Positions 1-64,000 of a stretch of 64,000 nucleotides of DNA are shown here, one piece after another. A model generated the notes under the pieces. That model searched no databases, was not told where the DNA came from, and was given only the letters and a program-made list of their open reading frames with translations. Numbering within the stretch: position 1 is the first letter of the stretch; every line of letters begins with the position of its first letter. Location: the NCBI GenBank assembly GCA_963744145.1, contig CAVUSO010000001.1, positions 5,120,001 through 5,184,000 of the forward strand, read 5' to 3'. This stretch comes from an uncultured cyanobacterium. Its GTDB lineage: Bacteria; Cyanobacteriota; Cyanobacteriia; Cyanobacteriales; CAWUOF01. The translations under genes and the position numbers were made by a program.

Positions 1-4
1 AAGT

Positions 5-436
5 TTGGTAATTTTTATCTTTTTAAGTATGCCTTTTGTGGCTGGAATTTTAGAAGACACTATTCATGCTCAAGCTGAACCAACCGGACAAATTTTAGTT
101 AGCGATCGCCATCAACCTGTAACTATTGTCATTGTAATTCCTCCAGCAAATTCCTCATCTAGCCCAATTTCACCTCAATTTACCTCAAGATATTTATCTA
201 ATGATAATGAGATGATTACCTTGATTGAATATCACCAGTACCAAGATTTAATAGTAACATCTCCCCTCATTCCGGCTGCCTATCGACCGAAAAATTCTTT
301 CCAGGTAAGAAACGCCGCGTTTGGAATTCTTAATTTTCTACCTAGTGCCCAAGGATTAGCAGAAACTACAGCAGCTATTGATGGAATTTTTACGATGATT
401 ATTAATGATCTGACTGGTTTTGTATCTGGCAAATAA
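5..436 (+). CDS. Hypothetical protein, probably 5'-partial at the window edge
   Basis: Open frame from the window edge to TAA at 434-436, converging on the next gene; no family recognised. Confidence 0.45.
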   Translation: MVIFIFLSMPFVAGILEDTIHAQAEPTGQILVSDRHQPVTIVIVIPPANSSSSPISPQFTSRYLSNDNEMITLIEYHQYQDLIVTSPLIPAAYRPKNSFQVRNAAFGILNFLPSAQGLAETTAAIDGIFTMIINDLTGFVSGK

Positions 437-438
437 TT

Positions 439-2097
439 TTAACTGGAGCCTTCCAGATTCAAATTGATATGAATCCGATCGCGACCTTGAGCTTTAGCTT
501 GATATAGAGCTTGGTCAGCTTGCTTAATTAGCAGAGCTGGAGATGTATTTGGACAAGGAATCAGACTAGTAATTCCCAAGCTGAGAGTCACATATTTACT
601 AATAGGAGAACGGAGATGAATAATTTGCAAATTTCTAATTTCTTGTTGAATCTCTTGTGCTACTATAGCCGCACCTTTAGCATCAGTATGGGGTAAAATT
701 ACAGCAAATTCTTCTCCTCCATAACGCGCTACTAAATCATCAATACGGTGCGTAGCTTTACCAATAGCTGTAGCGACCATCCGGAGACATTCATCTCCAG
801 CTTGATGACCATAGGTATCATTATAGAGTTTAAAAAAATCGATATCACCTAAAATTAAAGATAATGATCCTTTTTCCCTGATTTGTCTTTGCCACTCTGA
901 ATCTAAATATTCGTCAAAACGACGACGATTAGCTAATTGAGTCAGACTATCTAAACCAGCTAGACGTTGTAAAGCTTGATTAGTAGCTTGTAACTGTTCA
1001 TAAAGTTCTGCTTGTTGAATGGCGATCGCTAATTGAGTTGCTAATTGCTTTAATAAATCAATCTCAAAAGGTTGCCAAGAACGAGGTCCGCTACAGTGAT
1101 GAGCAATTAGTAATCCCCATAACAAATTTTGATTTTCTTCCCTCTCTAAACTAGAATCACTACATGATAAAGTTTCCGAGTCAACCATCTCGATTCCTTT
1201 CCGACTATTTGCCTCTCCACCACTTCCTTGTAAAATGGGAACAATCAAATTAGCTCTCACTTGAAATGTAAACATTTGTTCTAACAGACAGGGAGCTAAA
1301 TTAGCCAGATAAATATCATTAATAGCCCAAATTAAACCATGGTTATAAAAATCAGTATAATGGTGATCAAAACAGTAATCTCGAATGGTTTTTCCTAGTA
1401 AAGATTTCCAATTAGACTCGACCGATTCCACAATAATCTGACCGCTCCAATCTGTTTCAAACCGAAGTACAATTACCCGATCTGTTTGCAAAAACTGTCG
1501 CACTTCTGTAACTGTAGTATTGAGAATTTCACTCAGTTTTAGAGATTGACGAATATGCTGAGTAATTCTAGCAATTAATCTTTCTCGTTCGGTTTGCTGT
1601 CGGAGCAGTTCTTGGGTGTGTTTATGTTCTTCTTCAATCCGCTTACGTTCTTTGATTTCTTCTAAAGCTTGATCTCGCATTACCCGATACTCATGGATAC
1701 GTTGTGTTAAATCAGTCACATCTTGAATCACTAACAACGCATAGATTTCTCCAGCTACTGTTGGAACTGCGGTTACAGTTGTTTGCTGAATCCTTAATTT
1801 TCCATCTGGTAGAGGTGCAGGTAAAAAATATTTGTGGATTTGAGAAGAAAAAATTGTTGGTGGACCACCAGTGAAGATTTGCTGAAGACGAACTAAGTAT
1901 TTAGGATGATTGAGGTGGGGAAAATGGGTAGTAATTTTGGTTTTTAAAATTTGCTGACGTCGGATATTTGTCCATTCTTCCAAACAACTATTCCAAAACA
2001 GAATTATCAAATCCTTTCGCAGTACACACACCCCGACTGGGACTCGATCTAAAAGACTAAATTTTTCTTCAACCCTTTTAATTTCGTTGATAATCAT
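439..2097 (-). CDS. Diguanylate cyclase, PAS + cyanobacteriochrome-type GAF + GGDEF
   Basis: PAS-like N-terminus; GAF (LQTDRV...DYCF...APCL...LWGLLIAHHC); DIDFFKLYNDTYGH, RIDD I-site and GGEEF. Confidence 0.92.
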   Translation of the reverse strand: MIINEIKRVEEKFSLLDRVPVGVCVLRKDLIILFWNSCLEEWTNIRRQQILKTKITTHFPHLNHPKYLVRLQQIFTGGPPTIFSSQIHKYFLPAPLPDGKLRIQQTTVTAVPTVAGEIYALLVIQDVTDLTQRIHEYRVMRDQALEEIKERKRIEEEHKHTQELLRQQTERERLIARITQHIRQSLKLSEILNTTVTEVRQFLQTDRVIVLRFETDWSGQIIVESVESNWKSLLGKTIRDYCFDHHYTDFYNHGLIWAINDIYLANLAPCLLEQMFTFQVRANLIVPILQGSGGEANSRKGIEMVDSETLSCSDSSLEREENQNLLWGLLIAHHCSGPRSWQPFEIDLLKQLATQLAIAIQQAELYEQLQATNQALQRLAGLDSLTQLANRRRFDEYLDSEWQRQIREKGSLSLILGDIDFFKLYNDTYGHQAGDECLRMVATAIGKATHRIDDLVARYGGEEFAVILPHTDAKGAAIVAQEIQQEIRNLQIIHLRSPISKYVTLSLGITSLIPCPNTSPALLIKQADQALYQAKAQGRDRIHINLNLEGSS

Positions 2098-2176
2098 GCC
2101 TGTTTGCTTTACTTATACAAAATATAAATAGTGATTGTAGGTATTTTTCTATTCAGATGGGATGACGAATTGCGAT

Positions 2177-2779
2177 TTACTGATCAACTTGTTCGATTGC
2201 GGTCAATAAGACATCAAAAGAACCAACATTAAAAATCAGAATGATGTCTCCTTCAATCTGAAGTCGTTCAATTGTAAAACGGGTCTGGGCTAACAAAACA
2301 ATGGCAGCTTCTGCAAAACTACCATCGGTCAATAGTATATCGATCTTACCTTCGATATGTTTGGGAAATGTATATTCAAGGTTCTGCCCAAGGACGTTAC
2401 TAATCGAACCCATGACACCATTAATTACAATATTGCCAACTTCACTCAATGTACCAATTTTGACCGCATCAAGTTCAGAAGTTCCTGGTGTTTCTCCGGT
2501 CAGCATTGCTACTAGCATCTGGGCGCTATGAGTCGGGAAAACTAGCTGTGCTGTACCAGAAAATGCTCCTTCAAATCCGAGTTTGACCGAGGATATTCGT
2601 TCCCCGTTTAGATGTTGCTCTAGAGAATTTTTTAACTCTACAGGTGATACAATTTTGACAAAAGGGATTTGTAAGCAAATATGAGATTCGATCATTTCAT
2701 TTAAAACGCCAGCAGCTTGGCCAACCCCAATATTGACCAGTTCTTGTAAAGCATCGATTTGTTCAATCGTCAAATTCAT
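2177..2779 (-). CDS. cheC: CheC-family phosphatase-like chemotaxis protein
   Basis: Two ExxN motifs (QELVNIG, SEVGNIV) in a typical CheC duplicated layout. Confidence 0.85.
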   Translation of the reverse strand: MNLTIEQIDALQELVNIGVGQAAGVLNEMIESHICLQIPFVKIVSPVELKNSLEQHLNGERISSVKLGFEGAFSGTAQLVFPTHSAQMLVAMLTGETPGTSELDAVKIGTLSEVGNIVINGVMGSISNVLGQNLEYTFPKHIEGKIDILLTDGSFAEAAIVLLAQTRFTIERLQIEGDIILIFNVGSFDVLLTAIEQVDQ

Positions 2780-2782
2780 AAT

Positions 2783-3154
2783 TCAAGTCCCCCGATGCAA
2801 ATTAAAAGCAGTTTTAAGAGCTTGACGCAGTTCATCAGCTTTAGGAGGTTTATTAATCAGGGCGATCGCCCCTAGTTCTAAGCACTTTTGACGGGTACTG
2901 GCTTGAATATCGGCTGTAATGACAATTACTGGTACTTTAGCTTGCATCTCAGTCAAGGCTTTGAGAACCCCCCAACCATCGATTTCGGGCATAAGCAAAT
3001 CTAATAGCATACAGTCTGGGTGATGGAGTTGTAATAACTCTAATCCTTCCCGTCCATTCACTGCCTCTAGGGTCTTGTACCCTTCTTTTTGCAAAATTTT
3101 ACAAATTGCTCGTCTGGTAAACCACGCATCTTCAACAATGAGAATTAATGCCAT
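2783..3154 (-). CDS. Single-domain response regulator (CheY-like)
   Basis: ILIVED, LLDLLMP phospho-Asp, ITAD and NKP motifs. Confidence 0.92.
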   Translation of the reverse strand: MALILIVEDAWFTRRAICKILQKEGYKTLEAVNGREGLELLQLHHPDCMLLDLLMPEIDGWGVLKALTEMQAKVPVIVITADIQASTRQKCLELGAIALINKPPKADELRQALKTAFNLHRGT

Positions 3155-3298
3155 TCTTACTGTACTCCTTAGTTGTACCCATCTGACTGTTCGATTGTCC
3201 GTATACCATCACTGGTCATTTTCTCCTGGGATCGACTATCCCTATTAATATTTAATATCATTATAATCAGGATATTTTTAGGAATAATTCTCTTCTAA

Positions 3299-4462
3299 TT
3301 GACAATTATGAAACTAAGTCCAACTACTGCTCTAGCGATTTCCTTCCTATCCCTCTGGACAGAATTATTTTCGGTACAACCAACTAGCGCTCAAAATGCT
3401 CAACTAAATCCGGTTGACCAAGAAATAATTCAACAAGTCACTCAGTGTCTTAATAGTACGATTAATCAAGTCCAGCAAGTTAATATCGAAACCTTAGAAG
3501 GAATTTCGATGCAATGTGTCTGGAAAGTAGCGTTTTTAGGACCTGATGGTAAAATTCGTACTGATGCAAGCGATCGCATTACTGCATTAATCAAACTAAC
3601 AGGTGTGACTCTACCAAAACCAATTAGTCAAGGACAAGCTACTGTACAAGTACAGCCCATTGCGGATCATCAGTTATTTAGTATTCCGATTGTCATCGGT
3701 GGACAAACCAAAAATTTTCTTTTCGATACTGGTGCATCTAATTCAATGGTAGATAATCAAATTGCTCAAAAATTAGGTCTTTCTGGTACTAAAATTCCCA
3801 ATGAGCTGATGAATTATATGGCGATCGGTAATCATTGTACGGGAATTAATGCCATGTTATATCAACTTCCTCCTGTTAATATTCAAACCGCTAAAGTGGA
3901 AGGTATCAATGGTTTAGGATTACCGAATACTGCTATTCCTGGTCAACAATCAGGGGTCATTGGCATTGATTTTTTAAGTGGTTTTGATGTGAATTTTAAT
4001 CCCAAGACTTGGCAATTAAAACTTCTCCCTCATGCTCAGTTTATGTCGGATGCTATTCCTTTAGTTGGGAAATTGGGAATCATGACAACTAAAGTCAAAA
4101 TCAATGGTGAAGGACCGTTTACTTTTATGCTAGATACTGGTGCTGAAGTCATGGTGATCTCTAATAATTTAGCCAAAAAACTTGCCCTGGACTCTCCGAA
4201 AAACGAAACTTTAGAAGTCCAGGGTTTTTGTGGCAACGAAATGGGTCAAAAAACTAAATTAGCTCAAGTAAATTTACAGAAATATCAAGCAACAAATCTT
4301 GATGCGGTAATTTTGAATACCGAGGTATTTAACTTAATCGGAATTGATGGAATTATTGGTCAAAACTTTTTAAATCACTATCAACAATATTGGCAATTTG
4401 GTGAGACTAATCAACTCGGATTTCCCGAACAAGGTAGTTTATCTTTGTCTCCAATAGAATAA
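3299..4462 (+). CDS. Secreted retropepsin-like aspartyl protease with two clan AA domains
   Basis: Signal-peptide-like N-terminus; FLFDTGAS and FMLDTGAE motifs with downstream GVIGIDFL and GIIGQNFL. Confidence 0.85.
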   Translation: MTIMKLSPTTALAISFLSLWTELFSVQPTSAQNAQLNPVDQEIIQQVTQCLNSTINQVQQVNIETLEGISMQCVWKVAFLGPDGKIRTDASDRITALIKLTGVTLPKPISQGQATVQVQPIADHQLFSIPIVIGGQTKNFLFDTGASNSMVDNQIAQKLGLSGTKIPNELMNYMAIGNHCTGINAMLYQLPPVNIQTAKVEGINGLGLPNTAIPGQQSGVIGIDFLSGFDVNFNPKTWQLKLLPHAQFMSDAIPLVGKLGIMTTKVKINGEGPFTFMLDTGAEVMVISNNLAKKLALDSPKNETLEVQGFCGNEMGQKTKLAQVNLQKYQATNLDAVILNTEVFNLIGIDGIIGQNFLNHYQQYWQFGETNQLGFPEQGSLSLSPIE

Positions 4463-4471
4463 ATAATTGAT

Positions 4472-7400
4472 TTATTTAGTATAAGCGATCGCCCGATTAC
4501 GTCCTTGATGTTTAGCCTTATAAAGAGCTTCATCAGCTCGACCAATTAAGTCCTGTGGATAGTTAGTCAGAGTGGGAATTAAAGTAGCAACACCTAAACT
4601 CAAGGTCACATAAGGACTGACTTCTGATTGAGCATGGAGAATCTTGAGATCCGCGATCGCTTGTCGAATAGCATTAGCCACAACTAAGCCACCATTTAAG
4701 TTAGTATTAGGCAAAATCGCAGCAAATTCCTCACCTCCATGACGAGCAACTAAATCAACCGCACGTTGGGGGATCTGAGCCAAAGTTTGAGCTACTTTAA
4801 TCAAGCATTCATCCCCACCCTGGTGTCCATAGTAGTCGTTATACAGTTTGAAATAATCAATATCCATCAGAATTAGTGTCAAGGGTTGCTTTTCTCGCAA
4901 ATGTCTTTGCCATTCTACTCCTAAATATTGATCAAACCGACGACGATTAGCAATTTTAGTTAACCCATCTAAAGTCGCGATCCGGGATAACTCTTGATTA
5001 GCAAGTTCAAGTTCATTAGTGCGTTCAGCCACCTTTTGTTCGAGAGTCCGATTGTAATCATTGCGAAGCTTTTCTGCTTGTTTCCGTTCAGTAATATCCT
5101 GAAACGCATTAAGAGCAAACTTAATTTCACCAGTTTCACTATAGATCGGAGTTCCCCAGATCTCTAAAGGAATCACCCGATCGCCGTGATGAATTTCCAG
5201 GTCATCTACACTAGCTGCTTCTCCCTTTAAAGCTCTCACAATCGGTAATTGTTCATTTGGATAAATTTCCTGAGTGCCCGCCACATATACTTGATAAACC
5301 TGAGCAAGTTCTGTTATAGTTGCCTCGGGAGCGATCCTTTTACCTAGTAGCTTTTTAGCTCTACGATTAGCATAATAGGGATGTGCTTTAGTATCTAATA
5401 TTCCAATCCCGATCGGCACTGCTTCTAGGAACTGTTCTAGCTGTTTTTTACTATCACGAACTTGAGCATAGAGTTGAGCGTTGGTAATCGCGATCGCTGC
5501 TTGTCCACTCAATAGTTGTAAGAATTCAATCCTTGCTCTAGTAAAAGCAGCCCCAGTCACTTGATTTTCTAGATAAACCATACCCACTAACTTACCTTGA
5601 TTAAGTAAGGGATAGCAGAGAATCGAAAGAGGTTTCATGGATTGAATGTAAGGATCATGGATGAAATTACCAACCTGAATTGCATCATCAAGCACTACAT
5701 TTTTGAGAGTGCGTGCTACATAATTTACAACCGATACTGGTAACAGTTGATCAATCGGTTGATCTGGGGAGAAGATGGTATGATTAGTATTACTATAAAT
5801 GGCGATCGAGAAATCGGCTAACTCCGAGGAATTATTTAGGGATGGGAGGAGCAAACAACCACTCTGGGCACCAGCATTTTCCAGCAGAATTTTCATCAGA
5901 GTCTGTAACAGCTTTTCTAATACCATCTCCCTCGCGATCGCCTGGGATGATTTCATAATAGTAGACAAATCTAATACTGCACTATTGCCACTGCTACTAC
6001 TGCTAAAAGAAGTATGATCAGTGGATAACCGCGACGAGAATTGTTCCCCCAACAAATGAGGATACTGACTTTCTAAATAGCCAACTTTTTTGATTGCTCC
6101 CCAACGCAGATAACAGTAATGTGCTTCTTGAATATAGAGTTGGACAAATCTTTTTTTCCCCCAATTTAGATAAAATTTAGCTGCTAGTTCATTAGCTAAA
6201 GCTTCTTCTTGCAAATATTCAGATTTTTTCGCACCAGCAATCGCCAGATCATAGAATTCGATGGCTTCTAATTTCTTTTCTAAAACCCGATATTTTTCGG
6301 CTTCTACTAATTGCCACTTATGCAAATAGTTCATCGGTGCAAATTCTGCCCAAAACTTTAGCTTGCTTTGATTATCATGGATTTGTTGTTCTTTTTTTTC
6401 CCAATCAATCGCGGTAGTTGACACATTATTAAGTAGAATCAGAGAATCATAGAAATACAAACTAGCTTCACCAATTGTACCTACACCTCCAGCCAGATAT
6501 TGTCTAGCGAGAATTATATCCATAGTAGCCCGTTCGATATTGCCTGTCAAAAATTTTACCATTGCCCTGTGCAAATAGAACGCAAATACGCGAAATAAAT
6601 CTTTAGCAATCAGTGACTGAGAAAGTAGTTTTTCCTCAGCGATCGCCTGCTCACAGGTAAGTTCAAATTGTTCTGGATTTCCAATTAAGGACAAGATTGT
6701 TTCCCAATAAACTGAACAATAGTTTGCTGTTGTAACTTGATTAAAATCGAGCAATTGCTGATGATAACCTTTAGTTTGAACTTCTAATTCTGCTAAATTT
6801 TGACCACACCAATAGGAATGGAAACAAAACAAATGGGCATGATGTCCAACATATTCCAGATTACCTGTTTCTAATCCAGCTTGATAACCTGCTTGGAGAA
6901 TGGGGAGAGTTTCCCGTAAATGAGACTGACGATGGTGTAATAAGGATGCGATCGGTACAAAAGTGGTAGAGCGAATATTTTTAGCTTCTGGTTGAGCTGC
7001 AATCCGATAAGCTAATCGACTAAATTGAGTAGCAGTAGTAATATCTTGGCGGAATTTGATCAGACAAGCACCATAAAATCCATAGCTCAAAGCGGAAAGT
7101 GGACTGTTACCAAATTGAAGCGATAAATTTACCTGTAAAGCAACTAGCAGAGGAAACAAAGGTGAACCTACTATATAACAAGCTGGTTGGATACTCGCGA
7201 TCACCTCCATGATGGCTAGTTGATGGGGATCTACCATTGGTGGTAGATCAAATAATCTCTCAATTGCTTGCTCGGGAGTAAGATTATAGTTCAAGTGATT
7301 AATTTCTAGAATTGCCTGTTGAATATCTTCTACCGTCGGAATATCATTCAACTCAACTCCTAACTGTTTGAGAATTGATTTACCAGTGGATATTGCTTCT

Positions 7401-9934
7401 GGGAGCTGATTTTGGGAGACTAATGCCTGAATTTTAATAATATAAACCTTTACTTGATCTACCGCAGTTTTTGCCTGACTAATTACTGCATTAAACCACC
7501 ACTCGATCTGGGCAAATTTCCCCAAGAGCGAAGCTGCTTCGATCACTAATTCATGTAAATTTAAGGTAATTTGATATTCTCTGCTCCATCCTTTATTTCC
7601 CAGTAAGCTGATTCCCATCTGAGCATATTCATCTGTAGCTTGATAAGCACTAGTAGCTCTAGCTTTACCGGCTGCAACTAGATTAAGTTGAGCCAAGCGA
7701 TCGCGCTCAGTTTGAGTTTCAATTAGTTCTAAACCATAATTCAATTGATTAACTACTGCAAAAATTAGCTCTTCTCTGGTAGGGTCGGAGATTTGAGTAA
7801 GTAGTAATTGACCGATTTGGTAGTGAGTTCTAGCTCGTTCCGGTTCTGGAATCAGTAAATAAGCAGCTTGTTTAATGCGATCGTGTCCAAACTGATAATG
7901 TTGAATCAACAGATATTCATCTAGAGAGGAACGAGCGATCAGCAAACCTTGTTCCAGTGCTATTTTCAGATCCCTATAGATAGCGACGGTCGGTTGGGAT
8001 TTAATTAAGGAGAGGGTTAGTAAATCAAACTCTCTTCCTAAATAAGCTGCAATTGCTAGCACATCTTGAACGGTTTGCGGCAATTTTTGCAACTGTAACA
8101 GCATTAATTCTACTACATTATCAGTAAAATCCTTGCGTTCAATTTCCTTTAGATTCCATTGCCATTGTCTGAATCTGTAATTGAACGATAGTAAATTTTC
8201 GCTGTAGAGAATGTGGAGAAACTGATTGGTAAAGAATGGATTACCTTGAGTCTTAGAGATCACTAACTGCGCCAAATTTTTAACCATTGCCGGGTCATAA
8301 TGTAACGTCTCCCCAATCAATTCTTCCACCTGCTCTAAAGATAAGGGGGCTAAGTTAATATAGTTGATTTTAGTCTCATAGTGTTGCAGTTTAGCAATCA
8401 TAAAAATGAGCGGATGACCAGCTAATATTTCATGATCTCGATAGGCAACTATGATTAATAAATGATTGATTGGGTGGTCTTTTAATAGTAGTTCCAACAG
8501 ATTGAAAGTAGCAAAATCCGCCCACTGAATATCATCTAAAAATATGACAAGTGGGTGTTCTGGGGCGCAAAATACCTGAATAAAGCGTTGAAAAACTAAA
8601 TTAAACCGATTTTGGGCTTCATTCGCCCCCAATTGGGGGACGGGGGGCTGAGTGCCAATCATTAATTCTAGATCGGGAATCACATCAATGATTACTTGCC
8701 CATTGCTGCCCAGACTATCTAATAATTGTTCTCGGAATTGGGAGAGAACTGTCTCCGGTTCCCCTAACAGTTGTTTGACTAAGCTACTCAACGCTTGTAA
8801 TAGTCCTGAGTAGGGAATATTCCGCTGAAATTGGTCATATTTGCCATCAATAAAATAGCCCCTTCTGGCTGTAATCGGTTGGTAGAGCGATCGCACCAGG
8901 GTAGATTTACCAATCCCAGAATAACCAGTTACCAGGATCAATTCGGCTCGAGCGCTATCATCTGGATTTGCTCCTACTACCCGTTCAAAAGCTGCAATTA
9001 AGATTTGGATCTCTTGTTCTCGACCATAGAGTTTTTGGGGAATGTGAAACCGATCAGGAATATCATTTCCAGCCAGGGGAAACCATTCAATTCTGCCAGT
9101 TACCTGCCACTGTCTTAAACATTCCTCTAAATCCGCCTTCAGTCCCCAAGCACTTTGATATCGATCTTCAGCATTTTTAGCCATTAATTTATGGACAATA
9201 TCCACCAAACTGAGTGGGAGCTGACCCTGCTTGACTTCGGTCAAGGATATAGGCTGTTTGGCTAAATGACAATGAACTAACTCCATTGGATCATTAGTAG
9301 TAAAGGGTAATTGATTCGTCAATAATTCGTAGAATGTCACCCCCAGAGAATAAAAATCTGTGCGATAGTCTACGATCCGATTCATCCGTCCGGTTTGTTC
9401 CGGAGCCAGATAAGCTAATGTTCCTTCTAAATAATTGGGAAGTTGTAGTGCTGGATTTTCTCGACTCAGTTGGGTCGAAATTCCTAGGTCAATGATCTTT
9501 AACACCATTGTGGTCGCGTTGAAAACAATATTACTAGGATTGAGATCTTTATGAATTACTCTGTGACTATGGAGTTGACCTAAAGCGCTGGCAATTTTGA
9601 TCGCGATCGGCCAAAATAAGTCGAGGGGCAAACCTTGGGGATATTGTTTTAACCATTTTTTCAGGGCATCTCCACCAAAATCTTCAAAAATAATTACTAA
9701 GGTTCGGTGCCATTCCATCAACTCATAAGCTTGAATCACCTGGAGTAGCTTGAGCTGTTGTGCCAGATAATACTCTTGACGATAGCGTCGGAGCTGGTCT
9801 GGACTCGGATATTCGGCTTTGAGAACCTTGAGAATTACGGGTTGATCATCTTTAATTCGTCGTCCACGATAGACTCGGGAATGTTCTCCATCATGTATTT
9901 GAATTAAATTTTTGTACTCCGTAAAAGTGGTCAT
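4472..9934 (-). CDS. Multidomain Ser/Thr kinase - AAA ATPase - GAF - PAS - GGDEF diguanylate cyclase
   Basis: HKDLNPSN and YLAPEQTGR kinase motifs; GYSGIGKS Walker A; FLDDIQW Walker B; GAF; PAS; RAVD I-site and GGEEF. Confidence 0.93.
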   Translation of the reverse strand: MTTFTEYKNLIQIHDGEHSRVYRGRRIKDDQPVILKVLKAEYPSPDQLRRYRQEYYLAQQLKLLQVIQAYELMEWHRTLVIIFEDFGGDALKKWLKQYPQGLPLDLFWPIAIKIASALGQLHSHRVIHKDLNPSNIVFNATTMVLKIIDLGISTQLSRENPALQLPNYLEGTLAYLAPEQTGRMNRIVDYRTDFYSLGVTFYELLTNQLPFTTNDPMELVHCHLAKQPISLTEVKQGQLPLSLVDIVHKLMAKNAEDRYQSAWGLKADLEECLRQWQVTGRIEWFPLAGNDIPDRFHIPQKLYGREQEIQILIAAFERVVGANPDDSARAELILVTGYSGIGKSTLVRSLYQPITARRGYFIDGKYDQFQRNIPYSGLLQALSSLVKQLLGEPETVLSQFREQLLDSLGSNGQVIIDVIPDLELMIGTQPPVPQLGANEAQNRFNLVFQRFIQVFCAPEHPLVIFLDDIQWADFATFNLLELLLKDHPINHLLIIVAYRDHEILAGHPLIFMIAKLQHYETKINYINLAPLSLEQVEELIGETLHYDPAMVKNLAQLVISKTQGNPFFTNQFLHILYSENLLSFNYRFRQWQWNLKEIERKDFTDNVVELMLLQLQKLPQTVQDVLAIAAYLGREFDLLTLSLIKSQPTVAIYRDLKIALEQGLLIARSSLDEYLLIQHYQFGHDRIKQAAYLLIPEPERARTHYQIGQLLLTQISDPTREELIFAVVNQLNYGLELIETQTERDRLAQLNLVAAGKARATSAYQATDEYAQMGISLLGNKGWSREYQITLNLHELVIEAASLLGKFAQIEWWFNAVISQAKTAVDQVKVYIIKIQALVSQNQLPEAISTGKSILKQLGVELNDIPTVEDIQQAILEINHLNYNLTPEQAIERLFDLPPMVDPHQLAIMEVIASIQPACYIVGSPLFPLLVALQVNLSLQFGNSPLSALSYGFYGACLIKFRQDITTATQFSRLAYRIAAQPEAKNIRSTTFVPIASLLHHRQSHLRETLPILQAGYQAGLETGNLEYVGHHAHLFCFHSYWCGQNLAELEVQTKGYHQQLLDFNQVTTANYCSVYWETILSLIGNPEQFELTCEQAIAEEKLLSQSLIAKDLFRVFAFYLHRAMVKFLTGNIERATMDIILARQYLAGGVGTIGEASLYFYDSLILLNNVSTTAIDWEKKEQQIHDNQSKLKFWAEFAPMNYLHKWQLVEAEKYRVLEKKLEAIEFYDLAIAGAKKSEYLQEEALANELAAKFYLNWGKKRFVQLYIQEAHYCYLRWGAIKKVGYLESQYPHLLGEQFSSRLSTDHTSFSSSSSGNSAVLDLSTIMKSSQAIAREMVLEKLLQTLMKILLENAGAQSGCLLLPSLNNSSELADFSIAIYSNTNHTIFSPDQPIDQLLPVSVVNYVARTLKNVVLDDAIQVGNFIHDPYIQSMKPLSILCYPLLNQGKLVGMVYLENQVTGAAFTRARIEFLQLLSGQAAIAITNAQLYAQVRDSKKQLEQFLEAVPIGIGILDTKAHPYYANRRAKKLLGKRIAPEATITELAQVYQVYVAGTQEIYPNEQLPIVRALKGEAASVDDLEIHHGDRVIPLEIWGTPIYSETGEIKFALNAFQDITERKQAEKLRNDYNRTLEQKVAERTNELELANQELSRIATLDGLTKIANRRRFDQYLGVEWQRHLREKQPLTLILMDIDYFKLYNDYYGHQGGDECLIKVAQTLAQIPQRAVDLVARHGGEEFAAILPNTNLNGGLVVANAIRQAIADLKILHAQSEVSPYVTLSLGVATLIPTLTNYPQDLIGRADEALYKAKHQGRNRAIAYTK

Positions 9935-9994
9935 AGTAATTCGTCTAGTTGTCTAAATTTGCTGACGTTTGAGATTAGACTAATCTATTGCTAT

Positions 9995-10190
9995 CTATGT
10001 AGTGTAGGCAATCACTTAATTTGACCCCTGATGTTTAGCGTGGTTAAGTGTCTGGTCAGCTCTCACAATTAAATCCTGATGACTGGTATTTGTAACTAAG
10101 AATCAGAACTGCCACACTTAAACGTAAAGTAACATATCAAGTAATCAGTGACTGGACATGGGGAATTACTAGAGCAGCGATCGCTCGTCG
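9995..10190 (-). pseudogene. Degenerate fragment of a GGDEF-domain C-terminus
   Basis: Minus strand reads RRAIAALVIPH...YVTL...AKHQGSN*VIAYTT*, paralleling RQAIADLKILH...YVTL...AKHQGRNRAIAYTK* at the end of the 4472-9934 gene; contains stops and indels. Confidence 0.7.
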
Positions 10191-10216
10191 GCTCTAGTTA
10201 TGGGCAAACTCAACCC

Positions 10217-10250
10217 AAAAAAAGCCCCTGCTTAAACAGCAGGAGCTTTA
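10217..10250 (-). terminator. Intrinsic terminator of psbDC
   Basis: Minus strand AAAGCTCCTGC-loop-GCAGGGGCTTTTTTTT just after the psbC stop. Confidence 0.8.
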
Positions 10251-10294
10251 TATTCATTGATCAGCCATGAAGAAAATCAAAACTCCAACCTAAA

Positions 10295-11680
10295 TTAATC
10301 TAGGGTAGGCATTGATAACACTGGCTCATTTTCCCGATCGATTCCCTTCTCAAAGCCAGCAGCTGCAGCACGAGCGCGACCAGCGTGCCACAAGTGACCA
10401 ACTAAGAAGAAGAAACCCATGACAAAGTGGAAAGAAGCCAACCAAGCACGGGGGGACACATAGTTGAATGAGTTAACATCAGTAATGACACCACCAACTG
10501 AGTTGAGAGAACCCAGAGGAGCATGAGTCATGTACTCAGCAGCCCGGCGAGCTTGCCAAGGTTGAATATCATTCTTAATTTTGTTTAGATCCAGACCATT
10601 AGGACCACGTAAAGGCTCCAACCAAGGACCACGGAAATCCCAGAAGCGCATAGTTTCACCACCGAAGATAATTTCTCCAGTCGGAGAGCGCATCAGATAT
10701 TTACCAAGACCGGTCGGACCTTGAGCAGAAGCGACGTTAGCACCTAAACGTTGGTCACGGATCAAAAAGGTGAGAGCTTGAGATTGAGAAGCTTCCGCAC
10801 CAGTAGGACCGTAAAATTCGCTGGGATAAACCGTATTGTTAAACCAGACAAAGCAAGAAGCGATCAAGCCCATCAAAGACAGAGCGCCTAGACTGTAGGA
10901 TAGATAGGCTTCTCCAGACCAGATGAAAGCACGACGTGCCCAACCAAAAGGCTTAGTCAGGATATGCCAAATTCCACCAGCAATGCAGATAATCCCAATC
11001 CAAATGTGACCACCGATCACATCTTCCAGGTTATTGACACTAACAATCCAGCCTTCACCACCAAAGGGAGATTTGACTAAATAGCCGAAAATAACCAAAG
11101 GATTAAGGGTGGGATTATTAATAATCCGTACATCACCACCACCAGGAGCCCAAGTGTCGTAGATCCCGCCAAAAAACATGGCTTTAAGTACCAACAACAA
11201 AGCTCCACAACCAAGGACGATCAGGTGAAACCCGATGATCGTGGTCATTTTGTTTTTATCTTTCCAGTCATAACCAAAGAAAGAAGAATATTCTTCTAAG
11301 GTTTCTGGACCACGCACAGCGTGATAAATACCACCTAAACCTAAAACTGCTGAGGAAATCAGGTGTAAAACACCAACGACGAAGTAAGGGAAAATATCAA
11401 TTACTTCACCCCCAGGTCCAACACCCCAACCCTGAGTAGCCAGGTGAGGTAATAAAATTAAACCCTGTTCATACATGGGTTTTTCTGGGACAAAATGAGC
11501 GACTTCAAATAAAGTCATCGCTCCAGCCCAAAAGACGATGAGACCAGCATGGGCAACGTGAGCGCCCAACAGTTTACCAGATAGGTTAATCAGGCGAGCG
11601 TTACCAGACCACCAGGCGAAACCAGATGATTCGAGGTCGCGATTACCTGACATGATCGAATTACTAGAGAGCGTTACCAC
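10295..11680 (-). CDS. psbC: Photosystem II CP43 reaction centre protein
   Basis: Unmistakable CP43 sequence ([26 protein letters not shown]); canonical GTG start at 11680 overlapping the end of psbD. Confidence 0.99.
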
Positions 11681-12722
11681 GCGGTAATACCTCCTCAGGG
11701 AAGATGAAGTTTTCGTGGGGTTGATCTTGAGGAGCCATCCAAGCGCGGATTCCCTCATTTAGCAGAATATTTTTGGTGTAAAAAGTCTCAAATTCTGGGT
11801 CTTCAGCAGCCCGCAGTTCCTGAGAAACAAAATCATAAGCCCGTAGGTTTAAGGCTAAACCGACAATTCCGACCGAACTCATCCACAAACCGGTAACTGG
11901 CACAAATAACATAAAGAAATGGAGCCAGCGTTTGTTGGAAAAAGCAATCCCAAAGATTTGCGACCAGAAACGGTTCGCGGTCACCATGGAGTAGGTTTCT
12001 TCCGATTGGGTGGGATTAAATGCGCGGAAGGTGTTGGCTGCTTCCCCATCTTCAAATAGGGTGTTTTCTACAGTAGCACCGTGAATCGCACATAACAATG
12101 CTCCCCCTAAGATCCCTGCTACACCCATCATGTGGAAAGGGTTGAGAGTCCAGTTATGGAAACCTTGGAGGAATAAGAGGAAACGGAAGATAGCAGCGAC
12201 TCCGAAGCTGGGGGCAAAGAACCAGCCTGATTGACCCAAGGGGTACATCAGAAAGACGGAGACGAATACGGCGATCGGACCAGTGAAAGCGAGGGCGTTG
12301 TAAGGACGAATCCCAACTAAGCGAGCGATTTCAATTTGGCGCAAGCAAAAGCCGATTAAGCCAAAGGCACCGTGGAGGGCAACGAATGTCCACAAGCCAC
12401 CCAGTTGACACCAACGGACAAAATCCCATTGAGCTTCTGGTCCCCAGAGGAACAATAAGGAGTGTCCGAGACTGTTGGGAGGGGTGGATACAGCAACGGT
12501 GAGGAAGTTGCAGCCTTCTAAGTAGGAAGATGCTAACCCGTGGGTGTACCAAGATGTGACGAAGGTGGTACCGGTCAACCAGCCCCCGAGCGCCAAATAG
12601 GCACAAGGGAAGAGGAGGATACCAGACCAACCCACGAAGACGAAGCGATCGCGTTTTAACCAGTCGTCGAGGACATCAAACCATCCTCGTTCGACTTGGG
12701 CACGTCCAATTGCAATTGTCAT
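11664..12722 (-). CDS. psbD: Photosystem II D2 protein
   Basis: 352 aa, MTIAIGR...[12 protein letters not shown]. Confidence 0.99.
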
Positions 12723-12863
12723 CGGTATTTTTTCAATCCGCTTGGGCAGTGATTTATTTTTGTTTCTGTCGCTCTAAAAATTAAGAGTGTCAGATTCGGT
12801 TTGTACTTGTACTATGATAAACAATACTAAAAAATTTACAATCCGCAAAAATATTTTAATTTG

Positions 12864-13430
12864 ATGAACCCCCAAAACACCTTGATTAGCGATCGCATTT
12901 TCCGGCAAGAAATCCTTGGCTCTCGTCGTTTGAGCAACTACTGTTGGGCTACTATTGTTTCCATCGGTGGGATTGGTTTTCTGTTATCAAGCATTTCTAG
13001 CTTCCTCAAAGTCAACTTGCTCCCCTTAAGTGACCCCACTCAACTCATTTTTTTCCCCCAAGGGTTGGTGATGGGTCTTTATGGATTAGCAGCTTTGTTA
13101 TTGGCACTTTATTTATGGCTCACGATCCTCTGGGATCTCGGTAGTGGTTTCAACGAGTTCAATAAAGAAACTGGACAGGTAAATATCTTTAGGTTTGGAT
13201 TTCCTGGGAAAAACCGTCGGATTGAACTCTCCTACCCCCTCCAAGATGTGCAATCAATTAAAGTAGATATTAAAGAGGGGTTAAATCCACGTCGAGCTGT
13301 TTATTTACTGGTTAAAGGTAGAAATGAAATTCCCCTCACCCGCGTTGGACAACCAATTCCCCTGGCTGATTTAGAAAATCAAGGTGCTCAATTAGCTCGT
13401 TTCTTAGGTGTACCGTTGGAAGGTTTGTAA
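12864..13430 (+). CDS. ycf4: Photosystem I assembly protein Ycf4
   Basis: GSRRLSNY, FFPQG, FRFGFPGKNR and LARFLGVPLEG motifs; divergent from psbD. Confidence 0.97.
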   Translation: MNPQNTLISDRIFRQEILGSRRLSNYCWATIVSIGGIGFLLSSISSFLKVNLLPLSDPTQLIFFPQGLVMGLYGLAALLLALYLWLTILWDLGSGFNEFNKETGQVNIFRFGFPGKNRRIELSYPLQDVQSIKVDIKEGLNPRRAVYLLVKGRNEIPLTRVGQPIPLADLENQGAQLARFLGVPLEGL

Positions 13431-13477
13431 CCAGTTTTTAGTTATGGTGAAATAACTGCTGAATTGGTGAATTAAGA

Positions 13478-14260
13478 ATGGCCTTAAAAATTAGACACTT
13501 AATTGTGTCCTTTTTTATCATCGGTGCGTTGGTATTGGGTGGCTGTAACCCGGTTCAATCGACTTCTCAAAATTCCAATGCGATCGCTGTTAAAACTTCA
13601 GAGGCAACTACATCAGGATTGGCAACTGCTGTCAAGTCAGCTCAGAAGTCTGAAAATAGCTTACCTCGTCTAGAAGGAAAGGCGACAGTAATACTAAAGG
13701 TGAAAGGTGCGCCAATTACGATTGAAGTAGATGGAGATGATGCTCCCATCACTGCTGGTAATTTTGTTGATTTAGTCCAACGCGGAGTATATAACGGATT
13801 AGTATTTCATCGGGTCATCCGTGAACCTGAACCCTTTGTAGTTCAAGGTGGTGATCCAAAAAGTAAAGACCCAAATGTGAAAATTACCCAGCTAGGTACT
13901 GGTAGTTTCATTGACCCTGCAACTGGTCAGCCCCGTCTGATCCCACTGGAAATTAAACCCAAAGGAGCCGATCGTCCAATTTATAGCAAGACTCTCAAAG
14001 ATGCTGGGATTACGGTTGGGCCAAAATTACTCCATACTCGTGGTGCCGTAGCAATGGCTCGCTCAGATTTTCCGGATTCAGCTTCTTCACAATTCTATAT
14101 AGCCTTGGCAGATTTGAATTTTTTGGATGGTGATTATGCTGTGTTTGGATATGTGAAGGAGGGAATGGATGTGGTTGATCAAATTCAGGCAAGCGATCGC
14201 ATTGACTCGGCTAAGGTAATGCAGGGTGCAGATAATCTGAAGGTAGCTGAAAAAAAATAG
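13478..14260 (+). CDS. Cyclophilin-type peptidyl-prolyl cis-trans isomerase (lipoprotein)
   Basis: Lipobox [38 protein letters not shown] and YAVFG. Confidence 0.93.
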
Positions 14261-14269
14261 CCCCTGAAT

Positions 14270-15385
14270 GTGCAAATAGTTGTGACTGGAATTGGTCTTG
14301 TCTCGGCTTTAGGTAATTTGGATGTCTCTTGGCAACGTTTATTGGCTGGTGAGTCAGCAATTCAGGTGCGTCAATTATTTGCAGAACTACCACCTCTACC
14401 TATAGCTTTAGTGACAGACATCCCTCAAAATTTAACTGCTTTGACTCACCAGGTGGTAGCATCGGCTCTGCAAGATGCTGGCTTAACTACCCCTCTGCCT
14501 GCTTTTGGAGTAGTAATTGGTTCTAGTCGCTCTGATCAAGCTACCTGGGAACAGTTATTTTTGGGGTCAGAGCAGCTCTCTAGTTGGTTAGATACTTTAC
14601 CTCACATGGCAGCGATCGCGGTAGCGAGACAAATTGGTTCTACTGGACCAGTTTTAGCCCCGATGGCTGCTTGTGCTACAGGTATCTGGGCGATCGCCCA
14701 AGCCGTGGAATTAATCTTAACTGGTCAGTGTCATCAGGTGATCGCTGGTGCAGTTGAAGCCCCAATTACTCCCCTCACTTTAGCTGGATTTCACCAGATG
14801 GGTGCTTTAGCTAAAACCGGTGCTTATCCCTTTGACCGAGATCGGGAAGGTTTAGTGCTGGGAGAAGGGGGTGCTGTTTTTGTTTTGGAATCTGCTGATG
14901 TAGCTCGGAGTCGATCCGCTCCGATTTACGGAGAAGTTTTGCATTTTGGCTTGACAAATGATGCACTTCATGCTATAAAACCCGATGAGTCGAGGAAAAG
15001 TGCTATAACTGCGATCAAACAGTGTTGCGATCGCAGTAAAATTACCTTAGGGGAAATTGACTATATTCATGCTCATGGTACTGGGACAAAACTCAACGAT
15101 CGCCATGAAGCAGATTTAATTCAACAGTTATTTTCCCGAAAAGTGTCGGTTAGCTCGACCAAAGGTGCTACTGGACATACGTTGGGAGCATCAGGAGCTT
15201 TGGGGATTGCTTTTTCTTTAATGACCTTAAGAGATCAGATTTTACCTCCCTGTGTGGGATTGAGGGAATCTGAGTTTAATATAGATTTAGTGACTTCAGC
15301 GAGTCACTGTCGGGTGCAAAAGGTAATTTGTTTAAGCTTTGGATTTGGGGGACAAAATGCGGCGATCGCATTTTCTCACCTCTAG
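14270..15385 (+). CDS. Beta-ketoacyl-ACP synthase (FabF-like)
   Basis: ACATG catalytic Cys, HAHGTGT and GHTLG His residues, SFGFGGQNA; GTG start. Confidence 0.9.
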   Translation: MQIVVTGIGLVSALGNLDVSWQRLLAGESAIQVRQLFAELPPLPIALVTDIPQNLTALTHQVVASALQDAGLTTPLPAFGVVIGSSRSDQATWEQLFLGSEQLSSWLDTLPHMAAIAVARQIGSTGPVLAPMAACATGIWAIAQAVELILTGQCHQVIAGAVEAPITPLTLAGFHQMGALAKTGAYPFDRDREGLVLGEGGAVFVLESADVARSRSAPIYGEVLHFGLTNDALHAIKPDESRKSAITAIKQCCDRSKITLGEIDYIHAHGTGTKLNDRHEADLIQQLFSRKVSVSSTKGATGHTLGASGALGIAFSLMTLRDQILPPCVGLRESEFNIDLVTSASHCRVQKVICLSFGFGGQNAAIAFSHL

Positions 15386-15600
15386 CAGAATAATCTTTTC
15401 TGAGTTAGCGATACTTCTCTGGAAAATAAATATTCTGAAGTGTTATTTAATTATAGAACAAAAAATCAGGGCTTGGGCTACCTAGATTAATCATTTGGAT
15501 CTTAATCAGAGTCTAATCGTAAATAGTTTCAGCGATGGTACTGCAATTGTGCTAATCGCTGAAGATAAAAGTTGCTGAGAAATGATGTAGGGAAACTGAT

Positions 15601-16701
15601 ATGGAGCTTAAATCCCATCGATTTATTAAGTATTTTGGTTCACCGCAAGCAGATTTAATTTGCCAATTGGCTATTATTGAAAACTTTGCTGAACAAAAGG
15701 TAATTTTTGAAGAAGGTGAAATTCCGGATTTTTTATACTTGGTCTTAGCTGGACAAGTAGAATTTAGTAAGCGAGTTGGATTGGAACAATATCAAACAGT
15801 TGCTTTAGCAGGACCAAATGACTTTTTTGGTGAATTTGGTGTTTTAGATGGACAACCACGTAGTACCAGAGCATCTGCTAGTCAAGAAACTATTTTAGCA
15901 AAAATTCCCCGTGATAAGTTGATGGAAATTTTGCAACTTACCAATGGTAGTGTAGTTGTACAATTATTTCGCCATATTATTCAGCATCTGCGCTTAACTA
16001 CAGATCAATATGTTAATCAGATTGTGTACAAAGAAAAAATGGTATCTGTAGGAGAAATGGTTAATACAATTATTCACGATTTTAAAAGTCCTTTTACCAG
16101 TATTACATTAGCTAGTTCAATGCTGAAGGAAATCCATGCTGATGAAGAAACCGCTGAATGGTGCGATTTAATTCAAGCTCAGGTCAATCGAATGTTAGGA
16201 ATGGCTGAAGACTTATTAGCATTTACTAAAGGTAACTCCCATTTATATAAACAACCAGTCAATCTAGCTCTGTTGTTAGAGCAATTTAAAAAATTGAATG
16301 CTATTTATTTTAAAGATACTAAAATCGAATTTGCTTTGCAAGTGGATGATCAGCTCTGGGTGAATGGAGATGAAAGTAAGCTAATGCGGGTTTTGCAAAA
16401 TTTAGTGGGAAATGCGGTAGAATGTTTTGGGAATAGGGGTGGCAGAATTGACATTAAAATTTGGAAAGAGCAGGAATGGGTAGAAATTACGATTGCTGAT
16501 AATGGTCCGGGAATTCCTGAAGCAATTCGAGACCATTTATTTGAATCATTTGTTACCTATGGAAAACGTGGAGGAACAGGTTTAGGAACAGCGATCGCCA
16601 AATCGATTATTGATGCTCATTCTGGACAAATCTCCTTTCAATCACAGTTGGGAGAAGGTACAACATTTCACATTCGTTTACCAATATTAACCATTAACTA
16701 A
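15601..16701 (+). CDS. Sensor histidine kinase with N-terminal cyclic-nucleotide-binding domain
   Basis: FGEFGVLDGQPRS phosphate-binding cassette; IHDFKSP H-box; NLVGNA, DNGPG and GTGLG boxes. Confidence 0.92.
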   Translation: MELKSHRFIKYFGSPQADLICQLAIIENFAEQKVIFEEGEIPDFLYLVLAGQVEFSKRVGLEQYQTVALAGPNDFFGEFGVLDGQPRSTRASASQETILAKIPRDKLMEILQLTNGSVVVQLFRHIIQHLRLTTDQYVNQIVYKEKMVSVGEMVNTIIHDFKSPFTSITLASSMLKEIHADEETAEWCDLIQAQVNRMLGMAEDLLAFTKGNSHLYKQPVNLALLLEQFKKLNAIYFKDTKIEFALQVDDQLWVNGDESKLMRVLQNLVGNAVECFGNRGGRIDIKIWKEQEWVEITIADNGPGIPEAIRDHLFESFVTYGKRGGTGLGTAIAKSIIDAHSGQISFQSQLGEGTTFHIRLPILTIN

Positions 16702-17499
16702 CATTAACACCAGTTACGATATTCCTGATCAGAGTAATCAGCCGTTGATCACCCTGGTGGCAATGTGTATGCAACATTCGGAATACAGCTGCTTTTAAAA
16801 ACGCGCGATCGCTCATACCTATTGACTCATAGTAAATTGCATAATCATTAAGCGCATCTACTAATTCTTGCTCAGAACTAGGCATATTACTACGACGACA
16901 AAATACCTTGAAATGATCTCAGCCAGCTCTTGAATTCCTCGTTCAGCACATTTTTTTCATATCGTTCTCGGATGTGGAATACCTCGTCCCAAGTTATTAT
17001 TTCTTCAGTGTTCGGACTGAACTCAATTTGCCATCGTGGTAGTTGACCATTTTTTCCAGCAAATGGCTGACTGTTATTGAGAGAAAGGCTGATCTCTCCG
17101 TGATTATATGGGTCAAACGACTTGCGACGAGTACCATCTTTCTTAGTCAGAATATCCTGAGCGAGCTTGTAGCGTGAGTTGCATTTATTTCCCATTGGAA
17201 CGAGATTACGCAAATTTGAAGCTGCAAATGGGTATTTGCTTTCTGCAAGGTAATGATCTAGAGCCTCGCGGGGTGTTCCTGGTGCATCAAAATACTCACA
17301 TCCGCAAAATGGACAGGTATGATCGGAAACCGCATCATAAATCGCTTTGTAGTGCTGATCGCGAATTTCCAGCTCTGTGAGAAGTTTAAACGCAAATTCA
17401 AAAAGTTCTTTTACTGGTTGATGAATAGGTTGTGGTAGGTCACTGATAGCGTCACAGTCAAGCTGACAAGATAAGAGAAGAGATATCTCATTTTGATTA

Positions 17500-19079
17500 A
17501 GTAGTCGGACAAAAGTAATAGGTACTGTATTAACTTTTGTAAAACGTATGGGTCAAGCAATAAGCTGGACAAAGTCATCGAAAAATTAGTCCAATCTGGA
17601 GAAGATTGGCCAAAGAAGTGGCTGGACAATGGGAGCAAAAAATTAGACTTATTTTGGTAATTAAGGGGATAAGTGAGGTCGATTTTAGCTTCAAAAAAAA
17701 CACCCTGATTGTGAAATAATTATAGAGCTAACTTAAAAGTTTGAAGAAAATGTCATCTCCTCCTTTGAGAATATTTTTAACATCTGCGGAAAATCAAACC
17801 TTATGGGAATTAAATAGAGCCGAGGGAGTTCCACTAAGAACAAGAGATCGGGCTGCGACCTTGAGATTATCATCAATGGGATGGAAAGTGGAACAGATCG
17901 GCAAGTATCTGAACTGGTCAATTAAGACAGTGAGAGCCACAATACATCGTTGGGAAAAACAGGGATTAGCAGGATTATGGGATGCGCCTCGTCCGGGCAG
18001 GAAAAGAAAATGGAGTCAGGCAGATTTGGCAGAAATTGAAAAAAAACTAGAGACAGAGGAACGAGCTTATAATAGTCGTCAGTTAGTGAAATATCTAGCC
18101 CAGGAAAGGCAAGTAAAACTGAGCCAAAGACAGTTGCGTCGAATCCTCAAAAAAAACTATCGGTGGAAAAGAACGAGAACATCTCTAAAAGGAAAGCAAG
18201 ACCAGGAAAAAAGAGCAACTAAAAGAAATGATTTAGAGATGTTGGAATTCGCGGCAGCCGCGGGTGAAATATGTTTAAAATATTTGGATGAATCAGGATT
18301 TAGCCTGTGGGCTGAACCTGTATATACCTGGGGGAAAATCGGCCAACAGAAACAGATCAAACAGCCTAAAAAGAAAGGGAAAAGATTAAATATATGTGGA
18401 TTTTTGGCCGTGGGAGAAAGCTTTGAATATGGATTAAGTTTTAAGAGTTTTGACAGTAAGAATTATATCAAATTAATGGATTGGCAAGCCGCGCAAGCGG
18501 AAACTAGATTGAAAGAAACGGGCAAAATAACTGTAATTGTCCAAGACCAATATTCCGTTCACGTAAGTAAATTGACGAAGAGCAACTATGATCAATGGGA
18601 AAAACAAGGATTATATATATTCCTATTATCCAGTTACTCTCCCGAATTAAATCTGATTGAAACGGAGTGGGAAAGAATCAAAGAAGATGAATTAGCTGGT
18701 CAAATGTTTGAGAATGAATATGAATTAACCATCGCGGTAAGAGCAGCAATCGAAGCTCGTCAAACTAGTAAGGGCTTAGAAGTAAAAAGATTTAGATTTG
18801 GTGGTCAGCCTAGCCAGGATGAACAAAAATCCTAATCGGGTTTATTCTAGTTCTAGTCAACCGGAAAAATTCCATTAATTGTTTAATGAGAGGCTGAGGC
18901 AAAACTGACCATATTTATAGTTAATAGAAAATCTGGAAATGCAGTTTTCTTACTCTCTAGTGAAACCTATTCAGTTGGACGGAGGGAATACTTTTATATG
19001 CTTTTCTCTGGTAAACTTGTGGGTCAAATTTACTCTTAAATAAAGTTAACATAGTTAACTTTATTTATGTCCGACTACT
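17500..19079 (+). mobile_element. IS630-family insertion sequence (1580 bp)
   Basis: Terminal inverted repeats AGTAGTCGGACA (17500) and TGTCCGACTACT (19068-19079); TA target duplication at 17498-99 and 19080-81. Confidence 0.93.
17750..18835 (+). CDS. IS630-family transposase
   Basis: HTH (DAPRPGRKRK) and DDE motifs YLDESG, VQDQYSVH, YSPELNLIE. Confidence 0.93.
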   Translation: MSSPPLRIFLTSAENQTLWELNRAEGVPLRTRDRAATLRLSSMGWKVEQIGKYLNWSIKTVRATIHRWEKQGLAGLWDAPRPGRKRKWSQADLAEIEKKLETEERAYNSRQLVKYLAQERQVKLSQRQLRRILKKNYRWKRTRTSLKGKQDQEKRATKRNDLEMLEFAAAAGEICLKYLDESGFSLWAEPVYTWGKIGQQKQIKQPKKKGKRLNICGFLAVGESFEYGLSFKSFDSKNYIKLMDWQAAQAETRLKETGKITVIVQDQYSVHVSKLTKSNYDQWEKQGLYIFLLSSYSPELNLIETEWERIKEDELAGQMFENEYELTIAVRAAIEARQTSKGLEVKRFRFGGQPSQDEQKS

Positions 19080-19333
19080 TACGAAGTGCTTGTTGGATTT
19101 GTTCCTGTTGTGCAGGGGACAGTTTTTCTAAAGTTGTCTGGTAAGTAGTCAATCTGTCCCTTAGTCCTGTACGTCTGTGCAGTCTTTTACGGTACTTTTC
19201 TGGAATTATTTCCGGCCATGTTGGCGTTTTTTTTGCTATCTTTAGACTGTTATGGATTGAATGCAAAATCTCGCACAAACATTCGTGGAGCCAGTTTTCT
19301 TCTGTTGCCGAAATGGGATACCCAAAAAGCATC

Positions 19334-20974
19334 CTATACCCTATCTCCCCTATTCGTTAGTTGTCGTAGTCGATCAGCAAGAAATGCTTTCTCGACAGAA
19401 TCACCAAGACGCTTTATCCCTGCCTTGATCTCTTCGGGATTATTACTCTGCATCAATTTGTTAATCTCATCAAGAGGGACTTGTGACATAGGTGGACGAA
19501 CGTTAAAGCATTCCTCAATAATCGTATCGAATGTAGCGCCAAATGTTTGAATATCAGGATTTTTGACTTGAATTTTTCCGGCTTCGTTTTTGCTAAAAAT
19601 AAAAACTTTGTCTCTCTGCATATCTGAGGGGACAAAAGGCGAGTGTGTTGTCAGCAAGCACTCTTGTTCAGGAGCTTTTGAAGATGCTCGGCGATCGCCA
19701 TTTTCTGTAGGCAGATCGAGTATTCGGGAAATAAACTTCACTGACCATTGGGGATTGAAATGGGACTCAGGCTCATCCAGTAAAAAAAGCACATTAGTAG
19801 ATGACAACATACAGAACGTTCCCAGAATCTGCACAAGCTGATGTTCGCCATCAGAAAGCCATTCATAGCCTACCTCTTTACCAGTCCCTTTAGCTTTAAA
19901 TATAACCCGTTTAAATCCGAAGACCTTATCCTCATCTTGAGGTTCTGGAAGACGTGAATCAAATTTTCTTTCTCTAGTCTCTTTCCAAAAGCGCTTGCGT
20001 GTTTCCCTTGGAAGGGCTAAGTCATTTAACATTGCGAGCTTGTGGAATGACGAATATAAATCGAGGGTGTTGTTCCAAAAGGCTCGAAACGCTTCCCTGG
20101 TCTGGTCATTGATCCAATAGTCAAAGGTGTAAGTTTCTGTCTTGTCGTCATAGGTGTAGCAAGTGGCACAGCGTTTGAGATGGTCGAGATATTTTTCCAG
20201 TTCTTTAGTGAGTTGTATTCCTTTTCGGCTGCTTTGTGAACCTCCCCTGCTGAGAAGTTTGGGAACGGCACTATGTGCCAGTTGGACTATACAACGAAAT
20301 GAATGCAGGTCTTGTAGTTGTGCGTCTCGTAGCAAAGCCTCCCACTGGACAACATCACCCAACAAAAGGTTTGCCAAGAGAACCTCAAGACGCGTTCCAT
20401 AATCAATCAGCATTAATCTAGTATCAAAAATAAGTTGATCGCGCATCGCTGCCTTCAATGCTCTTGTGCCCACGTCGTCTGCATATCCACTACGGCTAAC
20501 TAGGAATGGTAGACTGAGCGTTTCGTTATCGCCTGATGTATAGCCAATCACCATTTCAGGCAATAATGTACGAGTCTTAGGATCATTTATGTCGCAGTCT
20601 ATCCAGTCGTATTCCTCTTCATCTCTCCGCTCGATCACAAGAGTTGGACGCTTTCTACCACTAGCTTTTTGTAAAATGCGGATGCGGACAGGTAGCTGCT
20701 CATCCTCTGGGTAAATGAGGTACTCAAGCTCGAATTCCAGGTCAGGATTTCCTTCAAGACGTTCTTCTTTAGGAATACATTTGTGAAACACACATTGAAA
20801 AATCTCTACTAGTACCTGTAAAAACTGAGATTTACCTGCACCATTCAGCCCAATTAGACATAAAGGATCGAACGCGGAATAGTCACTCAATGGACTTCGT
20901 AGCCGTAAGTCAAGTCCATCAAATAATCCACGACGGGTTTTATCTGAAATGATGTGAACTCTTAAAAGTTTCAT
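19334..20974 (-). CDS. Restriction-system-associated ABC/AAA ATPase (PtuA-like)
   Basis: GLNGAGKS Walker A, GYTSGDNETLS, LSDGEHQ signature, LLDEPESH Walker B, TTHSP H-loop; lies between the hsdS remnant and the HNH gene. Confidence 0.88.
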   Translation of the reverse strand: MKLLRVHIISDKTRRGLFDGLDLRLRSPLSDYSAFDPLCLIGLNGAGKSQFLQVLVEIFQCVFHKCIPKEERLEGNPDLEFELEYLIYPEDEQLPVRIRILQKASGRKRPTLVIERRDEEEYDWIDCDINDPKTRTLLPEMVIGYTSGDNETLSLPFLVSRSGYADDVGTRALKAAMRDQLIFDTRLMLIDYGTRLEVLLANLLLGDVVQWEALLRDAQLQDLHSFRCIVQLAHSAVPKLLSRGGSQSSRKGIQLTKELEKYLDHLKRCATCYTYDDKTETYTFDYWINDQTREAFRAFWNNTLDLYSSFHKLAMLNDLALPRETRKRFWKETRERKFDSRLPEPQDEDKVFGFKRVIFKAKGTGKEVGYEWLSDGEHQLVQILGTFCMLSSTNVLFLLDEPESHFNPQWSVKFISRILDLPTENGDRRASSKAPEQECLLTTHSPFVPSDMQRDKVFIFSKNEAGKIQVKNPDIQTFGATFDTIIEECFNVRPPMSQVPLDEINKLMQSNNPEEIKAGIKRLGDSVEKAFLADRLRQLTNRGDRV

Positions 20975-21300
20975 TTCTTAGTCCGAACGAAACACATCGT
21001 CCGCTCCTCTCGATCAAATATCTGCGTAAGACTTGGCTCGGCTTCACTCAGAAGTGCAAACAGAATGTTCTTCAGTGAATCGTAATCATCAGGAAGGTTT
21101 TTGCGGAGTTCATCAAATGAAAACCTGTCCTTGGGTAATTGGTGAATTGCTTCCTTAACAGATTCTTCGGTCATCTTGGTCATAGTTGTTTTTTTAGGAG
21201 TTAGGGATCTATTTGGTTGCGCTGGTTGTGCTGATCGTTCAACGCGAATCCGTTCTAACAGCACCGATGCTGGTTCATCGTTGGGGTCTTGGGATACCAA
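20971..21300 (-). pseudogene. hsdS: C-terminal remnant of type I restriction specificity subunit
   Basis: ELVSQDPNDEPASVLLERIR is the conserved HsdS C-terminal motif; the target-recognition domains are missing. Confidence 0.8.
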
Positions 21301-21357
21301 TTCGCACGGTCTGATTCAAGAATCCCTAATGCCTCTGGCACGCTCTCGCGTTCGCCT

Positions 21358-21423
21358 TTAGAGCATAGGAGTGTCAAAGAGATTCCAGAGTTTGGCGACA
21401 ATATCGTGGGTGATATTAATCAT
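21358..21423 (-). pseudogene. hsdM: N-terminal stub of type I methyltransferase subunit
   Basis: MINITHDIVAKLWNL resembles HsdM N-termini (DIVxKLWNL); a stop follows after 21 codons. Confidence 0.6.
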
Positions 21424-21667
21424 AGATAAATTTATTATACCCCTTGCTCGACTTACCCTGCGGGCTGTTGTTGGATAGATAACGCCAATCTTTTTTGTCA
21501 CAAATCAATAGAGTCAGATTCCATTATTTAATGGTAAAATATCAATGATATTATACCGCGCTCTCTTGATAAAGACTATAATGGTTTTATTTGTTTAAGC
21601 AAATCTATGACGTTAACTAAATATGTTCTTTCTCAGCTACTGCTGAGATATTTTAGGAAGCTTACGG

Positions 21668-21919
21668 GATACTGATAGAATTTTAACAATGCAAGTGGAT
21701 GATCAGCTCTGGGTTAATGGAGATGAAAATAAGTTAATGTCGGTTTGGCAAAATTTAGTGGGAAATGCAGTAGAATAGATAAGAAAGCAAAAGTCAAAAA
21801 TATTTGTTTGTAGTAAGGGCTATCTTCCCTCAAATATTGAGCATTAGGGGACTAAAGTCCTTACTACGAACGATACTTTTGTAAGAAGTCTAATGTTTTG
21901 GGAATAGGGGTGGCAGAAT
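21668..21919 (+). repeat. Degenerate partial copy of the histidine kinase gene (16315-16449), split by a 115-bp insertion
   Basis: TGCAAGTGGATGATCAGCTCTGGG...TAGAAT and AATGTTTTGGGAATAGGGGTGGCAGAAT match 16337-16449. Confidence 0.85.
21777..21891. mobile_element. MITE/REP-like palindromic insertion
   Basis: Absent from the intact copy; flanked by AAT repeats; internal inverted repeat TTGTAGTAAGG...CCTTACTACGA. Confidence 0.6.
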
Positions 21920-22004
21920 GGGTTAGATTTATTATTCCAGAAAATGCGGCTGATGTGGTAACATAACCTATAGTTGTGTAATTAAATATTAACCATATTG
22001 AGAA

Positions 22005-24692
22005 TTGCAGATCCAGGGTAATCAAGCATTCCTGCTTTCCGATCCCGCAAAACTTTGGTTAGTTCAGTCGGGTAGCATTGCTTTGTTTGCGGTTAGAGTT
22101 AAGGATGGAGTAGTGATCTCAGCCCGTCGTTATTTATTTAGTAGCGAACCGGGAGAGTTAGTTTGTGGGATGGGTATTGGTGGAGAACAGAGCGATCGCG
22201 CTATTTTAGCTGTAGGAATTCCTGGAGATAGTGCTACTAATGGAACTACGGAAATTGTTGAGATTGAGCGGGAACAATGGCAAGATTTACAATCAGCAAA
22301 TCATGCTTATACAGTTACTTTAATTGCCACTTGGTGTCGAAAAATTCAGGGAGTATTTGCTGGAATTAGCGATTTAGAATTATCTAATATATCTGATGCA
22401 ATTATTCCAGATTGGGAATTGTTAATGGGAGAATTGTCTCAACTTCATCGGATTTTTTGGCAAGGGATTGATTTAATTGTAGCACAAGAAAAAGCAGTAG
22501 GATTGGTCAATTTACAAGCCAGAGAAAAATTTAATCAACAGCAATTAACCCAAGCTTTATCAGAATTAGAATCCTTACTACCTGATCAACAAAAATTTGT
22601 CGAAACTGAAACTGATGCTCAGGGTAGTAATCAAAATGAATATTTACCTTTATATCTGGCTGCTGTTGCTGTTGGTAAAGCTTTGGGAATTAAGATTTAT
22701 CTTCCAATTAACTTGAATCAAGATCCTTTAAATGCGATCGCTACAGCTTCTAGAATCAGGATTCGTCGCGTCTTATTAACAGATAATTGGTGGTCAAAAG
22801 ATTGTGGACCTTTATTAGCTTATACCCGTGATGGAAATCACCCGATCGCACTGTTACCTAGGACAGCAGGACGTTACCAAGCTTTTGATCCTGTGCAACA
22901 TATTCATCGACGAGTAGATGAAGAAATTGCCCTAACTTTGCTACCAATAGCTTATATGTTTTATTTGCCATTACCAGAGCGAAAATTAACAGCTTTTGAT
23001 TTAATTTTATTTGCATTGAAAAACCGTCGTAAAGATTTGTTGATGCTATTATGGTCTGGGATAGGAATTACCTTGCTGGGGATGTTTTTACCTCAAGCTA
23101 CCGCAATTTTGATTGATTTAGTAATTCCTGATGGTAAACGGAGATTGTTGATTGAAATTGGGTTAGGATTATTAGCTGGAGCGGTGGGGAGTTTGATTTT
23201 TCAATTAACTAGAGGACTCGCAATGATGCGATTAGAAATATTAGGAGATGCTGCTACTCAATCCGCAGCATGGGATCGGTTATTAAATCTTCCTGTACCT
23301 TTTTTCCGTCAATATTCAACGGGTGATTTACAATTGCGAGTATCAGCAATTAGTGCGATTCGTCATGAATTAGGTGGGGTGGCTTTGCAAACTTTATTTA
23401 TCGCTATTGTCACCTTACCAAATTTAGGATTATTATTTTATTATAACTGGGAATTAGGTCTAATTGCCGCAGCGATCGCACTAATAATTTTGGGAGTAAC
23501 TGGATTTTTAGGAATCGGGAATTTACGGATTACCAAACAATTGCAGAATTTGGAAGGAAAAATTTTAGGCTTAATGGTACAATTAATTAATGGAGTGGCA
23601 AAATTGCGGGTAGCAGGAGCAGAAGAACGGGCTTTTGCTAGGTGGAGTAAAGAATATAGTAAACAGCAAAGATTAAAGCTAAAAATCCAGCAATTAATCG
23701 ATATTTCCGTGGTTTTTAATCAGATATTAATCCCCATAGCGCAGGTATTTTTATTTGCCACAGCAGCAATATTAATCCGGGGAGGGGGTGGGTTATCACC
23801 GGGAATATTTTTAGCATTTAATACGGCTTTTGGGATCTTAATTGCTGGGATAACAGGGTTGGGAGATGTGAGTGTAAATTTTTTAGCAGCGATCGCCTTA
23901 TGGGAAAGAATTAAACCAATTATGCAAACAGAACCAGAGGTTGATCTAAATAAAACTGATCCTGGTCAGTTGTCGGGGAGATTGACCTTAAACCGCGTGA
24001 CATTTCGATATCGAAAACAGGGAGTAGCAGTATTAAATAATGTTAGTCTCAAGGTGGAACCAGGGGAATTTGTGGCATTAGTCGGTCCTTCTGGTAGTGG
24101 TAAATCGAGTCTATTTCGATTACTTTTAGGTTTTGAAACACCCCAATCAGGGGAAATTTATTATGATGGTCAGGATTTGCGAGGATTAAACATCCAAGCG
24201 GTACGGAGACAATTGGGTGTGGTGATTCAAAATAGTCGATTGAATACAGCTTCAATCTTTGATAATATCGCTGGAGGTGCATTAATTACCATGGATGACG
24301 CATGGGAAGCTGCTCATCAAGTTGGTTTAGCAGAAGAAATCGCAGCGATGCCCATGGAAATGCACACAGTGGTAAATGAGGGAGGAAATAATTTGTCAGG
24401 AGGACAGCGACAGAGATTATTAATTGCCAGAGCATTAGTATTAAAACCGAAAATTTTGTTATTAGATGAATCAACCAGTGCTTTGGATAATAAAACTCAA
24501 GCGATCGTCACCGAGAGTTTAGATAAATTAAAAGTCACCCGTGTGGTAATAGCTCATCGTCTGAGTACAATTCGCCAAGCCGATCGGATCTATGTGTTAC
24601 AATCTGGACAAATAGTAGAAGAAGGTAAATTTACAGATTTAATTGCTCAAAATGGTTTATTTGCACGTTTAATGAAACGGCAAATTGCTTAA
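22005..24692 (+). CDS. NHLM/NHLP bacteriocin-system ABC transporter, permease/ATP-binding subunit without peptidase
   Basis: IATASRIRIRRVLL, WWSKDCGPLL, AAWDRLLNLP, GPSGSGKS, LSGGQRQ; TTG start uncertain. Confidence 0.9.
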   Translation: MQIQGNQAFLLSDPAKLWLVQSGSIALFAVRVKDGVVISARRYLFSSEPGELVCGMGIGGEQSDRAILAVGIPGDSATNGTTEIVEIEREQWQDLQSANHAYTVTLIATWCRKIQGVFAGISDLELSNISDAIIPDWELLMGELSQLHRIFWQGIDLIVAQEKAVGLVNLQAREKFNQQQLTQALSELESLLPDQQKFVETETDAQGSNQNEYLPLYLAAVAVGKALGIKIYLPINLNQDPLNAIATASRIRIRRVLLTDNWWSKDCGPLLAYTRDGNHPIALLPRTAGRYQAFDPVQHIHRRVDEEIALTLLPIAYMFYLPLPERKLTAFDLILFALKNRRKDLLMLLWSGIGITLLGMFLPQATAILIDLVIPDGKRRLLIEIGLGLLAGAVGSLIFQLTRGLAMMRLEILGDAATQSAAWDRLLNLPVPFFRQYSTGDLQLRVSAISAIRHELGGVALQTLFIAIVTLPNLGLLFYYNWELGLIAAAIALIILGVTGFLGIGNLRITKQLQNLEGKILGLMVQLINGVAKLRVAGAEERAFARWSKEYSKQQRLKLKIQQLIDISVVFNQILIPIAQVFLFATAAILIRGGGGLSPGIFLAFNTAFGILIAGITGLGDVSVNFLAAIALWERIKPIMQTEPEVDLNKTDPGQLSGRLTLNRVTFRYRKQGVAVLNNVSLKVEPGEFVALVGPSGSGKSSLFRLLLGFETPQSGEIYYDGQDLRGLNIQAVRRQLGVVIQNSRLNTASIFDNIAGGALITMDDAWEAAHQVGLAEEIAAMPMEMHTVVNEGGNNLSGGQRQRLLIARALVLKPKILLLDESTSALDNKTQAIVTESLDKLKVTRVVIAHRLSTIRQADRIYVLQSGQIVEEGKFTDLIAQNGLFARLMKRQIA

Positions 24693-24696
24693 AACA

Positions 24697-27258
24697 CTAT
24701 TTAACTAAACATCCAGACGGGAACCAAGGTTGATAAGTTATAGTAACAGGAAGAGCCGTTAAAATCACTTGTCCTTTTTCGTTAACCATCCAGTTTTTAG
24801 CTTCAACAATTCGATCAGGTCTCGTTATTTGCGAAGGCATAAATTTTTTATTTTGGGGGATAGCGTGAGAAATTTGTTCTTCTGTTAATGGATTTGTGGG
24901 TGGGCTGAGAACTTCCCAATTAGACAATGTTGATTCAGCCGTAATCACATCGTGAGGATTGGTAGGTAAACCACCACTACCAGTAAATGTAAATTGATTT
25001 TTATATCCATCTACATGAGAACAACTTTTATAAATTTGATTGTTGATATTGAGAACTTTCTGGGAGATATTTAAAATTCCTTTACTAGGGTCCAGATCAG
25101 GAGTTTTAATCTGCACCACCCCATTGAATTTCAAACCTGCTGCCGAACTAGCCGTGATTTGTTCACTCGGTGTAGGCGCAAAAACAGATTTAGCATTAAT
25201 TAAAATATTACCACCATAACCTTGGAAAGCATTAGCAGTAATTGTACTATTTTCCAAAAGGGTAATACTGCCAGTAGGTAAATCAAGAGTTATATTACCA
25301 CCAACCCCAGTGCCACCAGCTTCAGCAGATAATTTACTGTGGTGACGTAAAAGTAATTGTTGTGCCGCTAAATCAATATTACCACCACCAGCACTAGCAG
25401 CACTAGCTGTAACTGTGGCACCCTGATCAATAATTAATTTGTTAGTGCTAATTCGTAAATCACCAGCCATACCACTCCCTTGACTTTCAACGAACAATCT
25501 ACTGGGAACGGAAAGACCATTGTTATCAATACCTGTACCAGTTACTTCGATCGAATTCGAGGCTTTTATAGTTAAATCTCCACCCATCCCACTAGTACCA
25601 GTAATTGTCCCCGCTGAAACTTTAGCCCCACCCTGGATACTTAAGCTCCCAGTAGTAATTGTCACACTGCCACTATTACCAGTAGCACCTTGGTCAACTT
25701 GAGAAAATAAACCAGAAGGATATAGACCATCGGCTGATCTACCAACTACTTCAATAGAACCAGTAGCATTAACAGCTAAGTTTCCACCTTGACCAATTCC
25801 AAAAGTGCCAACTTCGACCTGAGAACCATTTTGCAGCAGTAAATTTCCTGTATTGATAGCCACGTTTCCTCCATTTCCTTGGCTACCAGGATTACTTACA
25901 GCAGATATATAGCTCCCCCCCATTAGTTGAATATCTGAGGCATTTATGGTCAATTTAGCAGCATTACCGTTAGCAAAAGTAGAAGTAGTAATCTCAGGCT
26001 GTCCTTGCATGATTAACTGTTTGGTATTGACAGTAAGATTACCAGCATCTCCATTATCCGTCGTGGTCGCAAATAAACCAGTTGAGCCATCGCCCATTAT
26101 TTGCACCGAATCACTAGCATTAACAATCAGGTCACCAGCAGTTCCCGAACTGTAAGTGCTAGTTGATGCAACTCCAGAGTTTTGAATCACCAATTTGCTG
26201 GTATTAATGGTTAAATTGCCACCATGTCCGCTCCCTTCTTTCCCGATCCTGGGGTTAATACCAGCAGATGATCCAACTACCTCAGTTAACAAAGCGCTGG
26301 GAAAAGTTCCATCGGCAGATTGTCCGATTATTTCTACTAAATCGGTGGTGTTGACTGTTAAATTGCCTCCCGGTTTAGTTCCTAATGTAAGAGATATAAT
26401 TTCAGAACCATCAGTGAGACTCAATCGTTGTCCTTGGACATTGATATTACCCCCACCATCTCCACTCGTATCGACGATCGCTCCCTGAGATAGTTGGATG
26501 TCACCGAAATTTTTTATCCCGGCATAATTGAAAAGATAGCCATTTCCATTTACCCCCAGAGTAACAGTACCTGCGACCGCTACACTGCCCAGTTCAATTT
26601 GTCCAGATTCTGCGGTCAGATTACCACCTGTTAAAGTTAAGTTACCACCGAGCAGAGCTAAGGTTTTTCCTAGAGGGACTTGGAGTCCTACTACTTGGTT
26701 ATTGCTATTGGTAGTTTGGGATTGATTGATGATTGAGCCAGGATTAGCCCCAAATTGTAGCCCAATCGGCATATTTATGCTTAATAGTGGGGCTTGAGGC
26801 TTGATCGCACTAAACTCAGTCCCATTGGCAAATTTTAAACTGTTGGCAGTTGTGGCAAAAAATGATCCACCTATATTTAAGCTAGCATGAGGACCAAAAA
26901 TGATGCCATTAGGATTAATCAAAAATAAGTTAGCTGGGACATTCGCTTTGAGTAAACCATCAAGGTTGGAAGGAGAGCTACCTGTAACCCTAGTAATTAT
27001 ATTCTGAACGTCAGTAGAATTATTGAAAAAAACTGTATTACCAGTAGGAACGGAAAATTGACTAAAGCTGTGGAATAGGTTTCCTCCAACTGTAGTACCA
27101 CCAGTAATATGACTGATATTTCCTTGGGGGGTAACGATAGAATTGACTGGAAGGCTGGTATCGGGAATAATTGTTTGGGGAAATGAGGGGGTGCCTATCG
27201 CTAACCAGACCCATGTTAGGCTATTGGCAATCCACACAAATTTAATGCCTGGTTTCAT
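24697..27258 (-). CDS. Filamentous haemagglutinin N-terminal-domain (TpsA-like) exoprotein
   Basis: NLFHSFSQFSV, ANLFLINPNGIIFG, Gly/Asn-rich beta-helix repeats, FTFTGSGGLP and IVEAKNW C-terminal motifs; ATG at 27258 preferred. Confidence 0.92.
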   Translation of the reverse strand: MKPGIKFVWIANSLTWVWLAIGTPSFPQTIIPDTSLPVNSIVTPQGNISHITGGTTVGGNLFHSFSQFSVPTGNTVFFNNSTDVQNIITRVTGSSPSNLDGLLKANVPANLFLINPNGIIFGPHASLNIGGSFFATTANSLKFANGTEFSAIKPQAPLLSINMPIGLQFGANPGSIINQSQTTNSNNQVVGLQVPLGKTLALLGGNLTLTGGNLTAESGQIELGSVAVAGTVTLGVNGNGYLFNYAGIKNFGDIQLSQGAIVDTSGDGGGNINVQGQRLSLTDGSEIISLTLGTKPGGNLTVNTTDLVEIIGQSADGTFPSALLTEVVGSSAGINPRIGKEGSGHGGNLTINTSKLVIQNSGVASTSTYSSGTAGDLIVNASDSVQIMGDGSTGLFATTTDNGDAGNLTVNTKQLIMQGQPEITTSTFANGNAAKLTINASDIQLMGGSYISAVSNPGSQGNGGNVAINTGNLLLQNGSQVEVGTFGIGQGGNLAVNATGSIEVVGRSADGLYPSGLFSQVDQGATGNSGSVTITTGSLSIQGGAKVSAGTITGTSGMGGDLTIKASNSIEVTGTGIDNNGLSVPSRLFVESQGSGMAGDLRISTNKLIIDQGATVTASAASAGGGNIDLAAQQLLLRHHSKLSAEAGGTGVGGNITLDLPTGSITLLENSTITANAFQGYGGNILINAKSVFAPTPSEQITASSAAGLKFNGVVQIKTPDLDPSKGILNISQKVLNINNQIYKSCSHVDGYKNQFTFTGSGGLPTNPHDVITAESTLSNWEVLSPPTNPLTEEQISHAIPQNKKFMPSQITRPDRIVEAKNWMVNEKGQVILTALPVTITYQPWFPSGCLVK

Positions 27259-27419
27259 TGGCAATTCAACCTCTGACAAGTTTAAAAATTTTTCTATTGC
27301 GTAAAAATACTGATAGATCAAAGAGCCTACTAATTTTTATAGTAGCCCTTGGATCAATAAACTAATTAGGTTTTTTAAAAAAATAAATTAAAGACTTGAT
27401 GAAGATTGCTCTAAGTGTA

Positions 27420-27449
27420 TTGACAAGGGTAAAATGACTTAGGTATGGT
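27420..27449 (+). promoter_or_regulatory. Putative sigma70-type promoter of the precursor/lanM operon
   Basis: TTGACA-18 bp-TATGGT; TGACAAGGGT repeated at 27421 and 27452. Confidence 0.4.
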
Positions 27450-27577
27450 AATGACAAGGGTTAGTTGTAAGAACAACTTCTAGCCGACAACCACTTATCC
27501 GCAATTTTTCTTAAGGGTAAAGGTTAGAATGTTGTCAGTGATTATTATTTGATTAAATCTAATGGGAGACTAAAACA

Positions 27578-27715
27578 ATGTCAGCACAAAAAGAGTCAAA
27601 AAAATCAAAAAGTACCAAGCCAGAAACTGCTAAACCAGATTCCTCAGAGCTATCAATGGTAGAGCTAGATACTATTGCTGGTGGTAGAGCAGCACAAAGC
27701 GCCAAAAGCCTTTGA
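27578..27715 (+). CDS. Unannotated 45-aa double-glycine-leader peptide precursor (core RAAQSAKSL)
   Basis: MSAQKESKKSKSTKPETAKPDSSELSMVELDTIAGG|RAAQSAKSL; GGGAG RBS upstream; ELSxxELxxIAGG is the C39-cleavage consensus; directly upstream of lanM-like gene. Confidence 0.88.
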   Translation: MSAQKESKKSKSTKPETAKPDSSELSMVELDTIAGGRAAQSAKSL

Positions 27716-27815
27716 TGGCGATCGCAATTCGCCAAAAATAGTTTAGAACAGCTCTTAAATCAGAATAATTATAAACTGAGAGAGAAGCAGATAAAGATTG
27801 TTTTTGACCTTTTTC

Positions 27816-27857
27816 AGGGGGGACAAGCAAAAAGTTTGCTGTCCCCTCTCGGTTTTT
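27816..27857 (+). terminator. Intercistronic hairpin between precursor and lanM-like gene
   Basis: AGGGGGGACAAGCAAA-AAG-TTTGCTGTCCCCT stem followed shortly by a T tract. Confidence 0.65.
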
Positions 27858-27944
27858 CATTTTCAGCAGTTGAGAGGGTAACAGCGAAGGTGAAAATGAG
27901 GTAATATCTTCTTTTGGCTAGCAATTGCAGTTTTGGGTGGTGCC

Positions 27945-30900
27945 ATGAGTGATCGTCCCATACACTCTCAAGCAGAATTAATCAAAATCCTTGAACGTGC
28001 CAGCACCCTCAAGGAACGTTTGGGTGGAGAATTTATTAGCGATCGCGAACAAATTAAAGAAGATCAAATTAATTGCTATTTGGAAGAGTGGTGCCAAGTT
28101 GTTGGGGCAGGAGATTTAGAAAGATTTGAAAAACGCTTATCCTGGGATGGGTTAAATTTAGAGAGGGTATTACCCATTCTGACGGCTGTCCGTTTAAAAG
28201 ATGACCAAAATCTGCCCCACTGGTTAGAAACTTTAACCAATGGTCTGAAAGCTGCAACTTTGTTCGATCTCAATCAGCCATCTGACTATCCTCAACTTCC
28301 ATTTGTCGAGGTCTTTTTACCCTTAATTAATTTAGCTCGAACTAAAGTAATTGCTAAAACTGGTTCAAGTTATGAATTAATGACAAAAACTGCTCATCAA
28401 AACCTAGAATTCAGTCTCCTCGAATTTTTAGTACATTTAGGCTCGCGATCGCTGCAATTAGAATTTGCGGTTTTTTGTGGGGGTATTCAAACTAATAACA
28501 GTCTCTCGGATTTAGCGAGTGAAAGTAATAAAGCACAATATCTAAAATTTGTCAAGGGGTTATTAGAGGGAGGATTACTACTTTTTTTCCAAGAATATAG
28601 TGTCTTAGGGAGGTTGATTGCTACCACTGTAGATTTATGGGTAGATACCACCGCAGAATTTATGGTCAGATTAGCAACAGATTGGACAGAAATTCAGCAA
28701 ACTTTTCAACCGAAAAAGGAACTAGGAAAAGTCATCGCGATCGCACCTAATCTATCTGAGCGACATCACCAAGGACGGACAGCACTCGAACTGACCTTTG
28801 CTGCGGGTTTAAAACTAATTTATAAACCGAAAAACTTAGGGTTAGACATCGCTTATATTAACTTACTCAACTGGTTTAATCAAGAAAAGTTACCATTAAA
28901 GTTCAAATTAATCAAAATTCTCAACCGGGATGATTATGGTTGGGTAGAATTTATCGAAAATCTTCCCTGTCTTAATCAAGAAGCAGCACAACGCTATTAT
29001 CAACGGGCAGGAATGTTATTAAGTTTAATGTATCTTTTAGATGCAAGGGAATGTAACTGCGAAAATATTATCGCTAACGGAGAATATCCAGTTTTACGCG
29101 AACCAGAAACCTTAATGCACCCTCGATTTCAAGAAGATGAGTTACCAAATGAAGATCGAGGAGTTCAGGTTCTTGCTAATTATCAGCTTGGTAATTCTGT
29201 GATCCGAACTGGTTTCTTACCCCGTTGGAAAATAAATTCTAGAGAACAATATTATGACGATAGTGGATTATGGGGAATGGGTGAGGGAAGAACAGCAAAA
29301 GCGAATTTACCTAAATTAGGCAATACCTATTTATCACCAACTGATTACCTGGAAGAAATCGTAAATGGTTTTCAGGTAATGTATCTATTTTTAATCAAAA
29401 AGAGAGACAAATTAATTACCTCCAATAGTCCATTAGCAGAAATAGCACAACAATCAGTACGCTTTCTTTTTCGGACTACTAAAGTCTATAATTTTATCTT
29501 AAATAAAATCCTCCAACCCAAATTTATCCGGACTGGGATTGATTGGAGTATTCAGCTTGATATTTTGGACAAAGCTCTCCTTGATTCGCAAACAGTCCAT
29601 CCCTGTTGGAGTCTCGCTAAAGCAGAAAAGAAATCTCTGGAATTAATGGATATTCCTATATTTACAGTCAAGGGAAATAGTCGTGATTTAATCATTGCTC
29701 CTGGTGAAAAGATTGAGAATTTTTTTAATCAATCGAGCGAGCAGAATGTGATTGATAAATTCCACCAATTACATGAGCGAGATTTAAACAAGCAAATCGA
29801 AATTATTCGTAATTCTATTTATATCCTAATTGCTCATCAAACTCAACCAAAAATAAATAATAGTTCCCATCACCATTCTGGGAAAAAGTCAGGAATTTTA
29901 ACAGCAAAACAACTAATCGCAGAAGCAGTAATAATTGGTGAAGATTTAAAAAAACGGGCGATTATTTCTACCCAAAAGGGTATGATTTGGATGGGATTAA
30001 ATCAGCTAGCTAAAGCTGAATATTTCCAATTAAATCCCCTTGGATATGACCTTGACAATGGGATTGCAGGAATAGCATTATTTTTCGCAGCTTTAGCAAA
30101 AGTTAGTGATCAAAAATGGGGAGAATTTGCTTTAGCAACATTGCAACCTTTACGTCAAAATTTACAGAGTCATAACCTAGATGGAAATATCTTCCAGAAC
30201 ATGGGTATTGGTGGTGCGAAAGGATTGGGTGCGATTATTTATGTATTGGTAAGAGTGAGTGAATTTCTCTCAGCACCAGACATGATCAAAGATGCTAAAA
30301 AAGTAGCTGCTCTGATTACCAAAGATAAAATTACTAGCGATCGCTATTTAGATATTTTTTCTGGGTCAGCTGGAGCAATTTTAGGATTATTAGCTTTATA
30401 TGAGATTGAGCGAGATCAAAAAGTTTTAGAAACTGCCATAGCTTGTGCCCATAATATATTATTCCATCTATTTAAAAGCAATTCTAGTTTCAGTAGAGGG
30501 AAATTTTTAAATTCCAAATTGCCCATCAGTTTTTATCAGGGTTATACCGGAATCGCTTATGCTTTACTACGATTATATAAAATTACTAATCATGTCAATT
30601 TTTTAGAAGCAGCAAGTGAAATTATCATAGACTGCAATAATTCCAGGCAAAATTTACACCATATTTGTGATTATTATCTTGGTGATTTAGCCCAGATATT
30701 AACTGATAATAAGAAGGAAATCAAGCAAAAATTTAAAACCGGATTAAAACCCAATGGAGAATTAAAATTACAGGGTGTGGATAATCTCTATGAGGGGAAT
30801 TTTGGGATGATCGAGATTGCGTTACTTACGAGTCAAAAGCTGAATCTTCATGAGGGTTTAGAAATTGCTAACAAACAAGCAAGTTGGGTAATAAATAGAG

Positions 30901-31049
30901 CAAAACATACAGGTGGGTTTAAATTGTTTACTAACCTTCCCACCGATGCGTATACCCCCAGTTTTTTTTCAGGAAGTGCGGGAATTGGTTATGAACTTTT
31001 GCGATTAGCTGCTCCAGAATTATTTCCTTCCGTGATCCTCTGGGAATAA
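27945..31049 (+). CDS. lanM: Class II lanthipeptide synthetase (LanM) homologue with degenerate active sites
   Basis: LanM architecture (LIYKPK, YGWVEFI, YYQRAG, RFLFRTT, LanC-like barrel, GSAGIGYELLRL...PSVILWE); catalytic motifs altered (ECNCEN, LREPET, FYQG, LYEG). Confidence 0.88.
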   Translation: MSDRPIHSQAELIKILERASTLKERLGGEFISDREQIKEDQINCYLEEWCQVVGAGDLERFEKRLSWDGLNLERVLPILTAVRLKDDQNLPHWLETLTNGLKAATLFDLNQPSDYPQLPFVEVFLPLINLARTKVIAKTGSSYELMTKTAHQNLEFSLLEFLVHLGSRSLQLEFAVFCGGIQTNNSLSDLASESNKAQYLKFVKGLLEGGLLLFFQEYSVLGRLIATTVDLWVDTTAEFMVRLATDWTEIQQTFQPKKELGKVIAIAPNLSERHHQGRTALELTFAAGLKLIYKPKNLGLDIAYINLLNWFNQEKLPLKFKLIKILNRDDYGWVEFIENLPCLNQEAAQRYYQRAGMLLSLMYLLDARECNCENIIANGEYPVLREPETLMHPRFQEDELPNEDRGVQVLANYQLGNSVIRTGFLPRWKINSREQYYDDSGLWGMGEGRTAKANLPKLGNTYLSPTDYLEEIVNGFQVMYLFLIKKRDKLITSNSPLAEIAQQSVRFLFRTTKVYNFILNKILQPKFIRTGIDWSIQLDILDKALLDSQTVHPCWSLAKAEKKSLELMDIPIFTVKGNSRDLIIAPGEKIENFFNQSSEQNVIDKFHQLHERDLNKQIEIIRNSIYILIAHQTQPKINNSSHHHSGKKSGILTAKQLIAEAVIIGEDLKKRAIISTQKGMIWMGLNQLAKAEYFQLNPLGYDLDNGIAGIALFFAALAKVSDQKWGEFALATLQPLRQNLQSHNLDGNIFQNMGIGGAKGLGAIIYVLVRVSEFLSAPDMIKDAKKVAALITKDKITSDRYLDIFSGSAGAILGLLALYEIERDQKVLETAIACAHNILFHLFKSNSSFSRGKFLNSKLPISFYQGYTGIAYALLRLYKITNHVNFLEAASEIIIDCNNSRQNLHHICDYYLGDLAQILTDNKKEIKQKFKTGLKPNGELKLQGVDNLYEGNFGMIEIALLTSQKLNLHEGLEIANKQASWVINRAKHTGGFKLFTNLPTDAYTPSFFSGSAGIGYELLRLAAPELFPSVILWE

Positions 31050-31093
31050 AAGAGGTTATAATTAGAAATATTCAGGTTGCGAAATTATTCTTT

Positions 31094-32122
31094 ATGAAAA
31101 TTATGACAGTACCTCTGTTCCAATTCCAGGGAATGAATAATACTGACATTAATTGGTTAGTCAGTATTGGTAAAAGAGAAAAATTTGCCCCAAACACCAT
31201 CTTGATTCAGGAAGGACAAATAGTAAATAGTATTTATTTTATCCTAGTCGGTGGATTAAGTATTTCTCTAGCAGGATTAAATGGAGAAAATCAGGAAATC
31301 GCTAGATTAGGAAATGGTGAAATTGTCGGAGAAATGTCTTGGATGGATCATCACCAGTCCCCCATCACAGCATTAGTGGTCGATTCCGCAGAAATTCTGG
31401 AGATTACCCATGAAAAATTACAGATAAAAATCAAACAGGACCACGGATTTGCAGCTCGGTTTTATCAAGCAATGTCAATCGTTTTTTCTGATCGACTCCG
31501 AGGGATTTCTGATTTGTTAGCACATAGTAAGATTGTCCCTGGACAACCGTTGCGAAAAGTGCTGTTAGTTTTTAATGAATTAATCGATCGCGATATTGAT
31601 TGGATAATTGAATTTGGTCACAAAGAGAGATTTTCTCCTGGTCAAGTTTTAATTGAACAAGGTAAATCTTTAGATGCTATATATATTTTGTTGAAAGGAA
31701 ATATCGGCATCTATATTAATATTATAAATGATCATGAAAAAATTAGTAAAGAAGTTGCTCGCTCTGCTAGTGGTGAAATTTTAGGAGAAATGTCCTTTAT
31801 TACTGGTGCGAATGCTTCAGCAACAGTAAAAATAATTGAAACTTCGGAAGTTTTAGTGTTACCGTGCAAGTTTTTATCAGCAAAATTGCAAAAAGATTTA
31901 GGATTTTCTTCCCGATTTTATCGAGCGATCGCGATAGTTCTATTAGATCGACTTAAAGATCGACTCAAACAAAGTGGTTATGCTCGAATTGCTTACGATC
32001 AAGCTAAACATCTAAATGAAGAGCAGGAATATCAGGATGAAATTGACCTTGATGCTTTAGATTATGTTTCTTTAGCTGGGTTAAAATTTGATTGGTTACT
32101 CAAACGCTTACAAGCAAATTAA
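31094..32122 (+). CDS. Tandem cyclic-nucleotide-binding-domain protein
   Basis: Two repeats of DIxW...LIxxG...GEIxGEMS...ARFYxA; no HTH. Confidence 0.88.
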   Translation: MKIMTVPLFQFQGMNNTDINWLVSIGKREKFAPNTILIQEGQIVNSIYFILVGGLSISLAGLNGENQEIARLGNGEIVGEMSWMDHHQSPITALVVDSAEILEITHEKLQIKIKQDHGFAARFYQAMSIVFSDRLRGISDLLAHSKIVPGQPLRKVLLVFNELIDRDIDWIIEFGHKERFSPGQVLIEQGKSLDAIYILLKGNIGIYINIINDHEKISKEVARSASGEILGEMSFITGANASATVKIIETSEVLVLPCKFLSAKLQKDLGFSSRFYRAIAIVLLDRLKDRLKQSGYARIAYDQAKHLNEEQEYQDEIDLDALDYVSLAGLKFDWLLKRLQAN

Positions 32123-32133
32123 AGTAGACATAT

Positions 32134-33573
32134 ATGCTTGAAAAAAAGCGTAAAATATTCCGGAAAGAGTCTTTAGAACGATTATCATCTCCGGAAAGAT
32201 TAGATCGACTAATGCAAGTCATTAGTCCGAAGGGTTGGTTAAATTTAGGAGCTTTTACTTGTCTGATTTTATTAGGATTAGGTTGGAGTGTACTCGGAAA
32301 AATCCCGATTACTGTGACTGGTAAAGGAGTCATTGTCAATCCTCGTCAGATGATAGAATTACAATCACCAATTACGGGACAGTTACAGAAATTAAATATC
32401 AAAGTAGGAGATTGTTTTAAGAAAGGAGATATTTTGGCTGAATTAGCACAACCGGAATTACAAAAACAACTGCAACAACAACAAAATAATCTGGCTGAAT
32501 TACAAAAACAAGATCGACAATTAAGTGCGATCGCAACAGCTAGAATTGAGATAGAAAAGCAAAATTTAGCCCAGCAAAGACAAAATAAACTGCAACGTCA
32601 AAGAGATCAGGGGGAATTAGCGATCGCAGTACGTGAGCAAGAAGTAAAAGCAATCCAAAAAGAGCGAGAAAATCTCAAACAACAGCTAGCAAATAATCAG
32701 GGATTAACACCGATATTAGCACAAAGATTAAAAATTCGCCAAGATTTAAAAATTGAAGGTGCGGTTTCAACTGATAATCTGTTAGAAGCAGAACAAGCTT
32801 ATCGGAATAATCTGAATGAAATTGCTAATTTACAAGCTCAAATTCAGGAACTAGAAGTTAGAGAAATTAAAGCTAATCAAACCTATAAAGACACCCAAAG
32901 TCAAATTAGTGATTTAGACTTCCAATTACAACAGCTCAATAGTCAAGAAAAAAACCTGATTCAACAAAATTTAGAAGCGATCGCAACTCGGAGTAATAAA
33001 ATCCAAGAAGTAAAACGAGCGAGCGCTCAACTCGAACTGCAATTGCAACATAATAGTAAAATTATTTCACCCCAAACTGGCTGTATGCTAGAAATGACGA
33101 TGAACAATGGACAATTTATTACACCTGGGACTAAACTAGGTACGATCGCAACGCAAGATTTAACTAATAAAATTGTCAGTTTAACTTATTTTCCCATTAA
33201 AGATGGTAAACAAATTAAACCGGAGATGACGATCCAAATTACTCCTGACACTGTACCCCGAGAGCGATTTGGAGGAATTATCGGTAATATTGTTTCCATT
33301 ACCCCATTTCCGATTACCAAAGAAGAAATATCGAGAATTGTGGGTAATCCGGAAATTGCTCAATCCCTCGTCTTTGAAGGAGGACAAATTCAAGTTATGG
33401 CCGAAATGAAAAGGAATTATAGTAATATTAGTGGTTATCAGTGGTCTTCTTCCCATGGTCCAGATTTGCAAATTACCACTGGAACTACTACTACAGCTCG
33501 AGTAACTGTAGGAGAACGGGCACCTATCACCTTTATTTTACCATTTTTGAGAGCTAATACTGGAATTTATTAA
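32134..33573 (+). CDS. NHLM bacteriocin-system secretion protein (HlyD-family membrane fusion protein)
   Basis: IFRKESLERLSSPERLDRLM, single TM, long coiled coil, RERFGGI, GYQWSSS. Confidence 0.93.
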   Translation: MLEKKRKIFRKESLERLSSPERLDRLMQVISPKGWLNLGAFTCLILLGLGWSVLGKIPITVTGKGVIVNPRQMIELQSPITGQLQKLNIKVGDCFKKGDILAELAQPELQKQLQQQQNNLAELQKQDRQLSAIATARIEIEKQNLAQQRQNKLQRQRDQGELAIAVREQEVKAIQKERENLKQQLANNQGLTPILAQRLKIRQDLKIEGAVSTDNLLEAEQAYRNNLNEIANLQAQIQELEVREIKANQTYKDTQSQISDLDFQLQQLNSQEKNLIQQNLEAIATRSNKIQEVKRASAQLELQLQHNSKIISPQTGCMLEMTMNNGQFITPGTKLGTIATQDLTNKIVSLTYFPIKDGKQIKPEMTIQITPDTVPRERFGGIIGNIVSITPFPITKEEISRIVGNPEIAQSLVFEGGQIQVMAEMKRNYSNISGYQWSSSHGPDLQITTGTTTTARVTVGERAPITFILPFLRANTGIY

Positions 33574-35871
33574 TATTTAGATTTTGCCAGGATGATGGAA
33601 AAGCTCCTCAACTATCTTAGGTCTTTTTATCTCCTATTGCTCAGGTTCAAAACCAAAATTCAAACATCTTTATTCCCCAACTTCTACCAGTATCGAAAAC
33701 GGGAAAGAACTCCGACAGTATTACAAATGGAAGCAGTAGAATGTGGTGCTGCTGCTTTAGGAATTATCCTAGGTTACTACGGAAGAATTGTCCCATTAGC
33801 AGAATTACGCAAAGAATGTGGAGTCTCAAGAGATGGTGCTAAAGCTTCTAATATTCTCAAAGCTGCTAAAAATTATGGACTCACCGGTAAAGGATTTAAA
33901 AAAGAGCTAGAAGCAATCAAAGAAATTCGCTGTCCTTATATTGTATTTTGGAATTTTAATCATTTTTTAGTAGTAGAAGGATTTAGTAAAAAACGAGTTT
34001 ATCTAAACGATCCAGCGACGGGACCTCGTCCTGTTACTTGGGAAGAATTTGACGAATCTTACACCGGAGTCATCCTGGTGATGGAACCAGGAGTAGACTT
34101 TGTTAAAGGTGGACGTAAACCTAATATTATCTTCGCATTATGGGAAAGATTACGGGATTCATTAGGAGCGATCGCTTACTGTTTGTTAGCAGGATTACTA
34201 TTAGTTATTCCTGGATTAGCTATCCCAGCTTTTACCCAGATATTTGTTGATCAAATTTTAATTCAAAACCGACAAGAATGGTTAAATCCCTTGCTTTTGG
34301 GTCTGAGTGCGACAGCTTTAATTCGGGGATTATTAGCTACATTGCGGTTTAAATATCTCCGCTATTTAAAAATTAAACTAGCTGTCACCATGTCGAGTGA
34401 ATTTATTTGGCATATTTTGCGTTTACCGATTAGTTTTTATGCTCAAAGATTTGCAGGGGAAATTGCCAATCGAGTCCGGATTAATGATCAAGTTGCTGAT
34501 ATCCTATCAGGTCAATTAGCGACAACTATTATTGATATGATTATGATGATTTTTTATGGAATTGTCATGAGTGAATATGATTTAATTTTGACCATGATCG
34601 GGATTTTTTTCGCTAGTATTAATTTAGTCGCTTTAATGCAACTATCCCGTTGGAGAGTAGATGCTAATTTACGGTTAGGACAGGAAGAAAGCAAAGCATC
34701 AGGATTTGCGATCGCGGGATTGCAAAGTATTGAAACTATAAAAGCATCTGCACTAGAATCAGACTTTTTTTCCCGGTGGTCTGGTTATTATGCTAAAACT
34801 ATCAACGCTCAACAAGAACTAGACCTGCAAAACCAAGCATTGGGAACTTTACCAATCTTTCTAAATGCAATTACCTCGATTTTAATCTTAGTAATTGGTG
34901 GGTTACGAGTCATAGAAGGTAATTTGAGTATTGGGATGTTAATTGCTTTTCAAAGTTTGATGGAAAGTTTTCTAGAACCAATTAACCGTTTCGTTAACTT
35001 GGGGAGTAAAATCCAAGAACTAGAAGGTGATTTAAGTCGTCTAGATGATGTTCTCAACAACCCCATTGATCCGCAAATGAAATTAATTGAGAACCAAACC
35101 CAATTATCCGGAGCTGCTAGATCGACCACAACATTGATGGACGATTATCGGTTACAAGGTTATGTGGAACTGCGAAATATTTGCTTTGGGTACAGTCCAG
35201 TTGATGCACCTTTAATAGAAAATTTTAATCTCCAAATCTACCCCGGACAACGAGTAGCATTAGTAGGAGCAAGTGGTTCAGGAAAATCGACAGTTGCTAA
35301 ATTAATTAGCGGATTATACAATCCTTGGGAAGGAGAAATTCTGTTTGATGGAATACTCCGGGAAGAAATTCCCCGAGCAGTCTTAATTAATTCGATCGCT
35401 ATGGTAGATCAAGAGATTTTATTATTTGCTGGTACGATTCGCGAAAATTTAACTTTGTGGGATAATTCGATTCCCGATCGATATTTAATCCAAGCTTGTC
35501 AAGATGCAGCGATCGCTGATGTAGTAATATCTTTAGAAGGTGGTTATAATGCTTACCTACTGGAAAGTGCAGGAAATTTAAGTGGTGGTCAACAACAGCG
35601 ATTAGAAATTGCTCGTGCTTTGGTAAATAATCCCAGGATTCTGATTATGGATGAAGCAACCAGCGCTCTTGATCCGGAAACTGAAAAAATTATTGACCAA
35701 AACCTGCGACGACGCGGTTGTACTTGTATTATTGTCGCTCATCGACTTACCACAATTCGTGATTGTGATTTAATTATGGTATTTGAAAAAGGCAAAGTAG
35801 TTCAACAGGGAACCCACGAAGAATTATGGCAAGAACAAGGTATATATGCAGAATTAATTAGCAGCGAATGA
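33428..35871 (+). repeat. 2444-bp direct repeat, copy 1 (hlyD 3' end + peptidase-ABC gene)
   Basis: Colinear with 44787-47230 at a constant offset of 11359. Confidence 0.95.
33592..35871 (+). CDS. NHLM bacteriocin-system ABC transporter with C39 peptidase, copy 1
   Basis: QMEAVECGAA catalytic Cys, NHFLVV His, LNDPA, GASGSGKS, LSGGQQQ, DEATSALD. Confidence 0.95.
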   Translation: MMEKLLNYLRSFYLLLLRFKTKIQTSLFPNFYQYRKRERTPTVLQMEAVECGAAALGIILGYYGRIVPLAELRKECGVSRDGAKASNILKAAKNYGLTGKGFKKELEAIKEIRCPYIVFWNFNHFLVVEGFSKKRVYLNDPATGPRPVTWEEFDESYTGVILVMEPGVDFVKGGRKPNIIFALWERLRDSLGAIAYCLLAGLLLVIPGLAIPAFTQIFVDQILIQNRQEWLNPLLLGLSATALIRGLLATLRFKYLRYLKIKLAVTMSSEFIWHILRLPISFYAQRFAGEIANRVRINDQVADILSGQLATTIIDMIMMIFYGIVMSEYDLILTMIGIFFASINLVALMQLSRWRVDANLRLGQEESKASGFAIAGLQSIETIKASALESDFFSRWSGYYAKTINAQQELDLQNQALGTLPIFLNAITSILILVIGGLRVIEGNLSIGMLIAFQSLMESFLEPINRFVNLGSKIQELEGDLSRLDDVLNNPIDPQMKLIENQTQLSGAARSTTTLMDDYRLQGYVELRNICFGYSPVDAPLIENFNLQIYPGQRVALVGASGSGKSTVAKLISGLYNPWEGEILFDGILREEIPRAVLINSIAMVDQEILLFAGTIRENLTLWDNSIPDRYLIQACQDAAIADVVISLEGGYNAYLLESAGNLSGGQQQRLEIARALVNNPRILIMDEATSALDPETEKIIDQNLRRRGCTCIIVAHRLTTIRDCDLIMVFEKGKVVQQGTHEELWQEQGIYAELISSE

Positions 35872-35931
35872 AATACAATCTTTATATAATTTGAATAAAT
35901 CCCCAAGAATTGCATCATTTAGGACAAAACC

Positions 35932-36534
35932 ATGACACAAGTTAACTTATCCCAAATCATTGCAGTCAATATCCCACCCATCCTAACACTGAAAATTACC
36001 CACGAACAATTTATTGAGTTAACGCGAGTGAACCGAGACTTACAATTAGAAAGAACTAGTACAGGAGACTTGATTATTATGCCACCAACAGGAGGTACTA
36101 CAGGTAATAGAAATTTAGATATTGAAGGACAACTCTGGTTATGGAACCGTCAAACAAAACTTGGTAAAACATTTAACTCTTCGACAGGTTTCCATCTCCC
36201 TAATGGTGCCAATCGTTCCCCTGATGCAGCTTGGGTAAGTCAAGACCGATGGGACACACTCACCAGAGAGCAACAAGATGAATTTGTCCCTCTTTGCCCT
36301 GATTTTATAGTAGAATTGCGTTCCAAAAGCGATAATATGGAACCACTACGAGCCAAAATGAAAGAATACATAGAAAATGGTACTCGTTTAGGTTGGTTGA
36401 TTGACAGAAAAAACAAAAAGGTGGAAATTTATCGACCCGATCGGGATGTGGAAGTCCTTAATCATCCGACAACTTTGTCTGGTGAAGATATCTTACCTGG
36501 GTTTATGTTAGATTTAACAGAAATATGGCAATAA
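35932..36534 (+). CDS. Uma2-family (DUF820) endonuclease
   Basis: LERTSTGDLIIMPP, RSPDAAW, PLCPDFIVELRS, LGWLID, LSGEDILPGF. Confidence 0.93.
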   Translation: MTQVNLSQIIAVNIPPILTLKITHEQFIELTRVNRDLQLERTSTGDLIIMPPTGGTTGNRNLDIEGQLWLWNRQTKLGKTFNSSTGFHLPNGANRSPDAAWVSQDRWDTLTREQQDEFVPLCPDFIVELRSKSDNMEPLRAKMKEYIENGTRLGWLIDRKNKKVEIYRPDRDVEVLNHPTTLSGEDILPGFMLDLTEIWQ

Positions 36535-36723
36535 TTATTTGGTGAGTCATTGAATAGCCTCGATCGCGTCAAAAATTTTTAAAATTGAGGTAAAATCAGA
36601 TGACAAGAACCAATTATTTTAGTTTTAAGATTGGCGATCGCCAAGACAAGGATAGGTATTTTTCCCAGTCTCAGAGTCGAGTGTAGATTGTGATGTCAGT
36701 GGAGGATTGTTCAGTCTTGAGGT

Positions 36724-36768
36724 TGATAGAACCAGAGCGAATTTTGTATTTAGCAGTTACGATAGATA
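36724..36768 (+). repeat. 45-bp xisH-like fragment identical to 44658-44702
   Basis: TGATAGAACCAGAGCGAATTTTGTATTTAGCAGTTACGATAGATA, encoding IEPERILYLAVTID. Confidence 0.8.
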
Positions 36769-36854
36769 CAGCGGATGACCTGTTGATGAAGTACAGTAAG
36801 ATTTGGCATGAATGGCGATCGGTTAAAGTCGCTTGTGAGTGATCTGTGTTGGTT

Positions 36855-37100
36855 GGGCAGGTTTATGATAGTTATCTGTTTGCAGCAGAATTAATTGGTG
36901 AACCTGCCCCTACAAATCCCGGTTGATTGTGATCATAAATTCATTCACCTGCCCCTACAAATCCTGTTAATCTTGTAATCCTCTAATCCTGATCGATTTT
37001 TTGGTGAATCCCTGTAGGGGCGGGTTCACCGATGAACTTGCTACACACAAATAACCCTTGTGCCGAGCGTAGTCGAGGTATTAATGAACCCGCCCTGCCC
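36855..37100. repeat. Cluster of REP-like GTAGGGGC / GCCCCTAC palindromic elements
   Basis: ACCTGCCCCTACAAATCC twice; TGTAGGGGCGGGTTCA...TGAACCCGCCC; short AATCCT repeats. Confidence 0.7.
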
Positions 37101-37173
37101 CACAGATCACCTTGATGAACTTCATAAACCTGGAATAGGCTGTATCTCCCAAAATATCCTTAAACGAACCGTA

Positions 37174-37422
37174 TTGCAAGTGATATTTGATCAGGAACGC
37201 GATCGCTATCAAGTTCTTAATATTGGTTGGCAAGAGCTAACGCGAGTATTTGGTTGTATTATTTATGTAGAAATCAAAGATGGTAAAATTTGGATTGAAC
37301 GGGATGGGATAGAAATCGGTGTTGCCAATGAATTAGTAGAAGCTGGAGTTCCTAAGCAAGATATAGTTCTGGCATTTCAAGCTCCCTATAGACGGAAATT
37401 TACTGAGTTTGCGGTTGGTTAA
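37174..37422 (+). pseudogene. xisI: XisI-family protein, N-terminally truncated
   Basis: IFDQERDRYQVLNIGW, IKDGKIWIERDG, ELVEAGVPKQDIVLAF; the upstream part of the ORF runs through REP repeats. Confidence 0.8.
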
Positions 37423-37660
37423 AGTACTAGGTGGGATGTGTTCAGTTATGTTTTAGAAAGACGATTAAGTTATTGGGGTGATATTTTCCTTCCTTTAGAG
37501 AATGCGAAAGATTATTTCTTACTGATTTAATCGGGTATTTTTAGTGAGCGATCGCTCACTTTACAGTTTTTTGATGAGTTAGACTAAGATAGGTTGGTGA
37601 GGTTGGGAGTTGGTGGATATCTATGCCATAATTATGAAAGAATTAAATTAACGATGAACC

Positions 37661-37873
37661 ATGACAACTAATGTTGAAATTAACGAAGAATTAGTGAAAG
37701 TGGCATTGCAGTTAACCCAGTTCAAAACCGAAAAAGAACTGATTGAATTTGCTTTGCAAGAATTAATCCGTACCCGTAAAAAGCCAAATCTACTTGATTT
37801 AAGTGGACAAATTCAATTTGCACCTGACTACGACTATAAAACCTTGCGGTCAAACCGAAATGTTTCTGATTGA
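37661..37873 (+). CDS. vapB: VapB-family antitoxin
   Basis: MTTNVEINEEL...ALQELIR...LLDLSG...DYDYK; overlaps the start of the PIN gene. Confidence 0.85.
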   Translation: MTTNVEINEELVKVALQLTQFKTEKELIEFALQELIRTRKKPNLLDLSGQIQFAPDYDYKTLRSNRNVSD

Positions 37874-38267
37874 TACCTCAGTCTGGATTGGTGTTTTTCG
37901 CGACAGAACAGGTAAAGTTCGTCAATCCCTCGAATTAATAATCCATGATGAAAGTATTTTTCTGAGCCGATTTACTCAGATGGAACTTTTACAAGGTTGT
38001 CGAGATGAGCGCGAGTGGATACTATTACAAACTTATCTCCAACAACAAGACTACATTGAGCCAATGCCTAATACTTGGGTAGCGGCGGCTAGGATTTATT
38101 ATGATTTGCAACGACAGGGGTTAACGGTTAGAAGTAGCATTGACTGCTGTATTGCTCAACTCGCGATCGAACACCAACTTATTTTAATTCATAACGATCG
38201 GGATTTTGAAACAATTCAGAGGGTGCGATCGTTAAATTGCTTGCACTTCCGACCTGAAAATAATTAA
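37860..38267 (+). CDS. vapC: VapC PIN-domain toxin
   Basis: MFLIDTSVWI, ELLQG, IDCCIA, HNDRDF. Confidence 0.9.
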   Translation: MFLIDTSVWIGVFRDRTGKVRQSLELIIHDESIFLSRFTQMELLQGCRDEREWILLQTYLQQQDYIEPMPNTWVAAARIYYDLQRQGLTVRSSIDCCIAQLAIEHQLILIHNDRDFETIQRVRSLNCLHFRPENN

Positions 38268-38293
38268 AGGAAACAATAATGCTATGCTATTCT

Positions 38294-38398
38294 GCTAAAG
38301 CAGTAGTCCGACGGCAAGGTTTACTCAACTCTAAGAAAACTAAAACTCCAGTAACATTACCCATTGACAGCGATGTATTGGAGTAGTTCAAATCTCAA
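38294..38398 (+). pseudogene. BrnA-type antitoxin fragment
   Basis: AKAVVRRQG...VTLPIDSDVLE*FKSQ; the usual Trp codon is TAG. Confidence 0.65.
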
Positions 38399-38450
38399 GT
38401 TTGCCCTGATCCGACTCAGAAATGATCAAAATTGAAAATAGGTAAAAACG

Positions 38451-38675
38451 ATGTCAACAGTTTATCATTTAAAAGCCAGTGAACTAGGTCATGATTTTTT
38501 AGAAGACATCAAAGCAACTTTTGGAGATAAAGAGATTGAAATAATTGTCTCTGAATTTGATGAGACCAAATATCTTTTGAAATCAGAAGTCAATAAGAAC
38601 CGACTTTTGAGAGCCATTGAAAATGTTAAAAATGGTAAAAATTTAGTTGAAGTTAACTTACAGGATTTGCAATAA
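38451..38675 (+). CDS. YefM-like antitoxin, orphaned
   Basis: DETKYLLKSEVNKNRLLRAIENV motif; followed by only a short toxin-like stub. Confidence 0.75.
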   Translation: MSTVYHLKASELGHDFLEDIKATFGDKEIEIIVSEFDETKYLLKSEVNKNRLLRAIENVKNGKNLVEVNLQDLQ

Positions 38676-39008
38676 GTAGAAGAATTTTTTTTGAATCCCT
38701 ACTATATACAGATCGCAACCTATAAAAGTTTGGTTAAAAGCTTGGGGTACAGCGATCGCAAAGACAAGGATAGAAATTTCAGTCTAGATTACCAGTCTAT
38801 TAATCCCGATTAACAAAAGCAACATAATATATATGTTTAAAGTAGGAGCGAACGCGAAAGCGTGCTGTAGATATCAGCATTCCAGCAGATCAGTTATAGA
38901 TTAAAACCAGGAATTTATTTCTGGAATGCTTCGCCATTCTTCCTAATTGTTTGAGGTAGTCCGGGTAATAAAATGCGAACTGAACCACAGTGTAATCATC
39001 GCTTTTCA

Positions 39009-39242
39009 TTAACCTGGAATAGGCTGTATAGGCATCACCAATAACGTAATTCCTGCACGACCAACAACACAGACAGACTGATTAGGAATTAAAGTCATTT
39101 GATACTCTAATTTGTAAAGTCGTGCTGGCCAATAAGTTCCCTGACATTTGACTCTCCCTGGATGTTTTGACGAAATTGTTTCATTAACAATTCCTTCAAT
39201 TGCTTCAGGAAATAATTCCGGTTTATCGTTACTAAAAAACAT
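39009..39242 (-). CDS. Small NfeD-like (OB-fold) protein
   Basis: GIVNETI...PGRVKCQGTYWPAR...VVGRAGITLLVMP. Confidence 0.8.
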   Translation of the reverse strand: MFFSNDKPELFPEAIEGIVNETISSKHPGRVKCQGTYWPARLYKLEYQMTLIPNQSVCVVGRAGITLLVMPIQPIPG

Positions 39243-39278
39243 TCTGTTTTACCTAAAAATATCCTAAAAAATCTGAGT

Positions 39279-39893
39279 TTAAAAGTTGTTAATAATTACG
39301 GGTGGACTTGATCGCGCAGGTGGATAATTTGGATATACTGGTTGCAAGTAAATCGGTTGTTGATAAGGTGGTTGCGGGTAGTTTGGGTATGTTGGTTGTT
39401 GATAAGGTGGTTGCGGGTAGTTTGGGTATGTTGGTTGTTGATAAGGTGGTTGTGAATAGTTTGGGTATGTTGGTTGTTGATAAGATGATTGTGGATAATT
39501 TGGATATGGTGATTGTTGATAAGGTGGTTGTTGATAAGGTGGTTGTTGATAATTTGGTTGTGGATAATTTTGTACTGGATTATTTGGATATCCAGACTGG
39601 TCATAATTTGGTGTTAGGATACTTGGATATCCTGCTGGTGAATTATCGCCAATTCCTGGAATACCAGTTACATTATTTGGAGGATTGATATATGGTTGAT
39701 TAGCGGGTAATCGTTGGGTACTGGAACCACGCAATATACCATCTACAGCATTGCGTCCCAAAATATCAAGTATATTTTTAAGAGGTATGGCTAAAGAACT
39801 TTGGGCATTAAAAATAACCATGGGAATGGATATTATGATCCCGACAGCTATTTGACCAAATTGCTTTTGAAATCGATTAGTTTGAGTAATCAT
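39279..39893 (-). CDS. Putative secreted Pro/Gln/Tyr-repeat protein
   Basis: Hydrophobic signal ending SSLA; PTYPNYPQPPYQQ repeats. Confidence 0.75.
   Translation of the reverse strand: MITQTNRFQKQFGQIAVGIIISIPMVIFNAQSSLAIPLKNILDILGRNAVDGILRGSSTQRLPANQPYINPPNNVTGIPGIGDNSPAGYPSILTPNYDQSGYPNNPVQNYPQPNYQQPPYQQPPYQQSPYPNYPQSSYQQPTYPNYSQPPYQQPTYPNYPQPPYQQPTYPNYPQPPYQQPIYLQPVYPNYPPARSSPPVIINNF
39355..39570. repeat. Coding tandem repeat, 39-bp unit with 15-bp subunits
   Basis: GGTTGTTGATAAGGTGGTTGCGGGTAGTTTGGGTATGTT-type units. Confidence 0.85.
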
Positions 39894-39994
39894 GTTTTTA
39901 CTCGCTTTTTTAGCTAAAGACTTGAGATTAAGAGGGCGATCGCAATTTCTATAGGAATCGCGATCGCCAAGTTTAGTTAACGTTTAATTGCTAC

Positions 39995-40447
39995 TTACCA
40001 TCCACGCTTCCGCATAAAAGCATCTGCATATTGATTTGGCATTCGCTCATAGCAATTGGCTTGACCATTTTCAACTCGCATCGCAATAGTCCATCGCATG
40101 GCAGTTTTGATAGCACCATTTCGCCAACCTGTGTAGTAAGTGTCTGCGACTTTGTTAACACATCGGTCAACTAAAACTCCGTCTGCACGACTACGGTATT
40201 GGTTTTGAACAGCTTGTGTTTCCTGTGGACTCAGGTTAGTCATAAATACTTGTTTGTTCCAAGGAGTCCAAAGATTGCTGACTATTGCGTTCCAGTTATC
40301 ATTAAGAAAATTGGCTGCTTCACTCAAAGAAACGGCTTGAGCAGATTGGGTGTTGATGCTGGTTAAACTTAAAACAGTGGTTGTAGAAAGAACAGCAACA
40401 CCAGCCGCAAATTTAGTAAAACAACGAGCAGTTTTGTTGTTTAGCAT
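39995..40447 (-). CDS. Putative secreted hypothetical protein
   Basis: GAGG RBS before ATG at 40447; signal peptide ending SAQA; two Cys in the mature part. Confidence 0.75.
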   Translation of the reverse strand: MLNNKTARCFTKFAAGVAVLSTTTVLSLTSINTQSAQAVSLSEAANFLNDNWNAIVSNLWTPWNKQVFMTNLSPQETQAVQNQYRSRADGVLVDRCVNKVADTYYTGWRNGAIKTAMRWTIAMRVENGQANCYERMPNQYADAFMRKRGW

Positions 40448-40773
40448 TTGGAAATCCTCATGTACTTGTTTGAAAATGGAGCCGATGGTTTCTCTGCATA
40501 CCTGTAGCAAGTTGCTGCTAAGTAGTTGTGGTGTGCAGGAGCATCTGAAAAAATCTTCTGGTAGTTATCAGGTTTTGTCGTGGGGAGAAAAAGGAGTTAA
40601 GAACGGACTTAAGATTTTCTGATAAAATCGTGAAAAGCTAGAGACAGAGAGACTTTCCTCACTGTCAAATTTAGATATTAAAATCCTTAACTACCTTAAA
40701 ATCGAGAATAAAGCTCTTATCTGCCGTAGGGATGACCCAAGTCCAAAAATTCTGATTTAAGAGACACAATTAC

Positions 40774-43110
40774 ATGACTCAACAAAAAGCAAGACGCGAT
40801 CGCGGTCGCATATTAACTGACAAAGGATTGAAAAAAGTCTGGGATGCTATCAACGAAAAATTTCCAGATAAGCCCACATTTCAAGCCATATCGGATCTGA
40901 CTGATCCATTGATCAATCCAAATTCCGTCTATTCTGTTTCTGTTGATACTGTTTCTAATATATTGAATCGACGAGCTGGGGCTGACAAAGTAAGGATTGA
41001 AAGCCTTTTTACTGCTTTTGGGCTAAAACTAGATGCAAATGACCATATTTCGGTCAAAGATTATGATTTTGCGGAGAGTGAAAGGGCGATCGCAATTCCT
41101 TTAGGGCCAAACATGAATTTTGTGGGACGTGAAGGGGCGATCGCTGATCTTAATACTCGTATTCAACAAGGTGCAAAAATTATCGTTATACAAGCATCTG
41201 GTGGTGTGGGCAAAACGACTTTAGCACAAAAATATCTTAGAGCTGGAAGTTTTGACTTGGTGTTGGAATTTCTGATGGCAAAGGAGAAAGAAAATATTAC
41301 CCCTGTTGAAAGTGTGATTGAAGAATGGCTGAAGTCGGACTTTCAGGAAGAACCTGGGCGGGAATTATCCATAATGCTAGGAAGACTGAAAAGACAACTC
41401 CAGACACGCCGAGTTGGGGTGTTAATTGATAATCTGGAACCCGCACTAGATGGACAAGGCAGATTTATTGAACCTCATCGTCGCTATGTTGAATTGTTGC
41501 GAGTTTTGGCAGACGATTCAGTACAGTCTGTGACGCTCATTACCAGCCGCGAACCTTTGGCTGAATGTGTAGGTGTTACCAAATATTCGTTACCTATTCT
41601 TGACTACAAATCCTGGCAAGATTTTTTTAGCCACCGCAATATTGATATAGATGAGACAACTCTAAAAGAAATCCATAAAGCTTATGGTGGTAATGCCTTA
41701 GCGATGACTATTTTATGCGAGCCAATACAACAAGATGGAGGAATGGTAGCTTATTGGCAAGAACATAAAGTTGAAGCTGACTTATTGGTGGAGCTAGCTG
41801 TAGAAAACCTTGTAAAAGAGCAGTTTAATCGTCTCGAAAAAATTGACCCCGAAGCATATAAACTTCTATATCGTTTGGGATGCTATCGCTATCAAGATGT
41901 GCCGAGAGTACCCAGAGAAGGTCTATTGTGCTTACTTTGGGATGTGCCAAAAACACACAATAGACGAGTTATTGAATCTTTGCGAAGTCGGTCTTTAGTT
42001 GAGTGTGAACAGGGAGAGTATTGGTTGCATCCAATTATTCGGATAGAGGCAATCAGACGATTAAGAACAAATAAAGATTGGGAGAAGGCGAATCGTAAAG
42101 CAGGGGAATTTTGGACAGAACATATTAAGACAGTTGAAACTGTAAAAGATGCACTAACAGCCTTTGAAGCTTACCATCAATATAGAGAAATTGGGGATTT
42201 TAATCTGGCTGGCAATGTTATTACTAACGAGAAAAATAATAAATGGAGTAATGAGGAATTAGGCCGTTCATTCCACAGATTCGGGTTATTGCAACAAATG
42301 AGTACTGCGATTAATAAAATAATAAATGACCTTAGTGACAATACGGATAAAGGTAGAATATATAATATTTTAGGTGATATTTATTGGTCAATCGGATATA
42401 TTAAGCATAGTATTGAAGTACATGAAAAATCTAAAAATATTGCAATTATTATTCAAGATAAAGAACTGGAAATTGTTGCTTATTTTAATATAGGGCTTTG
42501 TTGTATAGATTTATTAGAAATGCAACAAGCAGTAGATTTTTTTGAAAAAGTTATATTATTTTCAGAAAATACAGAATACTCTAAATATGGAGTCCAGTCA
42601 TGGTATTGCCTAGCATTTTTAAAATCATTTTTTGGCTTTAAACAAGAAGCATTTTACTTAGTTGAAAAGAGCCAAAATGAAATTATATTTGATGATTGGA
42701 CTGCATGGGCTAAAGGATCTAAGTTTTTATTTTTGGGTCAAACATACAATAATTTAGAAGAATCTGAAAAGTCTTGTGAAATGTATCACAAAGCAATAAC
42801 TTTTGCTGAAGAAAGTTATTATACTCAAATAAAAGCTAAAGCTCTCACAGGTTTAGCAGAGCTTTATCGAAAACAGAAAGATTTTCAATCTGCTCTTTTA
42901 AATCATTCAAAATCAATCGAACTTCTGGATAAAATTGGTGCTAAATGTGACTTGGCTGATGCCTACTATCAGCTTGCTTTAACTTATCAAAAGATGGGTA
43001 ATTCTGACAAAAGTCAAACTGAATTTCAAAAAGCAATTAAACTATTCAATGAAATAGAAGCACCGAAACAAGTTGCAAGGGTACAGCAGGCAATGGGTAT
43101 AAATTGTTAG
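40774..43110 (+). CDS. STAND-type protein: HTH-like N-terminus, NB-ARC-like NTPase, TPR repeats
   Basis: RGRILTDKG start; FVGRE, GGVGKTTLA, LIDNLE, ITSRE, GGNALA, WLHP; C-terminal TPRs. Confidence 0.88.
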   Translation: MTQQKARRDRGRILTDKGLKKVWDAINEKFPDKPTFQAISDLTDPLINPNSVYSVSVDTVSNILNRRAGADKVRIESLFTAFGLKLDANDHISVKDYDFAESERAIAIPLGPNMNFVGREGAIADLNTRIQQGAKIIVIQASGGVGKTTLAQKYLRAGSFDLVLEFLMAKEKENITPVESVIEEWLKSDFQEEPGRELSIMLGRLKRQLQTRRVGVLIDNLEPALDGQGRFIEPHRRYVELLRVLADDSVQSVTLITSREPLAECVGVTKYSLPILDYKSWQDFFSHRNIDIDETTLKEIHKAYGGNALAMTILCEPIQQDGGMVAYWQEHKVEADLLVELAVENLVKEQFNRLEKIDPEAYKLLYRLGCYRYQDVPRVPREGLLCLLWDVPKTHNRRVIESLRSRSLVECEQGEYWLHPIIRIEAIRRLRTNKDWEKANRKAGEFWTEHIKTVETVKDALTAFEAYHQYREIGDFNLAGNVITNEKNNKWSNEELGRSFHRFGLLQQMSTAINKIINDLSDNTDKGRIYNILGDIYWSIGYIKHSIEVHEKSKNIAIIIQDKELEIVAYFNIGLCCIDLLEMQQAVDFFEKVILFSENTEYSKYGVQSWYCLAFLKSFFGFKQEAFYLVEKSQNEIIFDDWTAWAKGSKFLFLGQTYNNLEESEKSCEMYHKAITFAEESYYTQIKAKALTGLAELYRKQKDFQSALLNHSKSIELLDKIGAKCDLADAYYQLALTYQKMGNSDKSQTEFQKAIKLFNEIEAPKQVARVQQAMGINC

Positions 43111-43146
43111 AAATTGGAGTTTCTAAGCCAATCCAGTTCAGTTAAT

Positions 43147-43222
43147 TGTAGGGGTGAAGCATGTTTAGCGACAATTGAGCGATCGAACGAGTAACATTAT
43201 ATCCGAATGATTCGCCCCTACA
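43147..43222. repeat. REP-like inverted repeat
   Basis: TGTAGGGGTGAA...TTCGCCCCTACA. Confidence 0.7.
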
Positions 43223-43359
43223 CTTAACCGTATTTAGTTATTATATAGCGATCGCACCGATCGCACTAATCCCCCAACAAATTTTAGTAATACTAAACTC
43301 CAGTAATAATATAATGACTAAATAATAGCAATTATGTCCCCAATCAAAAAATCAGGGCT

Positions 43360-43451
43360 ATGACCCAGCTTAAACAGCTATTTCAAAACTTTGAAGAGTA
43401 TTTGTCCTATGACGATGGTACAAAAAACCTGTAGGAGCTTTTTAATGGAGA
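43360..43451 (+). pseudogene. Uma2-family N-terminal fragment
   Basis: MTQLKQLFQNFEEYLSYDDGTKNL*ELFNGE. Confidence 0.65.
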
Positions 43452-43607
43452 ATGCTCAAGTTTTTGCAGTAGGATAAGCTAATACGCATCTAAATTTGAT
43501 CTTGCTACTATTGTTATAATATAGAGATGCCCTGGCAATTAGAGGGCATAAAAGTGTTAATGGATGAATACACTATCCATTTCGTCTAAGCTAGGTTGGT
43601 TTAAATA

Positions 43608-43928
43608 ATGCAAACTCAAGAACCCCTTAAGCAAAATCTACCCACAGAAAAATCCATTCGAGAACAAATTATTCAAGAGATTGAACAAACTCCCGACCCA
43701 ATTTTGGCGATCGCATTGGAATTTCTGCTATTTTTAAAGTCGCGATCGCCCCACTCATCTTTTTCCGTGCAAAAACCACCATCGACTGGAGCATCAATTC
43801 TCAAAACCCTAGAGCGAATTGGTAAATGGGAAGGAGATGATTTAGAAGAATGTTTAGATTTAATGTATAAATCTCGTAGTCGGATCTACATTCCTAGCAC
43901 TGATCGTGAAGATGGAGACTTGGAATAA
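43608..43928 (+). CDS. Putative antitoxin (DUF2281-like)
   Basis: IIQEIEQTPD...LEFLLFLK, STGASIL, GKWEGDDLEECL; immediately upstream of a PIN toxin. Confidence 0.75.
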   Translation: MQTQEPLKQNLPTEKSIREQIIQEIEQTPDPILAIALEFLLFLKSRSPHSSFSVQKPPSTGASILKTLERIGKWEGDDLEECLDLMYKSRSRIYIPSTDREDGDLE

Positions 43929-43942
43929 GGCTAAATTGGATC

Positions 43943-44398
43943 ATGTATTTGTTAGATACTAATCACTGTAGTTTAGCAATTCAAAATGAACCAAATATCC
44001 TTTCTAGGTTGGCGGAAATTGGCCAATCTCAGATCGCAACTTGTGTCATTGTAGAGGCTGAACTGATTTATATGGCAGAAAATTCCCAAAAAAGAAATAG
44101 CAATCTTAATCGAATAAATGAGTTTTTAAAAGATATTTATATCTACAAAATCGACTCAATAACTGCTGGCATTTATGGGAAATTTCATGCTGAACTGATG
44201 CAGAGATTTGGTCCGAAGGAAAGAAGTAAACGAAGGAGAACTCGTGTAATTGATCTAGGCTTTAGTCAACATGATTTATGGATTGCATCAATCGCCATCC
44301 AACACGGATTAACAATTGTTTCGACTGATCGCGATTTTAAAAGAATCCAAGAAGTAGGATCATTTGAAATAGAAACCTGGTATTCACATCCAACATAA
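43943..44398 (+). CDS. vapC: VapC PIN-domain toxin
   Basis: MYLLDTNHCS, EAEL, HDLWIASIA, VSTDRDF. Confidence 0.92.
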   Translation: MYLLDTNHCSLAIQNEPNILSRLAEIGQSQIATCVIVEAELIYMAENSQKRNSNLNRINEFLKDIYIYKIDSITAGIYGKFHAELMQRFGPKERSKRRRTRVIDLGFSQHDLWIASIAIQHGLTIVSTDRDFKRIQEVGSFEIETWYSHPT

Positions 44399-44453
44399 GT
44401 TAACCTTGGATAGATGATTAATTAAAGTATTTGCGATCGCTTAATAAAAACCG

Positions 44454-44513
44454 ATTGTGCTTGATCCTAATATAGTGTCTGAACTGATGCACCCCAACGG
44501 CTCGTCGGTAGTT
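44454..44513 (+). pseudogene. VapC N-terminal fragment
   Basis: IVLDPNIVSELMHP resembles the PIN start IVLDTNVxSEL. Confidence 0.5.
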
Positions 44514-44593
44514 GGTCAGCGATCGCTCTACATCATATAGAAGTTCGTGGGCAGTAAAAAAATGTAGTTACAATATATAGTGACAATCAAGGT

Positions 44594-44617
44594 ATGGACT
44601 TTGAATGGGATGAACAA
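44594..44617 (+). pseudogene. BrnT-type toxin N-terminal stub
   Basis: AAGG RBS then MDFEWDEQ, the typical BrnT start; very short. Confidence 0.45.
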
Positions 44618-44657
44618 CAAATTTACTTTTCGCAAATCTCAACCTGACTGGCAACGC

Positions 44658-44786
44658 TGATAGAACCAGAGCGAATTTTGTATTTAGCAGTTACGATAGA
44701 TATTTACGATGAATTTTTTAGTCGCAAATTTATTCAAAGAGTAATTGCCGAACATCAACTAAAATTACTGATCTTTAATTCTGAAC
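44658..44786 (+). pseudogene. xisH: XisH-family C-terminal fragment fused to the duplicated hlyD tail
   Basis: IEPERILYLAVTIDIYDEFFSRKFIQRVIAEHQLKLLIFNSE. Confidence 0.75.
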
Positions 44787-47230
44787 TTAGTGGTTATCAA
44801 TGGTCTTCTTCTCATGGTCCAGATTTGCAAATTACCACTGGAACTACTACTACAGCTCGAGTAACTGTAGGAGAACGGGCACCCATCACCTTTATTTTAC
44901 CATTTTTGAGAGCTAATACCGGAATTTATTAATATTTAGATTTTGCCAGGATGATGGAAAAGCTCCTCAACTATTTTAGGTCTTTTTATCTCCTATTGCT
45001 CAGGTTCAAAACGAAAATTCAAACATCTTTATTCCCAAACTTAAACCAGTATCGAAAACGGGAAAGAACTCCGACACTATTACAAATGGAAGCAGTAGAA
45101 TGTGGTGCTGCTGCTTTAGGAATTATTCTAGGTTACTATGGAAGAATTGTCCCATTAGCAGAATTACGCAAAGAATGTGGAGTATCAAGAGATGGTGCTA
45201 AAGCTTCTAATATTCTCAAAGCTGCTAAAAATTATGGACTTACCGGTAAAGGATTTAAAAAAGAGTTAGAAGCAATCAAAGAAATTCGCTGTCCTTATAT
45301 TGTATTTTGGAACTTTAATCACTTTTTAGTGGTAGAAGGATTTAGTAAAAAACGAGTTTATTTAAACGATCCAGCGACGGGACCTCGTCCTGTTACTTGG
45401 GAAGAATTTGACGAATCTTATACCGGAGTCATCCTGGTGATGGAACCAGGAGCAGACTTTGTTAAAGGTGGACGTAAACCTAATATTATCTTTGCATTAT
45501 GGGAAAGATTACGGGATTCATTAGGAGCGATCGCTTACTGTTTGTTAGCAGGATTACTATTAGTTATTCCTGGATTAGCTATCCCAGCTTTTACCCAGAT
45601 ATTTGTTGATCAAATTTTAATTCAAAACCGACAAGAATGGTTAAATCCCTTGCTTTTGGGTCTGAGTGCGACAGCTTTAATTCGGGGATTATTAGCTACA
45701 TTGCGGTTTAAATATCTCCGCTATTTAAAAATTAAACTAGCTGTCACCATGTCGAGTGAATTTATTTGGCATATTTTGCGTTTACCGATTAGTTTTTATG
45801 CTCAAAGATTTGCAGGGGAAATTGCCAATCGAGTCCGGATTAATGATCAAGTTGCTGATATCCTATCAGGTCAATTAGCGACAACTATTATTGATATGAT
45901 TATGATGATTTTTTATGGAATTGTCATGAGTGAATATGATTTAATTTTGACCATGATCGGGATTTTTTTCGCTAGTATTAATTTAGTCGCTTTAATGCAA
46001 CTATCCCGTTGGAGAGTAGATGCTAATTTACGGTTAGGACAGGAAGAAAGCAAAGCATCAGGATTTGCGATCGCGGGATTGCAAAGTATTGAAACTATAA
46101 AAGCATCTGCACTAGAATCAGACTTTTTTTCCCGGTGGTCTGGTTATTATGCTAAAACTATCAACGCTCAACAAGAACTAGACCTGCAAAACCAAGCATT
46201 GGGAACTTTACCAATCTTTCTAAATGCAATTACCTCGATTTTAATCTTAGTAATTGGTGGGTTACGAGTCATAGAAGGTAATTTGAGTATTGGGATGTTA
46301 ATTGCTTTTCAAAGTTTGATGGAAAGTTTTCTAGAACCAATTAACCGTTTCGTTAACTTGGGGAGTAAAATCCAAGAACTAGAAGGTGATTTAAGTCGTC
46401 TAGATGATGTTCTCAACAACCCCATTGATCCGCAAATGAAATTAATTGAGAACCAAACCCAATTATCCGGAACTGCTAGATCGACCACAACATTGATGGA
46501 CGATTATCGGTTACAAGGTTATGTGGAACTGCGAAATATTTGCTTTGGGTACAGTCCAGTTGATGCACCTTTAATAGAAAATTTTAATCTCCAAATCTAC
46601 CCTGGACAACGAGTAGCATTAGTAGGAGCAAGTGGTTCAGGAAAATCGACAGTTGCTAAATTAATTAGCGGATTATACAATCCTTGGGAAGGAGAAATTC
46701 TGTTTGATGGAATACTCCGGGAAGAAATTCCCCGAGCAGTCTTAATTAATTCGATCGCTATGGTAGATCAAGAGATTTTATTATTTGCTGGTACGATTCG
46801 CGAAAATTTAACTTTGTGGGATAATTCGATTCCCGATCGATATTTAATCCAAGCTTGTCAAGACGCAGCGATCGCTGATGTAGTAATCTCTTTAGAAGGT
46901 GGTTATGATGCTTACTTACTGGAAAGTGCAGGAAATTTAAGTGGTGGTCAACAACAGCGATTAGAAATTGCTCGTGCTTTGGTAAATAATCCCAGGATTC
47001 TGATTATGGATGAAGCAACCAGCGCTCTTGATCCGGAAACTGAAAAAATTATTGACCAAAACCTGCGACGACGCGGTTGTACCTGTATTATTGTCGCTCA
47101 TCGACTCACTACAATTCGTGATTGTGATTTAATTATGGTATTTGAAAAAGGAAAAGTAGTTCAACAGGGAACCCACCAGGAATTATGGGAAGAACAAGGT
47201 ATATATGCAGAATTAATTAGCAGTGAATAA
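44787..47230 (+). repeat. 2444-bp direct repeat, copy 2
   Basis: Matches 33428-35871; begins TTAGTGGTTATCA inside hlyD and ends at the ABC stop codon. Confidence 0.95.
44951..47230 (+). CDS. NHLM bacteriocin-system ABC transporter with C39 peptidase, copy 2
   Basis: 759 aa; 9 substitutions versus copy 1; all motifs intact. Confidence 0.95.
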   Translation: MMEKLLNYFRSFYLLLLRFKTKIQTSLFPNLNQYRKRERTPTLLQMEAVECGAAALGIILGYYGRIVPLAELRKECGVSRDGAKASNILKAAKNYGLTGKGFKKELEAIKEIRCPYIVFWNFNHFLVVEGFSKKRVYLNDPATGPRPVTWEEFDESYTGVILVMEPGADFVKGGRKPNIIFALWERLRDSLGAIAYCLLAGLLLVIPGLAIPAFTQIFVDQILIQNRQEWLNPLLLGLSATALIRGLLATLRFKYLRYLKIKLAVTMSSEFIWHILRLPISFYAQRFAGEIANRVRINDQVADILSGQLATTIIDMIMMIFYGIVMSEYDLILTMIGIFFASINLVALMQLSRWRVDANLRLGQEESKASGFAIAGLQSIETIKASALESDFFSRWSGYYAKTINAQQELDLQNQALGTLPIFLNAITSILILVIGGLRVIEGNLSIGMLIAFQSLMESFLEPINRFVNLGSKIQELEGDLSRLDDVLNNPIDPQMKLIENQTQLSGTARSTTTLMDDYRLQGYVELRNICFGYSPVDAPLIENFNLQIYPGQRVALVGASGSGKSTVAKLISGLYNPWEGEILFDGILREEIPRAVLINSIAMVDQEILLFAGTIRENLTLWDNSIPDRYLIQACQDAAIADVVISLEGGYDAYLLESAGNLSGGQQQRLEIARALVNNPRILIMDEATSALDPETEKIIDQNLRRRGCTCIIVAHRLTTIRDCDLIMVFEKGKVVQQGTHQELWEEQGIYAELISSE

Positions 47231-47404
47231 GACCTAATTGGTCAGATTAATTTTGTTGTCAATACTCGATGGCGATCGCTTCCCCTATTCTCTATAAAAT
47301 TATTCTCGTCACCAGCTTTCATCATGGCGATCAAGGAATAGTTAAATTTTGCAGTTGCACTCAGTGTACTATGGATAAAGGAATTAAGAGTAGAGTCCCT
47401 TCTC

Positions 47405-48835
47405 ATGAGTGCCAGCAGCAATTCAGGAAATATTGTATTTGGAACGGATGGATGGCGCGGGATCATTGCCCAAGATTTTACCTTTGCTAATGTGCGAAAG
47501 GTAACACGCGCGATCGCCGGCTATCTCAAAACCGCTTATTCCCAAGATCAACCAGTATTAGTCGCTTACGACACAAGATTTTTAGCAGATCAATTTGCAC
47601 GTAACGCTGCTGAAGTTTTAGTAGACCTAGGTTGGACAGTGAAAATTGTAGATCGCGATTGCCCCACACCCGTAATTGCCTACAACGCTCGCGCCCTTAA
47701 TTCCGCAGGGGCTCTGATGTTTACAGCTAGCCATAACCCAGCTCCCTATTGCGGCATTAAGTATATTCCTGATTATGCCGGTCCGGCTACTCCAGAAATT
47801 ACCGATGCGATCGTGGCTAATATACCATTGGCTGATGATGCCCCAGCATCTGGTCAAAATACCGATAAAATCTCCACCTTTGACCCTAAACCAGATTATC
47901 TCAAGTTTATCTATACTCTGTTGGATCTCGACCGGATTCGCAGTGCCCATTTAAAGGTCAAGTATGACGCGCTCTATTCTACTTCTCGTGGTTACTTAGA
48001 TGAGGTTTTAAACCAGTCCGGTTGTGAAACCGAAAGTTTCCATACTTATCGAGATGTATTGTTTGGGGGCGGAATGTCCGAGCCCAAAGGAGAACAATTA
48101 GTTGAATTAGTAGCCGCAGTAAAAAAAGATCAGGCTGATTTAGGTTTAGCCACAGATGGAGATAGCGATCGCTTTGGGATTGTGGATGAACAAGGTAATG
48201 TCCTGACTCCGAATACAGTGCTATTACTTTTGGCACGTCATCTGGTCAAAAATAAGGGTAAAACTGGTGCGATCGTTCGGACTGTAGCTACTACTCATCT
48301 TTTAGATAACTTGGCAGCGAAATACGGATTGCCGATTTATGAAACCGCAGTAGGCTTTAAGTATGTTGGCCAAAAAATGCGGGAAACCCAAGTATTAATT
48401 GGTGGTGAAGAATCTGGTGGCTTAAGCATTATTGGTCATATTCCTGAAAAAGATGGCATATTAGCTGATATGCTCGTCGCCGAAGCGATCGCCTATGAAG
48501 GTAAACCCTTGAGTCAGTTAGTGAATGAAGCCATCCGGGAAGCTGGTGGACCACTTTATAACCAACGTCTAGATTTACATCTCAGTGAAGCCCATAAAGC
48601 TGCGGTATTAGAGTTTTTTATTAAAACTCCACCCAGCGCGATCGCTGACATTCCAGTGAAAGAACTTGGTCGTAAAGACGGGATTAAGTTATACTTAGAA
48701 GATGGTGGCTGGGTGCTGTTGCGTCCTTCCGGCACTGAGCCTTTAATCCGAGTTTATTTAGAAACTAATTCTGAGCTAAAACAGACTCAAGTGGCCGAAT
48801 ATATGCAGAGCCTGATTAACAAATTAGGTAAATAA
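47405..48835 (+). CDS. Phosphoglucomutase/phosphomannomutase family protein
   Basis: FGTDGWRG, TASHNP, DGDSDR, GGEESGG, RPSGTEP. Confidence 0.95.
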   Translation: MSASSNSGNIVFGTDGWRGIIAQDFTFANVRKVTRAIAGYLKTAYSQDQPVLVAYDTRFLADQFARNAAEVLVDLGWTVKIVDRDCPTPVIAYNARALNSAGALMFTASHNPAPYCGIKYIPDYAGPATPEITDAIVANIPLADDAPASGQNTDKISTFDPKPDYLKFIYTLLDLDRIRSAHLKVKYDALYSTSRGYLDEVLNQSGCETESFHTYRDVLFGGGMSEPKGEQLVELVAAVKKDQADLGLATDGDSDRFGIVDEQGNVLTPNTVLLLLARHLVKNKGKTGAIVRTVATTHLLDNLAAKYGLPIYETAVGFKYVGQKMRETQVLIGGEESGGLSIIGHIPEKDGILADMLVAEAIAYEGKPLSQLVNEAIREAGGPLYNQRLDLHLSEAHKAAVLEFFIKTPPSAIADIPVKELGRKDGIKLYLEDGGWVLLRPSGTEPLIRVYLETNSELKQTQVAEYMQSLINKLGK

Positions 48836-48840
48836 TTCAC

Positions 48841-48864
48841 AGGGGCGTTCTCACTACGCCCCTG
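48841..48864 (+). terminator. GC-rich hairpin after the phosphoglucomutase gene
   Basis: AGGGGCGT-TCTCACT-ACGCCCCT; no clear U tract, may be REP-like. Confidence 0.5.
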
Positions 48865-48878
48865 AACGATTTACTATT

Positions 48879-49154
48879 ATGCAAGTTATCCCCAATCTAA
48901 TTGCAACTTTCATGATCGCGATTGGGATCATGGCGATCGCCATCCTCTCAGTCCAAAATGCGACACCAATAGAACTAAAATTTCTCGTTTTTAAATCCAT
49001 TCAAATTCCCTTGGGCATAGTTTTAGCCGGTAGTATTGCTGGGGGAACCTGGTTGGGAATTATGGTGCAAATGACGATCATCAACCATCCTGGTCTTGAT
49101 AAATTTACCGAGACTGAATCAAATTCTGCTCAAAAAGAAGATGAAGAGCGCTGA
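48879..49154 (+). CDS. LapA/DUF1049-family small membrane protein
   Basis: AILSVQNATPIELKFL...IPLGIVL; two TM segments. Confidence 0.8.
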   Translation: MQVIPNLIATFMIAIGIMAIAILSVQNATPIELKFLVFKSIQIPLGIVLAGSIAGGTWLGIMVQMTIINHPGLDKFTETESNSAQKEDEER

Positions 49155-49200
49155 TCAATTTGGGAGAATTGCTCTTCACTTCCATCGGGTTGATTGGTTG

Positions 49201-50136
49201 TTAAAATGAATATACTTGACCATCAATCAACAGACGAGTAATGCCTTTAGCTTGCAAATAAGGACCTGCCTTTTGGAGCATTCTCCCATCGGGAATTTTG
49301 ATGATTCGTTGAGCGCGAGTTGAGAAACGACGAGCTACCCGATGATTATCAAAAATCGGTAGAGTCTTTTCCATCACTTCTTGGTGAGGAATTTGGCCTA
49401 AGTCGCTAAATTCTTTGAGAGGACGAACAATTAATTCTGCCGAACGGTCTATTACTAGATAGCAGATTTTGGGAATCGCAGCTTCCGAAAGAGGTAAAAC
49501 CTGAACCGCCACACCTGGTCTGAGTTTACGCGGCCATAGGGGTAAATCATCAAAGGAATCATCATCTAAATCCTCATCATCTAAATCCTCATCTAAATCG
49601 CCTAGATCCTCATCTTCCCGATCTAACAGGTCTTCTCCCAACATTTCTTCATAGGCACCTGGCAGGGGATCGTAAACATCATCGAAGGGATCTAAACTCT
49701 CAACTACTTTCTTAGTCCGAACCTCAATTGGTGGTAATTGGGGTTTGATCACAGGTGTTTTTAATGGGGGTTCAAAGTTATTTGATTCCGGTTCAGAGAC
49801 AAGAGAAGAACGTTTTCTAATTCGGCGATTAGCAGGGGGTAAAGAGAAGTCAGAGTCTTCATCTAGACGCGACGACGTTACTCGTCGCGTCTGAACAGGT
49901 GATTCAACTGCTGATGCCTGACTTTCGACTGCACTACCGTGCGAACGAGAAGAGCGCTTTTTTTGCTCAACTAGACTGCCATATTCGGGCTCAGATAAGC
50001 TACTTTTCAGAATACGGCTAATCGTCGAATTACTAACATTATAGCGATTGGCTAGGGTCAGAGTAGTTTCCCCAGGCTGTCGATATAGATTGAGTATTTC
50101 GGTTTTGTCTGCATCAGTAAGTTTTCGAGAAGTCAT
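49201..50136 (-). CDS. Conserved cyanobacterial protein with N-terminal HTH and acidic linker
   Basis: ETTLTLANRYNVSNSTISRIL HTH; Asp-rich tract; C-terminal CYLVIDR...LPIFDNHRVARRF...GITRLLIDG. Confidence 0.75.
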   Translation of the reverse strand: MTSRKLTDADKTEILNLYRQPGETTLTLANRYNVSNSTISRILKSSLSEPEYGSLVEQKKRSSRSHGSAVESQASAVESPVQTRRVTSSRLDEDSDFSLPPANRRIRKRSSLVSEPESNNFEPPLKTPVIKPQLPPIEVRTKKVVESLDPFDDVYDPLPGAYEEMLGEDLLDREDEDLGDLDEDLDDEDLDDDSFDDLPLWPRKLRPGVAVQVLPLSEAAIPKICYLVIDRSAELIVRPLKEFSDLGQIPHQEVMEKTLPIFDNHRVARRFSTRAQRIIKIPDGRMLQKAGPYLQAKGITRLLIDGQVYSF

Positions 50137-50151
50137 GCCGCGTACTTTGCC

Positions 50152-51261
50152 TCAGCTCTCAGTTGCTGCCTGATTCCGTCTGCGTCCAGTAGTCCGACGT
50201 GAACGGGTGGATAGATCGTGTTCCAAAATAGCACCAATCCCAAATAGAACGCCACTGAAAACGAAAAAAACCTCCAAAAGTTGTCCACTTTGGTAGTCCG
50301 GGATATTAGCACCAGCGTATTTGAACCACATATCTGCAATGTAAAGCGAAAACGTGGCTGCTGCAATCATGCGCCAAGATTGAGAAAAACGCCCACCCCA
50401 AAAAGCCAACAGTAGGGTGCTAGCAATAATTAACAAGAGAACATCTCCAACTATGTAAAATAAATTTACATAATTACTCAGAGGCTCAAGAATCTTTTCT
50501 AGCTTTTTGACCCAAGGGGGTACAGCCACTTCTTCCTCAGACGCGACGGTCTCTTCAGTTTTAGCTTTAGCTGGAGAGGCAGGCTTACTATTAGTTTTAG
50601 TAGCTGTAGGGATATTGGGTGCAGTTTCTTTAGCTGCTGGTTTGATGACAGCTGCAACTTTAGACTCTTTAGCTGTGGGCGCAGGGGCAGTTACAGCAGT
50701 ATGTTCAGCTTTTTTCGTCACAGCAGTATTTGGAGCTGGTGGAAAAGAGATCCAAATTGCTAAAGCAATCCCACCCGCAGCGATCGCACCGACAATTCCC
50801 CACTGTCTCCATTCCAAATTGAGCCGTCGGGAAATCACTGCTAGGATCATTCCCCAGGCAATAAATACATAGCTAATTATGTAAAACAAATCTCCTGGAG
50901 AAACGATCGGTTCTTGGTGCCAAACCTGTTCCCACCAGCCAAATAGGGAACTACCAATAAAATAAAACATCATTCCACAAGCCAAACCTCGCCAGACATT
51001 ACGTCCACTGACAATCTGGGGGTTTTGCCAGTTGCGCCAACAGAGAATGGTTGCCCCTAAAAAAGCCCCTAACTCAAAAATTAATGTGCCATAGGAATAC
51101 CAAGTCGGCAGTTCTTCTCCTGGTAGCGGTATACTACCGATCAGAAAGAACAAAAGTGCCGATACACCCCAAAATATTTCTAACAGGACGAGATTTTGAA
51201 CTGAAAATACTCCTGCTAAAAAAGATTTGGGTGTAGATGACTTTTCCGAAGTGCTGCTCAT
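50152..51261 (-). CDS. Conserved multi-pass membrane protein
   Basis: About 8 hydrophobic helices with an Ala/Pro/Lys-rich loop; FWGGRFSQSW. Confidence 0.8.
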   Translation of the reverse strand: MSSTSEKSSTPKSFLAGVFSVQNLVLLEIFWGVSALLFFLIGSIPLPGEELPTWYSYGTLIFELGAFLGATILCWRNWQNPQIVSGRNVWRGLACGMMFYFIGSSLFGWWEQVWHQEPIVSPGDLFYIISYVFIAWGMILAVISRRLNLEWRQWGIVGAIAAGGIALAIWISFPPAPNTAVTKKAEHTAVTAPAPTAKESKVAAVIKPAAKETAPNIPTATKTNSKPASPAKAKTEETVASEEEVAVPPWVKKLEKILEPLSNYVNLFYIVGDVLLLIIASTLLLAFWGGRFSQSWRMIAAATFSLYIADMWFKYAGANIPDYQSGQLLEVFFVFSGVLFGIGAILEHDLSTRSRRTTGRRRNQAATES

Positions 51262-51400
51262 AGGAATTTAGAAAGAGATAAATAGCACAAACCTAAATTG
51301 GTCAAGGGAATCGGGTTTAAAAGTATCCGAATTTGTATCCCAGGGTTTCATCTAGCGTCGCAGATCTTGTCAATCCTCCACGAGAATTTTCCCAAATCCT

Positions 51401-52081
51401 TTAGCCTTTTGTCCAGAGCTTACTGATTTGGGGGGATTGCTTGAGCCAAGTGATAAACTGATTTCGTTCAGATGTTTGCATATCTTGCAGAGTCTCCATC
51501 ACCCGCTCCGTAAAACTGGGATTACCAAAATAAGCTTTCCCTAAACGATGTAATTCTTGCAATAAGACAATCAAATGATTCTCTTGCCAAGGTGGCATCT
51601 GGGGACTAGCGAGAGGATCAATAGACAGTAAAGAGTTTACCGATTCCAGTGAGGACGCCTGGGGAAATTGTCCTTTCTGAAATACGTTATAAATATCTTT
51701 CTGAAATGAGCCTGCTTGTCTAGCTCCTAATAAGTCCTCTACGTCAAAATAGACAGCCTGCAAGATGAGGAGACAGGCTTGGGTAAAGGTTGGTACCACA
51801 GCATCGGCACCACCACTACCGACTGGCTCCTCATTCAGCTGATCAATCCGGATTTTCCCCCAGACGCTATATCGATCTGGTTCTTCCAGCAGGACACAAG
51901 CTTTCCCACGGTTATCGGTTAGATCGCGCCAGAATGCTCTAGCTTCTTCCGCTTGCTGGGCGTTAAATACGCTAATCAAACGAAATGTCTGACCCTGATA
52001 ATTGAGAATCGGAATCTGCTGGCCCGATTTGGGGTGTTGAATACTGGAAATTTCAACATCCTGCCGTTTCAGAATAAACAT
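51401..52081 (-). CDS. Npun_F0813-family protein
   Basis: MFILKRQDVEI...YQGQTFRL...WRDLTDNRGKACVLLEEP. Confidence 0.8.
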   Translation of the reverse strand: MFILKRQDVEISSIQHPKSGQQIPILNYQGQTFRLISVFNAQQAEEARAFWRDLTDNRGKACVLLEEPDRYSVWGKIRIDQLNEEPVGSGGADAVVPTFTQACLLILQAVYFDVEDLLGARQAGSFQKDIYNVFQKGQFPQASSLESVNSLLSIDPLASPQMPPWQENHLIVLLQELHRLGKAYFGNPSFTERVMETLQDMQTSERNQFITWLKQSPQISKLWTKG

Positions 52082-52411
52082 GAGACTTCCAATTAACTCC
52101 TCGTGGCCTGCGGGGTGCTGTGTAGGCAAAAAACGTTAACCCTAGCAATTGGATTGCCCATCGCTTGGTTAGTTGAGGAAACGGTCTCACGGTTGTAGTT
52201 GAGAACTGTTTCCGGTCGGGATAACGCGAATTGCATTGAATAACAGACTAGCTTATAAATTGCTTTATGATCTGTTGTTAGTTATAGTCAGGGCACCTCG
52301 AAAGTAAAAATTAGAGTGTAAATTCACTTCCTTCCTCTTTATGGTACAACATTGGCTCTGTCCTAAATGCTTTGGTAATTGATTAAATTAGCTTGGGTGA
52401 ATTTTTTTAAC

Positions 52412-52440
52412 TTGACTCGCTAGCACCAGTTGGTTAATAT
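52412..52440 (+). promoter_or_regulatory. Putative sigma70 promoter of the tRNA
   Basis: TTGACT-17 bp-TAATAT. Confidence 0.5.
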
Positions 52441-52486
52441 AGATATGGTGTTCTTTTTCCTATACTGTTAAAAACATTATCTTTAT

Positions 52487-52559
52487 CCTGCCGTGGCTGA
52501 GTGGATTAGGCAACGACCTTCTAAGTCGTTCTACGGAGGTTCGAACCCTCCCGGCAGGG
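52487..52559 (+). tRNA. trnR: tRNA-Arg (anticodon TCT)
   Basis: Acceptor CCTGCCG/CGGCAGG; anticodon arm ACGAC-CTTCTAA-GTCGT; T arm GGAGG-TTCGAAC-CCTCC; CCA not encoded. Confidence 0.92.
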
Positions 52560-52600
52560 CTGAACAAAGTTTTTAGATTTTGATGGGATAACTTAGGCTA

Positions 52601-54196
52601 ATGGCGATCGCGATCGATTTTGGCACTAGCAATACGGTAATTGCTCGTTGGGATCGGGCTACTAACCAGTCAGAAACTCTCAAATTACCAGGTTTATCCA
52701 CCTTCGCTGGATTAAATCCACCGTTAATTCCCAGTTTACTTTATGTCGAAAATGCGATTGGGCCTCAGTTGGTGGTTGGCCAAATGGTGCGCGATCGGGG
52801 CCTCGATTTAACCAATGACCCACGTTTTTTCCAAACATTTAAACGGGGAATTGGGACGGAGATTCCCGGTTTTATGCCCCAAATTGATGGTCGGGTGATT
52901 ACCTTTGAGCAGGTAGGTGAATGGTTTTTAGCGGCGATTATTGATCAATTACAAGCTAGTGATCCGGAAGTAGGTGAGTCCTTAATTCTCACTGTACCGG
53001 TCGATAGTTTTGAAGCTTATCGTCATTGGTTGGGTCGGGTTGGTCAATCCTTACCAGTAGAACAAATTCGACTGTTAGATGAACCAACCGCAGCAGCTTT
53101 AGGGTATGGACTAGGCGATCGGCAAATTTTATTAGTGATCGATTTTGGTGGTGGTACTTTAGATTTGTCTTTGGTGGAGTTAAATCAGCAAGTAAGTGAG
53201 CGATCGCGAGGTTTCCTGCTGAAATGGGGCCAAAAAATCCTCGCGGATAATTCCGCCCAAAAAGCAAAAATTGCCCGAGTTTTGGCTAAAGTTGGGCAGA
53301 ATTTAGGTGGAACGGATATTGATGCTTGGTTAGTAGATTATTTTGTTCGAGGGATAGGATTAACTCATTCTCCTTTAATAACTCGTTTAGCGGAAAGACT
53401 GAAAATTCAGCTTTCTCTCCAATCCCAAGCCAGTGAAGTATTCTTTGATGATGAAACTTTAGAAAGTATTGAATTAGCCCTAGATCGCGATCGCTTTGAA
53501 GAAATTCTCCAGCAACACCGTTTTTTTGACCAACTCGATGGAGCGATTGACCAAATATTTCAGCAAGCAAAACGACAAGGATTAAAAAATACAGATATTG
53601 ATGCAGTGTTGTTAGTTGGTGGGACGGTGCAAATTCCTGCGGTAATACGTTGGATTGAACAATATTTTAGCCAGACCAAAATTCGCTGTGAAAAACCTTT
53701 TGAAGCGATCGCCCACGGTGCGCTGCATTTAGTGCAAGGGATCGAAATTAAAGATTTTCTCTATCATAGCTATGGGATTCGGTACTGGGATCGTCGCCAA
53801 AATAGTCACAATTGGCATCCGTTAATTAAAGCAGGTCAATCTTATCCGATGAGTAATCCCGTCGAATTGGTTTTAGGTGCAGCGACAGAAAATCAACCTC
53901 GGATTGAATTAATTATTGGGGAATTAGGGGCTGAAACTGGTGGAACAGAGATCTATTTTGATGGCGATCGCTTAGTTACTCGTCATCTTGGTGTTGGGCA
54001 AACTTCAGTCCAACCATTGAACGATCGGGATGGGGCAAGGACAATTGCCCAGTTAACACCTCCCGGTTTTCCGGGTAGCGATCGGATTAAGGTTTTTTTC
54101 CAAGTTGATCAAAAACGTTTATTAAGGATGACCGTGGAAGATTTACTCACTAATACAACACTGGTGGAAAATCAAGTTGTGGTGGAATTGAGTTAG
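52601..54196 (+). CDS. Hsp70/DnaK-family protein
   Basis: AIDFGTSNT, DEPTAAALGY, IDFGGGTLD, LLVGG. Confidence 0.92.
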   Translation: MAIAIDFGTSNTVIARWDRATNQSETLKLPGLSTFAGLNPPLIPSLLYVENAIGPQLVVGQMVRDRGLDLTNDPRFFQTFKRGIGTEIPGFMPQIDGRVITFEQVGEWFLAAIIDQLQASDPEVGESLILTVPVDSFEAYRHWLGRVGQSLPVEQIRLLDEPTAAALGYGLGDRQILLVIDFGGGTLDLSLVELNQQVSERSRGFLLKWGQKILADNSAQKAKIARVLAKVGQNLGGTDIDAWLVDYFVRGIGLTHSPLITRLAERLKIQLSLQSQASEVFFDDETLESIELALDRDRFEEILQQHRFFDQLDGAIDQIFQQAKRQGLKNTDIDAVLLVGGTVQIPAVIRWIEQYFSQTKIRCEKPFEAIAHGALHLVQGIEIKDFLYHSYGIRYWDRRQNSHNWHPLIKAGQSYPMSNPVELVLGAATENQPRIELIIGELGAETGGTEIYFDGDRLVTRHLGVGQTSVQPLNDRDGARTIAQLTPPGFPGSDRIKVFFQVDQKRLLRMTVEDLLTNTTLVENQVVVELS

Positions 54197-54210
54197 ATGC
54201 CAGCTCAAAA

Positions 54211-54777
54211 TTACTCGTGAACGATCACAGGTGTGCCGATCGGAGCCCAGTTAAATAACCATTTAGCATGATTCACCGCGACATTAGTACAACCATGACT
54301 AACGGGAATCCCAAAATTGTTGTGCCAGTAAGCACCATGAATCGCATTGCCACCATCATAATACATGGTATAGGGCACATCGGGCACATCGTAGTCCGGA
54401 CCTTGCATCCGCGCCAATCGATACTTAGATTGAATGGCAAAAGTCCCAGTCCGGGTTGGGGTGGAATCTTTACCAGTAGAAATAATAATGGCATAAACGG
54501 GGGTTTTGCCTTCCCAAGCAATTAATCTTTGTTTCAATAGGTCAATTTCAATCCATTTTTGCTGGGATTGTTGCAAACTTTGCATTTGCCAAGCAATTTT
54601 ATCTTGTTGTTCGACTTCGGTAGCTAGAGTCGGTAACAATCCAGTCCAAGCAACTACTAGGGTTATTGTTGCACAGGTGCAAAAAATGCTAACTAAACGC
54701 AATTTATTTACCTCACCGCTGGGATTGATTGATGGTTTGACAGCGAAAATCAAAGATTTAAGACAAAAGCTAGACAC
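54211..54777 (-). CDS. L,D-transpeptidase (YkuD domain)
   Basis: ISTGK...TPTRTG, AIHGAYWH, SHGCTN; start uncertain. Confidence 0.9.
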   Translation of the reverse strand: MSSFCLKSLIFAVKPSINPSGEVNKLRLVSIFCTCATITLVVAWTGLLPTLATEVEQQDKIAWQMQSLQQSQQKWIEIDLLKQRLIAWEGKTPVYAIIISTGKDSTPTRTGTFAIQSKYRLARMQGPDYDVPDVPYTMYYDGGNAIHGAYWHNNFGIPVSHGCTNVAVNHAKWLFNWAPIGTPVIVHE

Positions 54778-54781
54778 TGCA

Positions 54782-55411
54782 TTAATTTGTAGCTAGGTTT
54801 TGTAAGAGGTGACGAGCAAGAGCAGTAATCGCATCCCAGTCTTGCTGGATGATTAACTTGTGGGGAAATAAATCTCCAGCTAACCCAACTGCGATTGCAC
54901 CACTGCGAATAAATTCCTGGGCATTTTTTTGAGTTACTCCTCCAGTCGGAATTAAAGGTATATGTCCTAACACTGGTGCTAAACTGCGAATATAGTTCAC
55001 ACCTCCGACAGCGGAAACAGGAAATACCTTAACTGCGGTTGCCCCTGCATTCCAAGCTGTGACGATTTCTGTAGGAGATAAGGTTCCCGGTATAATAGGG
55101 ATACCTCTTTCTAGGGCAATTTTAATCATAGATGAATCAACGTGGGGGGTAAATAAAAATTGACTACCGGAGGCGATCGCCAAATTTAGCTGTTCTATAT
55201 TTAATAGCGTTCCTGTGCCAATCTGACAGTGTGGTAATTCTGATCTTAACTGACTAATTAACTCTCTAGGCCGATCGCTATTCCAAGTAATTTCCAACCA
55301 ACGCATTCCACCCGTAGCTACAGCGTGGGCCATCTTGAGGCCGATGGACATTTCGGTCGATCTGATTACAGCGATTACTCGTTGCTGCTTTAATTTAGTT
55401 AACCAATCCAT
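54782..55411 (-). CDS. eda: KHG/KDPG aldolase
   Basis: IAVIR, LEITW, GTGT, PTEI, VKVFP, IPTGGV. Confidence 0.92.
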   Translation of the reverse strand: MDWLTKLKQQRVIAVIRSTEMSIGLKMAHAVATGGMRWLEITWNSDRPRELISQLRSELPHCQIGTGTLLNIEQLNLAIASGSQFLFTPHVDSSMIKIALERGIPIIPGTLSPTEIVTAWNAGATAVKVFPVSAVGGVNYIRSLAPVLGHIPLIPTGGVTQKNAQEFIRSGAIAVGLAGDLFPHKLIIQQDWDAITALARHLLQNLATN

Positions 55412-55515
55412 TGTTTATTAAAAATTGATCATAAATACATATTCTCAATTATAGGGACAAGTCTAAATCGATCAGGGTCTTCCCATTGATCAATGTTCCT
55501 CTTTAGTCCAGGCTG

Positions 55516-55589
55516 GTAGGGGAGCAAAAGCCATACACCCTTACAGGTTAATCTACCATGGTAGGGGCGCAAAAGCCATACGCCCGTAC
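55516..55589. repeat. Two tandem REP-like hairpins
   Basis: GTAGGGGAGCAAAAGCCATACACCCTTAC and GTAGGGGCGCAAAAGCCATACGCCCGTAC. Confidence 0.8.
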
Positions 55590-55632
55590 TTGTCATTTTC
55601 TTTCTTAGTGATAAAAACAGTGCTTGCTGCAG

Positions 55633-57414
55633 ATGATTTTGTGCATCAATCCTAGTTGTCCCCAACCTGTAAATGACGATTCGTCGCTCTTATGCCAAGC
55701 TTGTGGTTGGCAATTATTATTAGGGCAACGGTATCAAATAATTCGTCAACTTGGCAGTGGTGGTTTGGTGATGACATATCAAGCGAGCGATCGCGGTATG
55801 GCCAAGGTAATTAAAATTCTTACCTCCAATCATCCCACAGCTTTACAGTGGTTTAGTGAGCAAATCCGGGTATTTCGACAAATCAACCATCCGGGATTGC
55901 CAAAAATTGATAAATTCTTTACTTTTCAGCCAATCGATCGACCTAAACCTTGGCATTGTCTAGTGATGGAATATATTGATGGTAAAAATTTATCGCAATA
56001 TATTACTAATACTAGTATTCCTATTGAGCAATCAACGGTCTTAGATTGGCTCAATCAATTAATGCGAATTTTAGCAGAATTGCATCAACATCGGTTTTTA
56101 CATCGGAATATTAAGCCATCAAATATTATTCTTAAACATGATGGGCAATTGGTATTAATTGATTTTTATACAACGCGAACTTCATCCGGAAGTTCTCCCC
56201 GTCAAGTCACATCTGAATTAATTCCCTATTCAGCTTTTTCGAGTTATATATCTTTAGAGCAATTACAATTTCAAGCCGTACCCCAATCAGATTTCTTTGC
56301 TTTAGCTAGAACTTTTGTTTATTTAATAACTGCGAAGGAGCCGGAAACTTTATATAATGCTTTTACTCGCGAATTTAACTGGCGACAATATGCTCCCCAA
56401 ATTTCCCCATTAATTGCAGATTTATTAGATGAAATGATGGCAGATGTACCAACCCAACGTCCTGCTAGTGCTAAAGAAATTTTAGGGAGATTAAGAGAAA
56501 TTGACGCTGCTTTGCATCCGCGGTTATTACGTCCACAAATAAATAATACTCTTCCCGGTCATTCCCAGTGGATTACTTCTCTAGCTATTTATGAATCTGG
56601 TAAATTTTTAGTCAGTGGATGTTGGGATAAGACTATTAAAGTTTGGCATTTACAAAACGGCAGCTTAATTGGTACACTTACAGGTCATACCGATGGAGTT
56701 TTAGCGGTGGCGATTAGTCCGGTAAGTTCGATTTTAGTTAGTGGTAGTTGGGATCGAACTTTAAAAGTTTGGCAATTGAAAAATGGCAGATTAATTGGGA
56801 CTTTGACTGGACATTCGGATGCAGTTTTAGCGATCGCGATTAGTCCGGATGGAAAAACTTTAGTGAGTGGTAGTGGAGATAAGAGTTTAAAAATTTGGCA
56901 TCTAAAAACTGGAAAATTAATCCGGACTTTAATTGGTCATAATAGCTGGGTTCGCTCCATTGCGATTAGTCGTGATGGCAAAATCATGGCGAGTGCGAGT
57001 TATGATAAAACTATTAATATTTGGGATTTTCATAGCGATCGCTTATTATATCATCTGATTGGTCATACCGCACCAGTGACATCCGTAGCAATTAGTCCCG
57101 ATGGTCAAACTGTAGTCAGTGGTAGTTTTGATAATAGTATTAATATTTGGAATCTGAAAAATGGTCAATTATTAGGTAGCTTATTTGGTCATTCTAATAC
57201 AGTAACATCGGTGGCAATTAATCCAGATGGTCAAACTTTAGTCAGTGGTAGTGATGATAAAACTGTCAGAATTTGGGATTTAGATACGGGAGAAATGTTG
57301 TCTACTCTTCCTGGGCACTCTGCTCAAGTCACTTGTGTGACGATTAGCCCCGATGGTCAAACTTTAGTCAGTGGTAGTTATGATAATACGATTAAAGTTT
57401 GGCGATTACGATAG
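55633..57414 (+). CDS. Ser/Thr kinase-like protein with 7 WD40 repeats, probable pseudokinase
   Basis: CINPSC zinc ribbon; HRNIKPSN and IDFY; seven GH...W repeats. Confidence 0.9.
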   Translation: MILCINPSCPQPVNDDSSLLCQACGWQLLLGQRYQIIRQLGSGGLVMTYQASDRGMAKVIKILTSNHPTALQWFSEQIRVFRQINHPGLPKIDKFFTFQPIDRPKPWHCLVMEYIDGKNLSQYITNTSIPIEQSTVLDWLNQLMRILAELHQHRFLHRNIKPSNIILKHDGQLVLIDFYTTRTSSGSSPRQVTSELIPYSAFSSYISLEQLQFQAVPQSDFFALARTFVYLITAKEPETLYNAFTREFNWRQYAPQISPLIADLLDEMMADVPTQRPASAKEILGRLREIDAALHPRLLRPQINNTLPGHSQWITSLAIYESGKFLVSGCWDKTIKVWHLQNGSLIGTLTGHTDGVLAVAISPVSSILVSGSWDRTLKVWQLKNGRLIGTLTGHSDAVLAIAISPDGKTLVSGSGDKSLKIWHLKTGKLIRTLIGHNSWVRSIAISRDGKIMASASYDKTINIWDFHSDRLLYHLIGHTAPVTSVAISPDGQTVVSGSFDNSINIWNLKNGQLLGSLFGHSNTVTSVAINPDGQTLVSGSDDKTVRIWDLDTGEMLSTLPGHSAQVTCVTISPDGQTLVSGSYDNTIKVWRLR

Positions 57415-57513
57415 GATTTTACCATAATCTTTCTACTGATCGTAGGTTTTTATGATATGCTGGAGACCAAAGTAACAAAAATTCTTTAAACAAACAGTGT
57501 TTAGCACTCATTG

Positions 57514-58020
57514 ATGAATTCAGGCTTGCAATATCCGATTTTTGGAGCGGAGATCCAGTGTCCCCACTGTCGTCAGACCATCCCAGCGCTGACGCTGACA
57601 GATACCTATTTGTGTACACGTCATGGTGCGTTTGAAGCAGATCCAAAAACGGGTGAACTAGTCCATGTCCAATCAGGACGACATTGGCGTTTATGGAATG
57701 GTGAATGGTATCGACAACATACTCATCCAGATGGAATTCGGTTTGAAATCCATGAAGCACTAGATCGACTTTATACTCAAGGCTACCGAGCCACCAAGGT
57801 AATTATTGCCCGACGCTATGAAGAGTTGATCGGTTCTTATTTAGAACGTAGCACACCTTGGCGCGGACAGCCAGACGGGGAACAACCAAGATTATATGGG
57901 CTACCAGTAGAATTTAGCCCAGAAACTGAAACAGACCCTTGTTGGGAAGTAATAAATTTTGATCTGGATAAAGAACCTGGTGTACCCATGCGATATCCTT
58001 ATTTCCGGTTATTTGAGTAG
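57514..58020 (+). CDS. TIGR02652-family cyanobacterial protein
   Basis: YPIFGAEIQCPHCRQTIPALTLTDTYLC...RYPYFRLFE. Confidence 0.85.
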   Translation: MNSGLQYPIFGAEIQCPHCRQTIPALTLTDTYLCTRHGAFEADPKTGELVHVQSGRHWRLWNGEWYRQHTHPDGIRFEIHEALDRLYTQGYRATKVIIARRYEELIGSYLERSTPWRGQPDGEQPRLYGLPVEFSPETETDPCWEVINFDLDKEPGVPMRYPYFRLFE

Positions 58021-58024
58021 TTTT

Positions 58025-58462
58025 ATGCACCATGTTTCGATTCGCACCGCAAATATTCATCGGGCAATCGCTTTTTATGAACAATTAGGCTTTCAAGTGA
58101 GCGATCGCTTTACTACGGGGATCACTCTAGCTTGTTGGTTGGAAGGATTAGGGGGAAGACTCGAACTAATCCAAATCCCTGAACCCAAACCAGCACCAGA
58201 TGCGTTTGGAGATGAACATTATGTGGGATATTACCATATATCCTTCGATCTGACTAATATTTGTGAAGATCTACCGAGTTGGTTACAGGAATTAGCACAG
58301 CGTTTTCAACAAGCAGCACAAATCAATCCAGAACAATTGCTACCGCTAAAAATTCTCTTAGCACCGAGTCAACAAATGATTAGCGATCACATCTATGAAG
58401 TAGCATTTATTGCTGATTCAGACGGATTACCCTTAGAATTGATCCGAACTTTATCTAAATAA
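58025..58462 (+). CDS. VOC/glyoxalase-family protein
   Basis: MHHVSIRTANIHRAIAFY, GYYHISF, DSDGLPLEL. Confidence 0.88.
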   Translation: MHHVSIRTANIHRAIAFYEQLGFQVSDRFTTGITLACWLEGLGGRLELIQIPEPKPAPDAFGDEHYVGYYHISFDLTNICEDLPSWLQELAQRFQQAAQINPEQLLPLKILLAPSQQMISDHIYEVAFIADSDGLPLELIRTLSK

Positions 58463-58640
58463 TTTTTTTTGAAAATGGTTTATTTCAGGTTTTCCCATCA
58501 GAAATTATGGGTGATTATTTGACCATAGTCCTGTGGATGGTTTGCCCTTGATTTAGTCAATTCTAAGCATTTCAAAAAGTATTTGACAAATTTGACAAAC
58601 TGTTGCTAATATTTTTATTAATCTGTAATATAGCAATTGT

Positions 58641-59384
58641 ATGATTAGAAAACCACTTCCTTCTTGCTTAAATGCTTATTATCCAGATTCGTTTAATTTA
58701 AAGCAGCACCTGAAAGAATTTTTGCATTGTGACTTAGAAACATTGGAAAATAGACTAACTATTGGTCAGCAACAGATGACTGAATTGGGTCATAAAGATT
58801 TTAATTGGGAAGAAGTAACAGTTTTTTATCGTGATCAGGTCAGAGAACTTTACTTATTTGAGTTGGGATCATGGCATTTAGACAGTTTTGAATATATAGA
58901 AGATACAATGTTGTTAGTTAGTGATCACGCTCAAGGTCGAGTATTAGATTTTGGTGGTGGGATTGGAACTCATACAATTGGAGCCGCTATTTGCCCAGAT
59001 GTTGATCAAGTAGTCTATTGTGATATCAATCCCATTAACCTTGAATTTGCGAAATATCGAGTGGAGCAAATGGGATTAACCCAAAAAATTGTTTTTTGTT
59101 CAGAGCTTCCTAGTAATGAAATTTTTGATACAATTATTTCTTTTGATGTTTTAGAACATTTGCCAGATCCAGAACAACAATTGTTAAAATTTCATCAATA
59201 TTTAACAAATCGAGGAAAAACTATCTTAAACTGGCGCTTTTTTAAAGGTTTTCATCAGGAACATCCTTTTCATTTGGATGATCCTCAATTGGTAGATGCT
59301 TTCTACCGTACACTGCAAAGTAAATTCCTAGAAATTTTTCATCCTTACCTAATTACAGCTCGTTGCTATTGTAAGTGGACTTGA
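58641..59384 (+). CDS. Class I SAM-dependent methyltransferase
   Basis: VLDFGGGIG, YCDIN, FDVLEHLPDP. Confidence 0.88.
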   Translation: MIRKPLPSCLNAYYPDSFNLKQHLKEFLHCDLETLENRLTIGQQQMTELGHKDFNWEEVTVFYRDQVRELYLFELGSWHLDSFEYIEDTMLLVSDHAQGRVLDFGGGIGTHTIGAAICPDVDQVVYCDINPINLEFAKYRVEQMGLTQKIVFCSELPSNEIFDTIISFDVLEHLPDPEQQLLKFHQYLTNRGKTILNWRFFKGFHQEHPFHLDDPQLVDAFYRTLQSKFLEIFHPYLITARCYCKWT

Positions 59385-59509
59385 AGCCAAATAGTGAGAA
59401 ATGAAAGGAATAATTTTTATGGGTAAATTTCGTTGCATTGCGCTATTATCATTCAATTGATTTTCTGATTCACTACAACTACACCATAAATTTCGCTAAG
59501 GGGAACCAC

Positions 59510-60166
59510 ATGAATCCTATTTTGTTTGATATTAATCCTGATGTAAGTATAATTATACCCACCTATGATCGAGACAGTTATCTCCCGCGCTGCATTGATA
59601 GCGTAATTCAACAAACTTTTCAAAATTGGGAATTATTAATTGTGGATGATGGTAGTCATGACAATACATTTATGGTGATTGACTCCTATCTTGAGAAATT
59701 TCATAACATTCGCTACTTAAAACATAAAAATAGAAAGCTACCTTATAGCAGAAATGCAGGAATACAAGCTTCTTTTGGCAAATATATCACCTTTTTAGAT
59801 AGTGATGATGCCTACTTACCAGAACATATTGAAGTCAGATTTTTGTATATGCAAAACCATCCTGAAATTGATTTTATCGAGGGAGGATGTTTATTTGAAG
59901 AAGAGATTTTGGTAGTAGATTACTATAATACTGATCAATTAATTAAAGCCCAGGAATGTGTTTGCGGACCAACTTTTTTTGGTAAACGTAAAGTATTCTT
60001 TGAACTCCAAGGATTTCACAACATACTTTATGGTGAAGATACCCATCTATGGGAACGGGCTGAAAAACAGTTTGTCACCCAAAAGGTTAAAACTCTAGAA
60101 ACCTATTTATATACCAGGGCTGAAACAAGTATAACCAAAAATTTTCAAAAGCAACGCTCTTTATAG
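59510..60166 (+). CDS. Glycosyltransferase family 2
   Basis: VSIIIPTY, IVDDGSHD, SRNAG, FLDSDD. Confidence 0.92.
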   Translation: MNPILFDINPDVSIIIPTYDRDSYLPRCIDSVIQQTFQNWELLIVDDGSHDNTFMVIDSYLEKFHNIRYLKHKNRKLPYSRNAGIQASFGKYITFLDSDDAYLPEHIEVRFLYMQNHPEIDFIEGGCLFEEEILVVDYYNTDQLIKAQECVCGPTFFGKRKVFFELQGFHNILYGEDTHLWERAEKQFVTQKVKTLETYLYTRAETSITKNFQKQRSL

Positions 60167-60267
60167 TAATCCTCCGGCTCATTTTTGAATAGGAATGCGA
60201 TCGCTCCCATGATGCTAACAAAAGATGGCTATTTCTCCCTCAAATCTTGATGAGGATTTAAACATAC

Positions 60268-62508
60268 TTATTGCTCAATTTTCACTTGCTCTACCTTAGT
60301 AATATGTAACTCTTTTCGATCTCCGTTATCTTGAGGTTGAACATCAATAACTTGTAAGACTTTACCATTTAATTCAAACACAGGTGGAGCTTTAGGAATT
60401 TGATTAAGAATGGGCTGAGGTAACGTGACCAGATAGGTTTGACCTCCGGAAGCTTGTAAAGTTAAATTAATCACATCACCGATTGGTTGAACACCATTAA
60501 TTTTGCCAACAATTCCATCCGATTTAGTCAGAGTTTGAGTCTGATTACCACAGAATAAATTAACTGGATTTTGATTCAAATTAGTACAAGAGAGAATCTC
60601 ATCTACTCGATGAGTAATTTTAATAAACTCCGTATAATTATAAGCATCACCTTTAGCATAATTAGCTTGTTCTTGCAAGTTTGATGGAGCAGTTAATAAA
60701 GTTTCTTTGACTAAATTTTGTTCTTCTTTAGTGAGATTGGGAGACAAATATACCCCAGCTCCAGGAATGACCCTGCTGACACTAATCCGTCGGACTTTAG
60801 GATTATTTTTCACCACTGAATTAATTCCAGCTCCCACATCTACTTGACCTGATTCTACCTTATCAATGATTTTAGCCAGGGGATTACCTAAATCGAGATT
60901 AATAGTTTTACCATATAAATCATAAATAGGCTGATAAAAAGCAAACGCATCATTAAATTGTCCTAAAGCAATTTTTTGATTAGAAGTGATATCATTTAAT
61001 CCATGAATAGAACTATCAGCCCGAACGAAAAGAGCCGATTCGATCGCAGGAGTTGAGGGAAACATCCGGGCAGCAAATTCATAACCATTATCTTGAGCAG
61101 CAATAGAAAGCATGGGAGTGAGAGTAAAAGCGACATCCCATGTCTTATTAGCAATGTGACTTTTAGCTTCGGTTAAAGAATCTTTATTTTTAATTTCAAT
61201 TGCATCAACATCAGCTTTGATCTCAGCATTTAATTTTTTACTTAACTGACCTTTTAAGTAGTCAATCAGAGGAATATAGTTTTCTTTGGGAAATCTGGAG
61301 ATCATAATTACTCCGACAGTTAAAGGACGTTTAGTAATAGTTTTAATGGCTGAATCAACTAGGGGAGTGGGAGTCGGTTGAGAGCGATTTTGGTGCCAGA
61401 AAAATCCGAGCGCGATCGCACTAAATAAAGCAATTCCTAATCCACCAAATAAATACCAAGGTTTCCGAGGAGAAGGAGGAGGAGGAGGAGGAATAATACT
61501 TTGAATGGTTGGTGGTGGGATCAAGGGAGTAGATGCTAAAAACTGCTGCACATCTTGAGCAGATGGGAAACGTTGATCTAAGCGAACAGCTAACATCCGA
61601 TTTAAAGCTTGTGTTAACTGAGGACTAAGGGTTAATTCTCGCTCCCATAACCATTCTGCTGACATGGGATCACGCAGATTTTGGGGTTGTTTCCCAGTCA
61701 TTAAAAATAAAGCAGTAGCAGCTAAAGAATATAAATCACTGTGGGGAGCAACTACTCCTCTTGACATTTGCTCATCGGGAGCATAACCTGGTTTACCAAT
61801 TACGGTCGGACCACTCTGGGAAGCACTACTATTTTCTGCTGAAGCTAGTTGAGTTGCCACATTTAAAGCAACTTGTTTCACACCACCCAAATCAATTAAA
61901 ACCGGCATTTTGTCTATTTCACGCCGGATGATATTATCAGGAGAAATATCGCGGTGAATCACACCTTGACCGTGAAGATAGCTCAGAATTGGTAGAACTT
62001 GTCTAAAAAGTTCTAAAATTTCAGCTTCGCTAAAACGCTGTCCTTGTTGTAAACGTTGAGTTAATAGATTATAGTAGGTATGGCCTTCAATAAAATCCTG
62101 GACCAGATATAGCCCTTTACCATCGCGAAAAATTTCTCTAAACTTGGGGATTTGGGGATGTTGGAGCTGATAAAGCGTTTGAGCTTCTCTTTGAAATAGT
62201 TCTTCGCATTTTTTGAGTGCGAAAGTACCTTGAATACTAGGATTAAGTTCTTTAATGACGATCTTTTCATGAAATCGTCCGTTATCTTCTGCTAAGTAAG
62301 TTACCCCAAATCCTCCTCGAGCTAGTACCCGTAAAATTACATAGCGATCGCGCATTCTGGTCCCAACCGTTAACTCAGAGGGATGATTTTCTGGTGTTTG
62401 ACTAGCTGAACTAGGAGTAACTGGGGTTAAAGTTGTCCCACAATGAGAACAAAAAACCGCTCCGACCAGGTTTTGATTTCCACATTTAGCACAAGTAACC
62501 ATATTCAT
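60268..62508 (-). CDS. Membrane Ser/Thr kinase with extracytoplasmic PhnD-like (phosphate/phosphonate) substrate-binding domain
   Basis: Zinc ribbon; GGFGVTY, HRDISPDN, GYAPDEQ; Pro-rich linker; TM; then YIPLIDYL...SALFVRADS...IALG solute-binding fold. Confidence 0.85.
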   Translation of the reverse strand: MNMVTCAKCGNQNLVGAVFCSHCGTTLTPVTPSSASQTPENHPSELTVGTRMRDRYVILRVLARGGFGVTYLAEDNGRFHEKIVIKELNPSIQGTFALKKCEELFQREAQTLYQLQHPQIPKFREIFRDGKGLYLVQDFIEGHTYYNLLTQRLQQGQRFSEAEILELFRQVLPILSYLHGQGVIHRDISPDNIIRREIDKMPVLIDLGGVKQVALNVATQLASAENSSASQSGPTVIGKPGYAPDEQMSRGVVAPHSDLYSLAATALFLMTGKQPQNLRDPMSAEWLWERELTLSPQLTQALNRMLAVRLDQRFPSAQDVQQFLASTPLIPPPTIQSIIPPPPPPSPRKPWYLFGGLGIALFSAIALGFFWHQNRSQPTPTPLVDSAIKTITKRPLTVGVIMISRFPKENYIPLIDYLKGQLSKKLNAEIKADVDAIEIKNKDSLTEAKSHIANKTWDVAFTLTPMLSIAAQDNGYEFAARMFPSTPAIESALFVRADSSIHGLNDITSNQKIALGQFNDAFAFYQPIYDLYGKTINLDLGNPLAKIIDKVESGQVDVGAGINSVVKNNPKVRRISVSRVIPGAGVYLSPNLTKEEQNLVKETLLTAPSNLQEQANYAKGDAYNYTEFIKITHRVDEILSCTNLNQNPVNLFCGNQTQTLTKSDGIVGKINGVQPIGDVINLTLQASGGQTYLVTLPQPILNQIPKAPPVFELNGKVLQVIDVQPQDNGDRKELHITKVEQVKIEQ

Positions 62509-62632
62509 AGAGAGACTTAATATATTTAGGTTTGGCTCAAATATCAGGTTTATGGCTAGTTATGTCCATCATAGCAGTTAAAAAGGTAATTTCAGCTTGA
62601 TTGACTACTTCTGTTTTTTCTTTGGTAACTGC

Positions 62633-64000
62633 TTAGGATGAGGTGAGGGAAAATTGTTGGCTATAAAACTGGGCAACGCGATCGCCTGGATTTTGATATA
62701 AACAATCAGCAAATAATGCACCTGCTTCAGGTAATTTACCTGCTTGATAAAGTGATAAAGCTTCCATAAATATTGGTAGAGTTGCTAATTTGCCAGCTTG
62801 AATTTCTGGTAAATCTCCATCAAATACTTCATAAACCGTCACTAATTCTGATTTACCCTTAACTTGAACTGTATCAATAGGACGAATAGCATAATTAGAT
62901 GGATCGCTTAATCTGACATAAGTCTGTTGGGTGATTAACAGGGATACCCCGTAATTTTTCGTCAAAGTTTCTACCCGTGAAGCTAAATTCACCGCATCAC
63001 TAATGACTGTGGTATCCATCCGATTTTGTCCACCGACAGTACCTAACATTAATGAACCTGTATTGATCCCGATCCCAATCGCGATCGGCGGCTGATCAAA
63101 ATTAACTCGCTCTTGATTGTATCCTTGGAGTTGATGCAGCATAGCTAAACCAGCTTTAACTGCATGATCAGCCTCACCACTAAATAGCGCCATAATCGCA
63201 TCCCCAATGTATTTGTCAATAAAACCATTATTTTCAATAATTGCTGATTCCATCCGCGATAGATAAGCATTGATAAACTGAAAATTATCGGCTGGAGTCA
63301 TCTTTTCTGATAGGGTAGTAAAGCCGCGAATATCAGAAAATAACACTGACATTTCTAACTGGACTTGATCACCTAATTGCACATCAATAATACTTGATTT
63401 TTCTAAAAATTGGAGAAATTGACGAGGCACAAATCGTCCATAAGCTTGGTTAAGTTGAAAAAGCTGATGAGTAAATTTTTCCCGTTCAGCTTCAGCTTTT
63501 TTGCGCTCTGTGATATCTTGAAAGGCAATAATCCCATAAGTGATATTGCCTTTTTGATCATAAATAGGTTTTCCCCAAACTTCGATGGGAATAATCTGGT
63601 CAGGTTGATGAATCTCCATATCATCAACCGTAGAGCTTTCACCATTTAAAGCTCGTACTGCAGGCATTTTTTCGATTGGATAAGGCTCAGAAGTATCGGC
63701 TAGATAAGCTTGATAAATATCGGCTAATTTTTCTGGTGTAGCATTGGGCGTAATTCCTTGACCCAAAATTTGCTGGGCTTTCTGATTAACATAGTTAGGT
63801 TGACCGCTAGGTTCAACTATCATTATCCCTGCTGGAATTGCTTCTAAAAATTGAGTCAATCTGCTTTCATTTTCTCTTACCTCTGTATAGAGTTTAGCAT
63901 TTTGCAAAGAAATAGCCGCTTGTCCTGATAACAATTGTAACACCTCGATGCGCTCTGGGGTAAATGCTCCCGTGGTCAGATTATTTTCTAAATAAACAAT
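62633..64000 (-). CDS. Adenylate cyclase (class III) with GAF and PAS; 3' part of a larger gene continuing beyond the window
   Basis: FSDIRGFT, DKYIGDAIMA, MDTTVISDAVNLASR; frame open to the window end (VYLENNLTTGAFT). Confidence 0.92.
   Translation of the reverse strand: MVYLENNLTTGAFTPERIEVLQLLSGQAAISLQNAKLYTEVRENESRLTQFLEAIPAGIMIVEPSGQPNYVNQKAQQILGQGITPNATPEKLADIYQAYLADTSEPYPIEKMPAVRALNGESSTVDDMEIHQPDQIIPIEVWGKPIYDQKGNITYGIIAFQDITERKKAEAEREKFTHQLFQLNQAYGRFVPRQFLQFLEKSSIIDVQLGDQVQLEMSVLFSDIRGFTTLSEKMTPADNFQFINAYLSRMESAIIENNGFIDKYIGDAIMALFSGEADHAVKAGLAMLHQLQGYNQERVNFDQPPIAIGIGINTGSLMLGTVGGQNRMDTTVISDAVNLASRVETLTKNYGVSLLITQQTYVRLSDPSNYAIRPIDTVQVKGKSELVTVYEVFDGDLPEIQAGKLATLPIFMEALSLYQAGKLPEAGALFADCLYQNPGDRVAQFYSQQFSLTSS

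Follow-up and report, generated by a model that had tools for sequence, protein, structure and literature searches.

A 64,000-nucleotide stretch of DNA from an uncultured cyanobacterium (the window) carries an intact NHLP-type peptide export system together with a full-length LanM homologue, whose active sites are altered, and a single precursor peptide whose core contains no Cys. We tentatively read the locus, with slightly less than even confidence, as a derived class II locus of the ProcM type (Cys-Cys-Gly subgroup) with an NHLP exporter in a filamentous cyanobacterium, which has lost its lanthionine chemistry without being discarded. In the best reading, the export operon still works and retains the LanM in an altered or non-catalytic form.

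Export genes and their neighbourhood

The original prediction of a complete NHLP-type export set, consisting of a permease ABC protein, a C39-peptidase ABC protein and HlyD, was borne out: TIGR03797, TIGR03796 and TIGR03794 each match above the curated cut-off in genes clustered within 14 kb. The first gene (22005..24692, plus strand) encodes an 895-aa ABC permease/ATPase without a peptidase domain (TIGR03797, 951.4 bits; cut-off 709.4). The match spans residues 215–894, and Pfam ABC_membrane and ABC_tran also match; the N-terminal ~214 residues fall into no family, and a Pfam search with residues 1–215 gave no match. The HlyD-type membrane-fusion protein (479 aa; 32134..33573, plus strand) matches TIGR03794 with 353.5 bits (cut-off 156.2), over profile positions 1–420 of 421. 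The C39-peptidase/permease/ATPase exporter (759 aa; 33592..35871, plus strand) scores 1152.8 bits against TIGR03796 (cut-off 853.3) and contains a Peptidase_C39 domain (8.7e-36).

A second copy of the C39-ABC exporter gene, also encoding 759 aa, lies outside the 22005–35871 region (44951..47230, plus strand), and 750 of its 759 residues are identical (~98.5%). Between the two copies, 23 synonymous and 9 non-synonymous changes were counted, and this low dN/dS (0.11) indicates that export is maintained. The nearest C39-ABC relative is only 72% identical and the nearest LanM 45%, also among 650 LanM-encoding stretches; orthologues of neither the LanM nor the cluster were found, and the whole cluster is an orphan lineage. 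The neighbourhood has been rearranged: the exporter gene is duplicated, and a 45-bp direct repeat and a DDE transposase are present. Fragments of a histidine kinase upstream of the permease gene (21647–21963), suspected by eye from an N-box and a G2-box, were rejected, as Pfam returned nothing.

The tandem cNMP-domain protein of the original prediction is also present (342 aa; 31094..32122, plus strand). It scores 338.1 bits against TIGR03896 (cut-off 161.05), a family named "bacteriocin-type transport-associated" in NCBIfam, has two cNMP_binding stretches, and is encoded next to the transporter genes. Six relatives, to which it is 37–39% identical, have two short inserts in common that are missing from it. 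A TIGR03896-like gene stands beside the LanM of one related locus (L081), and such genes occur within 10 kb in 6 of the 80 related loci. Both the export genes (two ABC proteins and HlyD) and this accessory gene are intact. Since the protein is a standard accessory of such transporters, its domains give no special hint of biofilm signalling, and that suggestion is weakened.

The case is also weakened for the exoprotein gene, proposed as a hint of adhesion or biofilm signalling. This gene (874 aa; 24697..27321) encodes a TPS/filamentous-haemagglutinin N-terminal domain (Pfam TPS 3.3e-68; TIGR01901, 89 bits) and sits inside the cluster, between the permease gene and the precursor gene; it lies on the opposite, minus strand, and no TpsB partner (ShlB/POTRA-type) was found among window ORFs of at least 90 aa. 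TPS homologues were found up to 10 kb from LanM in 7 of the 80 related loci, and one is also present in locus L083. Whether this exoprotein belongs to the export system is uncertain.

A LanM with remodelled active sites

The LanM homologue (27945..31049, plus strand) has 1034 aa when read from the ATG, with an alternative TTG start 12 nt upstream. It scores 706 bits against TIGR03897 (cut-off 304) and has the two-domain architecture of the family (Pfam DUF4135, PF13575, 1.7e-101; LANC_like, PF05147, 2.5e-35). The frame is open, with no frameshift in 3102 nt, which confirms the predicted intact LanM, and its active sites are indeed substituted.

Comparison with CylM (whose numbering is used here) identified four substitutions, D252E, D347E, H349N and D364E, while five of the nine catalytic residues (H254, K274, N352, R506 and T512) are retained. 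Only K274 and N352 are therefore left of the kinase set (K274, D347, H349, N352, D364), and three of the four elimination residues (D252, H254, R506, T512) are kept, with Glu in place of D252. As reported for Ala mutants of CylM (PMC4550811), replacement of D347, N352 or D364 abolishes dehydration and that of H349 or K274 leaves only little. Asp occupies the position equivalent to 347 in 260 of 263 relatives and that equivalent to 364 in all of them, with Glu at neither site in any; both Asp residues are present in all 81 LanMs from the 80 related loci. Three of the 263 relatives, otherwise intact, have Glu at position 252, and 18 of the 263 have a residue other than His at 349; these relatives look active. 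The search for homologues with the same substitutions, which the original prediction had called for, thus found the changes at 347 and 364 nowhere (0/263 relatives, 0/81 locus LanMs), and no protein in either set combines changes in both active sites.

Each of the acidic-site Glu residues is newly flanked by Arg (E272-R273, R368-E369 and R385-E386, in the numbering of the protein itself). Position 385 is hydrophobic or Cys in 263/263 relatives, and in each of the 263 at most one of the three neighbours is basic. The changes in the kinase site are patterned rather than random, and those in both active sites are real and unique among the relatives compared. Asp-to-Glu replacement is conservative and the elimination pair R506/T512 is among the five catalytic residues retained, so the LanM may still have some kinase/dehydratase activity, residual or altered. 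The description "catalytically eroded" consequently holds for the cyclase, whose His and Zn site are lost, and is overstated for the kinase side.

The cyclase domain has its nearest relatives in the Cys-Cys-Gly type, a subgroup in which three Zn-binding Cys and a catalytic His are expected. Here Gln takes the place of the His and YE that of the CC in the CCG motif, and two of the three Zn Cys are lost; the region of the first Zn Cys is rearranged, and a stretch of ~25 residues holding the conserved N-W-x-D motif is deleted. The domain shows radical replacements (W to G, G to H/D, R to D, C to Y/E) and retains the glycine-rich motifs at the helix ends of the LanC fold. Judged from the alignment, the Zn site is gone and the cyclase is partly deleted.

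Of 140 columns with at least 95% conservation in 119 relatives, the protein deviates from the consensus at 31 (median relative 2.2%; the next highest value, 12.9%, belongs to an 892-aa fragment), a proportion far from chance. The departures comprise 22 of 66 such columns in the cyclase (median 1.5%, maximum 12.1% in 118 relatives) and 9 of 78 in the dehydratase (median 1.3%, maximum 10.5%), so that two thirds and 88% of the columns, respectively, are kept. Neutral decay would predict ~6.3 and 12.0 nonsense mutations in the two domains (~18 in all), if departures at conserved columns measure unconstrained change, as the calculation assumes; none was observed, the probability of which is 1.8e-3 and 6e-6. 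The LanM gene is therefore not simply rotting, and the protein is probably still under selection; the open frame would be less telling if the departures arose long ago under a different constraint and inactivation was recent.

An AlphaFold2 model (mean pLDDT 86.1, pTM 0.87) predicts the LanM fold confidently. It aligns with LicM2 at a TM-score of 0.71 by query length (0.80 by target length) and with CylM at 0.60 (0.69). At 60–67% C39-ABC identity, the LanM is 37.9% identical to its relatives, compared with 45.2±2.9% for pairs of relatives; none of 28 such pairs had an identity as low at equal C39-ABC divergence. Its terminal branch is long (0.79; median 0.35). Together these values show a moderate acceleration in the evolution of this LanM. 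In the tree it groups with the long-branch, Zn-less P0163 (support 0.958), which may be a long-branch artefact; the cyclase domains of the two differ in deletions and motifs.

A precursor peptide without Cys

A double-glycine leader peptide of 45 aa is encoded directly upstream of the LanM gene (27578..27715, plus strand). It was found in the ORF list and consists of a 36-residue leader, ending in ELDTIAGG, and a 9-residue core, RAAQSAKSL, with two Ser and no Cys, exactly the Cys-free precursor that had been predicted. Leaders processed by C39 ABC exporters end in Gly-Gly and have hydrophobic residues at −4, −7 and −12 and Glu at −8. The translated peptide fits this consensus (L-12, E-8, L-7, I-4, G-2, G-1). 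A scan for the double-glycine pattern in all six frames of the window gave four matches, of which this peptide is the only plausible one; the other three have no leader-like context. The only precursor of the window thus lacks the Cys that a LanM core needs besides Ser/Thr.

No NCBIfam or Pfam leader family, including the NHLP (TIGR03793) and Nif11 (TIGR03798) leader domains, was matched by the peptide at E-values up to 10, apart from Pfam Bacteriocin_IIc, whose match (E=0.071) was below the family cut-off. The leader does resemble the C-terminal part of the leaders of related precursors (tblastn E=4.8e-5 to locus L022). A profile built from 68 leaders matched the peptide with E=0.0089, the best of 2518 six-frame segments, and the match is limited to the last ~18 leader positions. 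No relatives of the 45-aa peptide were found in a set of 5.8 billion protein clusters, from which the peptide itself is also absent.

In related loci, 91 of the 93 precursor candidates within 3 kb of a LanM contain Cys. The core of 9 residues is at the minimum length seen there (median 23), and the leader of 36 residues compares with a median of 73. Truncated 9-residue cores beside full-length paralogues are also present in related loci L022 and L075. The TGA stop codon of the peptide gene aligns with TGT, the first Cys codon, of Nostoc precursors with a similar core start. Origin of the stop by nonsense mutation (TGT to TGA) was kept only as a weak lead, since it is based on 25-residue alignments (E 0.004–0.01) that consist mostly of leader, with no similarity past the stop. 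A putative remnant of a Nif11 leader N-domain 3′ of the stop (27716–27901) was rejected: tblastn gave E-values of 0.5–43, Pfam and NCBIfam returned nothing, and our own leader profile gave E=63, unremarkable among the 2518 segments.

The peptide gene is preceded by a Shine-Dalgarno-like GGGAGA read from the sequence, 8 nt before the ATG (27564..27569, plus strand), and by a weak promoter-like site (TTGACA, 18 nt, TATGGT; 27420..27449, plus strand; 10/12 positions). As 54 promoter-like sites were found compared with 48.8 expected from shuffles, this site is only a candidate. RNA folding predicted a terminator- or attenuator-like hairpin between the peptide and LanM genes (15 pairs, 27816–27849), followed by a U-rich run (27816..27864, plus strand). 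The local folding energy is −22.6 kcal/mol, with z=−2.6 for the spacer as a whole relative to shuffles; the hairpin is absent from the list of a simple terminator scan and was detected by folding only. A complex prediction for LanM residues 1–650 with the peptide, run without controls, scored 0.02 (mark 0.32), a value that speaks neither for binding nor against it.

Without Cys in its core, the peptide cannot carry a thioether. This, together with the loss of the cyclase Zn site, supports the claim that the cluster cannot make a lanthipeptide. The related claim, that enzyme and substrate were altered together as export stayed intact, agrees with the prevalence of Cys among related precursors and with the low dN/dS of the C39-ABC copies.

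Readings of the locus and known systems

In the preferred reading, transcription would start upstream of the peptide gene and run through a leaky hairpin into the LanM, cNMP, HlyD and C39-ABC genes. The C39 domain would cut the peptide after Gly-Gly, and the ABC/HlyD machinery would export a linear nonapeptide. The LanM would make no thioether and would phosphorylate probably poorly or not at all, selection having kept the protein folded, in an altered or non-catalytic form. What the LanM would most plausibly still do, judging from homology only, is bind leaders, either that of its own peptide or those of precursors from other parts of the genome. The core, being so short, resembles a cut-down version of the Cys-containing cores beside intact LanMs more than a purpose-built signal.

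Plain decay, possible though rather doubtful, would make the LanM and the peptide gene non-functional leftovers in an export operon kept for other substrates, with the open frame due to recent inactivation or chance. Changes in both active sites in a combination absent from relatives, the deletion and radical replacements in the cyclase, a Cys-free core of minimal length, truncated precursor remnants in related loci, the rearranged surroundings (duplicated exporter gene, direct repeat and transposase) and the want of a close relative with the same allele would all fit such a history. It is at odds with the unbroken LanM frame, where ~18 nonsense mutations were expected, and with the large share of conserved columns kept in both domains. 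Nor would drift predict that all acidic-site replacements are Glu with an adjacent Arg. The peptide gene, too, still has a start codon with a ribosome-binding-like site before it, a full double-glycine leader and a hairpin further downstream.

The retained residues of the LanM would suit a working, dehydration-only enzyme, an explanation that we consider unlikely, in which a Glu-based kinase site phosphorylates Ser of Cys-free peptides (the 9-mer or products of precursor genes outside the window), with or without elimination, and the cyclase domain is structural or holds the substrate. K274, N352, H254, R506 and T512 are kept, carboxylates remain at all three acidic sites, and the core offers two Ser. 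Among the relatives, Zn-less LanMs whose kinase sites are intact form a clade, and the precursors of one of these (L081) are all Cys-free; CcaM, as described in PMC10676384, provides a precedent for a Zn-less cyclase domain needed for dehydration, and Cys-free cores by LanM are expected to remain dehydrated according to PMC2887384. However, Glu is never found at the two core Asp positions in relatives or locus LanMs, the Zn-less ones included, which argues that it does not support the normal reaction. Beside a metal-binding position, moreover, Arg replaces a residue that is hydrophobic (or Cys) in all relatives, and the cluster has no reductase or other tailoring gene. A pseudoenzyme under selection, whose Glu/Arg kinase site makes no modification and which acts as a leader receptor or chaperone, feeding the short linear peptide or precursors from other parts of the genome to the NHLP exporter or gating their export, seems quite improbable.

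The mining and engineering of LanMs assume that a full-length LanM beside a Gly-Gly peptide signifies a lanthipeptide, and this locus is a clean counter-example: with TIGR03897 well above its cut-off, annotation pipelines would call a class II cluster, even though no thioether is possible. Loss of the Zn site together with Cys-free precursors, a combination seen in one related locus (L081), may mark out a branch of cyanobacterial LanMs that only dehydrate. If the Glu/Arg kinase site is functional or binds a ligand, it would provide a natural test of the roles of the three Asp residues, and possibly the first LanM pseudoenzyme. If the pseudoenzyme reading is true, this LanM would be the first lanthipeptide synthetase to have its own function without catalysis; a search of the literature on inactive or pseudo-LanMs turned up nothing on lanthipeptide synthetases among the papers listed. 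If the LanM is dead, the locus would be a snapshot of a cluster being dismantled while the exporter stays.

Among known systems, the ProcM-type cyanobacterial LanM clusters, whose precursors have Nif11/NHLP leaders (prochlorosins; "cyanotins" of Walker et al. 2020, PMC7268733), include the nearest relatives (37–45% identity), which have the Cys-Cys-Gly motif. Their precursors also lie just upstream of the LanM, with leaders ending in EL..(V/I)(A/S)GG, and NHLP-type HlyD and ABC genes stand alongside in 20 of the 80 loci; some cyanotin cores are described in PMC7268733 as lacking Cys. Unlike these systems, the locus of the window has Glu for Asp in the kinase site, no Zn site, a 36-residue leader without a Nif11 or NHLP domain, a 9-residue core, and one precursor instead of several.

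The Zn-less relatives, such as the LanM of Nostoc sp. UHCC 0926 plasmid pn1 (locus L081), likewise have Gln for the cyclase His and replacements of the Zn Cys residues, and in L081 all three candidate precursors are Cys-free and a TIGR03896-like gene is nearby. However, their kinase residues are in every case those of intact LanMs (pattern DHKDHNDRT), and their cores are longer (20–51 residues) and rich in Thr, Ser and Gly; the LanM studied here lacks their sequence motifs and does not clearly belong to their clade. CcaM (LanMbC; dehydrazoles, PMC10676384) also combines DUF4135 with a Zn-independent cyclase-like domain, required for dehydration, and is described there as giving a product without lanthionine. 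It differs in that the account presents an active enzyme with a class III-type cyclase domain that needs a YcaO; no YcaO was found among the 43 window ORFs scanned with Pfam, which sets the locus apart from LanMbC systems. Class III LanKC cyclase domains similarly have a LanC-like fold without Zn ligands, according to PMC7268733, but these enzymes, in which lyase and kinase are separate domains, still cyclise substrates with Cys; the LanM of the window scores only 51.7 bits against NF038151 (cut-off 575).

From the NHLP/Nif11 export system (Haft et al. 2010, PMC2887384) nothing essential differs, the trio being above all equivalog cut-offs; the extras are the second peptidase ABC copy and the TPS gene that separates the permease gene from the precursor. 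In the account of that study, the trio is linked to Gly-Gly-leader precursors and, in Nostoc, to LanM. Cys-free cores near cyanobacterial LanMs and Zn-less LanM cyclase domains have thus already been described, in PMC2887384, PMC7268733 and PMC10676384 as far as these accounts go, and the remodelled kinase site is the new element.

Organization of the LanM gene cluster

The gene encoding the LanM homologue (TIGR03897; 27945–31049, +; 1034 codons counted from the ATG) is preceded by genes for an ABC permease/ATPase (TIGR03797; 22005–24692, +), a TPS-domain exoprotein (24697–27321, −) and a 45-codon peptide (27578–27715, +), and followed by genes for a tandem cNMP-domain protein (TIGR03896; 31094–32122, +), HlyD (TIGR03794; 32134–33573, +) and a C39-peptidase ABC exporter (TIGR03796; 33592–35871, +). 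The curated cut-offs were exceeded well by all five named families. The intergenic gaps separating the LanM, cNMP, HlyD and C39-ABC genes are 44, 11 and 18 nt, respectively and, judged by this spacing, these genes look like one operon. The original prediction had described a LanM with substituted active sites, a Cys-free double-glycine peptide, an export set and a tandem cNMP protein, all of which were confirmed; its hints at adhesion or biofilm signalling were left unsupported.

The window is cyanobacterial DNA. It contains photosystem II genes, Ycf4 and XisI, the octamer GCGATCGC occurs in it 77 times, and the close relatives of its proteins are all from filamentous cyanobacteria. An Rfam match to IsrR, the antisense RNA of isiA (11080–11266, +; 172 bits), lies antisense to a CP43-like photosystem II gene (10295–11758) that overlaps a D2-like one; psbC/isiA homology, not a true IsrR, is the probable reason for this match. 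Second-messenger genes are abundant in the flanks (1–10000, 15601–16701 and 62633–63943), where they encode two GGDEF proteins, of which one (1820 aa) also carries kinase, AAA and GAF domains, together with an adenylate/guanylate cyclase and a histidine kinase that has a cNMP-binding domain. The cNMP-domain protein of the cluster is missing two short inserts (approximately 12–15 residues, one per domain) found in six relatives, as well as the Arg that these relatives have near the phosphate-binding loop of both domains.

Active sites and divergence of the LanM homologue

The LanM homologue was aligned to CylM and LicM2, to its 119 best matches and to 263 relatives pooled from two large searches (residues are given in CylM numbering unless stated). 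Its kinase side retains H254, K274, N352, R506 and T512; positions 252, 347 and 364 are Glu, and position 349 is Asn. The CylM study reports no dehydration by Ala mutants of D347, N352 and D364, and a role of D252, H254, R506 and T512 in phosphate elimination (PMC4550811). Position 347 is Asp in 260 of the 263 relatives and Glu in none, while position 364 shows Asp without exception; both core positions are likewise Asp in all 81 LanM genes of 80 related loci taken from species-representative genomes. The changes at 252 and 349 alone mean little, since Glu at 252 occurs in 3 and a non-His residue at 349 in 18 of the 263 relatives. Each Glu is adjoined by Arg (E272-R273, R368-E369 and R385-E386, query numbering). 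Position 385 (query numbering) is hydrophobic or Cys in every one of the 263 relatives, none of which carries the basic neighbour at two or all three of these sites.

In the cyclase domain, Gln occupies the catalytic His position, Tyr-Glu stands for Cys-Cys in the Cys-Cys-Gly motif, the segment around the first Zn cysteine has been rewritten, and about 25 residues including the conserved Asn-Trp-x-Asp motif are absent.

The closest match reaches 45% identity, whether among 5.8 billion clusters or among 1.84 billion 50%-identity representatives. Sampling accounts for part of this low value: the neighbouring C39-ABC protein itself has no relative closer than 72% identity, and the whole cluster therefore represents an orphan lineage. 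When LanM divergence was calibrated on this transporter, the homologue was 37.9% identical to relatives at 60–67% ABC identity, compared to 45.2±2.9% for relative–relative pairs at the same ABC identity (28 pairs, none as low). In a tree of 42 chosen sequences (27 close or named relatives, 14 variant-site sequences and the homologue itself), its terminal branch measured 0.79 (median 0.35). Among columns conserved in at least 95% of 118 full-length relatives, its departures number 9 of 78 for the dehydratase domain (relatives: median 1.3%, maximum 10.5%) and 22 of 66 for the cyclase domain (median 1.5%, maximum 12.1%).

Precursor peptide and exporter

A Shine-Dalgarno-like GGGAGA is located 8 nt ahead of the ATG of the peptide gene. 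The 36-residue leader ends with Leu −12, Glu −8, Leu −7, Ile −4 and Gly-Gly, a textbook double-glycine motif; the core is RAAQSAKSL. When the 64-kb window was scanned in six frames for a double-glycine pattern, four matches emerged, with leader-like context only in this 45-aa peptide, and none of the curated precursor families matched it at its cut-off. The leader is similar to the C-terminal part of leaders adjoining related LanMs, as revealed by tblastn against a Scytonema locus (L022; E = 4.8e-5) and by a profile built in this analysis from 68 such leaders (E = 0.0089; best of 2518 six-frame window segments). The stretch 27816–27864, between the peptide and LanM genes, consists of a 15-pair hairpin with a U-rich run after it, a common arrangement between precursor and synthetase genes. 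For its own precursor, the proposed inability of the cluster to produce a lanthipeptide is supported.

A direct repeat 11.4 kb downstream provides a second copy of the C39-ABC gene plus the final 146 nt of the HlyD gene (33428–35869 and 44787–47228; 98.5% identity over 2442 nt, gapless). Between the two C39-ABC coding sequences there are 23 synonymous and 9 non-synonymous differences (dN/dS 0.11), indicating purifying selection on both copies and an export function in use. All 36 mismatches of the repeat are at its ends and 34135–35112 is identical, a pattern that suggests gene conversion between the copies. In the translations, Walker motifs are readable in both ABC proteins, as are the C39-domain Cys and His.

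A perfect 45-bp direct repeat (36724–36768 and 44658–44702) flanks about 7.9 kb between the exporter copies, containing XisI, two PIN-domain genes, a TPR protein gene and unknown ORFs; these repeats may be the ends of an inserted element. Seven repeat copies with a 39-nt period (39281–39601) were found within a 204-codon ORF (39279–39893, minus strand) that matched no Pfam family.

Decay, altered function and precedents among relatives

Had the departures at conserved columns been unconstrained change, as this calculation assumes, the same amount of change would have brought approximately 6.3 nonsense mutations to the dehydratase and 12.0 to the cyclase; the probability of zero is 1.8e-3 and 6e-6, respectively, yet no stop interrupts the 3102-nt frame. 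AlphaFold2 gave a confident model (mean pLDDT 86.1, pTM 0.87) in which confidence falls only near the deleted or rewritten cyclase loops (residues 840–950). The model fits LicM2 and CylM across the full length, and the LanC fold keeps its glycine-rich helix-end motifs. A kept fold with rewritten active sites is the hallmark of a protein on which selection has changed, not ceased. The best explanation, which we put forward tentatively and at slightly under even chances, is that an altered or non-catalytic LanM is retained in a working export operon, together with a truncated precursor whose leader is export-competent. Plain decay, against which the open frame and kept fold speak, ranks second and seems rather unlikely, although a long period under different constraint may have been followed by recent inactivation. 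An enzyme that is still active, in dehydration only or as a kinase only, ranks third and is more doubtful again. A secreted signal with the LanM as its escort, as originally proposed, would be no more than a possibility.

Precursor candidates adjoining intact LanMs are usually several, with leaders of about 73 and cores of about 23 residues, and Cys is present in 91 of the 93 candidates within 3 kb of a LanM; a looser pattern adds a few Cys-free ones (loci L008, L017, L037, L038 and L066). Truncated 9-residue cores occur alongside full-length paralogues in L022 and L075, so such short remnants reflect normal turnover of precursor gene arrays. TPS-domain (filamentous-haemagglutinin-like) genes were found near related LanM genes in 7 of the 80 loci (L001, L010, L015, L018, L019, L020 and L038) and in one plasmid locus, L083; CHAT-domain genes are located upstream in L082 and L083.

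At least 14 of the 263 relatives have every kinase residue intact and have lost two or more of the cyclase His/Cys residues. Eleven of these form one clade (P0111, P0119, P0154, P0169, P0172, P0174, P0188, P0198, P0221, P0246 and P0264) which looks like a dehydration-only LanM branch. The reverse pattern, altered kinase residues, was observed in P0170, P0223, P0230 and P0256, three of them with intact cyclase His and Cys. At two further loci, L019 (9881–11941; Leptolyngbya sp. AN10) and L023 (594–2696; Nostoc linckia FACHB-104), the LanM match extends only to approximately residue 624 and the reading frame then ends, with one-Cys precursors directly upstream; these may be dehydratase-only proteins.

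A LanM of the Zn-less type is encoded by plasmid pn1 of Nostoc sp. UHCC 0926 (L081; 8004–11264), where all three candidate precursors are without Cys and a TIGR03896-like gene is present. In two plasmid loci with intact LanMs, the Nif11 precursors contain Cys. Cys-free cores adjoining cyanobacterial LanMs are described by Haft et al. 2010 (PMC2887384) and Walker et al. 2020 (PMC7268733), and CcaM is presented as a dehydratase resembling LanM that still needs its Zn-less cyclase domain (PMC10676384). The Glu/Arg kinase site does not have a precedent; the cyclase state and the Cys-free substrate do, because of the Zn-less relatives, the pn1 locus and this literature.

Follow-up and report, generated by a model that had tools for sequence, protein, structure and literature searches.

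Among the LanM-type enzymes of cyanobacteria, NpnM of Nostoc punctiforme acts on Cys-free cores, lacks cyclase activity and has an intact kinase. In the npn system, the reductase NpnJA yields D-Ala (PMC12328550). Cys-free cores beside cyanobacterial LanMs are already in print. The nearest clusters to the one analysed here are the group IV (LanM) and maturase-less bacteriocin clusters of cyanobacteria (Haft et al. 2010, PMC2887384; Wang et al. 2011, PMC3140520); Table S3 of the latter paper holds 290 precursors and may already include the build that we describe. Cyanobacterial double-glycine peptides with non-antibiotic roles have also been described, namely EbfG1–4 of Synechococcus elongatus (PMC4997328) and nostolanthin (10.64898/2026.08.14.744816).

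We analysed a 64,000-nucleotide stretch of DNA (hereafter the window) from an uncultured cyanobacterium, positions 5,120,001–5,184,000 of contig CAVUSO010000001.1 in the 7.7-Mb, 96% complete assembly GCA_963744145.1 (genome G000). Like the group IV and maturase-less clusters, the locus joins an exporter trio of TIGR03794, TIGR03796 and TIGR03797 proteins to a lanM gene (PMC2887384, PMC3140520), and its precursor, small, unannotated and of the double-glycine type, falls within the 28–164 aa given by Wang et al. Unlike the clusters of those two papers, it has a 36-aa leader that is of neither NHLP nor Nif11 type, a 9-aa Cys-free core and a LanM that is degenerate at both active sites. It also differs from the npn system, as the kinase is degenerate too and no LanJ-like gene was recognised within 22005–36534, the stretch covered by that search. 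EbfG1–4 and their transporter PteB share with it the pairing of double-glycine small proteins with a C39 transporter, whereas the mature forms there are 6–7 kDa, against under 1 kDa here, and no LanM takes part there (PMC4997328). Short-leader, tiny Cys-free precursors are known elsewhere; the distinctive part of this locus, which the original prediction overlooked, is a LanM degenerate at both sites. Our main reading, to which we give a probability of roughly 45%, is that the locus makes an unmodified cationic 9-mer, exported by the neighbouring C39/HlyD proteins and likely serving as a cell-to-cell signal, with the adjacent LanM predicted to be inactive.

The original prediction was of a 45-aa double-glycine precursor with a ribosome-binding site (RBS), an ATG and a Lys/Ser-rich leader, and the sequence confirms it. 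The 45-codon open reading frame (ORF) is real: it occupies 27578..27715 on the plus strand, with the RBS GGGAG at 27564..27568 (+), 9 nt 5' of the ATG at 27578. Its short double-glycine leader (36 aa, 27578..27685, +) is rich in Lys and Ser and ends in ELSMVELDTIAGG; the remainder of the frame (27686..27715, +) consists of the core RAAQSAKSL (9 aa, 27686–27712) and a TGA stop (27713–27715). With Arg and Lys the core is cationic, and it has two Ser and no Cys, so that it lacks the combination of Cys with Ser or Thr from which a thioether ring is made.

We ranked all 22,812 ATG-started small ORFs of the whole genome with a position matrix derived from 16 double-glycine leaders taken from elsewhere than this genome, excluding loci that had been fetched with this peptide as query. 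The precursor came first, with 26.4 bits versus 18.2 for the runner-up, and its score was not reached in any of 5,000 resamplings of the intergenic sequence; an alternative matrix of 25 motifs that included the loci fetched with the peptide left the rank unchanged. Against Pfam and NCBIfam the precursor gave sub-threshold matches only (PF10439, E 0.071; NF038167, E 0.014). TIGR03793 and TIGR03798, which describe NHLP and Nif11 leaders of about 70–90 aa, did not match this peptide with its 36-aa leader, as expected from the claim that the leader is not of the long type. A contig of sequencing run X1, possibly the source sample, spans 27445–28095 with 0 differences, including identical letters throughout the core and stop, and thus the stop is not an assembly slip. 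Runs X2 and X3 contained next to none of the stretch.

The precursor opens a same-strand series of genes. Downstream of it lie a full-length LanM homologue (27933..31049, +), a tandem cNMP-binding protein (TIGR03896; 31094..32122, +), an HlyD adaptor of the NHLP system (TIGR03794; 32134..33573, +) and a C39 peptidase ABC exporter (TIGR03796; 33592..35871, +). A partner ABC subunit without peptidase (TIGR03797; 22005..24692, +) is situated beyond a gene for a TPS-domain (haemagglutinin-like) protein (24697..27321, −) that is divergent from the precursor and has counterparts in some related exporter loci. All of the TIGR assignments were above cut-off. Photosystem II genes at 10295–12722 mark the window as cyanobacterial, and a 204-aa protein at 39279–39893 (−) has a signal-like N-terminus, tandem Tyr-Gln-Gln-Pro-Pro repeats and no Pfam match.

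The linked exporter carries an intact catalytic triad (Cys51, His124 and Asp140) with the spacing of the LahT triad, and it is accompanied by the HlyD adaptor, as in double-glycine systems. LahT protease reads Leu-12, Leu-7, Ile-4 and the Gly-Gly-type positions of the leader (rules from PMC6363468). The precursor presents these residues as Leu25, Leu30, Ile33 and Gly35/Gly36, thereby having Gly-Gly at −2/−1, where Gly-Ala is the other accepted pair, and hydrophobic residues at −4, −7 and −12. Because the triad is kept and the leader has the residues read by LahT, cleavage and export are likely, in support of the claim that the leader suits the exporter at 33592, and the precursor is very probably a real C39 substrate.

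The 3' end of hlyD and the whole C39 exporter gene are also present as a recent duplicate (44787..47230, +), of which 44787–47228 (2,442 bp) is 98.5% identical to 33428–35869; it is located 11 kb downstream, after toxin-antitoxin-like genes, with the gene copy at 44951. The X1 contigs showed variant letters at 33759–34003, as expected from two exporter copies. A quick exporter tree gave no placement of the window's exporter, and we therefore claim no order of events.

No sensor kinase, response regulator or receptor gene was recognised in 22005–36534. A cNMP-domain histidine kinase, at 15601–16701, lies outside that cluster stretch.

The LanM homologue scored 705.8 bits with TIGR03897, against a cut-off of 304, and it has the DUF4135 and LanC-like domains of a full-length class II synthetase such as CylM (PDB 5DZT) or LicM2 (PDB 6ST5). 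Alignment to CylM revealed that it differs from that enzyme at the kinase (dehydratase) site. Residues 276, 373 and 390, corresponding to CylM Asp252, Asp347 and Asp364, are all Glu, and residue 375, corresponding to His349, is Asn; the three Glu codons have identical letters in the X1 contigs. We compared these columns with 262 homologues, which are the top matches listed from LanM searches and not the whole family. Asp was present at the three columns in 255, 260 and 262 of them, respectively, and Glu in 4, 0 and 0. Among these listed matches none (0/262) had the triple-Glu state, and the Glu-type LanM is known from one genome. Across 15 conserved Asp columns, three were Glu, ten were kept, one was deleted and one was Asn. 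Four of the ten catalytic columns (CylM D252, H254, K274, D347, H349, N352, D364, R506 and T512, together with E366, which we take to be catalytic) had been lost, three by Asp-to-Glu and one by His-to-Asn replacement, compared with 9 of the 106 further columns that are invariant in the N-terminal domain (Fisher p 0.014). Thus, the set of kinase and elimination residues is not intact. In addition, a 25-column deletion removes a conserved N-x-D-x-M stretch from the dehydratase domain.

Mutagenesis of CylM indicates what such changes may mean. Dehydration was abolished by D347A and by D364A, a little of it remained with His349Ala, and phosphate elimination is the task of Asp252; the mutants described carry Ala, not Glu (PMC4550811). 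A changed catalytic-base or metal-binding Asp is, moreover, the usual criterion for a pseudokinase (PMC12599244). Our literature search, which left most subscription papers outside its reach, brought up no account of a LanM that is catalytically dead or degenerate at both sites, and none of Asp-to-Glu mutants of LctM. Two other LanM homologues, P0154 and P0257, have a degenerate kinase and intact cyclase ligands, so the dehydratase has been lost more than once.

The cyclase site of LanM is also degenerate. The Cys911/His912 pair of CylM is replaced by Tyr953-Glu954, in place of the Cys-Cys of homologues as well (the two codons fall between the listed X1 pieces), and Gln869 stands for the lost His of the GFSHG motif. 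Deletions break the WCHGAPG stretch and disrupt the region of CylM Cys875; Cys912 of LanM may align with C875, with the motif around it deleted. At least two of the three zinc ligands (CylM C875, C911 and H912) are consequently gone. The zinc site lies within the C-terminal 208 residues; of the 60 columns that are invariant there, 25 have been lost, compared with a median of 2 in homologues. By analogy with the CylM mutants, in which the replacements were Ala and not Glu, we predict that LanM, degenerate at both sites, is inactive.

The genome holds one LanM and one LanC-like gene. A second LanM, a second LanC-like gene and a HopA1-type lyase had no match in the 96% complete assembly, which has two YcaO genes elsewhere, and none of its two Nif11 and two NHLP-like matches has a double-glycine core. 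Structure prediction gave a pLDDT of 35 for a single-sequence fold of LanM and a score of 0.04 for a complex of LanM residues 1–640 with the precursor, neither of which is informative. The dehydratase domains are the main leader-binding site of LanM, and a loop that grips long leaders has been described (PMC12537861). We considered loss of this loop here; it has 26 residues, compared with a median of 28, and three hydrophobic residues, with three or fewer also found in 12 of 119 homologues, which is too weak a difference to claim.

We found no homologue of the peptide in a set of 5.8 billion proteins, searched at lengths 24–79 only. The 400 other genomes of the order gave weak matches (best E 0.03) and no true homologue. 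Likewise, genome and metagenome contig collections contained no close LanM relative; the best match had 45–49% identity, and none exceeded about 49%. Without close relatives, the peptide and the Glu pattern are seen in this genome only, which counts against the main reading.

The same genome encodes four further short-leader Cys-free precursors, three at a second NHLP exporter, with 8-, 8- and 12-aa cores, and one orphan with an 18-aa core, while a fifth short-leader precursor, with Cys, adjoins a third NHLP exporter. At G000:C1:6188112-6189446 (L062:4113-5447), a paralogous precursor lies tail to tail with a Y1_Tnp (IS200-like) gene. At G000:C1:7135225-7135392 (−; L063), a short precursor of the Gly-Ala type with a Cys-rich core lies upstream of a MauE-like gene and the third NHLP exporter, which has a fragmented hlyD. 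NHLP-like small proteins with a Cys end and without Gly-Gly occur at G000:C1:4954470-4957126 and C1:4554859, one of them directly 5' of a YcaO gene.

Precursors of this build recur in other cyanobacteria. Thirteen of 90 distinct double-glycine ORFs from collected cyanobacterial loci combined a leader of at most 55 aa with a core no longer than 12 aa; all but one of the 13 were Cys-free, and seven of those 12 were cationic. As the 90 ORFs had been chosen partly for such features, these counts show recurrence and not frequency. Taken with the paralogues in the genome, they indicate that the original prediction overstated how unusual a tiny Cys-free core behind a short leader is. A scan of 47 loci with a fixed 9-codon pattern let in Trp codons and out-of-frame matches, and we used it to find examples only, not for counts. 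In four loci (L193, L195, L199 and L201), tiny Cys-free cores are located between two NHLP ABC genes, and the stretch fetched around them contains no LanM-like gene.

A TIGR03896-like match was present in 61 of 401 genomes, and a LanM-like gene in three (L100, L111 and L113) of the 20 loci fetched. L113 has a LanM whose motifs are intact, immediately preceded by a precursor with a Cys/Ser core of 9 aa; the same exporter set follows a few genes beyond. In Scytonema tolypothrichoides (L170), leaders of 41–42 aa with Cys cores adjoin an intact LanM. Among selected ORFs of the 20 loci scanned, pairs of CHASE2-cyclase and DUF928 genes were found in or beside the TIGR03896/NHLP exporter loci L099, L103 and L104, where no double-glycine precursor was seen within 20 kb. 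TPS-domain genes occur in or beside exporter loci L105, L108, L111 and L112, and L111 also has a CHAT protease gene. Short-leader precursors in L114, L205, L206 (genome G304) and L210 (genome G273) carry repetitive cores rich in Lys/Asp/Tyr/Gly or His, which is suggestive of matrix or metal-binding peptides.

Upstream of the precursor, a sequence scan detected a promoter-like site (27417..27461, +), putative in function, with a perfect −35 box, TTGACA, at 27420 and an overlapping 14-nt direct repeat. The two copies of the repeat are 13/14 identical and 31 nt apart, and they form the sole such pair in the chromosome. Such a repeat arises in 26 of 3000 shuffles and in 185 of 3000 windows drawn at random from the genome, so its rarity by chance is modest. 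It is possibly a regulator site; the paralogous precursors do not share it, and the precursor promoter has no NtcA-type site.

A strong hairpin had been placed after the precursor. A strong hairpin does exist (z −3.2, and −23 kcal/mol when the outer helix is included), but it lies about 100 nt past the stop, between the precursor and lanM (27816..27850, +), and leads into a T-rich run. At the stop itself there is an ordinary, weak hairpin whose 6-bp stem surrounds a HIP1 site (z −1.2). A consensus terminator scan called no terminator, and the strong hairpin is not a genomic repeat; it is likely a leaky terminator or an mRNA stabiliser.

Under the main reading, the hairpin would terminate leakily, and more precursor than enzyme would be made. 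The C39 domain would cut after Gly36, the ABC pair and HlyD would export the 9-mer without modification, and the pseudo-LanM has probably been kept for a non-catalytic job, as a leader chaperone or as a scaffold for export. The loss of catalytic residues from the two active sites of LanM is the strongest argument for an unmodified core, and we consider it rather probable that the peptide is indeed unmodified. We lean, less firmly, towards a signal and away from a toxin or matrix component. The small size of the peptide, the cNMP-binding gene in the cluster, the CHASE2-cyclase/DUF928 or TPS genes near related exporters and the non-antibiotic precedents of EbfG and nostolanthin all favour a signal; with no receptor gene identified in the cluster, a pheromone role is something that we only infer. 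The locus resembles a one-time lanthipeptide cluster that passed into the maturase-less state common in related cyanobacteria and kept its enzyme shell.

A more tentative proposal, possible but on the whole doubtful, is that LanM has been repurposed: the Asp-to-Glu changes would have been selected, and the protein would act as a non-catalytic chaperone, scaffold or sensor, or with new Glu chemistry, for the 9-residue signal. The chance that drift alone makes all three changes Asp to Glu is 0.003–0.016 under neutrality, or 0.056 when estimated from the replacements seen in the alignment. Retention of LanM, which the main reading shares, is supported by its reading frame, which runs for 1038 codons with no stop or frameshift, despite eight multi-codon deletions relative to the consensus (a count that depends on the alignment). 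In a simple neutral model, the frame stayed free of stops in 0.037 of runs with 5% of codons changed and in 0.0045 with 8% changed, both percentages being assumed values. The open frame points to selection on the protein, and so does the mostly conservative character of the N-terminal changes outside the catalytic residues. The precedent for a scaffold is mixed, because the findings on nisin conflict: NisB/NisC increase nisin secretion about tenfold and inactive NisC H331A gave no rescue (PMC7378552), whereas an earlier report cited in that paper found that inactive NisC rescued secretion.

It is less probable, and we regard it as unlikely, that the same unmodified 9-mer is an antimicrobial or a surface or matrix component instead of a signal. 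Cationic cores are typical among the Cys-free tiny cores (the seven of 12 noted above), the leader weakly resembles bacteriocin families through its sub-threshold PF10439 and NF038167 matches, and the lack of an identified receptor in the cluster fits either of these roles. On the other hand, a linear 9-mer whose only hydrophobic residues are Ala and Leu is short for a membrane-active bacteriocin, and no immunity-like gene was recognised within 22005–35871. The matrix version can point to the EbfG proteins, which work in biofilm formation, but their mature forms are far larger, at 6–7 kDa (PMC4997328).

Somewhat less likely again is a LanM that is alive, in which the three Glu residues form a re-tuned site that phosphorylates or dehydrates the two Ser of the core, giving a linear dehydroalanine or phosphoserine peptide without rings. 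All three substitutions being Asp to Glu, which keeps the carboxylate, and the retention of catalytic Lys298, Asn378, Glu392, Arg514 and Thr516 leave room for residual or altered LanM chemistry. Haft et al. anticipated that cores lacking Cys would remain dehydrated when next to a LanM (PMC2887384), and homologues without zinc ligands but with an intact kinase exist (for example, P0076, P0083 and P0087). Those cyclase-less homologues, however, retain Asp at all three kinase sites. In this LanM, His349 has been lost as well, the 25-column deletion hits the N-x-D-x-M stretch, and the changed Asp residues are of the kind by which pseudokinases are usually recognised (PMC12599244).

We think it improbable that the locus is a decaying relic, with lanM drifting without function and a residual or silent peptide gene. 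The terminal branches of LanM are long (0.71–0.96, versus medians of 0.11–0.16), its deletions are many, the enzyme is a singleton, and the exporter has recently been partly duplicated among toxin-antitoxin-like genes. Long branches are equally expected from the absence of close relatives, though, and the 1038 open codons, the mostly conservative non-catalytic changes of the N-terminal domain, and the intact RBS, −35 box, leader motif and every exporter gene all run counter to decay. Finally, it is very improbable that a longer core, perhaps with Cys at the codon now read as TGA (27713), was recently cut short by a nonsense change. The frame does stay open for 62 codons past the TGA, as in 142 of 2,612 long genes (5.4%), but this extension reaches −0.16 bits per codon, less than the 5th percentile for coding DNA (−0.03), on a measure that performs weakly with short genes (two true paralogues give −0.13). 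The extension also lacks Cys and passes through the hairpin, the cores of the paralogues are 8–18 aa long, and the cyclase is degenerate regardless.

Many cyanobacteria carry NHLP-type exporters and tiny Cys-free double-glycine peptides. The locus offers a cheap test case: its 9-mer can be made synthetically, the protease of its exporter is intact, and it includes a LanM. Because LanM passes TIGR03897 even though no ring can form, genome miners would mislabel the cluster as a lanthipeptide cluster. If LanM is active with three Glu residues, the chemistry of the LanM kinase fold would be widened; if it is dead but needed, a RiPP synthetase would have a non-catalytic role. Should the repurposing proposal hold, the locus would present a doubly dead pseudo-LanM and a snapshot of maturase-less tiny-peptide exporters arising from lanthipeptide clusters.

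Follow-up and report, generated by a model that had tools for sequence, protein, structure and literature searches.

The lanM locus and its export operon

The window, a stretch of 64,000 nucleotides from the genome of an uncultured cyanobacterium of the order Cyanobacteriales, carries a peptide-export operon with a gene for a LanM-like protein (Table 1). The gene is an ATG-to-TAA frame without internal stop, confirming the intact 3.1-kb frame reported in a first-pass annotation made from the sequence alone, and its GC3 is ordinary for the genome. Its product scores 706 bits against the TIGR03897 LanM profile (cut-off 304) and matches both PF13575 and PF05147, which, with the DUF4135 and LanC-like domains in place, assigns it to the LanM sequence family. 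The full two-domain architecture and the length are those of CylM (PDB 5DZT), LicM2 (6ST5) and the cyanobacterial ProcM-type LanMs (TIGR03897, CCG zinc motif). Identity to cyanobacterial LanMs is 44–50% among the matches listed, and the protein nests within their clade on a long terminal branch (0.78 vs a median of 0.46).

The precursor encoded just upstream of lanM resembles NF038167 weakly, below the cut-off, and has no homologue among 60 relatives; with two Ser and no Cys, its core lacks the combination of Ser/Thr and Cys expected of a substrate for a functional LanM. TIGR03794, TIGR03796 and TIGR03797 all score above their cut-offs with motifs intact, and together with the double-glycine precursor they identify an NHLP-type export cluster. 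The transporter trio, TIGR03896, the double-glycine leader and the LanM neighbour recall the cyanobacterial NHLP/N11P clusters (PMC2887384; PMC3140520 groups IV and V), which occur with or without LanM (TIGR03794/03796/03797), and loci L124-L126 carry similar gene sets. Unlike those clusters, the operon has a short leader of neither NHLP nor Nif11 type, a nine-residue Cys-free core and a non-canonical LanM. The protein matching TIGR03896 was considered as an obligate LanM neighbour and rejected, 29 loci of other genomes having it without a LanM within ~1.5 kb.

The same genome holds a further NHLP exporter that has no LanM and comes with three double-glycine peptides, 8–12 residues long and free of Cys, so unmodified cargo would be the local norm. 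A partial hlyD-ABC1 duplicate, 98.5% identical, lies 11 kb downstream, and a Cys-rich double-glycine-type peptide stands beside another exporter ~2 Mb away; no link was drawn from it to lanM.

Table 1. Features of the lanM locus, in order of position within the window
Feature	Position	Strand	Remarks
NHLP export ABC transporter without peptidase (ABC2)	22005..24692	+	TIGR03797; ATPase motifs intact
Filamentous-haemagglutinin-type gene (TPS domain), between ABC2 and precursor	24697..27321	-	Many paralogues in the genome
Sigma-70-like promoter consensus TTGACA-18-TATGGT, upstream of precursor	27420..27449	+	Overlaps a 14-nt direct repeat; consensus match only
Double-glycine precursor, 45 aa	27578..27715	+	Leader ends ELDTIAGG; predicted 9-residue core RAAQSAKSL, 2 Ser, no Cys
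Structured precursor-lanM intergenic region, three hairpins	27716..27944	+	z = -2.8
LanM-like protein (DUF4135 dehydratase, LanC-like cyclase)	27945..31049	+	1034 aa; only LanM of the genome
E272 (GAG) = CylM Asp252, P-loop, phosphate elimination	28758..28760	+	Glu in 6/263 homologues
K294 of YKP = CylM Lys274	28824..28826	+	Kept (alignment)
E369-C-N371 = CylM Asp347-Leu-His349, catalytic DxH	29049..29057	+	Glu 0/263, Asn 2/263
R385-E386-P387-E388 = CylM Ile363-Asp364-Asn365-Glu366	29097..29108	+	Arg 0/263, Glu 0/263, Pro 1/263; Glu388 kept
25-residue deletion region; NINTD segment lost together with its conserved Asp	29250..29330	+	27 aa vs median 52; also short in some other LanMs
R506-x3-R510-x-T512 elimination motif	29460..29480	+	Kept (alignment)
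Degenerate cyclase zinc site: GFSHG to SFYQG, LCCG to LYEG, ~23-residue deletion at WCHG stretch	30528..30794	+	Alignment
Double cNMP-binding bacteriocin-transport-associated protein	31094..32122	+	TIGR03896
HlyD-type NHLP secretion protein	32134..33573	+	TIGR03794
C39-peptidase ABC transporter	33592..35871	+	TIGR03796; Cys/His and ATPase motifs intact

The dehydratase active site

The motif register was set by HMMER alignments to CylM and LicM2, and the alignment to CylM proposed with the first-pass annotation places every motif named there in register. GDSH reads SERH, DLHYEN reads ECNCEN and IDNET reads REPET, so that all three catalytic aspartates of CylM (Asp252, Asp347 and Asp364) are Glu (E272, E369 and E386; codons GAG, GAA and GAA), and retention of the YKP lysine and of the RxxxRxT motif is likewise borne out. 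The Asp-to-Glu swap is, however, less clean than first described: it comes with Asn in place of His349, Arg in place of Ile363, a Pro that follows the Mg ligand and the 25-residue deletion, the altered neighbouring codons being CGC, CCA and AAC. The Arg before the Mg-binding Glu, this deletion and the Cys-free precursor had escaped the earlier reading. CylM, LicM2 and the ProcM-type enzymes differ in having Asp at the three sites, the catalytic His and no Arg before the Mg ligand.

Seven of the 11 catalytic positions of the dehydratase are unchanged, including the whole of R506-x3-R510-x-T512, and four are changed; the equivalents of CylM Lys274, Asn352, Glu366, His254, Arg506 and Thr512 are retained (His254 and Asn352 as H274 and N374). 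The phosphorylation set of a functional LanM (CylM Lys274, Asp347, His349, Asn352 and Asp364) is broken by D347E, H349N and D364E. The elimination set (Asp252, His254, Arg506 and Thr512) keeps its His, Arg and Thr and carries D252E, a change found in a few homologues and so not unique to this protein when taken alone. The positions of the CylM adenine pocket (Val272, Ile354 and Val361) are hydrophobic here as well.

Contigs of one soil-metagenome run, X1, give a depth of ~3 in the bins with the three Glu codons and show no differing letters across lanM; since X1 is possibly the window's own source and the depth is low, it speaks only weakly against an assembly error. No RNA data set was listed as containing the gene, which has no bearing on whether it is expressed.

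The cyclase domain

The reported cyclase losses also hold in the alignment, with SFYQG for GFSHG, LYEG for LCCG and no WCxG. The zinc ligands (WCxG, CCG/CHG) and the active-site His (GxxHG) required of a functional LanM, all present in CylM, LicM2 and the ProcM-type enzymes, are absent, and the two deletions (~25 and ~23 residues) further set the protein apart from these. On the sequences compared, this loss is not the unusual part of the protein: the Cys-Cys ligands are also missing from 10 of 215 full-length homologues, all 10 of which keep the three catalytic Asp. The earlier interpretation is supported in part, for the change at the catalytic Asp. Loss of the zinc site fits a Cys-free precursor, which that interpretation overlooked.

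Like the naturally cyclase-dead LanMs (among them P0121, P0190, P0193, P0212, P0240 and P0262), the window's protein has lost the WCxG and CC zinc ligands, and like several of them it has Gln for the cyclase His. Unlike it, these proteins retain the dehydratase catalytic set, including the three Asp, and they are not its sisters in the tree. The window's protein is not a dehydratase-only LanM: its zinc site is lost, yet four of 11 dehydratase positions are changed too.

Conservation, selection and the search for a second Glu-type LanM

Among the 119 closest homologues, 58 columns of residues 201-640 are near-invariant (at least 97% conserved, a threshold picked post hoc with the data already seen). 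The window's LanM differs in 3 of the 58, exactly the three catalytic Asp, and keeps the other 55; at 99% it differs in 2 of 40 columns and at 95% in 7 of 76. Neutral decay does not account for changes confined to the three catalytic Asp, with the caveat of the post hoc threshold. When 300 copies of the frame were allowed to diverge neutrally, 10 were free of stops at 2% divergence and none at 5%. Once freed from catalysis, all three Asp would become Glu with a chance of ~0.006 under the neutral spectrum and 0.045 under that of the family. In regions 551-750 and 801-950 the protein has diverged further than 95% of its relatives, and it carries three deletions. Of the selection claim in the first-pass annotation, purifying selection on the protein and a non-random change directed at the catalytic Asp stand (3/58 columns; Glu at 369 and 386 in 0/263), and the non-canonical function remains something read from a single genome.

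A genetic-code or genome-wide Asp-to-Glu effect was rejected, as 48 Asp remain in the protein and Asp is retained in 10 of the 11 other conserved Asp columns that align. The idea that it descends from one of the other degenerate LanMs was rejected too: P0252, P0167, P0181 and the cyclase-dead set lie far off in the tree. The sister clade of 11 sequences is without these changes, and P0167 (Moorena producens), a dehydratase-degenerate homologue, has Asn/Ser rather than Glu at the catalytic sites.

Among the matches listed by protein searches (best 120 of 708; best 150 of 7732), none is a Glu-type relative and all are at most 50% identical. Strict DNA motif scans for the Glu pattern gave 0 matches in genome_contigs and 0 in metagenome_contigs; their Asp-permitting protein equivalents recover 88/119 and 81/119 homologues. 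Looser scans demanding both Glu, in a motif form that recovers 103/119 homologues, gave 11 and 12 matches, none of the 23 a LanM. When 401 genomes of the order were scanned for the Glu pattern, Glu being required at the first Asp position, it occurred in the source genome and in 0 of the 400 others, against 60 for the Asp version. No natural LanM whose catalytic Asp are replaced by Glu appeared among the papers listed in literature searches, and passages of PMC4558948 and 10.1101/2023.03.20.532734 were not relevant. The Glu-type LanM is, on these searches, known from one genome only.

Possible roles: a catalytically dead partner or a repurposed enzyme

The reading that we favour, at a little under an even chance, is that the LanM is dead or nearly dead in both activities but is retained, folded and in frame, as a binding partner, while the peptide leaves the cell without modification. 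Directly observed are the altered residues, an unbroken frame, a framework that stays conserved, a precursor free of Cys and a transporter with its motifs intact. Asp347, Asp364, His349 and the residue before Asp364 have all changed, to states found in 0, 0, 2 and 0 of 263 homologues, in a framework that keeps 55 of 58 near-invariant dehydratase columns. The CylM variants D347A and D364A are inactive, their substrate being still unmodified after 10 h (PMC4550811); by comparison, the 1034-residue protein is likely a pseudoenzyme. A LanM-like protein lacking the catalytic residues of both domains has a phenotype in Clostridium acetobutylicum (PMC10301443), and the LanC-like domain of NukM contacts its transporter (cited in PMC7378552).

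A normal cyanobacterial class II synthetase would have lost first its cyclase zinc site, dispensable because the cargo is Cys-free, and phosphoryl transfer afterwards. The three carboxylates may have been lengthened rather than removed because basic residues (K294, H274, R506, R510 and the new R385) still line the pocket; the longer acidic side chains would balance their charge and occupy the place of ATP-Mg or of the phosphopeptide, and the self-filled pocket would keep the dehydratase domain folded and peptide-binding. The protein might then bind either the leader of the precursor or the ABC transporter, as escort, scaffold or regulator, while the C39 transporter would free RAAQSAKSL unmodified, as with the short Cys-free cargoes of the genome's LanM-less NHLP exporter. 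Several observations weigh against such a dead partner. The unchanged majority of catalytic positions suggests that the site may still do something, and a uniform change to Glu is improbable by the chance given above, P0167 having taken the Asn/Ser route. The genome's other exporter, which has no LanM, shows that an escort is not required, and inactive NisC failed to restore nisin secretion, although an earlier study cited there reported recovery (PMC7378552). Furthermore, the counterpart of the sheet proposed to bind the leader in CylM falls in a region (651-700) that is more diverged than in 95% of relatives.

It is unlikely, though deserving of thought, that the protein is a working, cyclase-less dehydratase in which co-adapted Asp-to-Glu changes shift the Mg/phosphate site and the Ser residues of RAAQSAKSL become dehydroalanine or stay phosphorylated. 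K294, N374, E388, H274, R506, R510 and T512 are kept, acidic charge persists at all three sites and the adenine pocket is still hydrophobic; cyclase-dead LanMs with intact dehydratases recur (10/215), and Cys-free precursors beside LanM are expected to stay dehydrated (PMC2887384), which suits a core with two Ser and no Cys. Two of the six homologues with D272E also lack the His (Fisher p = 0.04, the sequences not being independent). Against this, 10/10 cyclase-dead relatives retain all three Asp, Asp347 and Asp364 are Glu in none of the 263 homologues and the Glu pattern occurs in none of the order's 400 other genomes scanned, and His349, Ile363 and the NINTD segment are lost as well.

Quite unlikely, in our estimate, is that the Asp-to-Glu triad and the nucleotide-pocket Arg rewire the LanM kinase fold for a new reaction on the nine-residue Cys-free peptide, be it elimination only (a phospho-Ser lyase, with another kinase phosphorylating in trans) or another nucleotide transfer such as adenylylation. 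An adenylating IucA/IucC-family protein reads E-x-H-x-Q-N ... R-D, with Glu and Arg at the places of E369 and R385, in a loop pair that we take to be structurally equivalent to the LanM loops; a second IucA/IucC protein, however, has Ser/Lys there, and the IucA/IucC enzymes retain the His and Asp lost from the window's LanM. The changes cluster on the phosphorylation residues D347, H349 and D364 and leave the elimination residues H254, R506 and T512 intact, and elimination by CylM is separable, running on phosphopeptide with ADP present (PMC4550811). In LctM, however, Asp259, at the Asp364 position, is described as needed for both phosphorylation and elimination (PMC10301443); the operon, moreover, has no partner kinase or tailoring gene, and Atlas features indicate DUF4135/LanM clusters only.

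That the gene is a decaying relic, selected through most of its history and now functionless, is very unlikely. The long terminal branch, the three deletions, conservation below that of the family at 551-750 and 801-950, the occurrence in one genome and the recent rearrangement marked by the hlyD-ABC1 duplicate would all suit decay, but three Asp-to-Glu changes with the other 55 columns untouched have a probability of at most ~4e-8 under neutral decay (threshold post hoc), and the 3.1 kb contain no stop or frameshift, though a very recent loss of function would still fit. A sequencing or assembly error at the three Glu codons is barely credible, for although the gene rests on one assembly and X1, the sole run holding it, may be the same material, three separate errors at catalytic codons and coordinated neighbour changes would be needed, and X1 has no differing letters in the gene.

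Relation to known LanM pseudoenzymes and significance

LanM pseudoenzymes have been published: CA_C0082 and its homologues are LanM-like Agr effectors of Clostridium (PMC10301443). As with CA_C0082, which is functional, the window's protein is LanM-derived, lacks the zinc ligands and conserved catalytic residues in both domains and has been retained (PMC10301443). The CA_C0082 proteins are 670–728 aa long with a partly missing dehydratase, and form a clade in 11 species beside agr quorum-sensing genes (PMC10301443); the window's LanM departs from this type in size and neighbourhood, being full length, known from one genome, still equipped with acidic side chains and flanked by a double-glycine precursor and an NHLP exporter. 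What is new here is the Glu-type variant, in one genome, and because of that single occurrence and of the published precedent its weight is limited.

The active-site aspartates of LanM are regarded as untouchable, and the window's protein is a natural test of the roles of these carboxylates; a full-length, selected LanM with a Glu triad also bears on the capacity of the kinase fold for retuning or a new use. If the protein is dead, nature would offer in it a clean means of probing what lanthipeptide synthetases are proposed to do apart from catalysis, namely to bind the leader and pass the peptide on to the exporter. It would also caution genome miners, whose methods would label the locus a lanthipeptide cluster. 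If instead its chemistry is altered, it would represent a new RiPP modification chemistry derived from a class II lanthipeptide synthetase.

A LanM homologue in an NHLP-type export cluster

By sequence, the protein encoded by lanM is a LanM: it scores 706 bits against NCBIfam TIGR03897 (LanM; cut-off 304), carries the Pfam domains DUF4135 and LANC_like, and in tblastn yields a single match in the 7.7-Mb genome, its own gene. The gene sits in an NHLP-type export cluster, an association that is established for LanMs (PMC2887384, PMC3140520), and similar gene sets occur at the cyanobacterial loci compared. The peptidase and ATPase motifs of the cluster transporters are intact. The precursor core holds two Ser and no Cys, a sigma-70-like consensus lies upstream of the precursor, and the spacer between precursor and lanM is structured (z = -2.8, 1 of 200 shuffles being as good).

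Features of the export cluster, its surroundings in the window, and related loci on contig C1 of the same genome (G000)
Feature	Position	Strand	Remarks
Window
IS630 transposase and restriction-associated AAA ATPase locus remnants	17741-21300		directly upstream of export cluster
TIGR03797 ABC transporter	22005-24692		NHLP export cluster
TPS-domain gene	24697-27321	opposite	between TIGR03797 gene and precursor
14-nt direct repeat	27417-27461		31 nt apart; overlaps precursor promoter consensus; possible regulator site
Precursor ORF	27578-27715		45 residues; leader end ELDTIAGG, predicted core RAAQSAKSL
lanM	27945-31049	+	1034 residues, no interruption
TIGR03896 cNMP protein			first after lanM
TIGR03794 HlyD			second after lanM
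TIGR03796 C39-ABC transporter			third after lanM
hlyD 3' end and whole C39-ABC gene	33428-35869		source of comparison for next row
98.5% identical copy of previous row	44787-47228		22 synonymous, 9 non-synonymous codon differences; fused behind unrelated short 5' piece at 44678
Kinase-WD40 protein	55624-57414	-	reads HRNIKPSN and DFY; looks like a pseudokinase without catalytic Asp
G000 C1
Second NHLP exporter	6188112-6196987		~1 Mb away; no LanM; three double-glycine peptides free of Cys, their cores 8, 8 and 12 residues long
Orphan fourth paralogue of these peptides	4972559
55-aa peptide	~7135400	-	VVGA cleavage-like site, Cys-rich core; adjoins third NHLP-type transporter, near 311-aa membrane protein
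Two nitrile-hydratase-like small proteins	4954422-4957240; 4554703-4555026		TIGR03793 below cut-off, double-glycine core not evident; a 792-aa gene, presumably cyclodehydratase-like, directly downstream of one

Dehydratase active site

When the protein was aligned to both solved LanM structures, CylM (5DZT) and LicM2 (6ST5), the motifs fell exactly where the first-pass annotation, which had read the protein as a pseudoenzyme with Asp-to-Glu swaps, had placed them. CylM Asp252, Asp347 and Asp364 correspond to E272, E369 and E386, and His349 to N371, while His254, Lys274, Asn352, Glu366, Arg506 and Thr512 (CylM numbering) are kept. In CylM, phosphorylation is assigned to Asp347, His349, Asn352, Asp364 and Lys274 and elimination to Asp252, His254, Arg506 and Thr512; with D347A or D364A the substrate is described as staying unmodified even on long incubation, and H349A is merely slow (PMC4550811).

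The motif changes of that inventory stand; R385 and a 25-residue deletion had been overlooked. R385 stands just before the Mg-binding position; at the site of R385, Ile or Val occurs in 260 and Arg in none of 263 listed homologues (119 others listed of 708, plus 144 further from the best 150 of 7732), and the residue next after the Mg-binding position is Pro. In the adenine pocket, CylM Val361 has been matched to PI3K-gamma Phe961 (PMC4550811). Offset from this pairing puts R385 at PI3K Ile963. We take Ile963 to line the ATP cleft. The deletion takes out the NINTD segment (27 residues vs a median of 52), and with it another conserved Asp; the region is short too in a few other LanMs, some of them with intact zinc ligands. 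E121V and R156F alter two charged residues that are jointly conserved in 179 of the 263. In a separate LanM clade (P0053, P0070, P0074, P0078, P0096, P0097), DxHxEN reads DCTxDN (His to Thr, Glu to Asp), the zinc ligands are intact, and three members have a short NINTD region.

We tentatively favour, at close to an even chance, a dehydratase that lost phosphoryl transfer and was kept as a binding protein. Changes have struck the catalytic His, one residue of the pocket and two Asp that the reaction cannot do without; by homology the fold appears preserved, and short cargo that stays unmodified is the norm for this genome. That the dehydratase was instead retuned to act on the two Ser of the core is unlikely, although 7 of 11 catalytic positions are kept and an acid is preserved at three more. 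An altered chemistry is more doubtful still: the elimination residues other than Asp252 are intact, and of two IucA/IucC proteins examined, both adenylating, one has an E-x-H-x-Q-N ... R-D reading (residue roles after DesD; PMC9356276), but the proposal is weakened because these enzymes retain the His and the Asp, and also by a description of LctM Asp259 as required for elimination too (PMC10301443). The two half-reactions can be uncoupled, since LanM elimination mutants are reported to act as leader-dependent kinases (PMC3475617).

Conservation and distribution

Glu occurs at neither 369 nor 386 in any of the 263 listed homologues (0/263 at each) and at 272 in six of them; Asn is found at 371 in two. 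Across residues 201-640, with conservation measured among the 119 closest listed homologues, 38 of the 40 columns at least 99% conserved are kept, D369E and D386E being the exceptions, as are 69 of the 76 at 95% or above; at 97%, a threshold picked post hoc once the other two results were known, the 3 of 58 columns changed are the three catalytic Asp. Among aligned Asp columns at least 90% conserved (n = 14), 10 are kept, three are the Glu at the catalytic sites and one is Asn in the decayed cyclase. The Asp-to-Glu feature is real and statistically striking. Were catalysis merely dispensable, three of three Asp would become Glu with a probability of only ~0.006 to 0.045, and for this reason an acidic side chain at the three sites seems to have been selected.

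That the protein is a relic, functionless now, is improbable; the Asp-only pattern has a probability under neutral decay of at most ~4e-8 (97% threshold chosen post hoc), and simulated 2% neutral divergence left the frame intact in 10 of 300 copies. The sequence is somewhat relaxed more widely, beyond the active sites: conservation in windows 551-750 and 801-950 falls under the 5th percentile of relatives, and the terminal branch is 0.78 vs a median of 0.46 (FastTree, 258 of 264 sequences retained by the gap filter). The tree places the protein within canonical cyanobacterial LanMs and excludes descent from other degenerate LanMs, to which it is unrelated; its closest listed relatives are 50% identical (119 others listed of 708; best 150 of 7732).

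Strict Glu-motif scans gave no matches in genome_contigs or metagenome_contigs, and loose scans gave 11 and 12, none of the 23 a LanM; as a measure of sensitivity on homologues, Asp-permitting protein equivalents of the strict patterns recovered 88/119 and 81/119 and the loose form 103/119. When 401 genomes from the order were scanned, this genome alone matched the Glu pattern, and an Asp control matched 60. Protein searches, contig scans and those 401 genomes yielded no second Glu-type LanM, nor did the literature searched, of incomplete coverage, describe Glu in place of the catalytic Asp in any natural LanM; the variant is known from one genome. An artefact is scarcely credible; one soil-metagenome run contains the stretch at low depth with no listed gene differences, and may be the same material.

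Cyclase domain

The reported loss of zinc ligands was borne out: GFSHG reads SFYQG, LCCG reads LYEG and ~23 residues are absent from the WCHG stretch, with identity over residues 831-970 at 35% vs 66% among relatives. The Cys-Cys pair is absent, with the dehydratase catalytic set kept, in 10 of 215 full-length listed homologues, and zinc-ligand loss alone is recurrent among LanM sequences. In P0145, P0190, P0193, P0212, P0240 and P0262, all LanM homologues with an intact dehydratase, the second Cys of LCCG is Trp and the GFSHG His is lost, a cyclase-dead signature that recurs. P0167, a full-length LanM of Moorena producens JHB (WP_071104250.1), is the mirror image of dehydratase-only LanMs, carrying D272N, D369S, H371D and E388D (numbering of the protein studied here) with intact cyclase motifs. 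Judged from its motifs, the cyclase can almost certainly no longer catalyse zinc-dependent thioether formation; since class III cyclases are described as functioning without zinc ligands (PMC10301443), the Cys-free substrate is a stronger argument than zinc loss.

A possible binding role

The protein fails the defining catalytic features of class II synthetases and of dehydratase-only LanMs, and the defining features of the subfamily of CA_C0082, a LanM-like Clostridium protein compared here by its published description, whose kept residues may differ. For other LanMs, leader binding by dehydratase domains is supported (PMC12537861), and NukM is cited as a LanM that contacts its transporter (in PMC7378552); inactive NisC failed to restore secretion (PMC7378552). 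The LanM-less exporter of this genome shows that escort is not obligatory. If the dehydratase was kept as a binding protein, Glu may have been chosen to neutralise a pocket that is still basic. CA_C0082 is an earlier case of a LanM that is useful although it lacks catalytic residues (PMC10301443).
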